Assembly (NCBI GenBank): GCA_964187785.1
Contig: OZ076412.1
Location: 30,256,001 to 30,320,000 of the forward strand
DNA length: 64,000 bases
From: Amphiscolops sp. MND2022
Taxonomy: Eukaryota
Reading direction: 5' to 3'
A program made the translations under genes and the position numbers. The notes beneath the pieces were generated by a model that worked only from the letters and a program-made list of their open reading frames with translations, had not been told where the DNA came from and made no database searches. Shown piece after piece: positions 1 to 64,000 of this stretch. Positions within the stretch are counted from its first letter, which is position 1. The number at the start of each line of letters is the position of its first letter.

Positions 1-857
1 TGATATAACGATGAATATAATTATTGTATAAATGTTTATGAAATTCAATTTTCGGTGTTGCAACTTTTCACGTATCAAAAAATGATGAAAAACCCATGCT
101 GTTTCTAGTGGAGGCATCGTCCATGTCATACCTTTACAAAAAATTGGATACGGGTTTCTATAGAAGACAATTTAGTGTAAGATGTAGTTTTTCCATTCAG
201 CGATGTACACTGTCAAATGTGAGAGAATGAGTTCTCCCGGCAGTTGCAAATTGTTTTTGTGTGATATTCCACTGCCTTCTTTGAGAAAAGGAATCAATAA
301 TTGCTAATGGGCTCAAACCCTTGACAAAAAGTAAATTGAGAAGTTTACATACCCCATAGATTATAAGGTATATGGATTTGCTATATAGCTCCTGTCGTCT
401 GTTACGAGAAATCTGGCGAATAGTCCAATTTTGAAAATCCTTCCGTGTCTACTTGATGTTTAATTTTTTGCCCTTTGTTATATGAAATCTTTTTCGGAAA
501 GTTTTTTGAACACGTTTTGTAAGAAACGCTGCGGTATTTTTCATTCAAGCTCTAGTGTTTCCTTTATGAATTCGCATAATTTTGAGCTATCTAAAAATCA
601 TTGTTATCAGGTGTCATAAAACCGAGTATTCCATCACATTTTGCTGCGTTTCAGATCGTATCTTGTTGAGCGACGTCGTCGATCAAACTATCAGAACTTC
701 TCATTCGACAGCGAAACCTCGCGTGGCGAAGATTCCAGTTGCTACCGTTAAATCAGCCGCGCCTCAACTTTCACAATTTCCGTATCACCCAAAACCACCA
801 ATTTATTGGTTACGACTGATCGCACCTTGTCTCGTATTCCGCATTTAATTGGGCACG

Positions 858-1095
858 ATGGTGAAGATTTTCATCGGAAATTTGACGGGAAGCAGCGTGA
901 CGGAGGAGGATTTGCGCAAGACGTTCGAGTCAATAGGACCGGTTACGGAAACGGTCGTAATGCAGAGAGGAGGTTTCGGATTTGTTCACATGGAAAATAA
1001 AGAGGATGCCAACCGAGCTGTGTCGGAACTGAACGGAACTGAACTCGGAGGAACAACTCTGAGCGTCGAAGTCTCTCACGGAAAGAAAGGCGGCC
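858..1095 (+). CDS. RBM4: RBM4-like exon 1 (RRM1)
   Basis: ATG at 858, RNP2/RNP1 motifs, GT donor at 1096. Confidence 0.85.
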
Positions 1096-2561
1096 GTATG
1101 TAGAATTCAGAATTTCTATTACCAAATTTAACTAGCTCTTGCGGTGTCTTCTTAAGTCATCATTCAAAGTAATCTAACAAGCTTTCATTTAGTTGTTAAT
1201 ATGTATGGTTAAGTATTGTGAACTATTGATATTCATGGTGCACGTTCCGTTACTATTTTAAAAGTTTCTTTGTCGTATTTGTCACTTTTGTAGGACTTTT
1301 TACTCTTGAATTATTAGTAATAAGTTAAGATTGTTTTTCTAAGATGGAAAATCCGAACGAACTAAATACTGCGTTTCGTTCAAAATGCCCCGAATTACTT
1401 ACCGCTCTTGTCCACTGATGATTTGTTTAAAATAATATGAACCTCAAGCCAGTGAACTCATTTTGATGAAATTCCGGAAACTGCGTTGAAGTTAATTTTG
1501 TGCCCATTCAATTTGAGCTATCCTAAGTTATGCTTATCGTTTTAGGCGGGCAGGAAGATGTGAAAATATTCGTCGGTAATATCAACAAAGAAAAGGTAAC
1601 CAGTCGTGATCTAGAAGATGCTTTTGCAAAGTACGGTACGGTTACTGAAGCGGTAGTGGTTGAAAAGTACGGCTTCGTGCACATGAATTCTCGAGACGAC
1701 GCCAGAATTGCAATTAGCCGATTGAACCGAACAGAGATTAACGGATGCAGCATTGATGTGCAGTTCTCTACGGGCGAAAACCGTCGAGGTGGAGGTGCAC
1801 CCGCTGGGCCCGGTGGTCGTCGCGGAGAACCCGATCGTCGAGGTGGGCGAGGTTCGAGAGATCCTTACTATGATGATTATTACTACCCTCCCCCACGACG
1901 GGGAGATCCTTTTGAACGTAGGCCTCCACCTCCCGACCCCTATTACAGAGGACGTGGCGGTTTCGATCCCCGTGATGACATGTACGCACGAAGACCTCCT
2001 CGAGGCGATCCTTATTACGACTACTATCCTCCCCCTAGAGGAGATCCTCGTGACCCTTACGGATACCCTCCCAGAGACGTGTACGGGTATGACCGGGAGT
2101 TTGAACGCGACTTACCGCCTCGAAGGGAGTTCAGAGATGACCCTGCTGCTTCAAGGTCCAGATACCCACCGCCTCCGCCCGTGAGACGAGAGCAAGCGGA
2201 TCCCTACGACGATCATTATGGGCGAACTTCTGCCGTGGGCGGTTCCGACGCCTACGGGGTTAGAGGCGAATATGGCGGTGGGTCACCAGGCGATCCTTAC
2301 GGCAAAAGAGGCGCTGATCCTTACGCTTCCGGAGCTGCATCACGTAGATCGGCTGGAGGCATGAAAGCGGAGAACTTCGCCGAAGACAGCTACTCGGCTG
2401 TTTCGCGCTCTGCTCCCGGTGGCTCTTCTGGGCTGTACACGTCCATGTCCAGTGAGTATCCGGGTGAGAAACGACCTATGCCGAGTTCCAGTTATGGTGG
2501 ACCGCCTCCTAAACGAGGTACTTATTCCGGCGCTCAAGGCGGCAGTGCTTACGGCTACTGA
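858..2561 (+). CDS. RBM4: RBM4/lark-like RNA-binding protein, two RRMs plus Arg/Pro/Tyr/Asp-rich tail; join(858..1095,1546..2561)
   Basis: ORFs 849-1103 and 1530-2561 each encode an RRM (KIFIGNL...FGFVHM; KIFVGNI...YGFVHM) of RBM4/lark type. Donor GTATGT at 1096 and acceptor TTTTAG ending 1545 join in phase 1 (C+GC=Arg). Symbol reflects motif recognition, not a search. Confidence 0.85.
1546..2561 (+). CDS. RBM4: RBM4-like exon 2 (RRM2 plus low-complexity tail)
   Basis: AG acceptor 1544-1545, open to TGA 2559-2561, higher GC than flanks. Confidence 0.88.
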
Positions 2562-3332
2562 TCGCACATCGCCCGCCAACAGCTCTTATCGCAATCACAA
2601 ACTGATTTCCTTTCGACGGTATCATATATCAGCATGTATTACATAATGATTCTAGCTTCAACAATTGGTACACTTGGAAGCCAATTAAATGAGATCTTTG
2701 ACATTAAGTGAAAGTAGACATCCAGTGTTTTATTTGACAACGTTTTTGATGCATACATAGTGTGGCTCCAAACTTTATTTCTAGATGGTTGAAAGATGCG
2801 CTTTGACCGTTCTCCGTGCGCAAGTTTCGATTGATACTGGAAACCTTCTAGAATCTGAGAACATCAAGAAAGAAAGATGATTGTTCGCTTAACAGGTTCA
2901 TGTATTTCAGCTTGTTTTGCATTATCAGTGTGCATTATTGGCATAAATTGAATGTTCGTTTCTGTTTCATGGATTGATTTTTTAATTCTCCCACTTCTGT
3001 TGGAACCAATTTAAAGCATCTCGATTTTTCTTATTCAATTTATGTTCCGGTTGCGTAACTTTAATTCAACATCTTTCCTTGTTATCGTTTTCATACCACA
3101 ATCAGACATGAAATGATCTTCGAATCGCAGGCTACTCAAATAGTTGTGAAATGGATAATAAGAAGGAAAACATTTGCTGGTTGGAAATATTCACAAATGA
3201 AATCTTTGTTCGATCTCGTAATATATGATAAACGGTTGCCAGACAAAAGCGCCCCAATCAAAGGCTACAATAAATGGCTCTTATGTACCATGAGCTTCAA
3301 GTTCTTCACTACAATTGTGATTAATGACATGA

Positions 3333-3858
3333 TTTTAGCCGGCGCATTTTAACAAAATGAGCCCGACTATTACAGTGGCAAGTTTTTCTCTTTTTTTCGT
3401 TAATAACAGAATGTGTGCGTAGTGGACACTTTTTACAGAACTACTAAACTACTGGACCGGCAAACGGAAACGCATCTAAGTTAGTGCAAAGGGTCCCCCT
3501 TTCATTTACTCCTTTTTTAACGTAAGATACAAAACCGGACGAGACTATAGGGTCACCTTCAAGTTTTTTGATTTTGCAGCAAACTGAAGTTTCAAAAAGC
3601 TCAAAGGGTCCCCCTTTCAAGTTTTTCGGCACTCGGAGACTGTTTCAAAATTTTTATTTCTTGTTTTTTTTTCGAAAATTTTTTCAAATATTTTTCTCTC
3701 GAATTTTTTAAATGTCTCCGAATTGTCCATTCAATTTTTTTTGATATTTTGCAACAAACTGGATTTTCAAAAAAGCCAAAAAGCCCTATTACAATTTTGA
3801 AAATTTTTCCATTTTGAGCCTTAGATTAAGCGCCGAGTTTAGACGTTCCCGTCTTGTT
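3333..3858 (+). mobile_element. Non-autonomous Helentron/DINE-1-like element (HINE) copy
   Basis: 5' TTTTAGCCGGCGC...GCCCGACTATTACAGTG; 3' CTTAGATTAAGCGCCGAG...GACGTTCCCGTCTTGTT; same termini recur across the window; no TSD seen. Confidence 0.7.
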
Positions 3859-4493
3859 CATTTTAAAACAGTGTATTGACAATATTTTCCATTAATAAAT
3901 CAATATTTTTTGTTCAGAAGTGCCAAAATTAGCAATTTAAGTCGTTCCAAATTGGATTTGTTGGGTGTAGAAGTTTGAAACCTGACATTACTATTGAATT
4001 ATTGTTTTCTTTTCACCTTCAACTAGGTTTAATTAGAGGCGGGTATATCAGCTCGAAATGTAGCGTGGCGCTTTTGACTGGGACGCCTATGACTGTAATG
4101 GCAATTTTGTCTTCACGGTGGTAAACAACGCGACACCTTTTGCTTTCCAGACTTCAAATTATCATTAGTTAGATCGAAGCTGCTAATGAAACTTTTGGAA
4201 CATGTTCAGTCCAAGCAAAAGCTCTCCGGAAGTTGACATGTTGTTTTCAATAATCTCTCAAATTTCACTGGAGACCAACTTCTCAAGAATCTAGGTGAAC
4301 GTCTATTTCGAATTATGCTCACTACAAATTCGACTGAATATGTTTTAGCCTGTTAAATCCCCAGTAAGTGCCTGATGTAAGTGAAGAGTTGTCCTGTAAC
4401 TAGTTTTAATCTGCCCGAACATCGCACCTGGCTTCTAAAGGCTTCTAAAGAATTTCAAGAAACTGGGAAATCATACTTGATTGAATTATTTGG

Positions 4494-5895
4494 TTTTGAG
4501 TCGGCGCTTTCATTAGAAAAGCAGACTACAGTAGTGTAGTAGTGGCTTTTGAAAGACCTCGAACTGACAAATTCTACAAACATTTCTATAACTTCACAAC
4601 ATATGTCTCTTGGTCTAGTGGATGAGTGAGTGGCTGTAGAGCAGGTGTACGTGGGTTAGAATCCTGCGCTTTACCAATATTTTATATGCTTGCAAAAATA
4701 GATGGTATAACAAAAGTTCGCCATTTGGGTTTTGTTCTCGCTCTGCGCGCAAAAAATCTTCATTTGATCAAAGGATACGCCTTCACTTTGCTATTTTTGG
4801 TTTAGAAAAATTGTTTTGCGAGTTCGAAGGGTTTACTGGGGTTTTCGGCACCATGTAACTTTTTTGGCGCGAGACATTTAACAAAAAATTCCATGAACAA
4901 AAATTTCAATCTGCGCATTTACAGTGGCTAGTTTTTTTTTGTCAGAACACAGCTCTTTTCTGTATGTTCCAGTTTTTGGTGTAGAGGTTAATCGGTTGTA
5001 GCGGTCGCGGGTTCTATTCACTGCTTTAACCAGCAGTTTTTATACTTTTGCATTTTACTCAAGAGGAGGTGGAGGTTCGAAAATATTCCGCTATATCCAA
5101 ACTTTTGACGTTATTTCCGAACTATATTGCGTTTTACTATAGAAGAGGCGGAAGTTCGAAAACAAGCGCTCCCATTTGTCCGAGCACTCTCGAAATTTTG
5201 ACGTTATATCCGAAGTTAATAGCGGTTTACTAAGGAGGAAGAGAATAATCAAAATAATTTCTCTATATCCGAATATTGACGTTATATCCGAAGTAAATTG
5301 CGTTTTCGACGGAGGAGGGCGAGATTTGAAAAAGCACTCCCATGTTGCCCAGCACCCTATATCCGAACTTCTGGCGTTATATCCGAAGTAAATTGCGTTC
5401 TACCAAGGAAGAGGCCGAGCTATAGCCCAATTGTTTTTTGAAGACCAGCGAACTGGAAAATTTTTTAAAGTTAACTTAGTACCATTTGCCACTTGGCCCA
5501 GGGGTTAACTCAGATTTCCAGGCCTAGTGACGGGGTCTTACATACAAGAGTCCTCGGGTTTGAGTTTCGGACTACACCAAACTTTTTTGTTAGCAAAAGT
5601 AGAGGGAAGACCAACGTCTCTCCCCTTTCTGATTTTTTTCGGCTCTATGCGACTTTTTTCAGCAGTTTTTTCAACCGAAGTGCCTGCCTTTGATTTTGGC
5701 AGGAACAAAGCATTTTGCGAGAGAAGAGGGACATCTTGGGTTTTTTCGGCACAAAGCGACTTTTCAAAGAATCTTTTCAAGAGGAAAATTATTCAAATGA
5801 TTCGAAACGTATTTCCCTAAAGTTTGGTGTTTTTGAGCTTTGTTCAGAAAAATGTTCTTGAGTGGGGCGCCGACTTGAGCCATTCCCGGCTTATT
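4494..5895 (+). mobile_element. Composite HINE-family copy with tRNA-like modules and ~90-bp tandem array
   Basis: 5' GAGTCGGCGC at ~4499; 3' GGCGCCGACTTGAGCCATTCCCGGCTT at ~5865-5892; internal A/B-box-like segments at ~4605, ~4985, ~5490. Confidence 0.55.
5060..5420 (+). repeat. Diverged ~90-bp tandem array, about 4 units (core TTGACGTTATATCCGAAGT)
   Basis: Core visible at ~5105, ~5197, ~5276, ~5372; related units at 6500-6590, 11420-11520, 30440-30550 and inverted at 58280-58430. Confidence 0.75.
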
Positions 5896-5992
5896 GATTT
5901 TTCCAGTCTGTAAGGTCCTGAAAGGTCCGCTTTTTACAGAAACTACTAAAACTACTGAGGCCAACTTTGGTGCAAAGGGTCCCTCCTTTCAT

Positions 5993-6745
5993 TTTTAGTG
6001 GGCGCCTTTTCCCCTAAGAAAAAAGCCCGACTATAACAGTGGGTAGTTTTTTTCAGGTCACTCTGAATGGTCCACTTTTTGTTCATCTGTTCGAAAAAAA
6101 AGTGTTGAAGTTCGGATATAACGTTTCAAAGTTCCCATGTGACGTTTTCAGAGTTCGGATACAACGTTTCCAAAGTACGGATGTAACGTTTCAAAGTTCA
6201 GATATAACGTTTTCAAAGTTCGGATGTTAAAAATCACCGGCTTGTTTACTTTTTAACGTAAGCTACAAAATCGGACGAGACTAAAGGGTCCCCCCTTCCA
6301 AATTTTTTGGCACTGAGACTTTTTCGAAATTTTTAAAATGTCTCCTAAAGGTCCCCTTCGATTTGTTTTGGAATTCTGCAACAAAATTAATGTTGAAAAA
6401 AAAACTGAAAGGGTCCTCCCCCTTTCAGATTTTTTGGCACTGTTAGACTGTTTCAAAATTTTTGTCTGATATTAGGTTTTGGTATTATATATCCAATAGT
6501 TTGTTTCAATGCTATCCGAATTTTTGACCTAATATCCGAAGTGAAGCGCTATATCCGAACACTTGTCGTTATATCCGAACTATGTTGCGTTTTTGATTTC
6601 AATTTATTGCCCCCTTCAAAATTTTTTAAATTTTTGCAGCAAACTAAATTTTCAAAAGCCCAAAGGGCCCCATTTGTAAAATTTTAAAAACTTTGCGTCT
6701 TTTGAGCCTTAGATATAGCGCCGACTTCAGACGTTCCCATCTTGT
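5993..6745 (+). mobile_element. HINE-family copy
   Basis: 5' TTTTTAGTGGGCGC...AAGCCCGACTATAACAGTG; 3' CTTAGATATAGCGCCGACTTCAGACGTTCCCATCTTGT. Confidence 0.7.
6108..6232 (+). repeat. 21-22 bp minisatellite, about 6 units (GTTCGGATATAACGTTTCAAA)
   Basis: Units read directly; reverse-complement relative of the ATATCCGAA core. Confidence 0.8.
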
Positions 6746-7104
6746 AATATTGACACATGAACTGTAATATTGATAAAAAGTTCAATAGTTGTCCGTTTGT
6801 ATATTCGAATCACTTGACTCTTTTTGAACCTTGAGCAGTACGCTCACTTGGATCAGTCCCGGCTTGTTTCATTTTATACTCGCCACAATTGCACAGACCG
6901 GTTGCGGAACAAATTATCACGTAATGTTTTGGCAGTTAATCAGTGAAAACCTCCGTGAAAAATGGCACTACGTGGAGCTTTTGAAGCGTTTAGGCAAAGA
7001 AAATGCACCTTATTGGATAATGAAATAAACCTTTGGGATTTTTAGGCACTAAGAGATTTTTCAGAATTTTCTTTTTAAATTGTTTAAATGTAAACTTTAA
7101 ATGT

Positions 7105-7262
7105 AACTTTTTAAACTTTTGAGTTTTTTGAGCCTTAAGTAGGGCATCGACTCATCCCGTTCCCGTCTTGTTAAGGAAGTACTGTTGGTGAAATTCAATT
7201 CAAGTAAACGGGAACGGATGAGTTGGTGCCCCCTACGTAAGGCGCAAAAAGCGCAAAGCTTT
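7105..7262. repeat. Two HINE 3' ends tail-to-tail forming an inverted repeat
   Basis: + end ...CATCGACTCATCCCGTTCCCGTCTTGTT (~7172) faces - end AAACGGGAACGGATGAGTTGGTGCC (~7206), about 33 bp apart. Confidence 0.7.
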
Positions 7263-8573
7263 TCAGATCGTTAAAGATTCTTTTCGAGAAGGCTCTTAAA
7301 ATCTCATTGACGAAAAGTATTTCTTGGAAGGAAGGTCATTTGGGGTGGAAAAGCCATTAAAGAAGCAATAGCCTTTCTGTGGAATGAAAATTTTTCAAAA
7401 GTCGCACATTACCAAAGAAACAGTCCATTTGGACTCAGAAAAGACAATTTCAAGTTTTTCCCAGAATCACTGTGCTGGAAAACCTCGTATACAGCTTTGT
7501 AATTTGAGTAAAAATGACGAAATTGGAAACAACCCTTCGAATACTTATAGCCCTCTTGGTCTTGAGTTTAATTTAGAAATTTTGGTAGGACTTCTTTGAT
7601 CACTTCGGTCGGATTGAAAAAAGGCGATTGAAAGCCACGATAATTGTCCCGTTTTATTGCATGAGGTGCCGACTAAAAAGATGGGGAATTTTGCCGTTAT
7701 AAAGATTCGAATACTTTGCCCAACAAGGCGTTATGAATCACTATTGATTTTAGTTTGGCGTTTTTTCCAGTCCGCAAAAGAAGTGTGAATTCTCAATTGA
7801 TAATGTTTAAAAAACGCTGGTACTGAATTACCCAAAAATGGTATGATCGAATGTTATTTCAGAGTTGTTTTCAAGAAACAGTGACGGATGTAGTTCAATT
7901 TATAATGACGAAAATATCCCTCAAAAGAAGGCATTTTGCATGTTTCGTAATGAGTGGTGGTTCGTAATTTCGTAAAGTAGTTTTTTGCCGCATTGATCTA
8001 TTGGTTGTAGCATCTTATCTGAATATGGAATTTACGGGCAAAAAGTCGTATGAGGGATACATTTTCATTTCTGAAGAAAACAAAGATGGTAAAACACCGC
8101 TCATTTCTTCTATTCTTTTTTGAGCGGGTGAGAAGCAAGTATACTGAAATAGGATGTTGATAGATCCTCGTTGTCAAAATGTTTGCCAAAGTATTCACTT
8201 CTGATTGAAACAATTTTTGGGAGTTAATAATTTTTTGAATGAGACGACATTCATCTGATCTTAATTCTCCATTTTGCACATGAAGTCGCTTCGCTGGAAA
8301 CTAATGGAGCCTCACACAGGTTGAAAAGTGTCAACTTCGTCTTCTCGTTATGAGAAGAGTGTAATAGTCAGCACTCTAAGAGTTAGACCTATTGTCATCG
8401 GCGAGGTACTCCGCCGGATCATCGGCCACAGTATAGCCAACTGCTTGCAGAAGGACTTGAAATGTAGCAATGTGCATTTTCGCCTGTTAGAGAAGTGGTG
8501 TAGAGCACGCGATCCGTTCCCTGAGGGAAGAATTTACCAAGGAAGAAGCTGAGGGAATCTTTCTGATACATGC

Positions 8574-9052
8574 AAACAAACCGGGAACGGCCAAAGTCGT
8601 CGCTATATCTAAGGCTCAAAAAGCGCAAAACTTTTTTGAAAAAAGTTGACATTTTTGAATTTTTTTCTTTCGGAAAATGTCGCATAGTGCCGAAAAATGT
8701 AAAAGGGGCCCCTTTGGGCTTTATTAACATATATTCTGTTAATATATATATATATATATATATATAATATCAAAAAAACTCGAAAGGGGGACTCTTTTGA
8801 GACATTAAAAAAATTTTCGAAAAAAGTCACACAAAAATGCCGGAAAAAATCGAAAGGGTTTCGTCCGGTTTTGTAGGTTACGTTAAAAAAGTAAAACAAA
8901 TGAAAGGGGGATCCTTTTGCACTGATTTCAGCTGACCGGACTTGGCCTTAGTAGTTTTAGTAGTTTCTATTGTAAGAAATGTGGACCAATTAGAGTGATA
9001 TTATAGTCTGACGAAAAAAAAGAAAAGCACTAGAAAAGCCCAGACTAAAAAG
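8574..9052 (-). mobile_element. HINE-family copy nested in the CRE RT region
   Basis: Reverse 3' terminus AAACAAACCGGGAACGGCCAAAGTCGTCGCTATATCTAAGGCTCAAAA at 8574-8620; reverse 5' end CAGACTAAAA ~9050; related modules continue to ~9330. Confidence 0.65.
8741..8765. repeat. (TA)n microsatellite
   Basis: About 12 TA units read directly. Confidence 0.9.
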
Positions 9053-9933
9053 GAGATTTTTGAACAGTGGCACAGTGCGAAAACCGTAAAAGGGGGAACC
9101 GTTTGGGATTTCTTAACATCCATTTTGTTTCAAATTATCGAAACAATTGAAGGGGAACCCTTTGGTATAACCAAAAATTTTTCAAAAATTCTCGATAGTA
9201 CCGAAAAAAATCGAAGTAAAAAACATCAAGATAGCCAAATGGGGATCCTTAGTATGTTTTCGAGGTTCTGGACGTCAGTTTTGTTTTGAACGAGGCTCTG
9301 ACATTTCCAGTATGTTTTGGACATCCATAGTTCTAGTTTATGTTGTTGAACCTTCATCAGTCTCAATCGAGACTTGCTCTCATAAACGTGGAACAACTTT
9401 GCCCGTCACTTTTTAATGCCTTGAATAACTTACTCCAAGCCGTCAAAACTGTACATCGGAAATAAGACCCCTCTCCCCCAAGAAGGCACTAAGCCTTGGT
9501 TATATATGGTGTGTCAATTCTACCTTTTGATCAGGCTCGTGACTTCGAATCATTTGAGCCATGACGCCGACGACGGAAATGCGGTGGGAATGTTCGAACA
9601 CCTCCAAAGCCTCTTCTCAAGCTTGAAGAACCGCTGGCCTTAGTTTTGGTTATGAACTGACCAAGTGTCGTTTAGTAGTCAAGAGGGAGAAAGTGGCCTC
9701 AATCTGTTGCTATCCTCCCATCGTTGTAGCGAATACTCACTATCCATTAGAGAATGTGCACTTTTTTTCAGAAAAAGCGCTGCCGATGCCGAAATAATTC
9801 AAAACGTAATACAAGAAATCAAAATCTAAAAACTACTAGTTCTAGATCTGCGAGAGAAAAAATGAGAGAAGAACTGTCAACTGAAGAACTTCTCTCGATA
9901 GTGCCTCAGAAAACTGGTCATCCAATTGGTTAA

Positions 9934-10481
9934 CCTTAACTTGGCCTATGTGCCAAATTTGGCATATTTATTTTCTGCAAATTCTAAACGCACCAGCTGA
10001 TTGTATGGTAAAGCAAACTCTTGAATAAGATTTTCAGACAATATTGCATAGCATTCGGCGCCTTTTCACGGAATATTGACGTGATGTCTCCAAAATCCGA
10101 AAAAGGGGACAAAAAGTTAAAAGAAAATAACTGCAGATTTTCCATTTTCCCAGTTTTCGTTTCTGGCCCTTTTAACCCACTGGTGTAAACATTGGGTCAA
10201 AGCGGCCTCAGAATGTTTTGAAACATGCTGAAAAGCAAGCAGAGACACGACGCGTGCAAAGTTTTGGCGCAAAGTCCGGAGCCAGTGCGGCGAAGCAAAA
10301 AATTTTGTGCGCTAGCGGGCCCCCTTCCAGCAGTTTAAAAATTGACTTGAAAGCCCTTATGCTCCTCTTTTGAACGCTGTATAAATCGTTTTTCGGACTT
10401 GAATAGTTCAGGACATATTGCGGTTTAAGTTGAAGCACCCGATTTTTGGATGGAACAAGAATTTTCCTGGCCAACTTAAGG
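9934..10481. mobile_element. piggyBac-like MITE (548 bp)
   Basis: TTAA at 9930-9933 and 10482-10485; 13-bp TIR CCTTAACTTGGCC / GGCCAACTTAAGG (1 mismatch); removing it restores the CRE reading frame. Confidence 0.85.
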
Positions 10482-11324
10482 TTAAACGCTTCTCCACTGA
10501 AGAGATATAATTTCAACAATTTGCGTCAGGTTAACAACGAGCTCTCAGGTATGGATTCGATCCCAGAAACATGCCTTCTAAATGCGCATACAATGAAGAT
10601 TTCACTATAACGCATGCACTGCATTGTATAAAAGGTGGTTACATCCAAGTCGGACTCATTGAAGTCAGAGACACATTTGCTAAGCTTTTGAGCGACATCA
10701 ACTACGATGTCGAAACAGCCAAATCTTCACACGTTACTAGGCGAGTCCTTCAATAAAAAGTCAACGACCACTGAAGATGAATCGAGGTTAGATATCAAAG
10801 CGAATGGTGTCTGAGGAACGCGCTTCAATAAGACCTATTTCGATGTCAAAGTTATTAATCTGCTGGCAAAAAGTTGTCCGAAAGGTCTGAAAGACTCGTA
10901 CAGCTACCACGAGTTGAAGAAGCTGAAGTACGAGACGCGTATACTCGAAGTGGAAAACGCCACATTTGTACCGTTGATTTTCGCTTGCTCGGGAGGCGCC
11001 GGCCGATGTGCAACGCGGGTAAGGACCCGTATCGCTGCGAAAAAAGACGAACCGTTACGCCAACGTCATGACGTACATCCGCACGAAAATCAGCTTCGCG
11101 CTCCTGGAAAGTATAATACTCTGCATGAGAGGCTCACGATCCCGCAGACCTGTAAGTATCACCGAGGTTTTCATAGGAACGATAGTTGGGGAGGCTGTCA
11201 TGATACGATAATAGTTGCTACTATACTCTATTTCGGTAAATTTTGTAATCAGTAGCTCAATTAAAATAGCAACCATTTTGTATCAGCTAATGATAAAATC
11301 CTATTTGTACCGCCCTTACAATTT

Positions 11325-11588
11325 GTGCAAAGAGCGCAAGTCCTAATGTCAATTTCTTGCAGACCAGACTACATATATGAAATATACACATACCCCCAGG
11401 ATGTTCGGACACCTAACATTATATCCGAACTATTTTGCCCTTTACTAAAGAGGAGGCGGGCGGAGATTCGAAAACATTTTTCCCAGCACGTTATATCCGA
11501 ACTTTTAGCGTTATTTCTGTAGTAAAATAAAACTTTGCGCGTTTTGAGCCCTAAGCGGGGCGCCGACTTGAGACGTTACCGTCTTGTT
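11325..11588 (+). mobile_element. Truncated HINE 3' portion
   Basis: ATATCCGAA units followed by GCGCCGACTTGAGACGTTACCGTCTTGTT. Confidence 0.65.
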
Positions 11589-11759
11589 TAGTCCTTTGGT
11601 AACGCAGTCAAGATTGATGTTTTGAATCAAAGACCCGCACAAATACATTCCGTATTTCTTACAATACAAGCCGGATCTTGTAAGATTAATTACTTTTCAA
11701 CTTAATAAAGCCTTAGTCGAATGAATACGTTATATCGATTTCTCAGTCCCGAAAAGTAC

Positions 11760-12522
11760 CTTAAAGGATACGAATAAGACTCGGAAACCACTTTTTACCC
11801 AAATGGAGACACAAACAATCTGTTTTTGAAAATTGTTTTTTTTCGGAAAAGTCTTAAGTGTCAAAAATGGTTTCAGCTAGCACAACTACTTTTTCTCGAG
11901 CCGAAATCAGATATGAAAGCGAGGGAGTGACCCTTTGACCAAATGAAAGTTTCGGGGAAAAAGACGCAGAGTGCCGAAAAAGAAAAACTCACAGAGCCGA
12001 AAAGGCTGAACAAAGGTTGTTTTCCCCCATCATTAGAAAAACTCATCTGTTCCACAGGATCAAAAAGTAACTGAGAGGCCACCCTCAAGACTCGAGGAAC
12101 ATGTTTTTATGCAGAAAACCTCAAAAAACAAAATTTTGTGGATTTTTATTACTTCAGTCAGTCGCATAGTAACGAAAAAACCAAAAGTAGCCATCTATGC
12201 TTGCAAAATGCTGAAAATTGAGGGAGGGACTTTAGGTTTGGAAAAAATGCATAGTGCTGGTAAAATTCTTAAGGGGTACCCTTTTGTCTCCCCGTACTTT
12301 TTCGCAAACATAAGTTCTTGGTTTAGTGCCAGACCCGAAACCATGAACCCCTGCGGGAAATCCGCGTTGACCACTAGGCCAAGTGACTGATTGACTTTGC
12401 AAAATTGGAGAATTTTCGGTAGAACTACTTTAGTGTTTTGGACAGTTCAGTTGTATCGGAAACAAACTGACGAAAAGCAATGACTAGAGTCGCTCTTTCT
12501 AAAGAAATGAGCTGACTTAAAA
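11760..12522 (-). mobile_element. HINE-family copy (5' part) with tRNA-like module
   Basis: Reverse 5' end GAGCTGACTTAAAA ~12510-12522; minus-strand TGGCCTAGTGG...GGTTTCGGGTCT at 12330-12385. Confidence 0.5.
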
Positions 12523-12838
12523 TGCTTTTTCAACTGACATTTTGTGCAAATTTCATTCATGTTGTGGACGTTTTTGTAGGCATTACAATTGAGTCCGACA
12601 TTTCTATGCAACTTTCGTTCAATTACTGGACTATTTTATGGGAATGGTGGAACACAGAGTTGGAAGACGAAAAACCTACCAAGCAGAGTTTTGAAATTGT
12701 TTGAGAACACCTCAAAATGTCCAAAAGAAACAGCAAAAAGCCAAAACTTGTCGTGCAATACTTGCATTTCCAAGGGTATGTACTTCCTCAGAATTCAACA
12801 ACAAGTACACTGGTATCAAAATGCTACGTACACCAACA

Positions 12839-14290
12839 TTAATTTAAATAACTCAGAACACAGTAAAATTTGAAACAACAGCTGAAACATAATAAATCAA
12901 ATCCCGTCAAACTTCCATCGTTGTTGATTACGTTCACCAGGCGATTCTCATACGATGAGTACAAGTTGCGAACAACTTCTGGGTTTATGTTGTTCCACAC
13001 TTCCATAACCTCTTCTGAATTTTCCCAGGTAATTTTCCCTGGCAAGCATTTTTAAAAAATGGCCCAAATATTTTCAATAGGATTCAGGTCAGGACTGTAA
13101 GCTGGCCAATCCAGCGCCTCCCATTGCTTTTGGGCCAGAAAATTGCGAACAACTTCACTTTTGTGTACTGGGACGTTGTCTTGCTGGAACACCAAATCCG
13201 GTATTTTCAAATGTCAATCGTATTGCTTTAAAATCTCCAAATATCCGTAACTTGTTAAGTGTTGCTAGACATTCAATTAGCATTTTCCTGCCATCTGATC
13301 TGATGGTCCCCCAAAATATCATAGATCTTTTGTCTGTGCTTAGTCCTTGGGTGTTTTTGGGGCAAACGCGACGACCAGTTTTCCTGAACACCCGCACAAC
13401 GCCGTCACTATTCAAGCGCACACGGGTTTCGTCGGAAAATACGACGTTTACACAGAAGCCTAGTTTCCATCCAGCCAAAATTCAGAACAAAAATGCAAAA
13501 GTTCGAGTGAAACAAAAACAACTTTCTTCAAGCACACAATACCACCCAAATCAGGCCAACGAAAATGCATCTAAGGTAGTGCAGAGGGTCCCCCTCTCAT
13601 TTTCTCTTAACGTGAAATTCGAAACCGAACGAGACTAAAAGGTCCTCTTTCAAACTTTGTGATTATTTGGTGTTTCGAGGTTTTTTGTCTTTTCATAGAA
13701 ATCCTGAGCAGATTTTCTAAACTTTGCGCTTTTTGAGCCTTAGGTTTAGCGGCGACTTTCGATGTTCCCGTCTTGTATCATTGGGTGCACCATCAAAAGC
13801 GCTATTAGTTCACTACGAAAGTGATTGAATAAACTTTTTATTTCGCTTTAGTTTTTTCGGCAAGTTGAGATTTTTTTCTAATATTTTTTCTTTCAAAAAA
13901 TTCCAAAATTTTTCCCCATTTTCGGTGGATAATTGAAGCTGAATAAAAACCAAGGGGCTTCTTCGACATTCTCGAGCACCAACGTTTTCTGATCAGTCTT
14001 TGTTTTTTGTTCAATTTGAACTTTTTCGACGTTCTAGAAACTGTGTTTGACGTTGAAAAAGTTTTACCGTGCTCTTACTCGTTCTAATGTTGTTTTTGGG
14101 TGTTTTTCCACTCTTCGAACTATTAGTCTTTGCTCTTTTTCGCTGAGCTTTTCTGGCCGGCCTGGAGGCTTTTTCGCCATATAAGAATTCGTTCTCAAAA
14201 AACGCTGATAAGCTGTTTGAGCTGACGATCGAGATTTAAGGCCCAACTTTTCTTTAATTTCTTCGTATGATAAACCCATTGCGAACGTTT
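12839..14290 (-). pseudogene. Tc1-family DD34E transposase relic, split by an insertion at ~13480-13935
   Basis: HTH/GRP segment (14064-14279, KKPPGRPEKLS), VVFSDE (~13450), FQQDNVPVH...WPAYSPDLNPIENIW with exactly 34 residues between D and E, C-terminal LYSSYENRL. Confidence 0.9.
13500..13776 (+). mobile_element. HINE 3' portion nested in the Tc1 transposase
   Basis: GCATCTAAG...GGGTCCCCC modules and 3' end CTTAGGTTTAGCGGCGACTTTCGATGTTCCCGTCTTGT. Confidence 0.65.
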
Positions 14291-14547
14291 TCTGCAGTCT
14301 CTACAACTTTTAGTTGTTGTCGTCCAGAGAGTTGAAAAAACAATTAGCTACTGAAGCTTTGTTGAAAAGATATTTCGACTTATCTCTGGAAAAAAATGAA
14401 ACCAAAAAGTATATAACATTTCAGTTTTTGGGGACTGTGGTGTAGTTGTTTTTGAAGTATATGAAGTTTTTTAGATGCGATAATTTCATGTTCGTGCAAA
14501 CCATGAGTGATTATTAACCTAACGAAGCGCAGGGTTCGGGCGACTAG

Positions 14548-14718
14548 ATGCAACAACCGTCCGCACCCAATGGAGGGTCTGGCGACTACGAGCAAGAAGT
14601 TCCGGAGAGGAGACACTCGAACCAGGATGATGAGGAGAATGGAGATGAAGATGATCACGAGCAACAGGACCACCACGAGAGCGAAGACGAGGAGACCATC
14701 CGAGAAGAAACTGCCCTG
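14548..14718 (+). CDS. Exon 1 (acidic, MQQPSAPNGG...DEETIREETAL)
   Basis: ATG 14548 preceded by in-frame TAG (could instead be an acceptor); donor GTTGAT 14719, phase 0. Confidence 0.55.
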
Positions 14719-17700
14719 GTTGATACACTTTGTCCTGACTTTCATTAATGAACATAACCAGTATAGGTACAAACAACCTGGAAACTACGCCCCGCTCGAG
14801 GCTCAATAAACGATAAGTACTTAAGTCGCCTTTGGATACAAATCAGGCGATTTCCTGACTGAAAATAACAAAAAATCAAAAGTGAGCTCTTTCTTGGAAT
14901 GAAAAAATTCTGTGCAGCCGAATAGTGCCAAAAAACCCACACATTGTAACTCAAATAAAAATGTCAAAATACGGAAATGAGGATCTTTTGAAACATTTTG
15001 GCCCTCTTTAGATCTTGGGCGTATTGAAGATCTGTTTTGATCACCTCGACGGGATCGGAAAAAAACCGACGAAAAGCCACTATGCCCATGATCAATAGGT
15101 TGCATGGTTTCGAAGAAATGGAGTTTCAGATGGTATCGATTTAATGCAAGAAATTGAATCACTGAACGGAACGTATGCGCAACGGTGCTTAGCACTAGGC
15201 TCATGTGTTTACGCGCGTCCTAACCTAACAGTTTGATAGGTAAAATTGGCCATTATGCACGTGACTTTTTCCGCAGCTTTTTTGTTTTTCGCGTTGACCC
15301 ATCTTGAAGAAAACTTGAGTAATGACTCTTTTTACCAAGAGTTTGCCCTTGGTGCAATATAGTGTGCCAACACGTACATAGATGCTCCAGTAAACCTTTG
15401 TTGCAGATGAAATAGTCCAAATTTTACAAAAATTCCTGAAGGTGGGAACTTGCTAATGTGATGCAGATCTACAGGGCCTCGACAATTCCGTTTGGGTACA
15501 AATAGTGTAAAGCAAGTTAGGAGGTTTTTCTCCCGTTTCTCCTTGCAAATATCAAGCTCGGTGGGTTTAATTTTTGGGTGGGTTTAATTGAGAAATGTTG
15601 AACTTACAAATAAACTCCTGTTTTCAAAAGCTGCTTTAAAAGTCCGATGATTTTGGAATAATCGCTGTTTAAAATGAGAAACGGTTGAAAGTGTTACTGT
15701 CAAAATGGCAATGTTCAGGCGGAATTCCAAAGTACCAAAGTTTTTGGTAATTGTTGCTTGGCATATTTGCTTTTTGACGGAGAGGTCAAGTATTACTGTG
15801 ATTTCTCGGTTATAACAAACAGTATCGACTAGGGAGCCCAAGATGATCATGAAAACGACGAGTTCGTACCCACTCATGTCACCAATAGTATAAGTCCCCC
15901 TGGGAGCAGTCTGAATACGAGTGCCAATCACCGAAATGTGTCGAACTACGACCTCAGGTCAATCTCGCCCGCTCTGAACCCGAACAACAGACATATAGTG
16001 TCAGTGTCAAATGGGGCGTCTGTCGTGTCATCTCTCAACGTAAACACGAGAGGTCATGGTCAAGGAGGTGCAGGTCGTTTCAGTCCTGACCCCATCGACC
16101 CAATTGATATCGACTACGACCCTTCTGCGTCTGCTCATGATTTAGAAATTCAGGTTGGTTGGAACAGCGACAAGAGTTTCTCTTTCATTCAATGAAATAT
16201 TTTTAAAAATCTATTTTGCGTTTGATAAAGCGCAATACTCTATCCCAAACTTTCACAATGTAGAAGGGTCGTCATTGCTCCATTTGTAACTCGAGAGTTG
16301 AAATTTTCTGACAACTTGTGCAAAACCTCATTTTCGTTGCTCTTTATTAATCAAATGAATGGAATGAAAGTTTGGTGTCTTGCCTACTCCTCAGATGTGA
16401 CCTAATCAGAACATTGTCACTACAAGAATTTCAGTCTCAGCGGTTATTAGGAGGGGCACCAATTGAAACATTCTGACTTTCAATAAGGAATCGGAAAACT
16501 TGAAAAAATTCAACTCAGGTCATAACAGCCTTCAACTTCCATCGTTTAAACTATCCACTTTGTAATGTTGTTCATCGCTTTGAACTTTCTCGTCAACGTT
16601 TCGACTGTGGATGCAAAAAGTTACCAAAAATTACATGAACATTTCCGATCAAAAGAAAATGATGAATCAGAATAATTTCAATTGAAAACCGGTCGATTGT
16701 TCAAACAAATGATAATTTATATTTAATGTATTAACTATATCGATGTTTTTTGTACAACAGGGTGATCACGATGCAGATGGTGACCATTTTCCCAATTCTC
16801 CGGGTGCCAGTGCTTCGTCGAGAGGCGGAAACAACTATGAAAGTCAGTCTTCGAGGACGAGTGAATCATACAGACTCTCCCGAGGCAGCTCCCACCAACA
16901 TGAGCATTTCGAAATGGCTTCTATACCCACTACCAGGCATGACCTATCAACTGTTCATTTTTATCAATCACTGAATGACTCTCCGAGGTTCACAGAAAAC
17001 ATTGTGAAGAACCTCAATAGATTTTGTGATTTAATAAACCGTAAAGAGACTTGTATCCCAGAAAATGTATTCTAATGTTCTGTACTTTGCTTGCGAGATC
17101 AATCACTATCTACGGTATCTTAGTGTGTGGTTCAGCAGTTAAAACTGAATTTATAAAAAAATGAAAATGCAGAACGAAGAATTCTAGAAATCATAAGACT
17201 TGATTCTATTAACAAACCATTAATGGAGTATAAAGGGTTTACAGTTTATGGAGTAGCTTGTCAAAGAGCTGTTTCAAAAACTACGCAATGAGACACCAGT
17301 GAAGTGTTCCAATGATATTATTACAGAGAACTAAACCGATTACCCGTTAGAGTCGATAAGGACTTTTCCGTTCATTTGGCAGTTGAACTGTAGCAAAAAG
17401 AAATCTGAAGAAATATCCTACATTTATTTCGTCCTAATTGGTTCCGGAGAGCTATGGCTTGAAAACATTTTTGCGCATTCTTTGTCTTTGCTGATTGTTA
17501 ATTCATAGTGTAAATGATTACCTTTTTACTTTCTGAACTTAGTGGTTTCACCAAATAAATTAACGTTTTTTGTTCTTTGCCGGAAATGAAAGCTTGAGAG
17601 CGCGGCGTAAAATATGGAATGACTCATATGGAAAATGTTTTGAAGCTATTTCGCAACTGGAAAGAACATGGTATTATACTGAGGGCCTTCGACAGGACAT

Positions 17701-20700
17701 ATTCAGTTTTTCGTACACGTGTTGAAATACTCAATCGGTCATTCCTTTCCGTAACTAGTTATGCAGGGGGAGGAGACCCAGCCTCTGCAACTTACACTCC
17801 CCATTCGTACAGCTCTCACCAGGCGTTTGTCATGGGAGAAACAACGGAACATTTGAGCGCATCTGCCAGTGTGGTCGTCGGAGAGAGGCGCGGAATACCT
17901 TGTGATCAAAGTGAGTCGTGCTTCATTCTGTGGAACGAGATATTTTGAAGTTCACTTTGAAAATGGATTTTCTAAATTTTTCTTTTATACTTTTGGCTTT
18001 TTAGAAGAGCTTGTAAGGTCATTGTATCATCACGTTGTTATCATTAATTCCTTAACTTTTGATCTTCATTGTTTCAGTTGTGTAGAAAAACATTGAAAAA
18101 AGATGCTACGTCACAATTTTGAACCATCTTATAATATAATGATCGCATTCTCAGTTTAAAGGATTATGGATAACTTCTGTTTGTTTTCCCCAGGTGAAGA
18201 GCGACAAGATGGTCGCACTGAGATGGTACCAGTTTCCACGGCGAATGCTTTGGCAGCTAGAGATTCGCAGCATCTGCACAGCTACGGAGACGACAGAGAT
18301 GCGAGCTCCCCTGTGCCCGAAGTGGTAGATGTGTTCAGGTCTGACCGTCTGTTTTTTTGTCTTTCCTTATTCCGTAACTACTATCTGTTTTACCTCTGTC
18401 CAACTCAGGTCTCACCAAAAGCGGAACAATGGATGATTTCATTCCATTTTCATTTTCCGCTGTATTCCCGATGGAAGGAAAATTTATCTTTCGGCCTCCT
18501 GTTTTTCCCTAATTTTTCTTTGAATCGTTTTTTGACTACAGTAGACACCTTTTCTTTGGCCGTATTTAATATCTTGGAAAGGAAACATAATCTCTCTGTC
18601 GCAGAAAAAAGCGTTTGCCAAATTTTGTCAGGCTTTTGGGTGGGCTGGGTCGTCTGTTTGTTAGTTACATGCGCCGGTATGCAGGAAATTGTGGGTTGCA
18701 TTCCTTCAAATGCCTCATTTGTCTACTTTATTGACTACTTTCACAAAAAGATGTAGTAACTGGCATATCGTATGTATTTGTTATATACACGTCATTTTCG
18801 ATTTTTTTACTGTCAATATGACATATTTATATACATTGTACGGAATAATTCGCATATAAATCAATTTTTAGTCGGCGCTTTTCGAAGAAAAACGCAGACT
18901 ATAGTAGTGACTTCTTTTTTTTTTAAGACCAACGAACTGACAGATTTTATAAATTTTATAAGTTGGTACTAAACCGGCGCGAACACTAAACTGTGTCACG
19001 CTACTTCACTGCCACTTGGCCACTACGACTTTTTCGAGGTCTGACGAGCAGAATGACATGGGTTCGAGTCCCGCCATGACCAAAATTTTTTTGTGCAAAT
19101 TTGTTTTTTCGGCTTTGTGAGACTTTTTTCGCAAATATCTCCAAATGGTCCACCCTTCATTTTTTTGTCTATTTTGCAAAAGAATGGATGTTAAAAAACT
19201 TCCAAAGGGCCCCATTTTACATGTTTTGGCACTATGCGACTTACGGGAGACCAAAAAAATTTAAAAAATTTCAAAAAAAAATCTGAATTTTTTTTTCAAT
19301 TTTTCCTCAAACGGGTACTGTAGAAGAGAATACTTGACACTTTGAAGTCCTTTTGTTATTTTTGAGCCTTAGATATGGCGCCGACTTGGGCCGTTCCCGG
19401 CTTGTTAACCTATAGTAGTGGCTTTTCTAAAGGCGCGAAGTGACAGATGTAATTAATAACTAATCAAGACAGTAAATTCTAAGTGTATTGTGCTGCAGGT
19501 CAACGAGACAGCAATATACTCCCCCAGCAGAGAGGTCAGCTGAGTTTGCGGACCCTGACCTGACCACCAGTGACCACGAGGAGTTCGACTCCACCTTTGT
19601 CGCCATCTCACAGCCACCAACTGCATCTCTGCTACTCTCTGGAGCTACCTCAACCGCCACTGCAGGACTACTCTCCTCACAAGCAGATGCTTTTGTTCAG
19701 ACCTCGGCCTCTTCGTCCAATGCCCAAGACAGTGCGTTCTCAAAAGTTCTTTTCAATCAAGTCATTCAAATTTCTTCATTCACATGTACATGTTTCAGAT
19801 GTAAGATAATGGAATTCATATATTGGTCACTGCAGGTTTGAAACAATGTCGAAATAGTGTGAGTTGAAATGTTGAATGATATTTGAAGGACCAAAAATCA
19901 CAGCTCGGCAAGGCAATCACTGGCGTTATAAGGGGTCTCACTTAAACTGGTGACGTTATAAATGGCTTACACTGTGAAACTTTGTCAAGGCGTTATGTGT
20001 AGAAAACAAGGAATTCATCAAATCTGTCAAGAAAAGGTTCAAAAAAGTCCAAAGTTTTATACTTGAATCTATGAAATCTCAATATTAAATATTTTCTATA
20101 ATTTTTGGTGGATGTTGCTTCAATCACTTGATAGTGGGATTAGTTTTTCTCGATAATATTTTTAGTCGATAGTAGACATTCAGTTTTTTTAGACAATACA
20201 TGATCGGGTTGAAAGTTTCTGTGAGAAGTGTCTTGGAAACTTCTGTTTTCACAAACTCTGCAAAAATTTATCTTTCCATTTAAAATATGGGTATTCGAAG
20301 AACCTAAGTGTGTCAGTGGGCTCTTCAACCCTATTTCTCAAATCAATAATTGCGAAATGAAACTTTATTTTCAAAAAAAACTTTCAGATAGACAATGGAA
20401 GCGAAAATACCTGATCAGTTTTTCTGAATACATTCCCGAAATAATACTAATAATTTGGATATATGGTGTTTTTGTTACATGTTCTAACAGATAATAATAA
20501 TAAATATTGCTCAATTTGAAAAACAAGCCGGGACCGGCCCAAGTCGCTCAAAAATAGCAAAAGGACTTCCAAGTGTCAATTTACAGTACTCGAAAATCGA
20601 AAAACCAAAAAAAATGGACCGAGTGGCGCGCCGGGGCCCGCTAGCGCGAGCCCCTGGCGCGCTAAAAGGGGGACACTTCCGAAATTGTCAACATTTTTGT

Positions 20701-23700
20701 CGCAGTTGAAGGGGGACCCTTTGGAGAAAAAACCTTTCGAAAAAAAGTCTCTTAATGCCGAAAAACTGAAAGGGGGGACCCTTTGGGATTTTCAAACACC
20801 TAATTTGTTGTCAAATATAAAAGAAATTGAATGGGGGACCCTTTGGAGAGAAAAAATGTTTAGAAAAAAAGTCTCACAATGCCGAAAAACTGAAAGGGGG
20901 ACCCTTTGTGGTTTTTCATTATCCATTCTGTCGCAAAACATCAAAAAATTGAAAGGGGTATTTTTGTTTTCGGGAAAAAATCTCACAGTGCTGAAAAAAA
21001 ACTGAAAAGGGGGACCCTTTGGGATTTTCCAACATCCATTCTGTCGCAAAACAGGGAAAAAAATGAAGGGGGACCCTTTGATCTCGCCCGGTATGGTATG
21101 TTACGCGGGAAAACAGAAAAAACCTTTTTGGTTTAGTTCGCTAGGCCAAATGGTGCAATTTGGTGCAATAATATTTTGTAGAACTTTTAAGAACTATTTT
21201 AAGAACTAATCATAAACGAAACGCGCTATCATCCTGGCAAACGTGAAATCATACGGATATGATATGAAACATTTTGGATTCAGTTCGCTTTTCATAGTTT
21301 TGTTAAGTGAAAACGTAAGAATTTGAAGTGAAATTTTTTCACGAAAACAGTCGCACAGTGCCGAAAAACCCAAAAGGGCCCTCTAAACTCGCAAAAGGCT
21401 TTGTCCTTGTTGAATCAAATATCACTAGGGGTCCTTTGATAAATTGAAATTTTTTCCAAAGTCGAACAGTGTCGAAAAAAAAAACAAAAGGGGGTTCCCT
21501 ATGGTCTTCCCTTTTATCTTTGCCAGCTTGATGAAAATTTCGTCTAGCACAGGATTCTATCCCACTTTCTCCGGATTCCCTGGCCCCATCACCTGGCAGA
21601 GAAACTCGTGTTAACCTCTAGAGCAGCAGCTATTGGCAGAAACTGGTAGAAAAAATTCCACTACGAAACGAAAAATATAGGCTATTTAAATGAGTGTTTT
21701 ATAATTTGAAAATTTTACATCATGTTTACCATTATAATCGTCAGGGCAGTAATAGATTAAGTTCAACATGAAAATCAAGAGTTGTACTTGTGTATTTACC
21801 ATGTGTGTTTTGAATATACACATTGTCGGAATTTCACTCATTAGAAACGGGGTCATTTTGTTACATTTCGAACCCAATTTTAGCTCGTTTACACAATGGA
21901 GTGGCGAACATGGCTGGTGCCAGTTGCAGTGTGGACTTGGGGCGTCACCATGCGAGTGTGGGAGGAACTGCTTCAGAGTGTTCTCCCGGAGACAGAGACG
22001 GGTACACTTCTCACGACGAAGCCTCTTGGCTGATAGACCAACATGCCGACAATGTGCCAATCCATCCCCTCACTCAACATCGAAACTCCCTCTCCTCTTC
22101 CGACATGCACACTCCAACATCCAGATCAGTCGCTTCCTGGGACCTCATCCGGTTCCCTCGTTCCTTCTATGAGGTAAAATTTTTCTCGTTGAGATGATAG
22201 TTTGGTTGTCTAGCCTGGTTTGAAGCGGGAAACAGTTTTGCCCTTGGTGCTCTCATGGCTTTGCTACTCTGTTTGCTTCCAAGACTTTATGATTGGATTC
22301 CTTCGGTCACAGACGGCAATCTACAAAAGTTTTCATTTCCCGTTCAATTTCAAGTAGTAGTTTTCTGTAGTTTTTGATAATTTTTCCGTAAATAGTCAAA
22401 TTTGAAAATTTAGTTCAACTTGTTCCTTGACAGTTTTTGTCGGCGCGTTTTCCTTTAAGGAAAAGAGCTCGACTATTACAGTGACTAGTTTGTTTTCGTC
22501 AGACTACAGAATGTATGCGTAGTGGACACGTTTTACAGAACTACTAAACTACTGGACCGGAAACGCATCTAAGTTAGGCCAAAGGGTCCCCTTTTCATTT
22601 ACACCATTTTAACGTAAGATACAAAACGGGACGAGACTATAGCCCCCCTTAACGTAACTCAAGTTTCAAAAAGTCCAAAGGGTCTCCCCTCTCAAGTTTT
22701 TGGCACTATGAGACTGTTTCGAAATTATTTTTCGTTTTTTTTCGAAAATTTTTTTGATGTCTCAAAGGGTCCCCTCAATTTTTTGATAATTTGCAACATA
22801 CTGGACTTTCAAAAACCTCCAAGGGTCCCCTTTTTACAATTTTGCGCCTTTTCAGCCTTAGATATACAGTAAACCCTCGATTTTCCGCCACGCGATTATC
22901 CGCCAACTTTGGTCATCCGCCATAAATCTACCGGGACATTTTAATATAACACCCGCGTCTAAGCTCCCTTGATTTACCGCCACTCTCACTTATCCGCCAT
23001 AATTTGCGCTGGACCAATGGTGGCGGATAATCGAGGGTTTACAGTAGCGCCGAATTTAGACGTTCCCGTCTTGTTCGTTATTATTGAGCACGCTTAGCTC
23101 GTGAATTTTTAAATCACTGTTTAGATATTTGATTTGAATAAGTTAGTGATTCATCACTACTACAACTAAGCTACCAAAGTCATGTGAACAAACTCTGAGA
23201 TCATTGTTTTTCAATCAATAAAGCCTGAATGGTAAGTCAGAATTTGCCGGCAAATACTTAAAATTTAAAGAAGTCAAAAGCTCTCTCTATATCATGGTGC
23301 CGCAAAATGCTACAGAATCTACCCAGCAACAAGCAGATCTTGAAACGAGTCTTCACAGCATAAAAGCTAAAATCTCTTCCCTTCATTGCATTTTTGCTCT
23401 CCCCTTCGCATAATCATTCAACAGAATTTGTTTCTTTTTTTGTAATTCTTAAAATCTCCTTGAAGACAGATACTAAAATCACGAAGTTATTTTGTAGTTT
23501 GTCCAAGTTAGTTATTTTTCTTTTTTAAAACGGGTGATGTTAATACCCGGTCTAGAGGTGCATATCGTGGCTTGTGCACACGATATTTCAATGAGGCAAA
23601 AACATCATGGATTCAATTAGAATTACAACAGATCAAAGTAACCGCCTCAGTCAAATTATAACGCTAATGGAGGAACGTTTGAGTGAAGTTCAAGCTTTGA

Positions 23701-26700
23701 ATTCTCAAATACACGCCACATTGCAAGTCGATGACATTGAGGCAGCCATAACATCTTCTGTGGATCTGAATGATCAAATATTCATCAATATTGACACAAT
23801 AAAACGTTTCCTTCATAATTTGAACCAAACTGCTGAATCTTCTGGCTTTAACACGGGTGCTTCCTCGCATGCCCTGAACAGTAATACAAACAGGAACAAT
23901 ACAAGATTACCAAAATTTAATCTTCCTACTTTCAGTGGCAATTACAAAACTGGACGTCTTTCATTGATCTTTTCAACAGTTCCGTTGATTCAAATTCTAC
24001 TTTCACAAATTCACAAAAGTTGCAATATTTGAAAGCTTCATTAACAGCCGATGCAGGCAAACTTTTGTCCTCTTTTACTGTAACGGATAATAATATGAAA
24101 CAGCGCTCGAAGTTTTAAAAAAACGATTTGACAACCCACGTATGATTCCACGAGCTCATGTCCAAAGCATCGACCAAAAATGCGAAACGACAATGGCAAG
24201 GACTTGCGGAACCTATTTGAAGGAAAAGAAAAACATCGTTTAAGGTTGCGAACATTAGGTCTGCCGGTGAAATATTACGATCTTTCTCGTTTTCCTTGTA
24301 ACAGAACAATTAGACTTAGAAACTCGACGACAATGGCGAAATTGCTTCACCTGGTACAAGCTTACGAACATATGATCGACTAAAAACATTCATTGAGACA
24401 AGATGCAATGCTCTTGAAGCGTCAACGCACAGTCCGAAACGATTTTACAGTGAACACGAGCATCCATCGCAACAGAAAGTCCAACAACATAATCAAAGCT
24501 ATGCAGGAACACAGTCCGCCGAAAACAGCCTTTGTTGTGGACAAGAACACAGACTTTACACTTGTCCAAAGTACAATGCATTGTTTATTGACGAGAAAAC
24601 AGACTTATAAAAGAAAAATGATTATGCTTCAATTGCCTTCGGTATGGTCATCGTCTTGAAGACTGCTCAAGTGCTAGTAAATGCAAAGAATGTAATCGTT
24701 CTCACCACGCATCGCTTCATCGACAAAAGGATTTCAAAGCTAATTCAGCTACAGAAGAGGTTCAGAAGACAGACGAAACAATTGTTACCTCTCACAGTGC
24801 CACAGGTTCCGAACAAGTAATTTTACCTGCAGCAGTAGTTCAAGTGCAGGGTAAGCACGGTGTTGTTTCCTTACGGGCTCTTCTAGATTCTGGCTCTCTG
24901 GCATCTTTCCTCACCGACGATGCTTCTCAGAAACTACAGTTACCGAAACAACGCAACTCAATTACAGGTTCCGCTTTAGGTGGTAAAACAAGTACTTGCA
25001 CTGGTATCATAGATCTTCAGATACCAAATTCTTTTGTTAACCCGTTGCGCGTTACAGCTTTTGTTCTTCCCAAATTAACACAAATTATTCCAATGCAAAT
25101 TGTTGACATCGGATTATTTGATTGAACAGACTCATCAAAGTAAATCAAGTTCAAGCGTTTCATTGCTTGGATACTTCTTCGCAGAAGTTTTGGGAACTTG
25201 AAAACGTATCGCTGGTTTCAAAACACACTGATGAACAATTATCATGCGAGCAACACTTCCTTGATACAATCACGCGATAACATTGGACCATTTTTTGTCC
25301 AATTGCCTTTCAAAGACAATGGATCAATCTTAGGTGATTCTCTACAAACCGCTCAGAGACGGTTTCTCAGGTTGGAAAAAGACAAGTTGCCAGAAGTGAA
25401 GCAACATTACACTGACTTCATAAACGAGTATTTGACACTTGGTCACATGGAAGTTGTCCCTGAAAACGAAATTGAAATCAAATCTTCTGAATCCTTCTAC
25501 TTACCCCATCACTTTGTTACCAAGGCTGACAGTACTAACACAAAATTCCGAGTCGTGTTTCATGCTTCAGCAAAAACAACTTTAAACAGTTCTTTGAATA
25601 GTAACCTAATGGTGAAGACCAAAATTTCAGTGACTTATTTGACATTCTCCTTCGACTTCGATTTCACAAGTTTGTGCTTAGTGCCGACATAGCAAAAATG
25701 TATCGCCAAGTTGCATAAACCTGACCGTGATTTCCATCGCGTTTTTTTGGCATGAAAACGACAAAGAACCCATCCAGCATTTGCGAATGACACGTGTTAC
25801 ATACGGTATTACTTCTAGCTTTCATTCTATTCGGTTATTACTTGAGTTAGCCAAAAGTGCGCCTCAATAATTCGTCGGATTATTGAAAATGACAAGTATA
25901 AAGACGATTTACTCACCAGTTGTTTCTATTTTGAAGAAGCAAAGGACTTACAAGACCAACTCATCGAAACTTTACAGACAGGCGGCTTCCCTTTACGGTT
26001 CATCCAACAGTTATGAATTGATCAAACGATTACCTGGAACTCTCCGAGAAATCAAAGATGATATAACTTTTCAAGATGAAGAATACAAAATTAAGGCTCT
26101 GGGAATTGTGTGGAGGCCTAATCTCGATTCTTTCGTTTTTACTGTTAAGCTTGCAGACAAACCCCCGACAACAAAAAGCTGTGCTTTCTGAAATACCTAG
26201 TTTATTCGATCCTCTCGGGTTTTTTCTCACCAGTACTTCTTAAATTCAAATGTTTCATTCAAAGGTTATGGAAACTCAACTTAGGTTGGGACCAATCACT
26301 GCCCCCGTCTATCTTACAGGAATGGTTGTTGCTACGACAAAGTTTGACTGCTATTCAGAACTTTTCAATTGCTCGTTGTCTTTTACCAGACCGACAAACT
26401 TCAGTACAACACGTTGAACTTCACTTGTTCTCTGATGCCTCGGAGAAAGCTTATGTGGCTGCCATTTATGCTGCTCTCCGTTGCGATGACGCAAAGAGTT
26501 GTCATCTGATAGCCTCAAAGACAAGAGTTGCACCTGTTAAATCACTTTCTTTGCCCCGACTGGAGCTATTTGCTGCAGTTCTCTGTGTGAATCTACTTGA
26601 GACAGTCCTCAGAGTTTTAGTTGTTTTCTTCGATGACAGATTGTCACTCCACTGTTGGACAGATTCAACTATTGTTTTATCGAGGTTATCAAAGCCAGCT

Positions 26701-29700
26701 AGTTCGTAGCAAACTTTTATTCGTAGCAGCATCTCTAAAATTCAATCTTTTTTATCATTCGAAAAATGGAATCATGTTGCCAGTGACGGAAACCCGGCTG
26801 ATATTTGCTCTCGTGGAGTCCCTGCAGACAATATTGCAAGCAATTCTTTGTAGTGGCACGGACCATCTTGGTTATCCGAAAAATCTTCTCGGCCACATTC
26901 TCCAATTATTCCAGCTGGTATTTTCCCAATTCAAACAGTCGAGGCTATTGTTCCAAATTGTCAAACCAGCCACCTTCAATCAACTTTAGGTTTTCTCGAT
27001 TTTGACAGATTCAATAGCTTCCGAAAAATAAATCAAGTTTTTTGTTACATTTTACGTTTTTATTATTTCTGCTTTAGCAGGAATATTATTGTAACCTCAA
27101 ACTGTCTACTTTTTTGTTCAGTACAATTCTTGTCGTGATACTGAATAATTCAAATATTTCGTTCGGCAGTGACAATAAGCGTGAGAATTAAATTCCTCAA
27201 GCTGCCAACGACAATTCAATTCTAGTGCGATGGAACGAGCGAGTGGTACTTATCCATTTGTATGCTGACGTCATTGAGATGAAGCGAGCGAATGTTCGTA
27301 ATTGTGCTTTCGTTGCCCCGAGTTATTGAGATGAAGCGAATGAGTGTTAATTATTCGTTCGTTGAGAGCTTCGCCTGCATTCAAATGCGAATGCGAAACT
27401 CCGTCTACGCTTAGTAGTTATATTTTCTTTAGTCCGAGAAGAATTAAAGGCGGTGTAAACTTGTACAGTGAATAATTGTGCGCTAAATAATGATTAAACA
27501 AGAGTGTATTGGTATTCCAGATATGATTCTATTATTAATGAAAGATTGAAGCAGAAATAATTTTGTGCCTCGGAGGGACCTATTTTGTAACAGAAAGCGC
27601 TGACTAAAAATTGCTTGATCAAAATTATCTGAAAGAGCACATACTTTTACCTGGAGTAAAAAGGGGTGCCATTAAAAGTATTCAAAAATGGAGCAAAGTA
27701 GTGATAGTAAAACTATTGTATGATTGAAATTATAAAGCTCCAAAGCATTTTTTTGCAGAAATTCATTTTGCTTCCATCAAACTTTTACGTTTCATTTATT
27801 TTTGTGAATTGCAAGATGAAAATTCCCTGTTACACAGTCAAGATATTTTACCTAAAGGTAATTTTACAAAAATCTTGCTCCGTTTCTTTATCCTGCCACT
27901 AAATTAGTCGAGTTGGTGGTCGTTTGACCCAAGGTGACTTTTCACAACTGAAGAAACATCCTGATCTGATTTCGAAGGTTCGAAAATTGTCAAAATGTTA
28001 ATTGCAGATGCCCATTCTGATACTTTACATGGTGGAGTTGACTTAGTTCTGAACACAATTAGGCAGACTTGTATCAATTCACTTGTACCGAGCCATTTCC
28101 ACTTATGGGTGATCTCCCTCTAGAAAGAGTTTCAGCAGTTCGTACTTTCAATGACATTGGAATGGATTTTACTAGACCTGTTTTTACTAAGGTTTTCTCC
28201 CACCGTAAGGAACCCTGTGAAAATTTACGTTTGTCTCTGTTTGTCTACAAAAGCATGCCATTTAGAGGTTGTTACATCTTTACATGAAGAAGCGTGTCTA
28301 GCAGCAATTGCACGGTTTTGTGCCCTTAAAGGTCGACTAACAAAAATCTTCTCTGACAATGCAACTAACTTTCTCGCCTTAAGAACAGACTTAGACACCG
28401 GATTTGCAATTGATGCTTTCAATCGACACTTGAAGCAGAACTTGTCAACAAAAGCAATCGAATGGCTATTTATACCAGAACATGCACCACACTTTGGAGA
28501 TCTTTGGGAAACATCGATCAAGTCCATGAAACATCATCTACGAAAAGTCATGAAGAAGCATATCCTACTAATTGAACATTTCACAACCTTAATTACACAA
28601 ATTGAATGCATGCTGAACTCAAGACCATTGACAGCCTTATCCACTGACCCTAATGATTTGAGTGCTATTACTCCAGGACATTACTTAATTGGCTCGCCGA
28701 TCAACCTAATTCCCGACATGAATTCCAAAAAGACAAATCGTTTAAGCAACCTCAAAGATTTTCAGCAATTGCAGACTATAAGAAACCAGTTTTGGAAGGA
28801 ATGGCATCGAAATTACATAACCTCTCTGCAAATTAGAAAAAAAATGATTGAACGATAGTAACAACTTCCACATAGTAGACCTTGTACTAGTTGCTGATGA
28901 TAATTGTCGAGTTCTTGATTGGCCTCTCGCTCGAATTACCAAACTCTTCAAAGGAAACGATACCCGCGCACGTGTAGTCGAAGTTAAAACTGCAAAATGG
29001 GTCAGCAACAGGCCCATCAGTAAGTTGAGAAAGTTACCCCTTTCAAAAATTGCCTACTCGCAGTTCAATTCATTTTATTCTGAAGCTTGCAATTTTAATC
29101 ACTTGTCAGTCAATCATTAGTTACCATTATCGCCTTCCTATTTTGTTTATTTGTTCTGAGTAACATAGCATTAAAAGCGACGTCTTCGTGATGCTCACAC
29201 TTTCATTCACTTATTTCATTACCATTCTTGGAGTTTTCTCTATAATTATCACCTTTTATTTCCCAAATCCTAATTGACTTTGTTTCAGTAACCATGTCAA
29301 TTGCTTCACCCCTCTTGTCATTTTGAAACTAGTCAATTACTGTAATTTCCGATGGTGTAAACTGGTCAATTTACGAAGCTGTGTCAACTAGTGTAACGTC
29401 CTATCAATGCGTGTAATGTGTGACAAGTGTAAAACTTCCAAAAAAATTATTCGCGCTCTGATTGGACAAAAATCGAACTAACAGGATCCTGCTAGTTCGT
29501 TACCGGGATGTGTATCGTAATGCTGTTAGTTCAAGGCGTGGGTGAATATGGTGATTCATCACTACTACAACTAAGCTACCAAAGTCATGTGAACAAAGTC
29601 TGAGATCATTGTTTTTCAGTCAATAAAACCTGAATAGTAAGTCGAAATTTGCCGGCAAATACTTAAAATTTAAAGAAGTCAAAAGCTCTCTATAAGTAAT

Positions 29701-32700
29701 ATATTTCACGTCATTTCCTTACGTCATTGTTTGTTGTTGGTTGCATTTATCCCAATCCACATTGTAGTCTTCCTGATATGTTAAATACAAACGTTCTTGC
29801 AACCGTTTCACTTTGCAAGGTAGAAGTATTGATCTTAGAAACTAATCTGAAGAAAGTGGTTTTTTAAAAGGAGCTAAAATAGAAGAATAAAGTTTGTTTC
29901 GCGGGGCGAACGCCGAATAAGCCGGGGGTCGACGCTCTTTCTGGTACGTTATTTGCAGCCCAATGGTCTAGCAACATGATATAGTGCCGATGTGTCCGCA
30001 TTCAATTCATAGGCTGCTTTTAGTCGGCGCTTTTTTTGAGGAAAAAGCCCGACTATTACAGTGGGTAGTTTTTTTTCGTCAAACTACATAGCTGACCCTG
30101 TATGTACCTCTTTTTAGTACAGACTTTAATCGGTTTAGAGGGAACCCAGCGGTCGGGAGTTCGAGTCCCTGCTTCAGCCAGAAACTTTTTCTTGCGTTTA
30201 CAAAACCGGATGAGACTGAAGGATTCCCCTTTCAATGTTTTTCGGCACTGAGACTTTCGATATTTTTTTCATGTCTGCAAAGATCCCCCTTCACTTTTTT
30301 AATAGTTTGCAACAAACTGGAGTTTCAAGAAGCCCAAAGGGTCCCCCTTTTACATTTTTCGGCAATATGAAACTGTGTCAAAATTCTCATTTTTCTGAAA
30401 TTAGGTTCTCAATAGATACCCACAAATAATTTGTTTTCAATGTCCGAAATTTCGACTTAATATCCGGAGTAAAGCGCTATATGCGAATTTTTGACGTCTT
30501 ATGCGAACTATATTGTTTTACAAGGAGGAGGGGGAGGTTCGAAAACAGGTGTTTTTTTTTAAAAAAAAACGCCCTACGCATATTTTAGAAACTATATATT
30601 TTAGCGTTTTTTGAGCCTTAGGGATAGCGCCGACTTTAGACGTTCCCGTCTTATTGTTATTTTGAACGAACACTTGGTAAAGATGCTTAAATGTTCTTGT
30701 TTTTCTGTAGGTGGCTGACAAAGAAGACGACATTCTGCACAGAGAAGGTGGATACAGTTATTGTCTGCCGCACCACTCTCATCACATTACGTCTCAGCCC
30801 CCGCTGTTCCCTTCTGCTCACACTCACGGTGCTTCTACTGACCCCAGTTCTAGGTACACGCATTTCATAAGCACCGTTTCAAAGCTAGATTGTGCCTAAA
30901 TACTGATCAAAAGCGAAATCCTTGTTTGAATTACTATCTGAAACTACTCACCAATTTACATATTTTAGTTTTCAAACTAATGGGTTGAAATTCTGGGGGC
31001 CAAAAATAAGCGAGTTTCACTGAAGAAGACGCTCGCTGAGCACCATAGTGTTTTTCCGCCCTGAACTGCTTTGGCGACATATTTTTATGACTCGAGAGTA
31101 GCCAATAAACTATAGAAAATGTTTGGTTCTTTTCGCTTCATTTCAGGCTTTTATCGAAAACATTCAGTGCTCTCTTTTTAAAAAAAAGTATGTTAAGTAG
31201 CTACTTTTTGCCGGTTAACTAGGGATTTTCCTATCCACAAAAACATGCATTAGTTGCATGAAACTATCAATAATTGAGAAAAACGGGGCATTTTTCCAAA
31301 AAGTAGAGATATCTCCATGAAGACACGAACCTCATTTTTTCACCATTAAACTTTGTGAAAGATTCTCTATCTTTGGAGTATAAAATTTGGGGATGAAATA
31401 CGGACGAAAAGTTTATTCTATGATTGTATGAAATGTTTGCGAAGATATCACCAACACCATTCAAGCTCATCTGCACAACAGCAGTCACAGTCATCCGCTT
31501 CCAACAATGTCGATTCTTGTTTCCTTTTTGACCCCAATGAAGTGGAGACTCAGCTGGAGAACCAACTGGGGGCATCCGCCTGTGGACCCACTGCGGTTGT
31601 CAATGTACTGGTGAGTATCACTGCCCTTTGTCTTATAGAAATATAACGTTTTCCATGAATTGTGCAAAATTCTAAATCGAAATGTCGTGCAGTGTTTTGA
31701 GGAAGAATTAATAATTGATGGATTCGGAGACCTCTGCGACCTGAGAATTGTTTGAAAAGCTGTAGATTGTTAGACCTTTCGAACAAACAAATGAGAGCGT
31801 TGATTTTTGTAGAAATTTCTGTTGCAATGTCTGTATACTGAGCTGCAATGAATATTTCTAATTGTGTATGTGTGTGTTTTGAAGAGGATAATGGGATACC
31901 AAGTGAAACCGTACTTTGTGGCCAGAAGAGTGGACTTCAGACAGAGAGACAACCTGGCCCCCATGCCCGAGTACCTTATGTCCAGAAGTGTGGCTGGTTC
32001 CACCCATGAAGATCTTATCAGAGGTTAGTCAAGTCATTATACTATATGAACAATACTGTGTTTGTTCGTTTCTACTGGCTCATCCGGACATTTTCAAAAG
32101 CTAAAATACTTTGTCGCAAGTCTTAGTCGCTCATATATTTACATGTTTCATAGATTTGGATTTTTCATTTCCCGCCCATATTTCGATATGAAAAAAGAAA
32201 ATTAACTTTTATTAGTTAAAAATTTGTCATGTTCAAATTTCATAGTCAAATTGAAGGACTTTACTCATAGAATTCAACTGTTATAAAAGTAGTTTTGTGT
32301 GATATGTATTTGTAGAGATTTTTGGACGTTTTTGGTCGATCTCAAAATGCATAAAAAGCCAAAAATTGATTGTGAATTGTGAATGATTTTTGCAGTTTTC
32401 AAATATATTCGTAGGTTAGATTATCCCAAAATTTTCAGGCCTATATTATCCTAAATTATCGAGTCTTGCTACGTTTTTTTCCGTTCACGTTATTTCTTGC
32501 TGCCTTTTTTTACCTTGTTTCTCAAATCAAGGCCCCAAATGAATTGAAAGGTCTAGTTTCCACGCTCTAGCCTTCAGAAAATGTAGTGGTGTGGAAATGT
32601 CGCCTTCAGAAAATTTAAAAAATCATGTCTGCAAATTTCTATAAAATTTGATTCTATACCGAGAAACTTTTATATATGATATTCTTTTTCATTTATTTTG

Positions 32701-35700
32701 CATAATTTTGGAGTTGCAGGAATATTGTTGACCCGATGTCTAAAAGTATTTCAGAACTTCGTTTTGGAATAAAATATTCGTTTATTGACTTATGTTTTAC
32801 CGGTCTATCTAGGCGAAAATACGGTGTCGAATCTGGTATGCAGCTTTTGGGAATGTACACGCAACAGTACAGTGTGTTTCGCGTTTAAGGGATAGAGAAC
32901 GTGACTCAGGGCGAAGTGAGTGGACGGTTCTTCTGTTTCCATCCTGCGAGGGAAGTATGTTTGCGTCATTGGCTCATCTACTGGATGAAGAAGGGCTGTG
33001 TGCCAGTGCTGACCTTGAACTATCAGAAGAAACACCCGGAGGCCAACCCCAACGTTGTTACCAGTGATAGTTGGCACCACCAGGTACACACAATTTCAGC
33101 TACGTTGCACAGAGAGTATTGATTGGATGTATGCATGCAATGCATAGTTGAAAGGTTGACTTCTCTCAATAATATGGTGAAATTTTGACTCAAAAGTGAG
33201 CATTTTCTCTTTTCAACATTTCTGTAGTTTTTGATGTTTTCTTAATAGCATCATCCATTTGTTAAATTCGAAGCACAACCTTAGGGCATCATGCTAAAAA
33301 TCAGTTTTTTCTATGCATCTGGTTGAACACGTTATGAGAAATTTTGATCTGCAAGGTCGCTCATTGGGATGTTTTTCCCTCATAGCAAGCTACAGGACCA
33401 TTTTTGGGGGGTTTGGGTGTTTTTCGAAGCTGTTAGGGAGATTTCATTAATATCTACATTGAGCAGGCTATCATCGGAGTGCACAACTCGACAGTGTTCC
33501 TAACCAACATGGCGGAACAGGTGCACGTGGCCAGCATCGCCTTCTACCTGAGCAGTGAGTCGAAGCTGCAAGTGCACTGGAGAGACATCTGGTGCAGGTT
33601 TGACGAGGACACCAGTCTGCAGACACTCGCCCAGCAGCCACACCAAGACCCCAGGTGGACCGACTTCAACGTCCTCGGTTGGTAATAAGCACAGGGGGGG
33701 GGGGGGGGGCTACTTTGTAAATTTCAATCACTGATCGCAAACTAACTTTCCATACATCTCTGAACTCTGGACATTAGATTAATTTCAATGCACGGCGTGG
33801 CAAATTTCATTGCAATGCATAGACTAGCGATTCCCTGGTCTATTGGTCTATTGAAAAAAGCGCAGGACAAATACCCGTTTTTAGCACGATGCGCAAAAAA
33901 TTCTCCACATCCCGGCAACAGTCCAGCATCTGACTGTAACCACGGCAAAGCAAAACCTGCCACCTGAAAACTTGTGCAAACTTTTGTTTTTGAAAAAAGT
34001 TTTAACACCGCTGATGATCTATTTAGCTGCCGCGCCATAAATTTTCGCATTGCGTTGATAATTCATTGATTTTCAAGGAGTTTAATTCATTGTATTGCTA
34101 TTGCATTTTGATGCTTAAAAATGCCGCATTGCAAACCACTATTAAAGATACAAATTGACCCATGTAACCAGGATTTTGACATCGCTAAATTTTTTGCCAA
34201 TCCCCTGATTTTGAAAGCACAAAGTTTTCTTCAATCCGTTAAATGTTTTACTTCAAGTATTTCTCAAAATTAAATGATAATTTAGACTGGAATTTTTTAT
34301 ACTGTGGGTTTAGGACTTTTAAGAATTGGAATGTTTCGAAATTCTTTCTGAAACTCTGTGTATGCTCCGAGGAATTTTTGAATTTGTACATTTTGTCAAT
34401 TGTCGCAAGTTTGAATATCTTACGAAATTACGGAAAATTTCTGCGCGGCAGCTAAATTGCTCATCACCGGTGTCAAAACTCTGCAAATGACATTCATAGT
34501 TAATGTTTCCGAAGTGATTTTATATTTTTGGAACTTCAATGAATGTATAATTTACAGTAGAAGTCCGGTATCAACCAGTGAATTGCGTTAGCGGGTCGCT
34601 AAGCGGAAGCGATGTGTAAATTTAGTGGTAGCGAATAAGCCATAATCATTAATGGTTAGCGGCCGCTTAGCGGCATTCTAAATTTAAGATGGAAAAATAA
34701 TACCCGTCAGGCAACTAATAGAATTTAATCAGAGAATTGAAGCCTTCAAGAATACTCTAAGCGTCTCATGATACTGCCACGGTTCAAAGACGTTTCTCGG
34801 TAAGCGGAATAATGTTGATTGTCCGACGAAACTGTAACACATGTTGAAAGGAAAATTGTTCTAATTAGAATGAAAGGGAAAATGTCCTATCTCTCAAATA
34901 AAGAAAGGTCTAAATTTAAGCGAAGACTTCTTTTGGCGCGTCTTGAAGAACTGCATATGAGTCACATATTCAATCTGACTTTAATTAATTAACAAAGTGA
35001 GTCAATGAGTATTTCACAAAAGTCAATAAGTCATGTCATTCACATATACGGCATTTGGCGGGAGGTTTGTTTTGAGCCAGCATATCACAAGTCCAGAACT
35101 TTTGAAAACCTGTTTACAGGGCGAGTGAAAGTACCATAAATAGTTGATATTTCACAAGATCGGACAACCCCATCTGAGCCTTCAATATTTGATTTAACTC
35201 GTCCCATTGGCCAGAGTCCACGAGGAGTGAAGTCCTCCCATAACCAAACGAGGTCTCCCACTTCTAAATTTGGTCCCCACATATCTTGGTCCATTTTGAC
35301 CTTGTTGTCAAGTCCGGCAAATATTTTCTCATGAAGCGCTCCCAAAAATTGTTCATGAGTTGTTGCAAGACTCGCCAGTTGCCATTATGATCCTGATTGA
35401 GATTTCGTGTCTTTAAAATTGCAGAAGGCGTAATGTTTGTCGGTCTTCCCAGTAAGAAATGATTTGGCGTCAAAGGTTTGTCATCACGGTGGTCGGAAGA
35501 GACCGTTGTCAGGGGTCTGTTGTTCATTATATTTTCGATCTCGATAGTCGAAGTTTCCAATGTAGGCGGCGTCAGCTGTCGTGTTCGGCAATTTTGAAGA
35601 ATGTACCTTTGAAGACTCTGATGAGCCTTTCCCAAGCTGCTCCAAAATGTGGTGCTGTTGGCGGGTTAAAAACCCAGGTTATACCCTTGTGTAAAAGTCT

Positions 35701-38700
35701 GTCTTGCAAAACAGAGGCTTTGCTTTGCAGTTTCTCAAGTTCATATTTTAAGGTATTGTTTGCTCCAATGAAGCTCGTACCGTTGTCCGATCGGATTATT
35801 TCCGGTCGTCCTCGGCGGCTGATGAATAGTTGTGTTGCTAAAAGTGTATCTTCTGTTGACAAAGTCTCGATAACTTCAGTGTGCACTGCACTAGTTACGA
35901 GACATGTGAAATGCAGTATGTAACGTTTTTCATGGCTTCGTCGGTTCCTTACGGGAAAAGGTCCGAGATAGTCACCTCCTGTTGTCACGAACGGGTGAGA
36001 GATGTTTTTTGGCAGGCGGTCTCCCATGAGTGGTTGTCGAATGTCCTGGCGAAGTCTCCGGCAGTGTGTGCATTTGCTAATTATTGATCGTAGAACTTTT
36101 CTTGATCGAAGAATCCTTAAAGTGCTGCTCTTGAATACTCCAGTCCACTATGACCGTTTGCGATATGAATGTGTTTTATTAGTAGATCAATTGTCCAATC
36201 TTCTGCATCCGAAATAATAGGATTTTTGCTCGTCAGTAAATACTGTGCTTTTGATAACCGTCCACGAGCGCGGAAAACGCCCGAGTTGTCGATGAATGGC
36301 TGTAGAGAGTGCAATCGGCTTTTAGTTGATAGTTCATTGCCTTTCTGTAAGGCTGTGATGTCGTCTCCAAATTGTCGTCTTTGTGAAGTTCTTATCATGT
36401 AAGAAAACGCTTTGGTCAGGTGTCGAAGTTTCAGGGTTTTGTCTACATTCAGATTTCGTATGATGTCTGCTAACAACAGTACGAAAGGGATCTAAGAAGT
36501 CGGTCCCAATTACTGAATCTCTGTGGGTCGATTGTTTCTTCAAATGTGTGCTGTTCGATAGTCGTACTTGATGCTGCAAATGTTGAGTGTTGAACGTAGG
36601 TAACATCTGATGTATATGATAGCAGTTTTTTCGGCCATTCTTCGGGTGGTAAAAGCAGAAATTTGGATCCTTTAATCCATCTGCTACTGGCAGTTATTTC
36701 GTCGGCTTGGTAACCTCGGGTTCCGTCGCCGGCTGGATTGCTCTCAGTTGGAACGTAGTTCCATTGATTAGCTGCGGTTGTTTCTAAAATGATATTGAGT
36801 CTGTTGGCAATGAAAATCTTGTCTTTTGTCTGCGGTTTTGATCCATTTTAGAACTGCTGCACCGTCTGTCCAACAGAAAGTGCTATTGATGAACAATCGG
36901 TGCTCTTTCAAGATGAAAATGGCGAGTCGAGTTACGTTGGCCGCTGCTTGTAGCCCCAAGTTGCGTACTGTCATCCGTTTCAGTTATGTTACTCTGTTTT
37001 TACCAATGATGAAGCGAATTTGAACAGATTGGTCTTTGTTGATGATGCGAAAATAAGCTACGTTGGCGATAGCTTTTTCTGATGCGTCGTTGAAGATATG
37101 AAGCTCCACTGCCGCGGGTGAACTGTCTTTGAAGTAATGTCGAGGGATCGCTAGTGTCTGATATTTCTGTTTCCTTGATCCAAGATGGAAGGTCGGGTAA
37201 GCGGCTCATACCAAGTTTGGTGTCCCAGCTCAAGTGTTGCTTCCTTGTCTCCTGGAGAGTTTGTCGCAGACGAATTGTTAATGGTCCTGTCAACCCAAGT
37301 GGGTCAAATATTGAAGACGTCCACTTGAGAAGTTCTCTTTGGGTCATGTAATCCTTATCTAAGAAGACTAGAAACTTTTCTCGGTCGATGAGGTGTCAGT
37401 TGAAGATTCCATTGAACACCAAGCACTCGTTGAGTTTTGTTGGCGAAAAAATCGTCAATAGCGTTGGGTACTAGATGTCGTTGTTCTGTTTGATGTAGGA
37501 AGTGTAAATTATTGGCGCTCCATTTGGTTAAATGAAAACCTCCCAGAACAAGTGTATTTCTCAGTTCCTCCGCAACAAATGTTGCTGCGTCCACTATGTC
37601 GAAAGTTGTGAATAAGTCGTCCATGTAGATGTCCTCTGTGATAATTCGCTGTATTTCTGGTCTGTGGGCGTGCTCAGCTGCACATCTTTGAACCGCATAA
37701 CAAGCTACACAGGGCGAATCCGTTGCTCCAAAGATGTGGCTTGTATACTGGTACGTGATCTGCTGTCCATTTTTCGTCCACAGAAAACGCAAGAAAAGTT
37801 GATCTTCGGGTTTCACCTTTACCTTCATAAACATTGCCTCTATGTCGGCAGAGACTGCAACTGTTCCTTGTCGAAATCTCATGACAGGTCCTGTCAGGTT
37901 ACAAAGGTCGGGTCCTGTTAGTAAGATGCTGTTCACTGATACTCCTTGATATGTACTACTGCGTTGGTCACTCTTCTCCGTGTTTGTTGATGTTAGTAAC
38001 CGGATGATGCTTAAGAAACCAAGCTTTGGCTGCTGTATCGAATTCAGGGTACACTTCGGTGATGTATCCTCTGGCGACATCGGAGTCAATTGCTTCTTGG
38101 TAGAGATTCTTTAGATGGGGGTCCTTATTGAGTCGTTGCTGTAGTGATCTCAGTTGTTGGTCGGCAACTATCCGATTGTTCGGTAGTTTGACGTCGTCTT
38201 TCCACAGAAGTTCGATTTCGTAATGGCCATTAACAAGTTTAGTGGTCGATTCTAGAACATTCAAGGCCATTTTGTCTTCTTGTGAGTAGCTATAAACTTC
38301 CTAAACTTCCTCGTTTACTCCCGTTGTCGATTTTTTTCCGGTTTGAAACTTGATACAAATCGCGATCAGAATCATCCGTTCGTGGGTGTTGTTGATAATT
38401 ACTGTGCTGTAGTTGGTGAGGCGGACGTTCCCCCGGCGACTGTCCATCCTAAAAGAGTGTTGATTGCCTTAGGGCTAATTGGTGGTCCATTGATTGATCA
38501 CTCCTCGACTCAATATTAGGTCGTATGCATCCATTCCAATGAGTAGAGAAACGTTTTCGTTGGCTAAAGTAGGCATTACTATATATGACTTAAGTGTGGG
38601 TTTTTCTGGCAAATTTCATTGATAATGTCAGGTTGAACGTTGTTCAGATTCAGTCGAGGAACAGTTACAACATTGTCAAGAATGTAGTGCTGCGTTGAAG

Positions 38701-41385
38701 ATCTGTAAAGTCCTATCGTGACTTGAAGAGATGCGACTAAGGGTTGATTAGTTGAATGAACCCCAGCCACTGTTATTGTTTCGTTGGGTTCCAGGTCAGG
38801 AACAAGTTGTCTTGCGACGGCATCGGTCAGTAGCGTAAGAGAACTCCCGGAATCCAAAAGAGCGTAGGTGTCCAATGTTCTCGAACCACTTGACAATGTT
38901 ATTGGTAGAATCGGCAACAAAGAAGGCGATCTCATTGCGCGGTTCAGTGTCGTGGTGGCTGTTATCGTTGCAGGTTGACGGTCGTGGTGAAGTAGTGTGT
39001 GATGATGTTTATCACATCCTGGCTGTCGGAATGTAGTAGTTGATTTGCAGTCTTTGAAGAGATGCGGGCTAAGGCAATTGAAGCTTAACTTCAATTTTTT
39101 CACGTGTTCCATCCTTTGGCTGACTGAAAGGTGACGAAAGTGCTCGCACTGTCGAAGTAGTGGGCATTGCTGGTTCTGTGGGCAGAAATACTTTTTAATT
39201 TTGACGTCAACTTGTCGTTGGCTGTTCTTCGCTTTTTGTCTGTCAGAAAATTTTGGGAGTAATTGGTGGCTGGAAGTTCGTCGTGATGTTTGGTAGATCT
39301 TCACAAGCGTTGGCATGTTCTTCGATCCACTCAGCTATGTGTGTCGTCCACGGAGCTATATATGTCTTTCAAACATAAGTTTCGCAGAGCAATATTTTCT
39401 TTTAGTTGATCCTCTTTGCCCTTTTTATTGACCATTTTGTTCGAAGCAACTTGTTTCTCTCAACAGTTTTCTTTTGGATGCTTTGTATTTCAGAGAAGAA
39501 AATGGTAGGCTTGAGTTCACGACACCTCTTATGATTTGCTTCCATAAAAGTACGTTACAAATGGCACTTTCAAGGTTGACTTTCGAACGTTTGAGTCTGT
39601 TGAAGAACTGTTAATTGAGTCCCTTGTGGATTAAGTCAAAATGTTTAAGGGAAAATTGTCCTAGTTTGAATGTAGGGGAAAATGTCCTATCTCTCAAATA
39701 AAGAAAAGGTCTAACTTTAAGTGAAGACTTCTTTTGGCGCGTCTTGAAGAACTGCACATGAGTCACATATTCAATCTGACTTCAGTTGATTAACAAAGTG
39801 AGTCAGTGAGTAGTTCACAAAAGTTAAGAGTTATTCACAACACAAGACAACTAATTTCAATGAATTTCAATTTTTAGAGGCCGCTTAGAATAAAGCGGAA
39901 TAAGCTAAAAGCGCATATCTAAAGCGAAGTTGGTTATCAGCTAATTTTTAAAGGCGAGTCAATACGCTGGTATCAACTATTTCACTAATGCTTATGCTCT
40001 TTTTTCTTTAAAAAATGAATTTGATGTAATAATAAGCAAGCAAATTTTGATTGATAGGACAAGTGTGCTCTATGCTGCGAATGAAGAAGCGAATTGACAA
40101 AGCAACTTTGATTGACTCGGGTGCTAACGTGAATGGAATGGCAAGTGAAAATATGGAATCGGTAGATGCCGCAATCAACGGTGGCGGCGGTATCCAATCA
40201 GAGAACGCAATGGCAGTTAACCAATCAAATCGCAGGTCCCAATCATATCCGACCGGGGTGTTGCGAGACATCGGCAATAATGGTGACGAAGGCAATTATG
40301 TCCCTTCTGTGGCCAATAATGTACAAAATGGGGGTGGTGGCTCTGTATCGCTAAGAGACCAAACTTCTCTCTGCAATTCTCTACTACCTTCTCACATCGT
40401 CATTCCTTCCATAGTGCAAGCAGGTTTGTGTGACCCCCTAAAACAATCCTTGTTCTTCGCCTTCAAGTGACTTCGAAATTTTCAACTGATTTGACAACTC
40501 ATTAAAGATAGGAAAATGGAACCTCGTTTTTCAAATGAGCTTCTGTATGTGTATTAGTCTCTCGAAGTCACTCTCACAAATAGAGCCCCGAACAGTTAAC
40601 CGATTAACCGGTTAATTAATTTTTAATAGAATAATGCAAAAATAGGTAATGCATTTTTAATAGGTAATGCAAAAAATAGCTCACCGTTTAGACCCGAGCC
40701 CAGTCGATGAATGGATGGTCTCTACAATGACCTAAAAATCAACCTGAAGAACGAATAAAAGCTACCAATGCTAATCCAAGCAGAGTTTTGTATAATTATT
40801 ATAATTTTGCTGGTCATAATTTTGGCCACATTTTAAGCTCTCGGACGCTACTTTTGTCTTGTAATGAATATTCGATTGAGTTTCAGTTAAGCGATTCATT
40901 GCAATTTTTTTTGTTGAAAATCACCTTTTTTGTTCAACGAATGTGATGCCTAATAACCAGTTATTTTAAACGATTAATGGATTAAGCAAAAATTTTAACC
41001 GGTCCAGGCTCTACTCACAACATAATCTGCTTGGTATAGGCCCTCCGAAACTATTCGAGGTCTTATTTTTTCTAGACGTAGTATTGAATATCTAATGGTC
41101 TGTGAAAATATGGAAGTAGTCTCGTAGGTTTTCTCATACTCAGTTCAGATGGGGTTTGAATGGCTGAAGTTACAAAATAGTTGTTCTCAGGATTGCTGTT
41201 TATAGATCATTGACTTCTGAAACTATCGTTTGCTAATTTTTTTAAGCGATAAAATATGATACTTTCGTTTTTAAAAGTATTTTTTTGCAGGTGTGACTAT
41301 GTTCTGCAGAACTGGTGCAACCACTACATTTCAAGAACTCATGCAATGCGACGAGCTGGCAATAAGTTCCAACGAGGGCACTTGA
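14548..41385 (+). CDS. Uncharacterised ~965-aa protein: long disordered N-terminus plus papain/C39-like domain; join(14548..14718,15833..16153,16761..17040,17767..17910,18194..18338,19499..19731,21884..22173,30711..30853,31445..31610,31885..32023,32890..33083,33467..33677,40058..40423,41291..41385)
   Basis: All 13 junctions are GT-AG and phase-compatible; 2898 nt = 965 codons plus TGA, no internal stop. Exons are GC-richer islands in AT-rich TE-filled DNA. The end of exon 3 is the least certain junction. Confidence 0.72.
15833..16153 (+). CDS. Exon 2 (Ser/Asn-rich)
   Basis: AG 15831-15832; open frame; CAG|GTTGGT donor, phase 0. Confidence 0.65.
16761..17040 (+). CDS. Exon 3 (Ser/His-rich)
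   Basis: ACAACAG acceptor; donor GTAAAG 17041 phase 1 (an alternative phase-1 donor exists at 16861). Confidence 0.55.
17767..17910 (+). CDS. Exon 4
   Basis: TATGCAG acceptor; strong GTGAGT donor 17911, phase 1. Confidence 0.7.
18194..18338 (+). CDS. Exon 5
   Basis: TTTTCCCCAG acceptor; CAG|GTCTGA donor, phase 2. Confidence 0.65.
18865..19406 (+). mobile_element. Complete HINE copy with tRNA-like module (intron 5)
   Basis: 5' TTTTTAGTCGGCGC; B-box GGTTCGAGTCCC ~19061; 3' GGCGCCGACTTGGGCCGTTCCCGGCTTGTT. Confidence 0.75.
19499..19731 (+). CDS. Exon 6 (Ser/Thr/Ala-rich)
   Basis: GCTGCAG acceptor phase 2; donor GTGCGT 19732 phase 1. Confidence 0.65.
20522..21370 (-). mobile_element. HINE-family copy with internal ~60-bp GGGGGACCCTTTGG tandem modules; right end approximate
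   Basis: Reverse 3' end AACAAGCCGGGACCGGCCCAAGTCG at 20522; six or more GAAAGGGGGACCCTTTG units at 20700-21080. Confidence 0.6.
21884..22173 (+). CDS. Exon 7
   Basis: CAATTTTAG acceptor phase 1; GAG|GTAAAA donor phase 0. Confidence 0.7.
22434..23075 (+). mobile_element. HINE copy interrupted by a pogo-like MITE
   Basis: 5' TTTTTGTCGGCGCG...GCTCGACTATTACAGTG; 3' end split at the TA of CTTAGATATAGCGCCGA. Confidence 0.75.
22867..23044. mobile_element. Tc1/mariner-superfamily (pogo/Tigger-like) MITE, 178 bp
   Basis: TA duplicated at 22865-22866 and 23045-23046; ~24-bp TIR CAGTAAACCCTCGATTTTCCGCCA / TGGCGGATAATCGAGGGTTTACAG; internal ATCCGCCA repeats. Confidence 0.9.
23146..23294 (+). repeat. 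5' LTR core of BEL/Pao element 1
   Basis: About 6 substitutions versus 29551-29692 over ~140 bp (manual count); ends TATCA before the PBS. Confidence 0.85.
29551..29695 (+). repeat. 3' LTR core of BEL/Pao element 1
   Basis: Direct repeat of 23146-23290; contains AATAAA. Confidence 0.85.
30018..30655 (+). mobile_element. Complete HINE copy with tRNA-like module
   Basis: 5' TTTTAGTCGGCGC...AAGCCCGACTATTACAGTG; GGGAGTTCGAGTCCC ~30155-30170; 3' GATAGCGCCGACTTTAGACGTTCCCGTCTT. Confidence 0.75.
30711..30853 (+). CDS. Exon 8 (His/Pro/Ser-rich)
   Basis: TTTTCTGTAG acceptor phase 0; TAG|GTACAC donor phase 2. Confidence 0.75.
31445..31610 (+). CDS. Exon 9 (start of conserved domain, QLGASACGPTAVVNVL)
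   Basis: AG 31443-31444 phase 2; CTG|GTGAGT donor phase 0. Confidence 0.8.
31885..32023 (+). CDS. Exon 10 (RIMGY...PMPEYLMSRSVAGSTHEDLIR)
   Basis: TTTTGAAG acceptor; G|GTTAGT donor phase 1. This reading frame is not in the supplied ORF list. Confidence 0.8.
32890..33083 (+). CDS. Exon 11 (GRFFCFHP...WLIYWMKKGCVPVLTLN...DSWHHQ)
   Basis: TTTAAG acceptor phase 1; CAG|GTACAC donor phase 0. Confidence 0.82.
33467..33677 (+). CDS. Exon 12 (AIIGVHNSTVFLTN...DPRWTDFNVL)
   Basis: GAGCAG acceptor phase 0; G|GTTGGT donor phase 1. Confidence 0.82.
33998..34480. repeat. ~50-bp imperfect inverted repeat pair (MITE-like), ~480 bp span
   Basis: AGTTTTAACACCGCTGATGATCTATTTAGCTGCCGCGCCATAAATTTT (33998-34045) versus the reverse complement of 34433-34480; no TSD identified. 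Confidence 0.65.
34842..39839 (-). mobile_element. BEL/Pao LTR retrotransposon relic in intron 12, antisense to the host gene, 5-bp TSD ACACA
   Basis: TG...CA LTRs 34842-35044 and 39642-39839; ACACA at 34837-34841 and 39840-39844; minus-strand gag knuckle (NCLSPH..C...C...HHTLLH), protease LDSGSS, RT YMDD, RNase H, integrase (SDNGTSF...PPTAPHFGAAWERL), C-terminal WPMGRV. Gag 5' part deleted; frameshifted. Confidence 0.93.
40058..40423 (+). CDS. Exon 13 (GQVCSMLR...HIVIPSIVQA)
   Basis: TTGATAG acceptor phase 1 completes NVLGQV; CAG|GTTTGT donor phase 1. Confidence 0.78.
40581..41013. mobile_element. hAT-like MITE (433 bp) in intron 13
   Basis: Imperfect TIR TAGAGCCCCGAACAGTTAA / TTAACCGGTCCAGGCTCTA; 8-bp flanks CTCACAAA and CTCACAAC (7/8 match). 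Confidence 0.75.
41291..41385 (+). CDS. Terminal exon 14 (GVTMFCRTG...ELMQCDEL...T*)
   Basis: TTTTTTGCAG acceptor phase 1; TGA 41383-41385. This reading frame is not in the supplied ORF list. Confidence 0.75.
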
Positions 41386-41731
41386 CCTTCTCACAACTTG
41401 TGAAAGTTAATCTGCTACCATCTTTGCAACCCACTATCAATTGTCTCAGATTATTCTCATAATTCCTAAACAATGCATTCAAATCCGAGAGCTGTTTCTC
41501 AATACACATGATTGACTTTCAATTCTGAAAACGTTGCTGCTGACCTTATGTTTTGCACTTAGGTTCCTATATTTTCTTAATTACTACACTCAATATGTTA
41601 GTTTAAAAGTTTTATTTCAAAATATACTTACTTAAGGGTTTGTTTCTTCCCAAGTGAATGTGAGAAGTTCGGTTTTTTACTTGTAAGAGAAAAATTGAAA
41701 CAGCACTAAAGAAAACCATGAAAATTGGATT

Positions 41732-41838
41732 TAGACCCTGGAACAGTGAACCGATTAACCGGTTAATTAATTTTCAAGAGTAAAAAATTACCCAGGGTAA
41801 TGCAAAAAGTAGTTGACCGTTTAGACCCGAGCACAGTC
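41732..41838 (+). mobile_element. Truncated second copy of the hAT-like MITE (left end only)
   Basis: TAGACCCTGGAACAGTGAACCGATTAACCGGTTAATTAA...ACCGTTTAGACCCGAGC matches 40581-40705. Confidence 0.7.
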
Positions 41839-41879
41839 AATGTATTTGTTCCTTTTGCCTCTTTTTGGTCAACCCTCGT

Positions 41880-43597
41880 AGAAGTAAGGTTTCATCTACA
41901 TCTGCATGAGTCAGATTAAACCCAATGTATGCAGTATTCGATAGAAATCAGCTCCAAACAAAGTTAACTATACAAACTGTTGCAATGCTCCCAATAGCAT
42001 CTATTTCACTAACAAAACCGGAACGTCCAGAGTCTGCACATATTTAAGGCTTCCAACCTGGCACAATGAACCTGGACGTACACACAAATATCATTCAAAG
42101 AGCCATGGACAATCAGCAGGAAGAGAAACGAACCATCATCACAGCAGTTGACCTTAAAGCAGCCTTCGAGAGAGTATGGAGAGGTTTTTTGAGAGATATA
42201 GCGGAGTACGGGCTTCACCCCAAAGCGCTCAAATGGTTGAGGTCCTTTCTAACAGACAGAAGGGCAAAGTAAGATGGGACAATACTGAAGGACGGTACAA
42301 GAACCTGAAAGAAGGAGTTCCACAAGGCAGCCCTGTCAGTCCCCTTCTCTTCTGTCTGGCGACCGCAAAGTTGCCAAAAGTATTCAAGGAAGCAGCCCCA
42401 AATTGTCGAGTTGATCAATTCGCTGATGACCTCACAATTTGTACAACAGAAAGAACAGTGGAGGATACTAGTAGCCAGTTGGAACCAGCGTTGAATGCAG
42501 TGGAAAAGTGGGCGGAAGAAAACGAAATGAAAATTGCTGGTGAAAAAACAGCGATAATTGTGGTCAGCGTAGATCCAGGTGAATGTAATGGGAAAGCGGA
42601 TACAAGCTTCAAGTTAGCCGCGGAGGTGGTCACACCGTCAAAAGAGGTCGAGATCTTGGGCGTTACCATCGGCGACCAACTGACATTCGCTAGTCATGCA
42701 CAAAACATGAGGAAAAAGTTGAACAGAAGGATGTCAGTTCTCACAGCCCTCTCTGGCTAACACAGGAGTCCTACCTACAACGACCTCAGGAGATTGTACA
42801 ACACCTATGCCAAACCAGGTGGGTTGTACGCAGCAGAGGCGTGGGCACCCTTTCTCTCAGATTCTAACTTGGAAAAAGCTGGAAACATGCAACAACAGAG
42901 CAAGTAGAATAATAACAGGTACTCTATCTAGTACTCCAAGCGCCGCCTCGAGGCTAGACGCCAGAACTCTTCGCTCAAGTTACTAGTCGAAGATAATGCG
43001 GCCTTGCTGTGGGAAAGATACCGGAGGTTCCCAAAATCGCACCATCTGAATAAACTGTGCAAAGCAACAGCAAAGCCTCGGCTTAGATCAAGAGGAGAAA
43101 ATACATTCCGACCCGACTGGAGAAGGACGGCCGTCCAAAGAATTAAAAGCCTGAAAAAGAACTTAGACCCGAACGGATAGATTCGGATGGGCCGCGACGA
43201 GAAAGTCAGGGAGGAGTATTTTCGTCAAATTCCAGAAGATATCATGCACAGAAGAGCCACGAATGGCCGACTGTTGAAGCGATCAGTGAACAGGAGCAGG
43301 AAAGAAGAAACGTTGCTATGCAGGCTGAGGCCAAATTGCGAAATCAGTCTGATGGAGACTAGACACAGGTTTGGTACTTCATCAAGCCCCACCTGTCCTG
43401 TAGTCACTGTGGACTAGAACCAGAGACAGCAAAACACTACTTCACGAGCTGTAGACATTGGGCAGAAGCACGCACAAATAATCTCGGCGAAAGGGTGTCC
43501 GTTGACGTCCTACAACGAACAGACAAGATCCTGGACGTCACCATCCACACTGGACTCATGTCCCCCAATCAGTGACGGGCTCACACACCCACACACC
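41880..43597 (+). mobile_element. 5'-truncated non-LTR retrotransposon, I group (Ingi/Nimb-like RT with C-terminal Cys/His motif), decayed; ends approximate
   Basis: AVDLKAAFERVW, GVPQGSPVSPLLF, QFADDL, LYAAEAWAP, CRLR...HRFG...SPTCP; frameshift ~42270, stop 42758; CA-rich tail ~43580-43597. Confidence 0.8.
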
Positions 43598-44007
43598 TAT
43601 TTAAGTCTCAAATTGCGCTGTCTCGAAGATACTAGAAGATTGTAATTATGATATCCTGAAACAGCCCAAGTCGGCGCCCCGTTCAAACAGCCTAAAGTGT
43701 TATAACTATGCAAAGGAACACTTTTGTGAGAATTATCAAATTTACAGTGCCGGAGATACCCATAAGACTCGTGAAATGCTGTCACCTTAACGCATTACCG
43801 TATTTTTTTGACAACTCAAACTTTTTAAAAAAGTCACAGTGCCGAAAAACAAAAAGGGGACCTTTCCGCTTGAAAGACGCTTTTTTGAGCCGAAAATTTT
43901 TCCAGATTTGAGGGAGTACCCTTGGACCAAATGACACTTTTCAGAAAAGTCGCACAGTGCCGAAGTCCCCACAATTATTGAGAAAACTCAATAATCCCAC
44001 ATGAGTA

Positions 44008-44305
44008 AACAAGCCGGGAACGGCCCAAGTCGACGCCGTATCTAAGGCTCAAAAACAGCAAAAGGACTTCCAAGTATTCTCTTCTACGGTACCGGAAAAA
44101 AACCCAAAAATCAAACCGAATTGGCACACCAGAATCGACACTTTGAAATTTTTCATCCATTCTGTCGCAAATCATCAAAAAAAATTGAAGGAGGGCACTT
44201 TTGGTGAATTTTTTTTAAAAGTCTCACAATGCCGAAAAAAATGAAAGGGGGACCCTTTGGGATTTTTCAACATCCGTTCTGTCGGAAAACGCGCCGACTA
44301 AAAAC
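44008..44305 (-). mobile_element. Short, internally deleted HINE copy
   Basis: Reverse 3' end AACAAGCCGGGAACGGCCCAAGTCGACGCC; reverse 5' end GCGCCGACTAAAAA at ~44291-44304. Confidence 0.7.
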
Positions 44306-45749
44306 AGAGTTCACCCTCACGACGAAATCGGTTTTAATTGAGACTCGAATGCGGGTACTTCTGCATCTCCGACCTCGCCACTAGGCCTGGTAATCTGCTT
44401 TAACCGCAAGCTTATTTAGCAAGCTCATTAAATTTATAAACCTGAAATTTATTTGTAAAAAACGTTACAGTGTGACGTTAGAAAAAAATAACCCTTTTAA
44501 GAGTCATGCACATTTTTCTAAAAATGTCACTGCCCCCAAAAAAACCTTTAAACGGCTTTTTCCTTATTCAAATGTCAACCGAGGCGCTGTGGCAGTGTGA
44601 TTAATTTCGTATACTTTGCCAAACACCTTTGGAGGAAATCGGACACCTTCCAGTCTCAATTGACGAAAAGTATCGTAATATTTTAAAATCGAAGTCTCTT
44701 TTGATCTAATAACTGGTTAATGCTCTTAAGTGTATAGTTCCAAAATTTGAAAAAGGTGTTTTCCTTGCCATTTTATCCAATATATGCATGAAATATCGGG
44801 TATAGGGAATTGTTGTTATATTTGTTATTACAAAACTGTAACATAACTGTTTAAGCTGAACAAAAATTGGCTGCTCTTTAGGTTGTGCCAACAAATAATT
44901 TACTTTTCTCCAGCTTGAAGCATAAAAACGCCATAATAATTTTTTCGAAACTGAGCAAAAGCCGCATAGTGCCAAGAAACAGAAGAAGGTGACCCTTTAA
45001 GCTTGAAAAATGCAATACTTGAACTGAAAGCATCCACAAACAAAAAAAAAGAAACCTCAAGTGAGTCAGAAAAGTTATCAAAAAGCTCGCAATTTGCCGA
45101 AAGAAGGCGAGTGGGAGGGTTTACCTTTTAGTCGCCTTTTTTATTTCAGCTTGAAAAGTAAGAGTTAGTGGGAGGCTTTTGCCATTCCTGGATGCAGTTT
45201 GGATCTTGCACAGGGTCTCTCAACTCAATTCTTCAGAAAAACCCAAAGTAGTCAACTAAAAAAATTCCTAACGAAATTCTATTAAAGTCTCACAGCGCCA
45301 AAAATATCCAATGGATGTGGCTTTCCTGATTCGAAACGCGTTTCTCTGAAAAAAAAACAAAAAAATCAGCGAAGAGTCTCTAGTGGACAGAAAAACATCG
45401 TGAAATGTATCACAGAGCCGAACAAGCCTGAAGTCTTTGCCATATGCTTAAACACCATCATTGAAAGAACTCATCAGTCCCACGGTATCAAAAAATATTC
45501 AATGACTTCACTCTCAAGACTAGAAAGACGTTTCAATGAACAAAGCTTGGAAAACCAAAACTTGGGGAACATTTTTTCCGAATAGAAAACAAACTTTCGA
45601 AAAAATCTTCGGTAAATCGCACAATGCCTGAATGCCCTAAGGCTGCCCTCTATGCTTGCAAAACGCTGATTCTTTTTTTTTAAATTAAAGCGAAGGCCCT
45701 TCCGTACACCGATTTCAAATAGTCGGACAGTCATGCGTCAGTCGTGATG

Positions 45750-48301
45750 TAATTATCTCTTCGGGTCGAAATGGGCCAAACACGGGGCTTCCGTGATCTG
45801 TTTTTTCAGTCTTTCGAAGTCTTCATCTATCTCCGACTTCCATTCCCAGCTGACATCTTTCTTCAGGAGTTTCCTCATTCTGTCTGTCTTCATTGATAGG
45901 TTGTTTATAAACTTCGAGAGATGTTGAATAGAACCCAAGAAGGATTTTAATTCTTTAACGTTCTTCGGGGCTTCCAGTTTGGTGATTGCTTACGTTTTGT
46001 CTTTGATTGGTTTCACTCCTTCTTGGTTAATATAATAGCCCAGCCACGTCAGTTACTTTTTGAATAATTCAGTCTTCTTTTCACTGGCTCGGTAACCAGC
46101 GTTTTGCAATTTGGTGAGAACTCGAACTTCCTGTTCGTGGTCTTCTATGCTGCTGTTTGTCACGCAAATATTATCGTCTAGCCATACTGGTGTTTTAAAT
46201 TCCAGTACGGTGTCTATATGTTCTTGGAAAACCATAGGGATATCCGACAGCCCGTAAAAGCCTTTCCTGAATCGGTAATGTCCCGTGAAATCTCCTCTGA
46301 TAATCGAGAATACGCGATGTTTGGCCGCTTCTTCGGATACTTTTGCTTGCCCATAAGCGTAATCCAAAGCGATCTTCGACATCCAGATGTCACCATCACT
46401 TTTCGTAATTTCAGCCGAAGTTTTACTGATCAATTCTTCCATGTTCGGCATTGCTGCTTTTCTTTTCACACATGCTTCATTTAATTTTCTTGAATCCAAC
46501 GCTATTTTGACCGATTTGTCTTTCTTTATGGTAATGACTGCGGGTTATATAATGCAATTTTCGGTGGTTTTTGTCGGCCTTTTCGAGATGTCCCTTTTCA
46601 ATTAATTTTTCTAATTCTTCTCGTACAGTTCTTTGAAAATGAATGGGGACCGGCCGTCTTTTTTGTTTAAGTTGGTTTGGAGTATTTTTTTAGCTGAATA
46701 TCGATTGTGAGACCTTTAATAGAATGGTTGTTTTTGAATAGGTCTTCATACTCATGGACGATTCTTTCTCGTCTTTCGTCTTCGTCCACATGTCTTATGA
46801 CATTTGTTTTCTTGCCACCCTGCAGAGCAATTTCCAATTTGTCTAACCAATCTAGGCCCATTAGTGGTTGAATATTTTTGTTTTCTGTGATGAGAATTGT
46901 AAATATCTCTTTGCTTTTTTCCGTTTTCACTTCCACCATTGCATCGCCTTTTAATTTTGTTGGGTTTTTGTTTACGTCCACGAAGCTTTTTGTTGTCTTC
47001 TTTATTTCGATTGGATTAATTATCGGCGGTATAATTGTCACTGGGGAGCCGGTATCAATGATAAATCCTATTGGTTGTCCTTGGACCAATAGGATGGTTT
47101 TGTGGAAATCTACTCGAGTGATGCCGTTGAGGGACTGAATATGATCAATTTCCGGCCATGATTCGGTGTTACTGCCCGATGTCTGTGCTTCACTTATCCG
47201 GTTGACGGTTTTGGTTTTGCACACCTTGGCAAAACGTCCCATCTTTTTTTACAATTATTGCATTGTGCTATCCGTGCGGGACATATTAGTTCAGTGACCA
47301 ATTCGGTTTTCCGTAAAAGCGGCAATTCCTGTTTGAGAATTGTTTCTTGTCGGGCAGAGTTGAATTTGTTTTAAGGTTTGGTTGGTGAGTCCGATCTGTT
47401 CATCTTCTGAGGAGCTGTTTGTTTTTCTGGGTTTTCTGTTTTTCGGTTTTTTATCCCCGTATTTACGGTTGTAGTTATCAAGTTCGATGGTTTCCAATAC
47501 CGATTGTATTTTCAGTGGGCCTTTTATGAAATGTCGCGGGCCTTTTTGTCTTTGATGGTGGCTGCGAATTTGTAGGTGATAATTTCTTCGGCTGTGATAC
47601 TATTGAAATAGCACTTCCTCTCGATGTCCACCAATCTTTTCCAATATTCATCTAGCTTTTCGTTGTCGTCCTGCTTCATGTTAAAAAATTGTGCCCTTCT
47701 GTGGAATACGTTTCTTACAGGAAGAAAAGTTTTCTTGAATAACGTCAGTAGGTCCGGTAAGTTGACGTCTTTTAATTCTCGGCCCCATTGGCCTCTCATG
47801 ATTTCGTGTTTGCCTTTTGGGCCGAGTGCCCAGATGACGTCACCCTTTGTGTGATATACGGTGTGTGGGTCCATATATTCGGTTCTTTGATCTATGATTT
47901 CGTCAAGGTTTCGGTTGTATGGCAGGTGTATATACTCCGATATCGGTTCCCACCACATTTTTGGGTTGATCTTTGTGAGGTCCGTTTCTCTGTCTGACAA
48001 GATCGGTATTTTGTAATAACTTCGTTCCGTCCATTCGGATGTTGTTTGATTGTTGTTAGTCCTGGTTGACTGTTCCGATGTATTCGGTCCAACTTCCGTT
48101 GAGTTTGGATGGGAATGATTTTCCATATTGTTCTTATCAGATTGCCGACTGCGTCATGAAGTAAACTTGGAGAAAGGTGGATAGTAAGATTGAATTAAAA
48201 CTGAAGTAAGATTATCAACTCAGACAAAGTATCATGCACTGTAGCAATCAACTGTATTTTAAATCTTCAACGTAGTGTATGCTAAATAGTACGTGGCATC
48301 A
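45750..48301 (-). mobile_element. Ty3/Gypsy (Mag-like) LTR retrotransposon relic, 3'-truncated
   Basis: Candidate 145-bp TG...CA LTR 48157-48301; PBS TGACGCAGTCGGCAA (48156-48142, tRNA-Ser type); gag, Cys knuckle CNNCKKMGRFAKVC, protease IIDTGSP, RT (DSRKLN, YAYGQ, GFYGLSDIP, WLDD), ends at LAHFDP. RNase H and integrase absent. Confidence 0.88.
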
Positions 48302-48479
48302 GTTCAGCAGGTACTTGAACTTGTTTATGTATTGGCCATGAATTGGCTGTTTCATGCCACATCTAAATTCCTAAGAGATGAGCCTCGGCTGTTTTTTGGG
48401 GCTCGAGCGTTGCGCGTTGCCCATAGTGACAGTTTTTTGGAAGATTTCGCGACATCTGGCAACTTTCAAAAATTGAGGC

Positions 48480-49200
48480 AAATTTCTCAAAACTGAGTAT
48501 AGACATGGAATCCATGTTTTCGCTAAAACTTGCGAAAGATCTTATGCTACATTTTTGTCGAAAAAAAAGTTTCAAAAAATCGGCTTCAAGGTTTTGAAAG
48601 AAGTTTTGAAAAATTTTTGGGAGTTTTTTATCTTTGATCCTCTATATCTCAGAACCAAGACCAAATACAGAATCCATGGTTCCGTTAATTGTGCAAGCAT
48701 TCCATCGGCTACATTTTAGCCTAAAAATGAGGTCACATTTTTTTCATACTCAGTTTTTTTGGCAAAAAAATGGATGAAGAAAATGTTTTTGTTTCTCATT
48801 AGTAGCTCATATTTCTCAAAACTGATGAAAGATACAAAACCCATTCTCCCTCGAGACAATCAGCAAGGATGTAGGCTAGGTTTTATACCAACAAAATTTC
48901 CTTCATCAAGTATGACGCCTTCGTTTTTCTGCTGAAAATACTTGATTTTTTTTCAAAAAAATTACTTAGTTCTTTAAAGTTGAGTTCCTATATTTCAGGC
49001 CTGAGAACAAATACGGAGTCCATGGTTTCGTAATTTGTACGAAGATTATGTAGACTACATGTAAAACTAAAAGTGACGTCGAATTTTTTGGGCAAATAAA
49101 GGGATGAAGCAAAAATTTGAAATTTTTCCAATTTTTTTCCCAATTTGTAATTGATTTTTCTCAGAACTGAAAATAGATACGAAAAATTACTATTAATCAG
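48480..49200. repeat. Diverged ~165-180 bp periodic repeat, about 5 units
   Basis: Anchor ATTTCTCAAAACTG / ATATCTCAGAAC at ~48481, 48645, 48811, 48990, 49157, most followed by a GAATCCATG-like motif. Confidence 0.55.
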
Positions 49201-49297
49201 CACTTTTTATATCCTTGGTTAAAACATTGTAGAAAGTGGACCTTTCAGAAAAAAAACTCATCTCAAATTATTTGACACTGTAACATTCGGGCACTGT

Positions 49298-49800
49298 GTA
49301 GTCGGCGCATTCTGTGATAAATATGCCCCACTATTAAAATGACTAGTTTTATAGTCGGTGCTTATTGTAACAAAAATAACCCGACTCTTACAGTGAAAAG
49401 TGTTTGTCACATCGCAGACCTCAGACTGGTCCGCATCGTGACAACCTTTGTTCATTCTGCCACTTGACTTAGATGTGAGAATGAGCGCTTCCCAAGCAGG
49501 AGGTCGTGGGTTCGAATCTGGCTCACGACAAAAATTTACAATTTTTGCGATTCTTTCTCCAAAGGTCAATTTTTGGCTACTCTCGGGACTGGGCTTTCAA
49601 AAAAATATATCTATTCCTCCCAAAGTCGTTCGAATTTCCCGTGTTTTTACTTTTTTGAAAAGACGTCTTTCGACCCTGAAAGGTCTTTGTTTTTTGGTTC
49701 CATGCGACTTGTTTTTCGCAAACAACTTCAAAATTTTTTCACTATTTTGGGGCTTCGGTTTCCAGCTGAAAAAGTGCTTTTAGAATACTTTTGGACACTC
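49298..49800 (+). mobile_element. HINE 5' portion with tRNA-Gly-like module; right end approximate
   Basis: AGTCGGCGC at ~49300; GAGAATGAGCGCTTCCCAAGCAGGAGGTCGTGGGTTCGAATCT at ~49477-49519. Confidence 0.55.
49459..49529 (+). pseudogene. tRNA-Gly(CCC)-derived degenerate sequence (SINE-like head), not a functional tRNA
   Basis: Loop TTCCCAA and B-box GGTTCGAATC resemble tRNA-Gly; anticodon and acceptor stems do not pair. Confidence 0.5.
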
Positions 49801-51612
49801 TGAAATTCGTAAGGATTTTCGAAAGTGCTCCTTGATCATATTTATGAGATAACAAAATGTAACGGAATGACTCACGTTTGATAGACTTCTGGCCTAAATG
49901 AAAAGTGCCCGGAGAATGTCAAATTTTGATCGTTTCAACTGCATGCGTGTAATATGGGCCATGCTTCAGTCGTAAAATTGCAAAACATTCCACGGGAAAT
50001 TGGTGCTCAGTGGTTGTTTTATTGTTACAAATGACTGCATCAATGTCAAGCTTACGCTTACAGCTGGTTACTAATTGCAATTACGTCGTTTTTTCTCTGC
50101 TAGTTTGACAAAGATATGTGGTTTAAATATAACTTATTCGTCAACATAATTGACTCAGCAGGGGATGAACAGTGTACATTTTGAAAAAAACTACAAATAT
50201 CAACCTACGTCACTGAGAAAATTTTGTAGTTGCTCAAGAAGTTGCTGGTGAAATGATGTTTTCTCTGTTTTGAAAAAAGTAACCAGACTTTCAACAAGTT
50301 CTTGTTTACCTAATCAAAATTTTACTCTCCCTACTTATCTTTTTCCGTGCTCCAAGAGGTTAGTGAAAAAAATGAACTCGAACATCTAAATTGAGAAAAA
50401 TTCACAGCTGTTTTTCCAAATATTTATCTTGCATCGAATACAATTTCAAGAAAAGTACTTTGTAAGAGTATTTCAACACCTCCTAATATTCAACTCCAAA
50501 AATGAAATTTTGCTGAAAATTTATTTCGAAGTCGCTTCTCGGGATCTTTTTATTTAAATTGTTTTTCATGATATCTTTGAATTTATTATCATCACTCAAA
50601 TCGTAGGCTTCATACATGTTTTCAACTTTTACTAGTATTTTTGGGAAAAGTCCAAGTTCATCAAGTTGTTGATCGGTTAAATTAAATTGCAGGGTGTCAG
50701 GATTTTTGGAATTGTTTATGCCATGTTACAGACTGCTAAACTTGCTACTTCCATGAAACCGAGGGAGCATTTTGAAAATTAGGGAAAATCACGAGCTTGT
50801 AATATATAAACAGTGAGAAGCACAGTGAAATTTGTGTTCCGAATGAATACACTCTCCATTTTTAGACCTTATTTCATTAAGTATGGATTGTGGCGGTGGA
50901 CATCGGTATGAAACAAGACAAAACTACTATGTAAACCTTGCCCAGTGTGTTCTTTCTGTTGAACGTGACTTTACAACACCTTATGAGCTTTTGAGGCTTT
51001 GATTTGGGACATGTCCCTGTTGTTAGTTTTTTGACTTATTCAAGCTAGTAGTGGCTTCATTGTTCAGGTTATGTTTCAATGAAAAAAAGTTGCAGGTTTG
51101 AGATGGTCATTTGTTTGAAATAAAAATTTTAGACTCATGTTACTCATGTTGACAGCGCACATGTTTTCCTTGATAAGCACATTTCGCGTCCCTAAAAATT
51201 ACGTAGTTTTCACTATTTCACTCGTTTAATTTTAGACGTCTCTGATCCGTATCAAGAGTTCGTAAACGACTATTGGTTGACAAATTACATTAACGGGAAA
51301 AATGATTTACTGGCGTCTTTCCATGTCTCGTTTTTAGATTTAACATCATCCATTTCTTGATGTTCTTTTGAACAACGGCAAACGTGCATCTGAGATGATC
51401 CATCCAATCACTACGTTTCGTGATTGCCACAAACTTGGTTCCCATTGGAATTTTCAGAGCGAGCCAAATTCTCTCCTCTAACTGCATGCAAGCAACATGA
51501 CATGACTCTCACGTTTCCAATGTTTCATTCATAAAAAATCGAGCTTCAAAATATTTTTGCACCAATAGAAATCATTTCCTTTCCTTGAAACAAAATCTAT
51601 TCTAGCAGTTGC

Positions 51613-54600
51613 TGTTAACGACGGACAAAGACGACTATGATGAAAAATAATGTTCAGCAATATTGTATTGTACAAAGATCATATGGCGAATGAACCCGAT
51701 CTTATATGCTTGATTAGACCCTTTTTTAAACAAAATTCGTTGAAACGTTTACTTCCGAAAATTGTTGCTGGGTCCGTTCTTATGACTTGCGGAATTCCGT
51801 GTCTGGCTATGTAATTCGTAACAAATTCGATAACTTTTCTGTAGTTAGCTTCCTTAAAAATTTTCCTTCTGACCTGCCCGAAAAATGTTCCACCGAGATT
51901 AGTAGAGATTTTCGCGCAGTTATTGCGTTTTGAAACGGTCCCGCAAAATCTACATTACGATACATATGCCGCAAAAATGGACTTTACCATCCATTGTAAA
52001 ATGTATTTTCCGTAAAACGAGAGAGAACCGTATTCTAGTCAAATAGTGCACCGTGTTCATCGCGGATTGTAATGCACAGTGTAACAAGAAACTTCGCATT
52101 GTGATCATTGTGCGTGATTGTGTAAAGTAGTCATTTACTGCAATTTGATCACTACGCGTAACGTCAAATAACAAAGTTGCAGCATATGTATTGTAAGGTA
52201 TGGCTATTTCTTGATTGTTTTCTTAACAGGCGGGTAATTTTCTAACTTGCCCTTCAGTTAATAATGTTTTAATGTTCTTACCTGATTCGCAACATTGATA
52301 GCAGGGTCAGGTGACTGCTACCACTTCTCGATGGACACGCGGCCACCAGACATTTGAAACGGTCGAACATTCAATCTCGTCCTGAATGCCCGTAGTAGAG
52401 AGATCGCAGTATATTGGGGGGTAGCGTTTTTGGGATGACTAAACGTTCATGCATATACATGAAGTCGTTTTTGTCAAGACTAAGACAACGGAACTTTTTG
52501 CGCGAAGGCGTGGTAGAGGATTGACTTTTGTGCTGTCGGGTTTCTTTAGTAATTGAATAATTTTCTGTAAGAATGCATCCCTTTCGTACTGTGCGGCAAA
52601 CGATAAATTCCTGAAGGTTTGTAATACCTCGATATGATTTATGGAGCAACAAACCGGCGTTCAGAATATGGCTCGCTTGAATGAGGAGTTTGAAGATTTG
52701 CTGCTATTTTATTAGGTGACTGTTTGTTTACTTTTAATACTTCTTTGTCACTTGACTCTCACTTGCCAGGTTATTCTCACTGCCAACTTCGCTCCTATTG
52801 GCTGATTCTCTGTTGCCTGTGACTTCTGATTTGCTAAAACAATGTTGTCCTTTCTGAATATTTTGTTAACAGTATACTAGTTGTTCCGTAGTTCTGCTTT
52901 CGTTTTTTGTTCCTTTTCGCTATTTTCTGATGGGTGTCTGGACAGATAATCCGCCTTTCCCATAGTTGGACCCGTGGCGTGCACTACTTTAAATTGGAAT
53001 GGCAGAAGTCGATCTACCTATCGTGTTAACAGTGACGAACAAGACTTACTTGATCTTGTATCCTTCAATATGGTAGTTAAAACCTTGTGATCAGATACCA
53101 CTTCCAATTTCGTCCCACATGCAAAACCTAAAAACTTTTCTTTTGCCGAAACAATGGCCAACAGATCCAGCTCACTTATGGAATACTTTTTCTCAAATTC
53201 CGTCGGAAACCGTGATGCATAATGTGTTGTGTCCCATTCTCCCTCTTGTTGCACTTAGAGGACTGCACGCAAAACTTCTATACTGGCGTTGCCCATTATT
53301 CTGAGAGGTAGGTCTCTATTGGACTGTTTAATCTCTGTCATTTCGTTTATGGTTTCATTTCCTTGAAAGCCTCCTCGCGCCTCAGTTCCATTCGTTTTCT
53401 TTTTTCGTTTATGGCCGTAGCGGAACCCAAAATTTTCCCTCTGGCGTATTGCCTCAATGAATGACCGTCAAAGTTACATTCTTTGGTTTCAACTTGCCTG
53501 TTGTTCCTTGGACATTTTCGTCTACTGGCTTCATTCGTTTGGCTGATATTTTCTATCGAGTTCATTCGGGTGGCATGATTGTCAGTCCATAGTATCAAGC
53601 GTTGTTCCATATGCTCCAGTTGAATCGCACCTCAATCTGGAAATTACAATGTTTGTGGTATCAGGATGAAAAATTGTATGCCCAAAAGCGTAATGCATCT
53701 CCAGCGATGTAAAAAATACATCACCTCGTTTGTTGGCATTGACAATTTCTTCCTTTTTCTCCATCGGGTTTTCCAAGTTACGAATTTGGTATTTGTTCTT
53801 CAATATGGCATCATTGAGTGACCTGGCATCTAGAGCTATTTTGACACTTCGGCCCTTTTTTACCGATATGACAACAGGCTGGATGAACATCTCATCTGAT
53901 GTTTTGTCGACTCTTTTTATATGCCCCGCTTCCAATAAATTTTTGATTGCAGCATCTACTGCGTTCTGCAATTGTAGTGGGAATCGTCTTCCCTTTTTGG
54001 ATGACTTTTGCTCCTTCTTTAAATTCGATTTCTATTGCGTGACCCAGAGTTATTCTTTGTCTCTTAAAAATCTAATGAAGCTTTTGTTGTATTCTTTTTA
54101 GGTCCGGTGACAATATACAAAGTCTGCCTTATTTACAAAGCTATTTACACTTTTTGTATACTCATTTTTTTACTCGCCTCAGCTATTCAAAAATTCAGTT
54201 GTGTCAAACAATCTCGCCCACAAATGATATCTTTCCTTCTCGTGCAACTACCATGCTAGATTATTGATGGTTTTTGTCCCAGCTTGAACATCTACATTGA
54301 TGTAATCCAGTAACTTCTGTGATTTTCCAATATAATCAATGTTTTTCTCGTTCTTTGGTAATGGACTGGCAAAGATCAAGTCGCTTCTGAATAGTCTTCT
54401 CACGTATTCTCCCGTAAATTTTGTGATTGGTGATCCGGAATCGATCATTGCTGAGAATGGTTGTTAGATTATCCGGCTTTTTATTACAAAAGGTGGTACG
54501 GCTGCTCCGTCCAGTTTCAATACCACGTTATGATCGTCCAGTTCTAACTTTCTTCTGATTGGTCAGCTGCTTTTCCAACCAAGTTTATTCTTCTCATTCC

Positions 54601-55565
54601 GCCTCTATTGTAGGATCTGCTAGTTTTGGGGCGTTTACGCATCCTCATGAATTGTCCAATGATTCCACAATTGCTGCTTTTCTCATTTTTAGCCTTGCAT
54701 ACCATTAAGTGATTTTGGACAAAGTCCAATCCACATCTCGTGCAAGGGTTTTGTTTCTGTTGTCTATTGCGTACACTGGTTCGTTTCTACTTTCGCTGTT
54801 TCAACCAAGGTTCTTCTGCTGACTGAACCATTCTTCAAAAGCTATCGCATATCTGTGTGCATTTTGGGGTTGTTCCTCCGTCTCGATGCACAATCATTCT
54901 TGTACTGTCTTATCATGCATGTTTTGGATAAAAGCATCCAATAATAAACTTTCTGTTTGTTGCTAGATTTCGAATCTTGCTGCAAGGCCTGTTAATGCGT
55001 TCCAAAATTGTCTTAACGTTTCGTTTGGCTGTCGTTTATTGGAGAAAAACTTCTACCGATCCAGTGATTATTTCTTTGTTTTCTGAATATTCGTTCGCAA
55101 TTGTTCCTGATGTCCGTTACTGTTGCTGTCGATACAATCATTAACATGTTTTTGTCTGTCAAATTATTGCGGCCCGCAGATCCCAATGAAAATAATATTA
55201 TACTCTCCACTTTTCTTTCGACTGCTTCCTCGTTAATGTTGTTAAATACCGCTGTCTGTCGTGGTCGGTCCTCTGTTGGGGTTCTCAGTAGTTCGTGCAC
55301 CGAAATGGAATGTTTCGCGTTAACCACGACCACGAAAATGTCCCTTCACTTTTCCCACTCTATTCTAGCTGTCGGAATATGCTGGCAGTCTCGTCAGAGC
55401 TGACGGACTGCTTGAAGTTGCTCTGCCGCTCATTTCTTATGTGTCTCGTAGTGCCCTGTTAACGACGGGCTAAGACTACTATGATGAAGAATAATGTTGA
55501 GCAATACTGTATTGTACAAAGACCATGTGGTGCTCGGCCCCGATCTTTTAGTTGACTGATACACA
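51613..55565 (-). mobile_element. Second Ty3/Gypsy (Mag-like) LTR retrotransposon relic with short (~109 bp) LTRs
   Basis: Direct repeats TGTTAACGACGG... at 51613-~51720 and 55457-55565; minus-strand gag, knuckle, protease MIDSGSP, RT KIALDARSLN, RNase H YASRF...YSISELDLLA...SDHK, integrase Zn-region ERLVIP...GHSG; integrase core deleted; no TSD found. Confidence 0.85.
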
Positions 55566-56647
55566 TCTGTTTGTAAAAATTATAAGATCATGTAAGTAAT
55601 CAATTACGTACAACTTGTTCAATTTATTGTTTTATACTTTTTCGTTCTAAAGCCAAGGTCACTCTCTCACATTTGGAAAATGTACAAATCTCAAATGTCA
55701 AGATTTTTTTTTCTGGGAGTTCATTGAAGCTCGGTTTTTCAAACAGATAAGGTTCAACATGCAATTTAGTCCTCTACAAACTATGTTCCAAACTATTGTC
55801 TACAAACAACAGTTCTCAAATGAATCGAAGTTGACTTCAGACACCAAACAATTGTACGGCCACATCTCAAATGGCAAACCAGTAGCAATTCTTCCAGTCT
55901 GATTGTTATGCGTAGAAAAATTCTTCTTGTCCCAAAATAATTAGCATTTTTGCGTGTGTCTATGCTATTGTAAATTGTCTGTGAATCTTGTAAAGTGAAA
56001 TGGGTTTCGAACATCAAACTCCTAGAGCTGACAACGAAGTCACAACAAATCGCAATTTACGTACTAGGAATCATTTGAAAACTCAGATAATCCACCAATT
56101 GGTTCCTTTCAGTCGGCGCATTTTCAGGAATAAAATTGATAGTTTTGTTTCAGCCCACAGAGTGCATGCAAAAATTTTCCTTTCGATTTAGTTTTGAACT
56201 CCAGAAATCTATGAACGCTTTCCAAGCGGACAGCTGTCTGTTCGTAAGTGCCTAGGACTAGTTATCTTTGTTTGCAAACACTGGACGTGTCATATAATAT
56301 TATTTGAGTTTTTTGACTTCTTCCTTGAAGTTTTTCAATTCAAAAAGCGACTATTTTTACTACTACGGAAATTTTTTTTTAAAAAAAAAAAACATCTACA
56401 CCTTGTACATTTTGATGAGATTTTGACCTTGAAGCTCCGATTTCAGACGTTGCTCCTATCAAACGATGTGCCTTTATTTAGTTTATTCAAATTATTCAAA
56501 TTTTCACACGGTCAACCTCTTTTTCTTTGGAATTCGAAACTGTGCAGCTTTTTGTTTAAATTGGGATGAAAGCAAAAAAATCCGGCACTTCGCATTATTC
56601 GACTCTGTAAAATCCCTTTCGGTTATCATTACTTGAGAAATTTGCCG

Positions 56648-56795
56648 TTTTCAGTGGGCGCTTTTATTTAATAAAAGAGCCCGACTATTACAGTCACTTG
56701 TTTTTTTCTTTTCTTGTTTTTTAAGGCAGTCTCGAATGCGACGAAATTTTTGTTCAATTTAATCAACTAAACGATTACCGTTCCTGTCTTGTTGC
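56648..56795 (+). mobile_element. Minimal, degenerate HINE remnant
   Basis: TTTTCAGTGGGCGC...GAGCCCGACTATTACAGTCAC then degenerate 3' CCGTTCCTGTCTTGTT. Confidence 0.5.
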
Positions 56796-57428
56796 ACGTC
56801 TAAAACAGACTGAAAAAGGGGTTCGTCACCTTCCCCTGAAGTTTCTAAGTTACTTTTCATAATCTGCAGGCCAAATTTTCATGGTTTTCGGTGTGAAAAT
56901 CTGGCGTAACTTGAATGAAGTAGGGGTAATTTCCGTAAATGATGGTTGAATTTTTAATGACTGTTATTCATACGCAAACGAAGGTAACATCCGGGAACTT
57001 TTATCCATTGCAGTAGTGCACCAATTGAAAGTAATATTGAAAGAGCGCATCCACTCAAAGTTGTTAGATGAAAGCACTTTTATTTAATCTTATTCCTTCT
57101 ATTCCGGCTGTACTTTTTCTTCCTGAAAACCACTCCATTTTCATCACGTTCCAGCACGCAGCGGTGAGGAACTTTCTTTGATTGCCTGAACTTTAAACAA
57201 AAAATTTACCAGATTCGTATTTTTCAAGGTTGTGTCATTTTTGTTTGGTTTATGCTCGGCTCTCGGTGAGTATTTTTTTGTTGGGTAACGTCATCTTCGT
57301 GTCGCAATTATTCCCTAATATTCCCTAAATTTGGAGTCGATAATTTGACCAAAAATGGGTACTCACTCAAGCCCTTTCTCATCTAGAATGCCACATACTA
57401 CTACTACTGATATATATTTGTACAGGTG

Positions 57429-57605
57429 ATGAAGATGCTACCAGCAATAGTATCATTTGCACTCTTATGGCCAATTTCGTTGGGTTTCGAGAGCCTCACA
57501 GAAGAAAAACAGTTTATAGATTCCCTTCTGGAAGGAACAACCAAATACACACCACATTCGCAAATGGTCAACAACACTGTCTTCCTCTACGCAGACTTGT
57601 ATCAG
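57429..57605 (+). CDS. Channel exon 1 (signal peptide to YADLYQ)
   Basis: ATG 57429 just after acceptor TACAG 57421-57425; ends CAG|GCATGT. Confidence 0.75.
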
Positions 57606-60600
57606 GCATGTTAAGAAACTTGTATCAACAGCAAAGTGTGAAAAAAAGCTTTTCCTCACAAATTCATGATTGGCGGTAGTTTTGGAGATTGACGTTTTCA
57701 AAGTGCTGCTCGGTGCAATCTTTGTAATTATTATTAGGTATAAGAAACGTTTCAAATAGTCCAACATTTTTTGTTGGCTAAATAAGTTTTGGATTCCATT
57801 TTTATTGCGAACTTTTCATGTAGCTGAAAATCCATGGTTTTGTAATTTTTGAAAAGAACAAAAGTAATGGTCAAACTATGTACGTAATTATCCAACGAAT
57901 TAACGAACGTGAATTTGCAAAATGATATAAAAGTCCTCCAACCCATGGCGTTAGTAGTTCTACGGTAGGAATGCCGCCAACGTAGCCTTGGCATGTCATG
58001 AACGTTTCAGTTGATAGACGTGGACGAAAAAGGAGGCTTTATAAATGCCAAAGTCTGGATGTACATCACTTACTTTTTGGAGCACTTGGCGTGGGACCCG
58101 GCTGTCAACAATATCTACTCAGTCCAGCTTCCCGGTTGAAAATAAAAGTATTGAACAAGACGGGAACGTCTAAAATCAGCGCCATATCTAAGGCTCAAAA
58201 AGCTCAAACTTTTTGAAATTGTAAAAGGGGGACCCTTTGGGTTTTTTGAAAATCCAATTTGTTGCGGGGTGTAACGTCTCAAACTTCGGATATAGCGTGC
58301 TGGCCCAAATGGGAGCGCTTTTTTAACCTCCGCCTCCTCCTTGGTAAAACGGAATATAATTCGGATATAACGTCAAAAATTCGGATATAGCGCTTTACTC
58401 AGGATATTACGTCCAAGTTTCGGATAGTTCTGGAAAAATTATTGGTAAGTATATACTGAGAAAACCTAATTTCAGACGAAAAATCACAATTTTGAACAGT
58501 CTCATAGTGCCGAAAAATCTAAAATAGGGGACCCTTTGGCATTGTTTAATATCTATTATGTTACAAAATATTTTAAAAATTGAAAGGGGGACCCTTTCGA
58601 GACATTAAAAAAAATATTCAAGAAAAAAACGAAAAATCGAAGAATTTTTAGTCAGTCTCATAGTGCAGAAAAACTTGAAAGGGGAGACCCTTTGGGCTTT
58701 TTGAAACTTCAATTTGCTGTAAAATTCCAAAAAACTTGAAGGGGGGACCCTTTGGAGACAACAAAAAATTTCGAAAAAAAGTCGCACAGTGCCGAAAAAA
58801 ACTCAAGGAGGGACCCTATAGTCTCGTCCGGTTTTGTATCTTATCCTAAATGCGCTCCCCGTTTGCCGGTCCAGTAGTTTAGTACTGTAACTAGTAGTTG
58901 AACGTTAATTTTAACGTTCGTCGCTCCGAGTCTGTCTTAAAAAAAGAAAAAAAACGAGTGACTGTAATAGTCGGGCTCTTTTATTAATAAAATCGCCGAC
59001 TAAAAACAAGATAGACATTCAGATTTTCAATTGAAAATTACAGGGGTTTCTACACTGGAGAATTAACACTGAATAACCTAGCGGTACTTTGAAGCCTACC
59101 TTTCTTTAACTTCTGAGCCGTTTTGTTAACAGCCTATATTCTTTAGCAGTTTTTATCCAACAATTTGCTGGCACTGTGTTTGATTTGAACGTCACAAGCA
59201 TTGAAAAAGTAAACTCGTCTCCAAAACCGAGAAAAATGGATTTTTGTTGCAAAAAAGTTACATTTTGCCAAAATTCCGTGTTTGGCAAAGTCTAGTTTTC
59301 TCAAAAGTCCTTGATCCATAAACAAAGGCAATCCCATACCCTTCCACAACAAGACCTTGTGCAACAAAATCAATTAATATGCTGTTGTTACTACAAGCCC
59401 CTGTGTTCAAATGAAAGTGTATCTATTCAAATGATCTTTTAATCTCAGTATTCAATTGAAAACGCTTGTAATTTTTGAGAGGTTTCTGAAATTAATATCT
59501 TATAATTTTCAACCTCATCTTCAATCGAGCAAACACGGTTTGGACCCCAGATATAACATTTTATGACGTCACCAAAATGACCTATGACCTTTATTCGGAC
59601 CAGCAGATTCAAAGTTTTGGAATGGTCATCTGCAAATCGACCATTGTCAACGTTTTCCTCACATGCAGTTTCAACGTCCGATTGTTCCCTTTCGATACAC
59701 AGGTTTGCAGTTTGACATGATTTATTATTCATAGATCACTGCAAGTCAGATGTTGCTACTAGGAAACAAAATATATGGTAAATCTAGCAGAGGACTCTAA
59801 TACGACATGGTGAACATTAGCAGTTCGTATGGTCCAGGACTTAGAAGTGTTAGGCCACACTAGGGACACACTGCCCGAAAAGTAGCAAAGCAGCCCTTTT
59901 GTTCACTTTTACGAGGAGTAACAGTTAGGCGTAAAATAACGTGAATTGATGAATTGTTCGAACATGAGTCCCAAAAGAAGTCAGCGAAAAGCACCAATCA
60001 ACACGATACGAGAATTATTTCAAAAGTGAGTATTTGTTAGGCGCTGAAAAGCCGGGAATTAAACATACAGGCGTGAAAAGTCCTTTTTAGGCTATTTCCA
60101 GACAATTTTTGGATGTTTTTACGTTCGCCATATGTACGTGTTGTTCTCCATGTTTCTTCTGCTAAAATCAGTGTCATTCTCGAACACAAAATGCTGTCAC
60201 AAAAAGCAACTGCTGTAACGATTAGTTTTTCCTTTTCTTCCAGACATTCCCAACTCATGTTTAAAGGCCCTTTTCTTGAAAAAAGTGCATCGTATTCTAA
60301 TTGACATATTGGGACAGTAGTCCACTTCAGATACGATGCAACCAATATACGTACGTATTTCAACAGCTATTTGATTGAACTCAATGGTCTAAAATCGTCT
60401 TCACCCTAGTTTAAAAAAATGCTTATCTTGCAAGATTCTTACATTTTTATCTTTAAAGAAAATGCATTTTTCTTGAAGAAATCTTGCAAGAATCTTTCAA
60501 GATAAACATTTTGTCAATGATAATATGACAAATTTATTGGAGCCATATTTCGGGGTCTGGGTTTTAGGGATGGTTGGGTTTATGAGTTTGAAACCTGGAA

Positions 60601-63215
60601 GCGTTTAAAATTGCACTATTCGCTCGCTAGTTTGCGCAGCCAAAAAGCAATCGTGATAAACCTCTTAACCTTTACACTCGCTCCACTCTCTAGAAAAAAC
60701 ATGGTAAACCTATTGTAGAATCGGAAAAAAACGTTTTCTTGTTTTCTCCAATTATTTTTTTCTACAAAATTTCTGTTTCCCGACACTGTGCGCTGAAGTT
60801 TGGACCCGATTGATTTTTCATACAGTTCCAAAACGTTTAGAGCATGACGCTTCAAAAAACTGTTTTAACTTGCATTCACATGCCTCACACGTGACTCGTT
60901 GAAAATTGCTAGACAATTATTTTGGAATAACGGCTGAAATCTAGGATATCATTTGAAGAATTAGAAGTCTCTTACAAAATAGTTGTAGGTAATCCGTCGT
61001 CTTGCATAGATCAGAATTGAAATCATCATGCTAATTCAGTAATGAGGTATTTGGTTTCCAGGAATGTGTTTTCACAGCTGGTCATTGGGCTTCTACAAAC
61101 TCAGCGTACAGATTGTCCATTAACCCAACGTATCACACTAAAACAGACAGACTGGACTTGCAGTACTTCGAGCAGTCTGGCCAGTGGCATCTCATCCAAC
61201 CAGTTTACATGCGTTTGGGAGGCCGCTCCTTCAAAGGCATGCAACTCAGTTCAGCTTCACTAGCACTCACTAATTAGAAATCGGTTAATGGCTGAAACGT
61301 CATTATCGTTAGTTGGATGTAACTTTTCGCCTCGATAGTGTGTTTACAAGTGACTGTATAGGAAAACGTTAAATACTTAACGGAGGCTTCAAATTTGTTT
61401 TAGGATCTGAATTTAATATTTAAATATTTTTTGAATAGTTATATTAATTTCTTTGATAAACTCAGTTAATTTTTATATTTTTATAAACACAACGAAATTT
61501 CTCGCGACGAGGTTTCTGACGACTGAAATTTTAGATTTGCTAATACGGCGAAATTTCCCAAGACCAAAATTCCGCCTTCCCAAACTGCACTGTAATCCTA
61601 CAAAATTCACCACCGGAAGCATCCGGATTTTTCTAGGTCTCAACAAACGTTCCCATGCAATGTACACCTGCAGCATATTAAGCGTTCCAGCAGTTAGGAC
61701 TAAGGACGCGCATTACTTCTTTAAACATAAATTTGTATGCTTCTGTTTTGAATAATTTTTGTCAATGAGGACTTGTGGGTTCGATTATTTGTGGCATTTT
61801 CAATATGTTTTGAAATTTTCTGTGGCCAACAGTAAGTTTTTGTGCAGATGTGAAACTTTCACGCGTGATTGTGCTTGTTGATGGCTTTTCTAGATTATGA
61901 AATGTAATTATACAACCGGGCGATTCTGATTCCAATTCAACATGTTTCTATTACCTGGTTGGTGTAGCAATTAGTTTCTCTTAACCGCGGTTCTTTTAAC
62001 CGAGTTCGACTGAATCACGTCTTTAGTTTCAAAACCAAAAAATGTGTATGAGCTTTGTTTTTGTCCATATTCTATGAAATCACAAATAAATTTGTTTGTG
62101 AGGAAGCTGATACTAATTTAGGCATGGACTACTGGCAGTATGACACCATTGTGTTCACCTTCAAATTCAAACGTCACCCCACATTTTATGTGAACGTACT
62201 TCTCTTGCCTTCTATCATGATGGCCTTTCTATCCATCCTCTGCTTCCTGCTTCCAGTCGAGAGTGGGGAGAAAGTGTCGCTGGGAATTACAGTTTTGCTA
62301 TCTCAAGCTGTTCAACTTCTAGTGTTATCAGATGTGTTGCCACCCTCTTCCAAAGATTTCCCAATTCTCGCACAATTCGTGGTCTTTACAATTGTGCTGA
62401 TTTCAGGGGTGTAAAAATTTCGACCTGTCGTATTGACAGTCGGCCAACTCGAAGCCCCGATATTTTGAGAAAAAATAAAATGAACCTGATTCATGAATTT
62501 CAGAAAAAGCTGAAGTTCCAATATCCGCAAAAGTTGGTTCAATACTCATAGTTGGTTGATGAACATCAAGTAATTTCGGTTTCAATTTTTCAACATTTGC
62601 TACTAGTTACCAGAAATCACTACAAATTATTGACACTACAAGTATTTGTTAGGTCGAATAAAAACACTGGAAAACACTTGAATATTAATTTTGTTATATT
62701 TAGCTTTTTTGTGCAGATTTCTACATTCTAGATATTTCGACATAGATGTTTTGTAGGTAAAACTAAATTTTACACCACTACGTGGTATGGTATCAGTCTC
62801 AGTCGTGACGTCAGTGCTAGTTGTTCGAACTTATCTCACTCCGGAGTGTAAAACTTTTCCTCCACTGGGCGTGAAAGCTGTAAATTCCTACATTATGAAG
62901 CTACTTCTCATTCCAACTCTCGATGAAAAAGTTCTCGGAGACGGTCAAAAGCATCAGAAAAGTCGAAAAAAGAGCTCCAATCAAATATCACCTCAGTTTA
63001 AGGCGGCCGAAGCCTCGAGAGTTCAGAGAGGAAATGTAGCTGAAGATAATATACAAAGCAGTGATGTTGACACAATGTCTGAAGATGACAAGAAATTGCG
63101 AAATACTCTGGGCTGGAAACTTTTATCAGAGCTAATTGACCGTTTTGTTCTGATCTTGTACATTACAGCCTTGACGGGTGGATCTATTTACTACATTGTG
63201 GCGCTTTTAACATGA
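57429..63215 (+). CDS. Cys-loop ligand-gated cation channel subunit, non-alpha nAChR-like, ~450 aa; join(57429..57605,58011..58134,59530..59702,61062..61236,62122..62406,62797..63215)
   Basis: Signal peptide; YQ-LIDVDEK; WDP; VWTPDITFY; Cys-loop CSFNVRLFPFDTQEC (C-x13-C); GHW; SGQW; KRHPTFY; M1-M2 linker ESGEKVSLGITVLL; LPPSS; M4 IDRFVL. Junction 5/6 is unresolved. Confidence 0.88.
58011..58134 (+). CDS. Channel exon 2 (LIDVDEK...WDP...VQLP)
   Basis: GTTTCAG acceptor; G|GTTGAA donor phase 1. This reading frame is not in the supplied ORF list. Confidence 0.85.
58154..59006 (-). mobile_element. Complete HINE copy in channel intron 2
   Basis: Reverse 3' end AACAAGACGGGAACGTC at 58154; reverse 5' end ACTGTAATAGTCGGGCTC...CGCCGACTAAAAA ending 59006. 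Confidence 0.78.
59530..59702 (+). CDS. Channel exon 3 (loop A to Cys-loop FPFDTQ)
   Basis: AG 59528-59529 phase 1; CAG|GTTTGC donor phase 0. Confidence 0.88.
61062..61236 (+). CDS. Channel exon 4 (ECVFTAGHW...SGQW...SFK)
   Basis: TTTCCAG acceptor phase 0; AAG|GCATGC donor (or weak GT at 61249), phase 1. Confidence 0.82.
62122..62406 (+). CDS. Channel exon 5 (loop C, M1, M2, start of M3)
   Basis: AATTTAG acceptor phase 1; ORF 62055-62414. Confidence 0.88.
62797..63215 (+). CDS. Channel exon 6 (end of M3, intracellular loop, M4)
   Basis: GTATCAG acceptor; ORF to TGA 63213-63215. Confidence 0.82.
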
Positions 63216-64000
63216 TGATAAGAAAAATGAAAAAAATAACGACCGAAATGTCCACACTTTGGTCATGAACACCGGAATCACGGAACCTGCATTATCTACT
63301 TCTAAATCTAGGTTTCCTTTAAAGACGCATAACTTCTCCGTAAAAATTGTATCAAATCATCCGTATGAAATCACATTGGATCTTTCAGCTCTTGTCAACG
63401 GAAGTCGTGAACAACTTTCATTTACTTTTTATTGAATGGCATAAAAATTTTGGTAACTAATCTGAAAACTGACAAACTTGTTGAATTAAATATTTATACA
63501 AAGCTTTACTTCATTCAAACTACTTGATTGGAAGAAACAACTGTTGACCAGAGATTCTTTCAGAAACAATAGACCCATCGTGATTGGAACAGGCTATTTA
63601 TACTGATGCTCTTGAATATATAAAATTCTATACATATTTATATTGTTATCACCCATTTGAACATAAACAAACAACCATGTTGGTCGCGTTTTGTCTATTT
63701 TTGGTATCATGATATCGTCGTCACAATGCTATTAATAGTTACAGGGTCTATGTTTAGAGTTTTGACATAACAAAACCTGAGTGTCATCCCACTTACCCAT
63801 GCCCAAGTCGGCAGACATTCATGCATTCATTAAAATACGTTGAAAACTCACTTGAGAGGTTAAAGAAAGACAGGAAATGAAACTTTGTCCTGAAAAGATC
63901 TTTTCAATGCCTTCCACGAGGAGACAAAAAGCAACGGCAAGGCGTTTAAGAGCAATGGACATCCTCTCCAAAAGTGAGAACATTGATGTAATGTTAGGAG

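What the first reader, a model, noticed from the sequence alone, without database searches (positions are those of the whole stretch)
4603..4672. tRNA-like Pol III promoter modules carried inside putative rolling-circle elements
Seen: A-box-like TGG(T/C)CTAGTGG and/or B-box-like GGTTCGA(G/A)TCC segments at ~4605-4670, 4985-5030, 5490-5560, 12330-12390(-), 19012-19082, 30100-30180, 44325-44395(-) and 49459-49529, within or abutting HINE-family sequence and usually followed by a T-run. The 49459 copy resembles tRNA-Gly; T-arm pairing survives in some copies (GGGA-GTTCGAG-TCCC) while cloverleafs are broken. Inference: a SINE-head/Helentron chimera, i.e. a DNA element dispersing internal Pol III promoters. 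It could make short ncRNAs from introns or provide TFIIIC insulator sites. This is one of the two best candidates for an undescribed system here.
Basis: partly seen in the sequence, partly recalled or inferred. Interest (0 to 1): 0.7.

Follow-up and report, generated by a model that had tools for sequence, protein, structure and literature searches.

The report
Decayed tRNA piece inside rolling-circle passengers
The tRNA-like box motifs are real: they are worn copies of one tRNA-derived piece, about 80 bases long, carried at a fixed spot in a very abundant family of protein-less rolling-circle transposons, most likely as passive cargo rather than a working RNA gene.

Summary
The motifs are at the stated coordinates and exceed chance. 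They are not tRNA genes. ARAGORN finds none, and Rfam finds no tRNA match at E<=10 in the window or in 20 related loci. The best copy scores 12.4 bits against a 29-bit threshold.

The segments are homologous copies of one tRNA-derived module of about 80 bp: A box, Gly-like anticodon-loop relic, variable loop, T arm with B box, 3' acceptor-like strand, then a T-run. The module sits at a fixed place in the left flank of Helentron-type non-autonomous elements (HINE/DINE-1-like). The genome holds at least 15,503 of their 5' ends. About 4,648 carry an exact B-box core at the module position; reversed-pattern controls gave 0.

The module is not an independent SINE insertion. It has a constant position, no tail and no target-site duplication.

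It looks like inherited cargo:
- The commonest lineage (about 43% of a positional sample) has deleted the B-box half and still spread.
- The youngest lineage (99-100% identical copies) has a perfect B box but a degenerate A box followed by a T5 run.
- Within one family the B box is no better kept than other positions.

Other agents of this scan reported the same feature elsewhere in this genome. Verdict: a new variant of a known kind, of modest interest.

The parts
4606..4685 (+). tRNA-derived module, the best-preserved copy in the window. A box TGGTCTAGTGG at 4611, B box GGTTAGAATCC at 4654 (43 nt apart), T-run 15 nt after the B box.
   Evidence: Module HMM E 5e-18; box table; relatives at about 80% identity sit in HINE left flanks elsewhere.
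4495..5900 (+). Composite HINE-type element holding three modules (4606-4685, about 4977-5030, 5489-5589). 5' subTIR at 4498-4507, two kinds of internal tandem repeats, 3' subTIR at 5867-5876 followed by a palindrome. Ends are approximate.
4977..5030 (+). Degenerate module of the 30100 type (A-like TGGTGTAGAGG, B-like GGTTCTATTCA), preceded by a truncated 5' block (CAGTGGCTAG plus T-run).
   Evidence: 69% identity to 30060-30190; box table; weak tRNA-Arg HMM hit at 4999-5019, E 4.4.
5489..5589 (+). Old module with a duplicated A-box region and a decayed B box (GGTTTGAGTTT), then ACCAAAC and T6.
   Evidence: Module HMM E 3e-4; about 100 genome relatives at 75-80% identity.
12314..12386 (-). Old module with a perfect A box (TGGCCTAGTGG at 12381-12371) and a decayed B box. 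The host element is degenerate, with a 5' block remnant near 12480-12520.
18866..19411 (+). Complete young HINE of about 545 bp: terminal T-run, 5' subTIR TAGTCGGCGC (18869-18878), IR GCAGACTA, T10, spacer, module, T7, tandem-repeat units, 3' subTIR GGCGCCGACTT (19376-19387), palindrome GCCG-TTCC-CGGC, and the end ...CTTGTT.
   Evidence: Boundaries come from 7 copies with unrelated flanks and no target-site duplication. 34 of the 40 scored genome matches are 100% identical over the module and the other 6 are 99%. The 5' hairpin has a folding z-score of -3.0.
19012..19096 (+). Module of the young family: degenerate A-box position (TTGGCCACTACGA) followed by T5, perfect B box GGTTCGAGTCC at 19061-19071, then CATGACCAAAA and T7.
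   Evidence: (E 2e-9).
21526..21640 (-).
   Evidence: Module HMM E 8e-5; sequence.
30018..30656 (+). Complete HINE of the 30100 type: 5' subTIR at 30021-30030, IR, T-run, spacer CGTCAAACTACATAGCTGACC, module, tandem repeats of two kinds, 3' subTIR at 30627-30636, palindrome AGACG-TTCC-CGTCT.
   Evidence: Homology with 15 genome copies starts at 30015-30030 in 11 of them and, in the 3 that run to the 3' end, stops at 30655-30664.
30131..30185 (+). Module of the 30100 type. Only the 3' half is tRNA-like (AACCCAGCGGTCGGGAGTTCGAGTCCCTGC...CAGCCA), followed by T5.
   Evidence: tRNA-Arg HMM positions 37-64, E 0.014 here and down to 2e-5 in family members, always in the same register. At least 1773 first-look candidates in the genome.
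44340..44400 (-). Old module fragment (A-like AGGCCTAGTGG, B-like CATTCGAGTCT). A short HINE without a module (about 44000-44303, minus strand) lies directly downstream of it, its 5' T-run starting about 36 nt after the B-like box.
49459..49538 (+). Well-preserved module of the 't' type: CCACTTGAC, A-like box, anticodon-loop relic TTCCCAA (Gly-CCC-like), variable loop AGGTC, T arm with GGTTCGAATCT, then T-run. Two nested 5' blocks lie upstream at 49299 and 49352.
   Evidence: Module HMM E 1e-20; relatives.

Best explanation
**What it is.** The segments are decayed copies of a single tRNA-gene-derived module of about 80 bp. Its parts, in order, are: an A box with D-loop, an anticodon-loop relic, a variable loop, a T arm with B box, a 3' acceptor-like strand, and the gene's own T-run terminator. 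The module became part of the left flank of an ancestral Helentron-type non-autonomous element (HINE). Since then it has been copied passively, as DNA, by rolling-circle transposition.

**Shown here.**
- The module has a fixed position and in-register homology across diverged HINE lineages.
- The hosts have HINE anatomy.
- Insertion is into T-runs without target-site duplication.
- The module has been lost or truncated in several successful lineages.

**Inferred.**
- The origin was DNA-level capture of a tRNA gene or pseudogene. The module shows no CCA end, and the T-run follows the discriminator position after 3-4 A.
- The module is neutral cargo, not needed for mobility.

**Side effect.** Lineages that keep the module have scattered several thousand exact B-box cores, each a potential TFIIIC site. 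Whether any of them is bound or transcribed is unknown.
For: **HINE anatomy** matches the published descriptions (PMC4067079, PMC7492417). The features are a 5' subTIR TAGTCGGCGC, a complementary IR 8-24 nt downstream, central tandem repeats (29 motif matches against 0.19 expected; 124-bp period), a 3' subTIR, a palindrome, and T-run insertion without target-site duplication.

**Abundance.**
- 15,503 exact 5' blocks, reversed-pattern control 0.
- An exact B-box core lies 115-207 nt downstream of the subTIR in 764 + 2366 + 1518 cases, controls 0.

**Fixed position.**
- In 28 of 30 copies of the 30100 family, the module follows either the 5' block or a nested HINE 3' end sitting in the same T-run.
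- About 11 of 12 't'-type copies are in HINE context.

**Single origin.** The lineages align in one register from CCACTTGGCCTAGTGG to GACCAAAA, a T-run and ATGCTTGC.

**tRNA derivation.**
- An HMM of this genome's own tRNA-Arg(UCU) matches the modules in one register (positions 37-64), down to E 2e-5 in 255 kb.
- RF00005 is the only Rfam family hit on the L042 copy. The alignment is full length and the anticodon loop reads UUCCCAA.

**Cargo rather than function.**
- The commonest 5'-block type, about 43 of the first 100 positional matches, carries CCATTTGGCCTAGCGAA joined directly to CTGGACCAAAA. The middle and the B box are deleted.
- Other lineages lack the T arm.
- Within the 30100 family the B-box window ranks 42nd of 152 windows for conservation.
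- The youngest family has a T5 run between the A and B positions.
Against: - No detector calls any copy a tRNA. The best Rfam score is 12.4 bits against a threshold of 29, and consensus sequences do not restore a cloverleaf. 'tRNA-derived' therefore rests on partial sequence similarity.
- The donor isotype is unresolved. The loop relics look Gly-like in one lineage and Glu-like in another, and that comparison rests partly on my memory of tRNA sequences.
- The B-box block is the best-conserved block among the lineages that keep the module and is exact in the currently active family. This leaves some room for function at the level of master copies, although those lineages were found by looking for the box.
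Confidence: 0.78

Rival explanations
1. Functional Pol III or TFIIIC module. On this view the B box, with or without the A box, is kept in some HINE lineages because it recruits TFIIIC or Pol III. It would then produce a short RNA ending at the T-run, or act as an ETC-like boundary site. Either could help the element, for example by keeping chromatin open at master copies, or could be co-opted by the host.
For: - The B-box core is exact in about 4,648 elements at a fixed position, controls 0.
- It is perfect in the youngest, 99-100% identical family.
- It is the most conserved block among module-bearing lineages despite containing a CpG.
- A T-run follows within 14-22 nt in most copies.
- One window copy, at 4611-4664, has both boxes at 43-nt spacing.
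Against: - The most abundant lineage spread after deleting the B-box half.
- The A box is absent or degenerate in the two largest B-box-bearing lineages, and T4-T5 runs lie upstream of the B box.
- There is no excess conservation after insertion.
- There is no stable fold.
- The between-lineage conservation is biased, because those lineages were found through the box.
Confidence: 0.12
2. Independent insertions of a tRNA-derived SINE into or next to HINEs.
For: - The genome is rich in tRNA-like sequences: about 118,000 first-look candidates for RF00005.
- It holds at least one other tRNA-like repeat outside HINE context.
- In 6 of 30 copies the module follows a HINE 3' end rather than a 5' block.
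Against: - The module keeps the same distance and the same flanking sequence on both sides across lineages.
- There is no poly-A, microsatellite or LINE tail and no target-site duplication.
- The '3'-end context' is explained by nested HINE insertions into the T-run that follows the 5' block. This is seen directly by comparing L086 and L087 with the uninterrupted L093 and L094.
Confidence: 0.04
3. Chance resemblance: short GC-rich motifs in a repeat that happen to look like A and B boxes.
For: No tRNA detector reaches its threshold. Relaxed ARAGORN calls are barely enriched at the modules: 7 observed against about 4.4 expected.
Against: - The similarity extends over 28 nt (anticodon-stem 3' strand, variable loop and T arm) to the genome's own tRNA-Arg, at E 2e-5 and in a constant register.
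- The A box, the 43-nt spacing, the B box, a 7-nt acceptor-like stretch and a T-run occur in tRNA order.
- RF00005 is the only one of 4227 families hit on the L042 copy.
Confidence: 0.06

Closest known systems
HINEs / DINE-1 (non-autonomous Helentrons; Thomas et al. 2014, PMC4067079; Yang and Barbash 2008, PMC2374699)
   Same: - 5' subTIR a few bases from the end, with a complementary IR just downstream.
- Central tandem repeats.
- 3' subTIR followed by a short palindrome.
- Terminal T's, insertion into T-rich sites, and no target-site duplication.
- Very high copy number.
   Different: DINE-1 was explicitly reported to lack Pol III promoter consensus sequences and any similarity to tRNAs (PMC2374699). 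Here the left flank contains a tRNA-derived module.
Cg_HINE elements of the Pacific oyster carrying satellite-like repeats (Vojvoda Zeljko et al. 2020, PMC7492417)
   Same: - Modular build: a left flank with subTIR and IR, a variable segment, an array of 100-170-bp repeats, and a right flank with subTIR and palindrome.
- Families that share flanks but differ in internal parts.
- Elements with two arrays.
   Different: That paper does not mention tRNA at all (0 occurrences). The sequence families differ. Whether the oyster left flanks hold a similar relic was not testable, because the supplement held here lists only the repeat arrays.
tRNA-derived SINEs
   Same: A tRNA-related segment with A and B boxes whose cloverleaf is no longer detectable, dispersed in thousands of copies.
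   Different: - The SINE head is at the very 5' end and drives Pol III transcription of the whole element, which is copied through RNA by a LINE. That leaves a tail and target-site duplications.
- Here the segment is internal and is followed at once by a T-run. It moves as DNA inside a rolling-circle element.
Gene and promoter capture by Helitrons (established knowledge of the superfamily)
   Same: A host gene fragment incorporated into a rolling-circle element and amplified with it.
   Different: The captured piece is a Pol III gene, together with its terminator, sitting in a Helentron-type non-autonomous family. I found no description of this in the held literature.

Membership tests
HINE (non-autonomous Helentron) | Subterminal inverted repeats of about 11-15 bp, with the 5' one a few bases from the end | tested here: met
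   5' (T)TAGTCGGCGC and 3' GGCGCCGACT(T). There are 15,503 exact 5' blocks in the genome.
HINE (non-autonomous Helentron) | Short IR complementary to the 5' subTIR just downstream (DINE-1 type), and a palindrome after the 3' subTIR | tested here: met
   The IR is GCAGACTA or GCCCGACTA, 8-24 nt downstream; its hairpin folds with z -3.0. The palindromes are GCCG-TTCC-CGGC and AGACG-TTCC-CGTCT. The fold z-score of the 3' end alone is not significant (-0.8).
HINE (non-autonomous Helentron) | Insertion into T-rich (TT) sites without target-site duplication | tested here: met
   Seven near-identical copies with unrelated flanks start in a T-run and end in ...CTTGTT, with no flanking direct repeat. 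Nested copies interrupt the T-run of other HINEs, as shown by comparison with uninterrupted paralogous sites.
HINE (non-autonomous Helentron) | An autonomous Helentron (Rep-helicase-endonuclease) sharing the termini | not tested
   The genome has 152 Helitron_like_N matches, several with long open frames. Their flanks could not be fetched.
tRNA gene | Cloverleaf recognised by tRNA detectors (Rfam RF00005 at 29 bits or more; ARAGORN) | tested here: not met
   0 ARAGORN calls and no RF00005 match at E<=10 in the window or in 20 loci. The best score is 12.4 bits. Consensus sequences are not called at default settings.
tRNA gene | Internal A box (TRGCNNAGTGG) and B box (GGTTCGANTCC) 30-60 nt apart, with a T-run terminator | tested here: inconclusive
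   This is met within one mismatch per box by the 4611-4664 copy and by lineage consensus sequences. Most copies and the largest lineages keep only one box.
tRNA-derived SINE | tRNA-related head at the 5' terminus of the element | tested here: not met
   The module starts 100-190 nt inside the element, after the subTIR, IR, T-run and a conserved spacer.
tRNA-derived SINE | LINE-related or A-rich/microsatellite tail, and target-site duplications | tested here: not met
   The elements end in a subTIR plus palindrome and have no target-site duplication.

The most novel reading that the evidence does not exclude
A rolling-circle DNA transposon family has seeded this animal genome with several thousand B-box (TFIIIC-type) sites, and a smaller number of complete A-box/B-box/terminator units. 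Some of these would be bound by TFIIIC or transcribed by Pol III. Helentron passengers would then be doing what tRNA-derived SINEs do in mammals, namely spreading boundary elements or short non-coding RNA genes, but by a DNA route.
Probability: 0.1. Interest if true: 0.6.

Novelty: new variant of a known kind. Interest (0 to 1): 0.3.

Why it matters
The result shows that Helentron-type passengers can pick up and mass-copy a Pol III gene fragment, which the classic DINE-1 work said these elements lack.

It has a practical consequence for annotation. Such elements can be mislabelled as tRNA-SINEs or as tRNA pseudogenes, and they inflate counts of tRNA-like sequences.

It would matter more if the thousands of dispersed B boxes bind TFIIIC, because that would be a DNA-transposon route to spreading boundary sites. 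The present evidence points to neutral cargo.

Tried and rejected
- **tRNA detection.** ARAGORN at default settings and Rfam at gathering and E<=10 thresholds found no tRNA at any module. Relaxed ARAGORN thresholds gave mostly noise. Running ARAGORN on lineage consensus sequences gave nothing at default and only sub-threshold calls with inconsistent isotypes.
- **SINE-insertion reading.** I first took the HINE 3' end found before some modules as a sign that the module starts a separate element. Nested-insertion evidence rejected this.
- **Within-family conservation test of the B box.** No excess was found.
- **Oyster HINE supplement.** It holds only repeat arrays, not left flanks.
- **Literature.** Searches for tRNA-like parts in Helitrons, Helentrons or DINE-1 found nothing comparable.
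- **Donor tRNA.** A pattern search for genes sharing the D-loop and B box gave only 3 matches, one of them a tRNA-His, so the isotype stays open.

Full report
**Observation**

The window is eukaryotic: 39% G+C, no N, and part of a 1.07-Gb assembly at C4:30256001-30320000. All eight listed segments are present.

Both box patterns exceed chance:
- B-box pattern GGTTCGARTCC with up to one mismatch: 6 matches against 1.55 expected.
- A-box pattern TGGYCTAGTGG with up to one mismatch: 5 matches against 1.10 expected, reached by none of 100 shuffles.

None of the segments is a tRNA gene.
- ARAGORN finds none in the window or in related loci.
- Rfam finds no tRNA at the gathering score, nor at E<=10 in the whole window or in 20 loci with relatives.
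- Searching 181 bases around the best-looking copy (L042) gives RF00005 as the only family. The score is 12.4 bits against a threshold of 29. The alignment is full length and the anticodon loop reads UUCCCAA. A second copy gives nothing.
- As single strands the modules fold no better than shuffles, with z about 0.

**The host elements**

The repeats that hold the segments have the complete anatomy described for Helentron-associated interspersed elements and DINE-1 (PMC4067079 and PMC7492417):
- a few terminal T's;
- a 5' subterminal inverted repeat, TAGTCGGCGC;
- an inverted repeat complementary to it 8-24 nt further on (hairpin z -3.0);
- a T-run;
- a left-flank core;
- tandem repeats of about 115-125 bp that carry TTTCGGCACTGTGAGACTTT (29 matches in the window against 0.19 expected; TRF period 124);
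- a 3' subTIR, GGCGCCGACTT;
- a short palindrome (GCCG-TTCC-CGGC or AGACG-TTCC-CGTCT);
- the end ...CTTGTT.

Fifteen genome copies overlap the element at 30018-30656. Homology starts at 30015-30030 in eleven of them, and in the three that run to the 3' end it stops at 30655-30664. Seven near-identical copies of the element at 18866-19411 have unrelated flanks, start in a T-run, end at CTTGTT and show no target-site duplication.

The exact 5' block (subTIR, loop, IR, AGTG) occurs 15,503 times in the genome. The reversed control occurs 0 times. The genome also has 152 matches to the Helitron Rep domain, several in long open frames.

**Position of the module**

In 30 copies of the 30100-type family (88-93% identical, at least 1773 first-look candidates), the module always follows the same spacer, CGTCAGACCACAGAGCTCACC. 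Upstream of that spacer:
- about 20 copies have the 5' subTIR/IR block;
- 6 have a HINE 3' end;
- 2 have other sequence.

The 3'-end context looked at first like evidence for a separate element. It is explained by nesting. The young element is found inserted precisely in the T-run after the 5' block of other HINEs (L086, L087). Uninterrupted copies of the same site exist (L093, L094), and many such nested 5' blocks appear in the pattern lists.

Copies of the 4603 type and of the 49459 type elsewhere in the genome also lie in HINE left flanks.

**One origin**

Copies of the 49459 type ('t') and of the 4603 type ('m') align along the whole module. So do representatives of the young family, of a 'c' lineage, of the 30100 lineage and of three old window copies. 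The shared register runs from CCACTTGGCCTAGTGG, through a variable middle, to CGTGGGTTCGAnTCC, about 12 more bases, GACCAAAA, a T-run and ATGCTTGC.

**tRNA derivation**

From tRNA gene arrays found with RF00005 I built HMMs of this genome's own tRNA-Arg(UCU) and tRNA-Lys(UUU). The Arg profile matches the modules in one register, positions 37-64. That span covers the 3' strand of the anticodon stem, the variable loop and the T arm. The E-value is as low as 2e-5 in 255 kb, and nearly all hits fall on modules.

The 't' consensus shows, in tRNA order:
- TGGCTTAGTGGTTAGGATG (A box and D loop);
- TTCCCAA (a loop with U33, CCC and A37);
- AGGTC (a typical variable loop);
- GTGGG-TTCGAAT-CCCGC (a T arm that pairs);
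- seven more bases, one further base, and then AAAA and T7.

There is no CCA, and the T-run stands where a tRNA gene has its terminator. I therefore infer capture of a gene or pseudogene as DNA, not of a processed tRNA.

The acceptor and anticodon stems do not pair even in the consensus. The donor isotype is open. The loop relics look Gly-like in one lineage and Glu-like in another (L013:2921-2964), and my comparison with textbook tRNAs is from memory, so it is only a lead. A pattern search for genes with the same D loop and B box found only three places.

**Promoter or cargo**

The box table for the nine window copies shows the following.
- Only 4611-4664 has both boxes within one mismatch at 43-nt spacing, with a T-run 15 nt after the B box.
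- The young family has 34 of the 40 scored copies 100% identical and the other 6 at 99%, with about 978 candidates. Its B box is perfect, but its A-box position reads TTGGCCACTACGA and is followed by T5. That T5 would stop Pol III before the B box.

The 'c' lineage has GGTTCGATTCT and no A box.

I sampled 5' blocks unbiased by position, using the first 100 matches on contig 1. About 43 belong to one type whose left flank reads CCATTTGGCCTAGCGAA joined directly to CTGGACCAAAA. The whole middle, including the B box, is deleted. Several other types lack the T arm.

An exact B-box core lies 115-207 nt after an exact subTIR in 764 + 2366 + 1518 = 4,648 cases, with reversed controls at 0. That is roughly 30% of intact 5' ends, with some double counting from nested copies.

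Within the 30100 family the B-box window ranks 42nd of 152 for agreement with the consensus, so it has not been protected after insertion. Among lineages that keep the module, the B-box block is the best-conserved part. That comparison is biased, because those lineages were found through the box.

**Not tested**

**Known or new**

- Yang and Barbash wrote that DINE-1 has neither Pol III promoter consensus sequences nor similarity to tRNAs (PMC2374699).
- The two HINE papers do not mention tRNA.
- Searches of the held literature found no tRNA-like part described in Helitron or Helentron passengers.
- Within this scan, other agents have already reported the same feature on other DNA of this genome and read it the same way. 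I reached my reading before seeing those notes, but they are not independent evidence.

**Verdict**

This is a tRNA-gene-derived module inherited as cargo in the left flank of a very abundant HINE superfamily. It is a new variant of a known kind, of modest interest, with an untested possibility that the dispersed B boxes bind TFIIIC.

Noticed in passing
L053-L082 (G000 C7:5.23-5.34 Mb, C1504, C8:47.91-47.97 Mb): There are very large head-to-tail arrays of tRNA genes: tRNA-Lys(UUU) about every 193 bp and tRNA-Arg(UCU) about every 305 bp. ARAGORN made 412 calls in 30 loci of 3 kb, giving 151 distinct sequences. Some Lys-body copies carry changed anticodons (UUC, UGU, AUU, GUU, UCU, UUA).
   Followed up: no
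L045:2366-2435, L002:1116-1185, L018:1745-1814 (-): A different tRNA-like repeat that is not in HINE context. Its upstream flank is conserved, and it matches the genome's tRNA-Arg profile over the full length (E 2e-4 to 1e-3). It is possibly the head of another repeat family.
   Followed up: partly
window 49299-49400; L086, L087, L110, L115: The T-run directly after the HINE 5' subTIR/IR block is a preferred target for further HINE insertions. This produces stacked 5' blocks and 3'-end/left-flank junctions.
   Followed up: yes
window 5060-5440 and 30440-30545: A second kind of internal tandem repeat, in units of about 100 bp containing GGAGGTTCGAAAA and TATATCCGAA. Its GGTTCGA words look like half a B box but belong to the repeat unit, not to a tRNA-like module.
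   Followed up: partly
G000 C1:73.4-76.5 Mb and other places: There are many Helitron-like Rep matches inside open frames of about 2,376 aa, clustered on contig 1, and others of 1,320 aa and about 2,300 aa. These are candidate autonomous rolling-circle elements that I could not read.
   Followed up: no
window 6108-6227: A 22/43-bp tandem repeat (AAGTTCGGATATAACGTTTTCA) lies inside the HINE at about 5993-6748. It is also seen in the left flank of L095.
   Followed up: no

Follow-up and report, generated by a model that had tools for sequence, protein, structure and literature searches.

A Probable C39-Like Papain-Fold Cysteine Enzyme of an Orphan Eukaryotic Family in the Genome of Amphiscolops sp.

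Results

Exon Organization of the Gene

The plus strand of the window (i.e., the whole stretch of 64,000 nucleotides analysed in this work, from contig OZ076412.1 of Amphiscolops sp. MND2022) probably encodes, in several exons of a single-copy gene, the catalytic core of a protein that would be a C39-like papain-fold cysteine enzyme belonging to an orphan eukaryotic family. Sequence and structural model support the view that the putative enzyme, an intact thiol peptidase, amidase or transpeptidase, represents a new orphan family of an already known superfamily. The original prediction of an intact thiol enzyme is supported by the fold, the conserved residues and the checks against known families; it fell short in the extent of the gene, from which two exons coding for core strands had been missed.

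Four exons (A–D), with GT-AG borders and compatible phases, join into one frame carrying Gln-x5-Cys-Gly and Trp-His-His-Gln...Thr-Asn (Table 1). Both motifs, originally proposed from splicing, are present in the sequence, the former (NQLGASACGPTAVVNVL) at positions 31560–31610 and the latter (DSWHHQ followed, across an intron, by AIIGVHNSTVFLTN) from 33066 to 33508. A profile of 50 homologues matched exactly these four frames in order, and therefore their arrangement is not due to chance: profile positions 2–48, 46–91, 91–153, and 152–221 correspond colinearly to exons A, B, C, and D (E-values of 1.3e-7, 2.3e-11, 1.2e-23, and 7.7e-15, respectively), and nothing better than an E-value of about 2 was retrieved with this profile from the rest of the six-frame translation of the window. 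Moreover, the spliced product aligned end to end with full-length proteins (E-value of about 1e-50), and intron-less homologous DNA of other assemblies bridges the junctions A/B and B/C (L160, 80.8% identity) as well as C/D (L161 and L162).

Table 1. Coding features of the gene (positions are those of the window; a slash marks a splice border).
Feature	Positions	Strand	Content	Borders and remarks
Upstream exons of the same gene (tentative)	14548..30853	+	Low-complexity N-terminal extension	Open frames and splice-site scoring only
Exon A (originally "exon 9")	31379..31610	+	First strand of the domain and catalytic helix	Donor CTG/GTGAGT, firm
Oxyanion Gln codon (exon A)	31563-31565	+		Read from the sequence
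Nucleophile Cys codon (exon A)	31581-31583	+		Read from the sequence
Exon B	31885..32023	+	Helical insert; invariant Arg, Tyr, Ser-Arg-x-x-Ala-Gly (PEYLMSRSVAG)	GT-AG
Exon C	32890..33083	+	GRFF, WLIYW, strand VPVLTLNYQ, DSWHHQ	
Catalytic His codon (exon C)	33075-33077	+		
Second invariant His codon (exon C)	33078-33080	+		
Exon D	33467..33677	+	AIIGVHNSTVFLTNM, then on to NVL-G	Donor G/GTTGGT
Third catalytic residue, Asn codon (exon D)	33506-33508	+		
Exon E	40058..40423	+	(G)QVCSMLRMKKR, Gly/Asn/Ser-rich linker of ~100 aa, then LPSHIVIPSIVQA(G)	Acceptor ...gattgatag/GACAAG
Exon F, last coding exon	41291..41385	+	(G)VTMFCRTGATTTFQELMQCDELAISSNEGT	Acceptor tttttttgcag/GTGTGA; stop TGA 41383-41385

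The acceptor of exon A is placed only tentatively: the one in the table (31379) fits best, and acceptors at 31412, 31445, and 31466 are likewise in phase with the best-fitting upstream donor (30853). The start at 31545 that had been assigned to the first of the four exons is too far downstream, since the conserved strand CFLFDPNEV (31519–31545) belongs to the domain and the acceptor at 31543 does not match the phase of 30853, agreeing only with that of weaker donors (e.g., 30747).

At the other end, the gene had been thought to finish at NVLGW, followed by a TAA stop. This termination was discarded because all homologues carry a conserved tail beyond NVLG; exon D ends instead at its donor, and exons E and F follow. 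The consensus of that tail in the homologues (NVLGQVVNVLRE...TSHVxIPAAYxSGITLF) was compared with exon E, which lies in a frame open from 40051 to 40467, has an acceptor completing a split Gly codon, and accounts for the C-terminal helix and one core strand in the fold; in the AlphaFold model this tail is ordered, with strands. The frame of exon F was matched by a profile of the homologues' tails (E-value of 7.8e-5).

Upstream of exon A, a tentative gene model includes exons for an N-terminal extension rich in Ser, His, Gln, and Asp, the best-supported junctions being 17910/18194 and 22173/30711 and the last of these exons spanning 30711–30853. Automatic splice-site scoring is too ambiguous to fix this N-terminal part.

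Fold and Catalytic Residues

The protein that was folded is the orthologue from Lingula, which is about 40% identical to the product of the window. AlphaFold modelled it with a pLDDT of 92.4 (pTM 0.86) without the tail and of 94.0 (pTM 0.91) with it. The best Foldseek matches all belong to the papain clan, with cyanobacterial phytochelatin synthase and C39 domains in the lead, and among the 50 matches listed by VIA-align the recognised entries are papain-clan proteins, those of C39/phytochelatin-synthase type making up most of the top seven (Z 12–15). The C39 peptidase LahT150 gave a Z of 15.0 over 133/142 residues at 2.3 Å, PeiR 14.3–15.0, PCAT1 about 14, and ComA 13.7. A search of the ESM Atlas by shape returned the family's own clusters first and, after them, only Peptidase_C39 and C39_2 clusters. 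According to these predictions, which agree with the papain fold originally expected and place it more specifically near C39 and phytochelatin synthase, the modelled domain has a papain fold of the C39-like branch: it consists of the core seen in bacteriocin-processing double-glycine peptidases, into which about 120 aa of helices and loops are inserted.

As in clan CA, the Lingula model has a Cys heading a long helix packed on a His-bearing beta-sheet, and the conserved catalytic residues follow one another in the clan's order, from the oxyanion Gln through Cys and His to Asn/Asp. Cys35 opens the helix 35–46, His152 opens the strand 151–160, and the Asn stands just past the next strand. In local hhalign alignments, Gln, Cys, His, and Asn-Pro of the family fell opposite Gln, Cys, His, and Asp-Pro of bacterial C39 (P 0.003), and the Gln and Cys also opposite their counterparts in phytochelatin synthase (P 0.006); the probabilities given by hhalign are low (7–10%), and the local alignments agree with the structural matches. 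They were used in place of the global mode, which was uninformative against both alignments. Topology, superposition scores and profile alignment together support a placement of Cys, His, and Asn such as the papain fold requires.

The conservation anticipated for the catalytic residues was found from sponge to dinoflagellate: Q29, C35, H152, N168, and the second His of WHHQ are invariant in 73 sequences, and all five are also present in the window's copy. This copy, ~40% identical to its relatives, keeps all the catalytic residues and 50 of the 59 columns conserved at >=90%, deviating at the other nine, including a Pro replaced by Met directly after the catalytic Asn. In all, 26 residues do not vary between animals and dinoflagellates; several Arg and the His-His-Gln triplet belong to this set.

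Integrity of the Gene

Only one copy of the domain occurs in the 1.07-Gb genome. In the four DNA runs compared over positions 30600–33800, all 11 indel differences fall outside the exons, and the six exonic substitutions comprise three synonymous and three conservative changes. No RNA run containing the stretch was found, the four runs retrieved being genomic DNA contigs without spliced joints.

Distribution of the Family

Probing with exon C retrieved 151 cluster representatives at E <= 0.001. The relatives of the domain are "uncharacterized proteins" from sponges, corals, echinoderms, hemichordates, fishes, molluscs, annelids, arthropods, and dinoflagellates. Neither tetrapods (a lungfish query included) nor the standard fly and worm model species yielded a member; since no tetrapod member was found, the family is not the orthologue of a human gene. 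Short forms of ~290 aa occur in fishes, echinoderms, corals, and sponges, those of fishes consisting of the domain alone; long forms (600–1500 aa) with lineage-specific disordered N-termini occur in protostomes, hemichordates, and the Amphiscolops gene. The N-terminal extensions differ between phyla, no conserved N-terminal module being common to the acoel and other phyla, and no other Pfam domain is fused in the long forms, save one weak sub-threshold M42 echo that is probably an artefact of the gene model. Bacterial relatives with informative operons were not found; the two environmental members checked lie in eukaryote-like contexts (e.g., beside an EDRF1 gene).

The protein had been called uncharacterised, and so it proved. 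The four single exons had no Pfam match, no Pfam or NCBIfam model passed its threshold on full-length homologues (16 for Pfam), and a sequence-profile search of the PDB gave no match even at E <= 10. Sub-threshold Pfam echoes are limited to Phytochelatin (12 of 50 members, best E-value 0.0012) and Peptidase_C39_2 (10 of 50, best E-value 0.0053), and annotated relatives go under "uncharacterized" or "hypothetical", save for a few automatic names, among them the UniRef names "Ubiquitinyl hydrolase 1" and, for a Polarella member, glutathione gamma-glutamylcysteinyltransferase. This is a strongly conserved orphan eukaryotic family for which no name, Pfam model or solved structure was found.

Discussion

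Comparison with Known Papain-Fold Proteins

The best structural match is with peptidase family C39, the bacteriocin-processing double-glycine peptidase domains found in ABC transporters (LahT150, 6mpz; ComA, 5xe8; PCAT1, 8vp3; PF03412, PF13529), with a Z of 13.7–15.0 at 2.1–2.6 Å. The C39 domain (135–150 aa) is aligned over nearly its whole length with the family model; the two share the order Gln, Cys, His, acid/amide-Pro, and the tail strand SGITLF is the counterpart of the final strand in C39. The family differs, however, in having Asn for Asp, about 120 aa of extra helices and loops, the invariant His-His-Gln, and many invariant Arg; furthermore, it is eukaryotic, with the domain C-terminal or alone, without ABC-transporter fusion or known double-glycine leader substrate. 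Neither the exons nor the 16 full-length homologues reached the gathering thresholds of PF03412 and PF13529. Comparable matches over 131–164 residues, at 10–13% identity, are the pseudomurein endoisopeptidase PeiR (C71, 8z4h) and the "P210 CD lyase" (22oc, Z 14.5–14.7), of archaeal-virus or bacterial origin, which shows that enzymes in this part of the papain fold act on isopeptide bonds as well; no literature on the latter protein was found.

Human C39-like orphans of papain "cluster I" include ACTMAP (C19orf54), GUCD1, and BIVM (PMC10318531). These proteins share with the family a cytosolic eukaryotic C39-like domain, and an ESM feature search placed ACTMAP-like_C (0.95) and BIVM (0.93, rank 14) clusters right after the family's own. 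Identity with ACTMAP was rejected: no member matched PF21646 at E <= 10, and the genome has a separate ACTMAP-like gene (G000:C3, 82.7 bits), with an hhalign probability of 0.3% against the family. As for BIVM (PF28452), the family's own Atlas clusters, annotated with Pfam 38.1, carry no Pfam family. No viral-tegument-like deubiquitinase was present among the 50 structural matches listed.

Alternative Explanations

In principle, the domain might work like a phytochelatin synthase (C83; PF05023), i.e., as a gamma-glutamylcysteine dipeptidyl transpeptidase or a glutathione-cleaving amidase with a gamma-Glu-Cys thioester on the Cys, which we regard as unlikely. Nostoc Alr0975 (2btw) is the top Foldseek match (VIA-align Z 13.3–13.5 over about 150–163 residues), the two groups have the same Gln-x5-Cys-Gly helix, which hhalign pairs, the spacing from the His to the third residue is similar (16 residues in the family, 18 in the cyanobacterial sequences compared), Phytochelatin is the Pfam model most often echoed, the Polarella name points the same way, and the many invariant Arg would fit a carboxylate-rich substrate. 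However, none of the 50 members reaches the Pfam cut-off and that name is automatic; the superposition is looser than with C39 (3.3 Å against 2.1–2.3 Å), the third residue is Asn instead of Asp, and a genuine phytochelatin-synthase exon (41 bits), devoid of profile similarity to the family, exists elsewhere in the same genome. Slightly less probable is a ubiquitin- or ubiquitin-like-specific protease or isopeptidase, that is, a new deubiquitinase-type family cleaving after a C-terminal Gly-Gly. The closest fold, that of C39 peptidases, belongs to enzymes cutting after Gly-Gly, the protein is of cytosolic type and very conserved, one UniRef name is that of a ubiquitinyl hydrolase, and UfSP2, UfSP1, ZUFSP, and ATG4 are among the structural matches listed (Z 9.9–11.6); yet these proteases rank under C39, PeiR, and phytochelatin synthase, staphopain and streptopain score at least as well as they do, Pfam deubiquitinase models are not above noise, and the name is again automatic. 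The predicted complex of the Lingula domain with the genome's ubiquitin scored 0.07 (mark 0.34), a value speaking neither for nor against binding.

A catalytically dead scaffold, or a gene decaying or unexpressed in Amphiscolops, is very improbable. It would be consistent with the missing RNA runs, with the two Pao-type retroelements in its introns, and with the divergence of this copy at nine conserved columns, but the catalytic and most invariant residues are kept, the six C-terminal exons are open with GT-AG borders, the gene is single-copy, indels avoid its exons, and synonymous changes make up half of the exonic SNPs; moreover, the invariance of Gln, Cys, His, and Asn over 73 sequences is atypical for pseudo-enzymes.

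Possible Mechanism and Significance

Under the preferred reading, an active C39-like cysteine enzyme, the protein would be of cytosolic type, without signal peptide, with the domain of ~270 aa as its conserved part. The Cys of SACG, as a thiolate activated by the first WHHQ His, which the LTN Asn would orient, would attack a peptide, isopeptide or amide bond at its carbonyl; the oxyanion would be stabilised by the Cys backbone NH and by the Gln located six residues before the Cys. The resulting thioester acyl-enzyme might then react with water (hydrolase) or with an amine (transpeptidase). From the 26 invariant residues, including several Arg and His-His-Gln, we infer a single highly conserved substrate, probably acidic or carboxylate-bearing. 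This substrate might be a conserved protein terminus, a small conjugate or a peptide of gamma-glutamyl type, bulk proteolysis being a less likely role.

More broadly, we see even chances that this is an ancient, undescribed eukaryotic family of C39-like cysteine (iso)peptidases/transpeptidases, a new family of clan CA with one universally conserved cytosolic substrate; it would have escaped study because no members were found in tetrapods and in the usual fly and worm models. That 26 residues of the domain stay the same across dinoflagellates, sponges, and fishes almost certainly means that it performs one specific, conserved task. Relatives with known function cleave leader peptides after Gly-Gly, hydrolyse isopeptides, transpeptidate gamma-glutamyl groups or remove the actin N-terminus; given such varied chemistry, finding the substrate could bring to light a protein-maturation or small-peptide pathway so far unrecognised. 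The family is accessible to experiment, being carried by medaka, Danio species, Takifugu, sea urchins, many insects, and regenerating acoels.

As regards genome annotation, the gene model is corrected by the two extra exons (E and F) past a 6.4-kb intron, which contains a retroelement. Altogether, two Pao-type retroelements lie within the introns of the gene.

Exon Structure of the Gene

Both motifs of the original prediction, the Gln-Cys pair and the downstream His and Asn, are present in the window, and the four plus-strand pieces that carry them splice into a single frame via canonical GT-AG borders. The C-terminal part of the gene comprises six exons (A to F), whose frames are all open and whose borders are all GT-AG, and the gene is found in one copy in the 1.07-Gb assembly.

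Coordinates of the gene features in the window
Feature	Position	Strand	Remarks
Upstream exons, tentative	14548-30853	+	
Open-frame pieces with both motifs	31359-31643, 31852-32025, 32889-33119, 33437-33682	+	Window sequence
Exon A	ends 31610	+	GT-AG border; joins exon B in frame
Exon B	31885-32023	+	GT-AG borders, in-frame joins
Exon C	32890-33083	+	GT-AG borders, in-frame joins
Exon D	33467-33677	+	Donor G/GTTGGT at 33677/33678
Exon E	40058-40423	+	GQVCSMLR..., long Gly/Asn-rich linker, then ...LPSHIVIPSIVQA
Exon F	41291-41385	+	GVTMFCRTG...QELMQCDEL..., TGA at 41383-41385
Gln codon	31563-31565	+	Exon A
Cys codon	31581-31583	+	Exon A
His codon	33075-33077	+	Exon C; second His 33078-33080
Asn codon	33506-33508	+	Exon D

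The two ends originally assigned to this part of the gene have to be revised. A start at 31545 would leave out the conserved first strand of the domain, CFLFDPNEV (31519-31545), and the phase of the acceptor at 31543 does not match that of the donor best fitting the upstream exon 30711-30853; exon A must therefore start upstream of 31545, and an acceptor at 31379 is tentatively favoured. The proposed stop after NVLGW overlaps the donor of exon D; the tail of the protein is encoded by exons E and F. In every homologue NVLG is followed by a conserved tail (QVVNVLRE...TSHVxIPAAYxSGITLF...EL), and exon F was matched by the profile of the homologue tails (E 7.8e-5).

A search of 1.84 billion cluster representatives with exon C alone retrieved 151 proteins at E ≤ 0.001, many of them 600-1500 aa long and matching about 200 aa from the C-terminus; the spliced product aligns with the retrieved proteins without breaks over about 220 residues (E ~1e-50). 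Moreover, a profile of 50 homologues matches the four open frames colinearly (positions 2-48, 46-91, 91-153, and 152-221) and nothing else in the window. Judging from these sequence comparisons, the Gln-Cys...His...Asn set is real and not due to chance. The splice junctions are spanned by homologous intron-less DNA from other assemblies: locus L160 matches cDNA 119-502 at 80.8%, across A/B and B/C, and loci L161 and L162 match cDNA 476-771 at 70.5%, across C/D.

The L160 sequence (3034-3417 of a 20.7-kb contig, ENA ERZ26859043) is an incomplete copy of exons A-C that has no introns and carries the motif ACE instead of ACG; it stops after LTLN and then runs into a tail common to a second copy (protein P0002). 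It looks like a duplicated processed retrocopy (P0001/P0002), perhaps carried by a mobile element. The gene of a relative (L161, GCA_013332895.1; L162, a metagenome scaffold; protein P0037) lacks the C/D intron and has one inside exon C, while keeping that after NVLG, so that introns have changed position from one related species to another.

Conservation of the Catalytic Residues

The multialignment of 73 sequences from animals and dinoflagellates shows the originally predicted Gln/Cys/His/Asn set to be complete and invariant. The invariant columns include Gln29, Ser33, Cys35, Gly36, Asp149, Trp151, His152, His153, Gln154, and Asn168, to which Arg65, Tyr74, Arg78, Ala81-Gly82, Asn134, Gln136, and Asp194 are to be added; the protein of the window retains all the catalytic residues and the second His, together with 50 of the 59 columns conserved at ≥90%.

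The family was also compared by hhalign with two sets of sequences from the genomes of cyanobacteria, 14 C39 domains and 18 phytochelatin synthases. Its Gln, Cys, His, and Asn-Pro were paired with Gln, Cys, His, and Asp-Pro of the former (P 0.003), and its Gln-x5-Cys-Gly and the next helix were exactly paired with those of the latter (P 0.006); both pairings are low in probability and agree with the structural superpositions.

Predicted Structure

The structure was modelled with AlphaFold, with family alignments as input, on the orthologue from Lingula, whose sequence shares about 40% identity with the protein of the window. The model reached a pLDDT of 92.4 and a pTM of 0.86 without the tail, and 94.0 and 0.91 with it; within the domain, the tail is folded into two strands and a helix. 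Cys35 starts the first long helix, His152 starts a strand, and Asn168 lies just after the next strand.

The best PDB matches retrieved by Foldseek were all proteins of the papain clan, among them the phytochelatin synthase Alr0975 of a cyanobacterium and C39 domains. In exhaustive VIA-align comparisons, the highest scores were those of the LahT150 double-glycine peptidase (Z 15.0, 133 of its 142 residues at 2.3 A), PeiR (Z 14.3-15.0), and 'P210 CD lyase' (Z 14.5-14.7), followed by PCAT1 (Z about 14), ComA (Z 13.7), and Alr0975 (Z 13.3-13.5); classical papains scored about 8-10. The clusters of the family itself in the ESM Atlas (TM 0.88-0.91) carry no Pfam 38.1 family, and the next-nearest shapes there are Peptidase_C39 and C39_2 clusters. 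The modelled domain is thereby shown to have the papain-like fold that had been expected, in its C39-like form.

With this modelled fold and the invariant residues, the prediction of an intact papain-type Cys-His-Asn enzyme holds. Such an enzyme would attack a peptide, isopeptide, or amide bond by way of a thioester, with the acyl-enzyme resolved by either water or an amine, and its substrate may be one conserved, probably acidic molecule.

Relationship to Known Enzymes

The gene is not the phytochelatin synthase of this genome, whose genuine exon (GHFS...LVLD) lies on another contig (G000:C1:44979012-44979170, L001) and has no profile similarity to the family, nor its ACTMAP, since a separate ACTMAP-like gene without similarity to the family exists elsewhere (G000:C3:81437433-81437771, L171). 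Cytosolic enzymes of the C39/PCS type in this animal therefore number three or more. The Atlas annotation makes less likely an identity with BIVM, which, with GUCD1 and C19orf54, is one of the human C39-like orphans in the consulted part of a survey of papain-like families (PMC10318531); no counterpart of the present family was found in that part.

No Pfam or NCBIfam model passes its threshold for the family, and no PDB chain matches it by sequence; below threshold, Pfam echoes recur only for Phytochelatin (in 12 of 50 members) and for Peptidase_C39_2 (in 10 of 50). Annotated members are almost all named "uncharacterized" or "hypothetical", and the automatic names borne by a few (ubiquitinyl hydrolase 1, pyroglutamyl-peptidase 1, and glutathione gamma-glutamylcysteinyltransferase) contradict one another and were treated as superfamily-level guesses. 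The family is probably new and undescribed inside a well-known superfamily; hence, its interest is that of an orphan enzyme and not of a new kind of system.

Distribution of the Family

The long forms are those of a brachiopod, molluscs, nemerteans, annelids, hemichordates, crustaceans, and insects of many orders. Among fishes, coelacanth, lungfish, bichir, sturgeon, sharks, gar, bowfin, and many teleosts (Danio, Oryzias, and Takifugu among them) carry a short form of about 290 aa, as do echinoderms, a coral, a sponge, and a dinoflagellate. The best 120 matches to the lungfish query were all from fishes, with no tetrapod among them, and no dipteran or nematode member appeared among the matches listed.

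From one phylum to another, the N-terminal extensions show no conservation. Arthropod long forms have in common a conserved module of about 100 aa near the N-terminus (residues ~150-270 in the insect proteins P0022 and P0099), matched by about 100 of 166 N-termini; it has no Pfam match and is absent from the lophotrochozoan, hemichordate, and acoel extensions.

Introns, Repeats, and Sequence Variation

When four genomic runs from this species are compared, all 11 indel differences in 30600-33800 fall outside exons, and the six exonic substitutions are synonymous (three) or conservative (three), a pattern that, in this small sample, fits purifying selection. The poly-G run at 33694-33712, just past the exon D donor, differs in length between same-species runs (-7 or +1 base). 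The regions 32205-32418 and 30600-30706, whose contig depth exceeds that of the adjacent single-copy sequence by a factor of 10^4-10^5, are intronic very high-copy repeats; a 111-base skip at 32269-32381 was observed in all four runs.

The introns of the gene also embed two BEL/Pao-type LTR retroelement remnants, one on the plus strand (23595-29117) with a Pao peptidase A17 (E 2e-39) and DUF5641, and one on the minus strand (35088-39334), in the 6.4-kb intron between exons D and E, with a reverse transcriptase and an integrase core. Lastly, the plus-strand open frames at 849-2558, which encode two RNA-binding domains of the RRM type and, after them, a tail rich in Arg, Gly, Pro, and Tyr, belong to a separate upstream gene.
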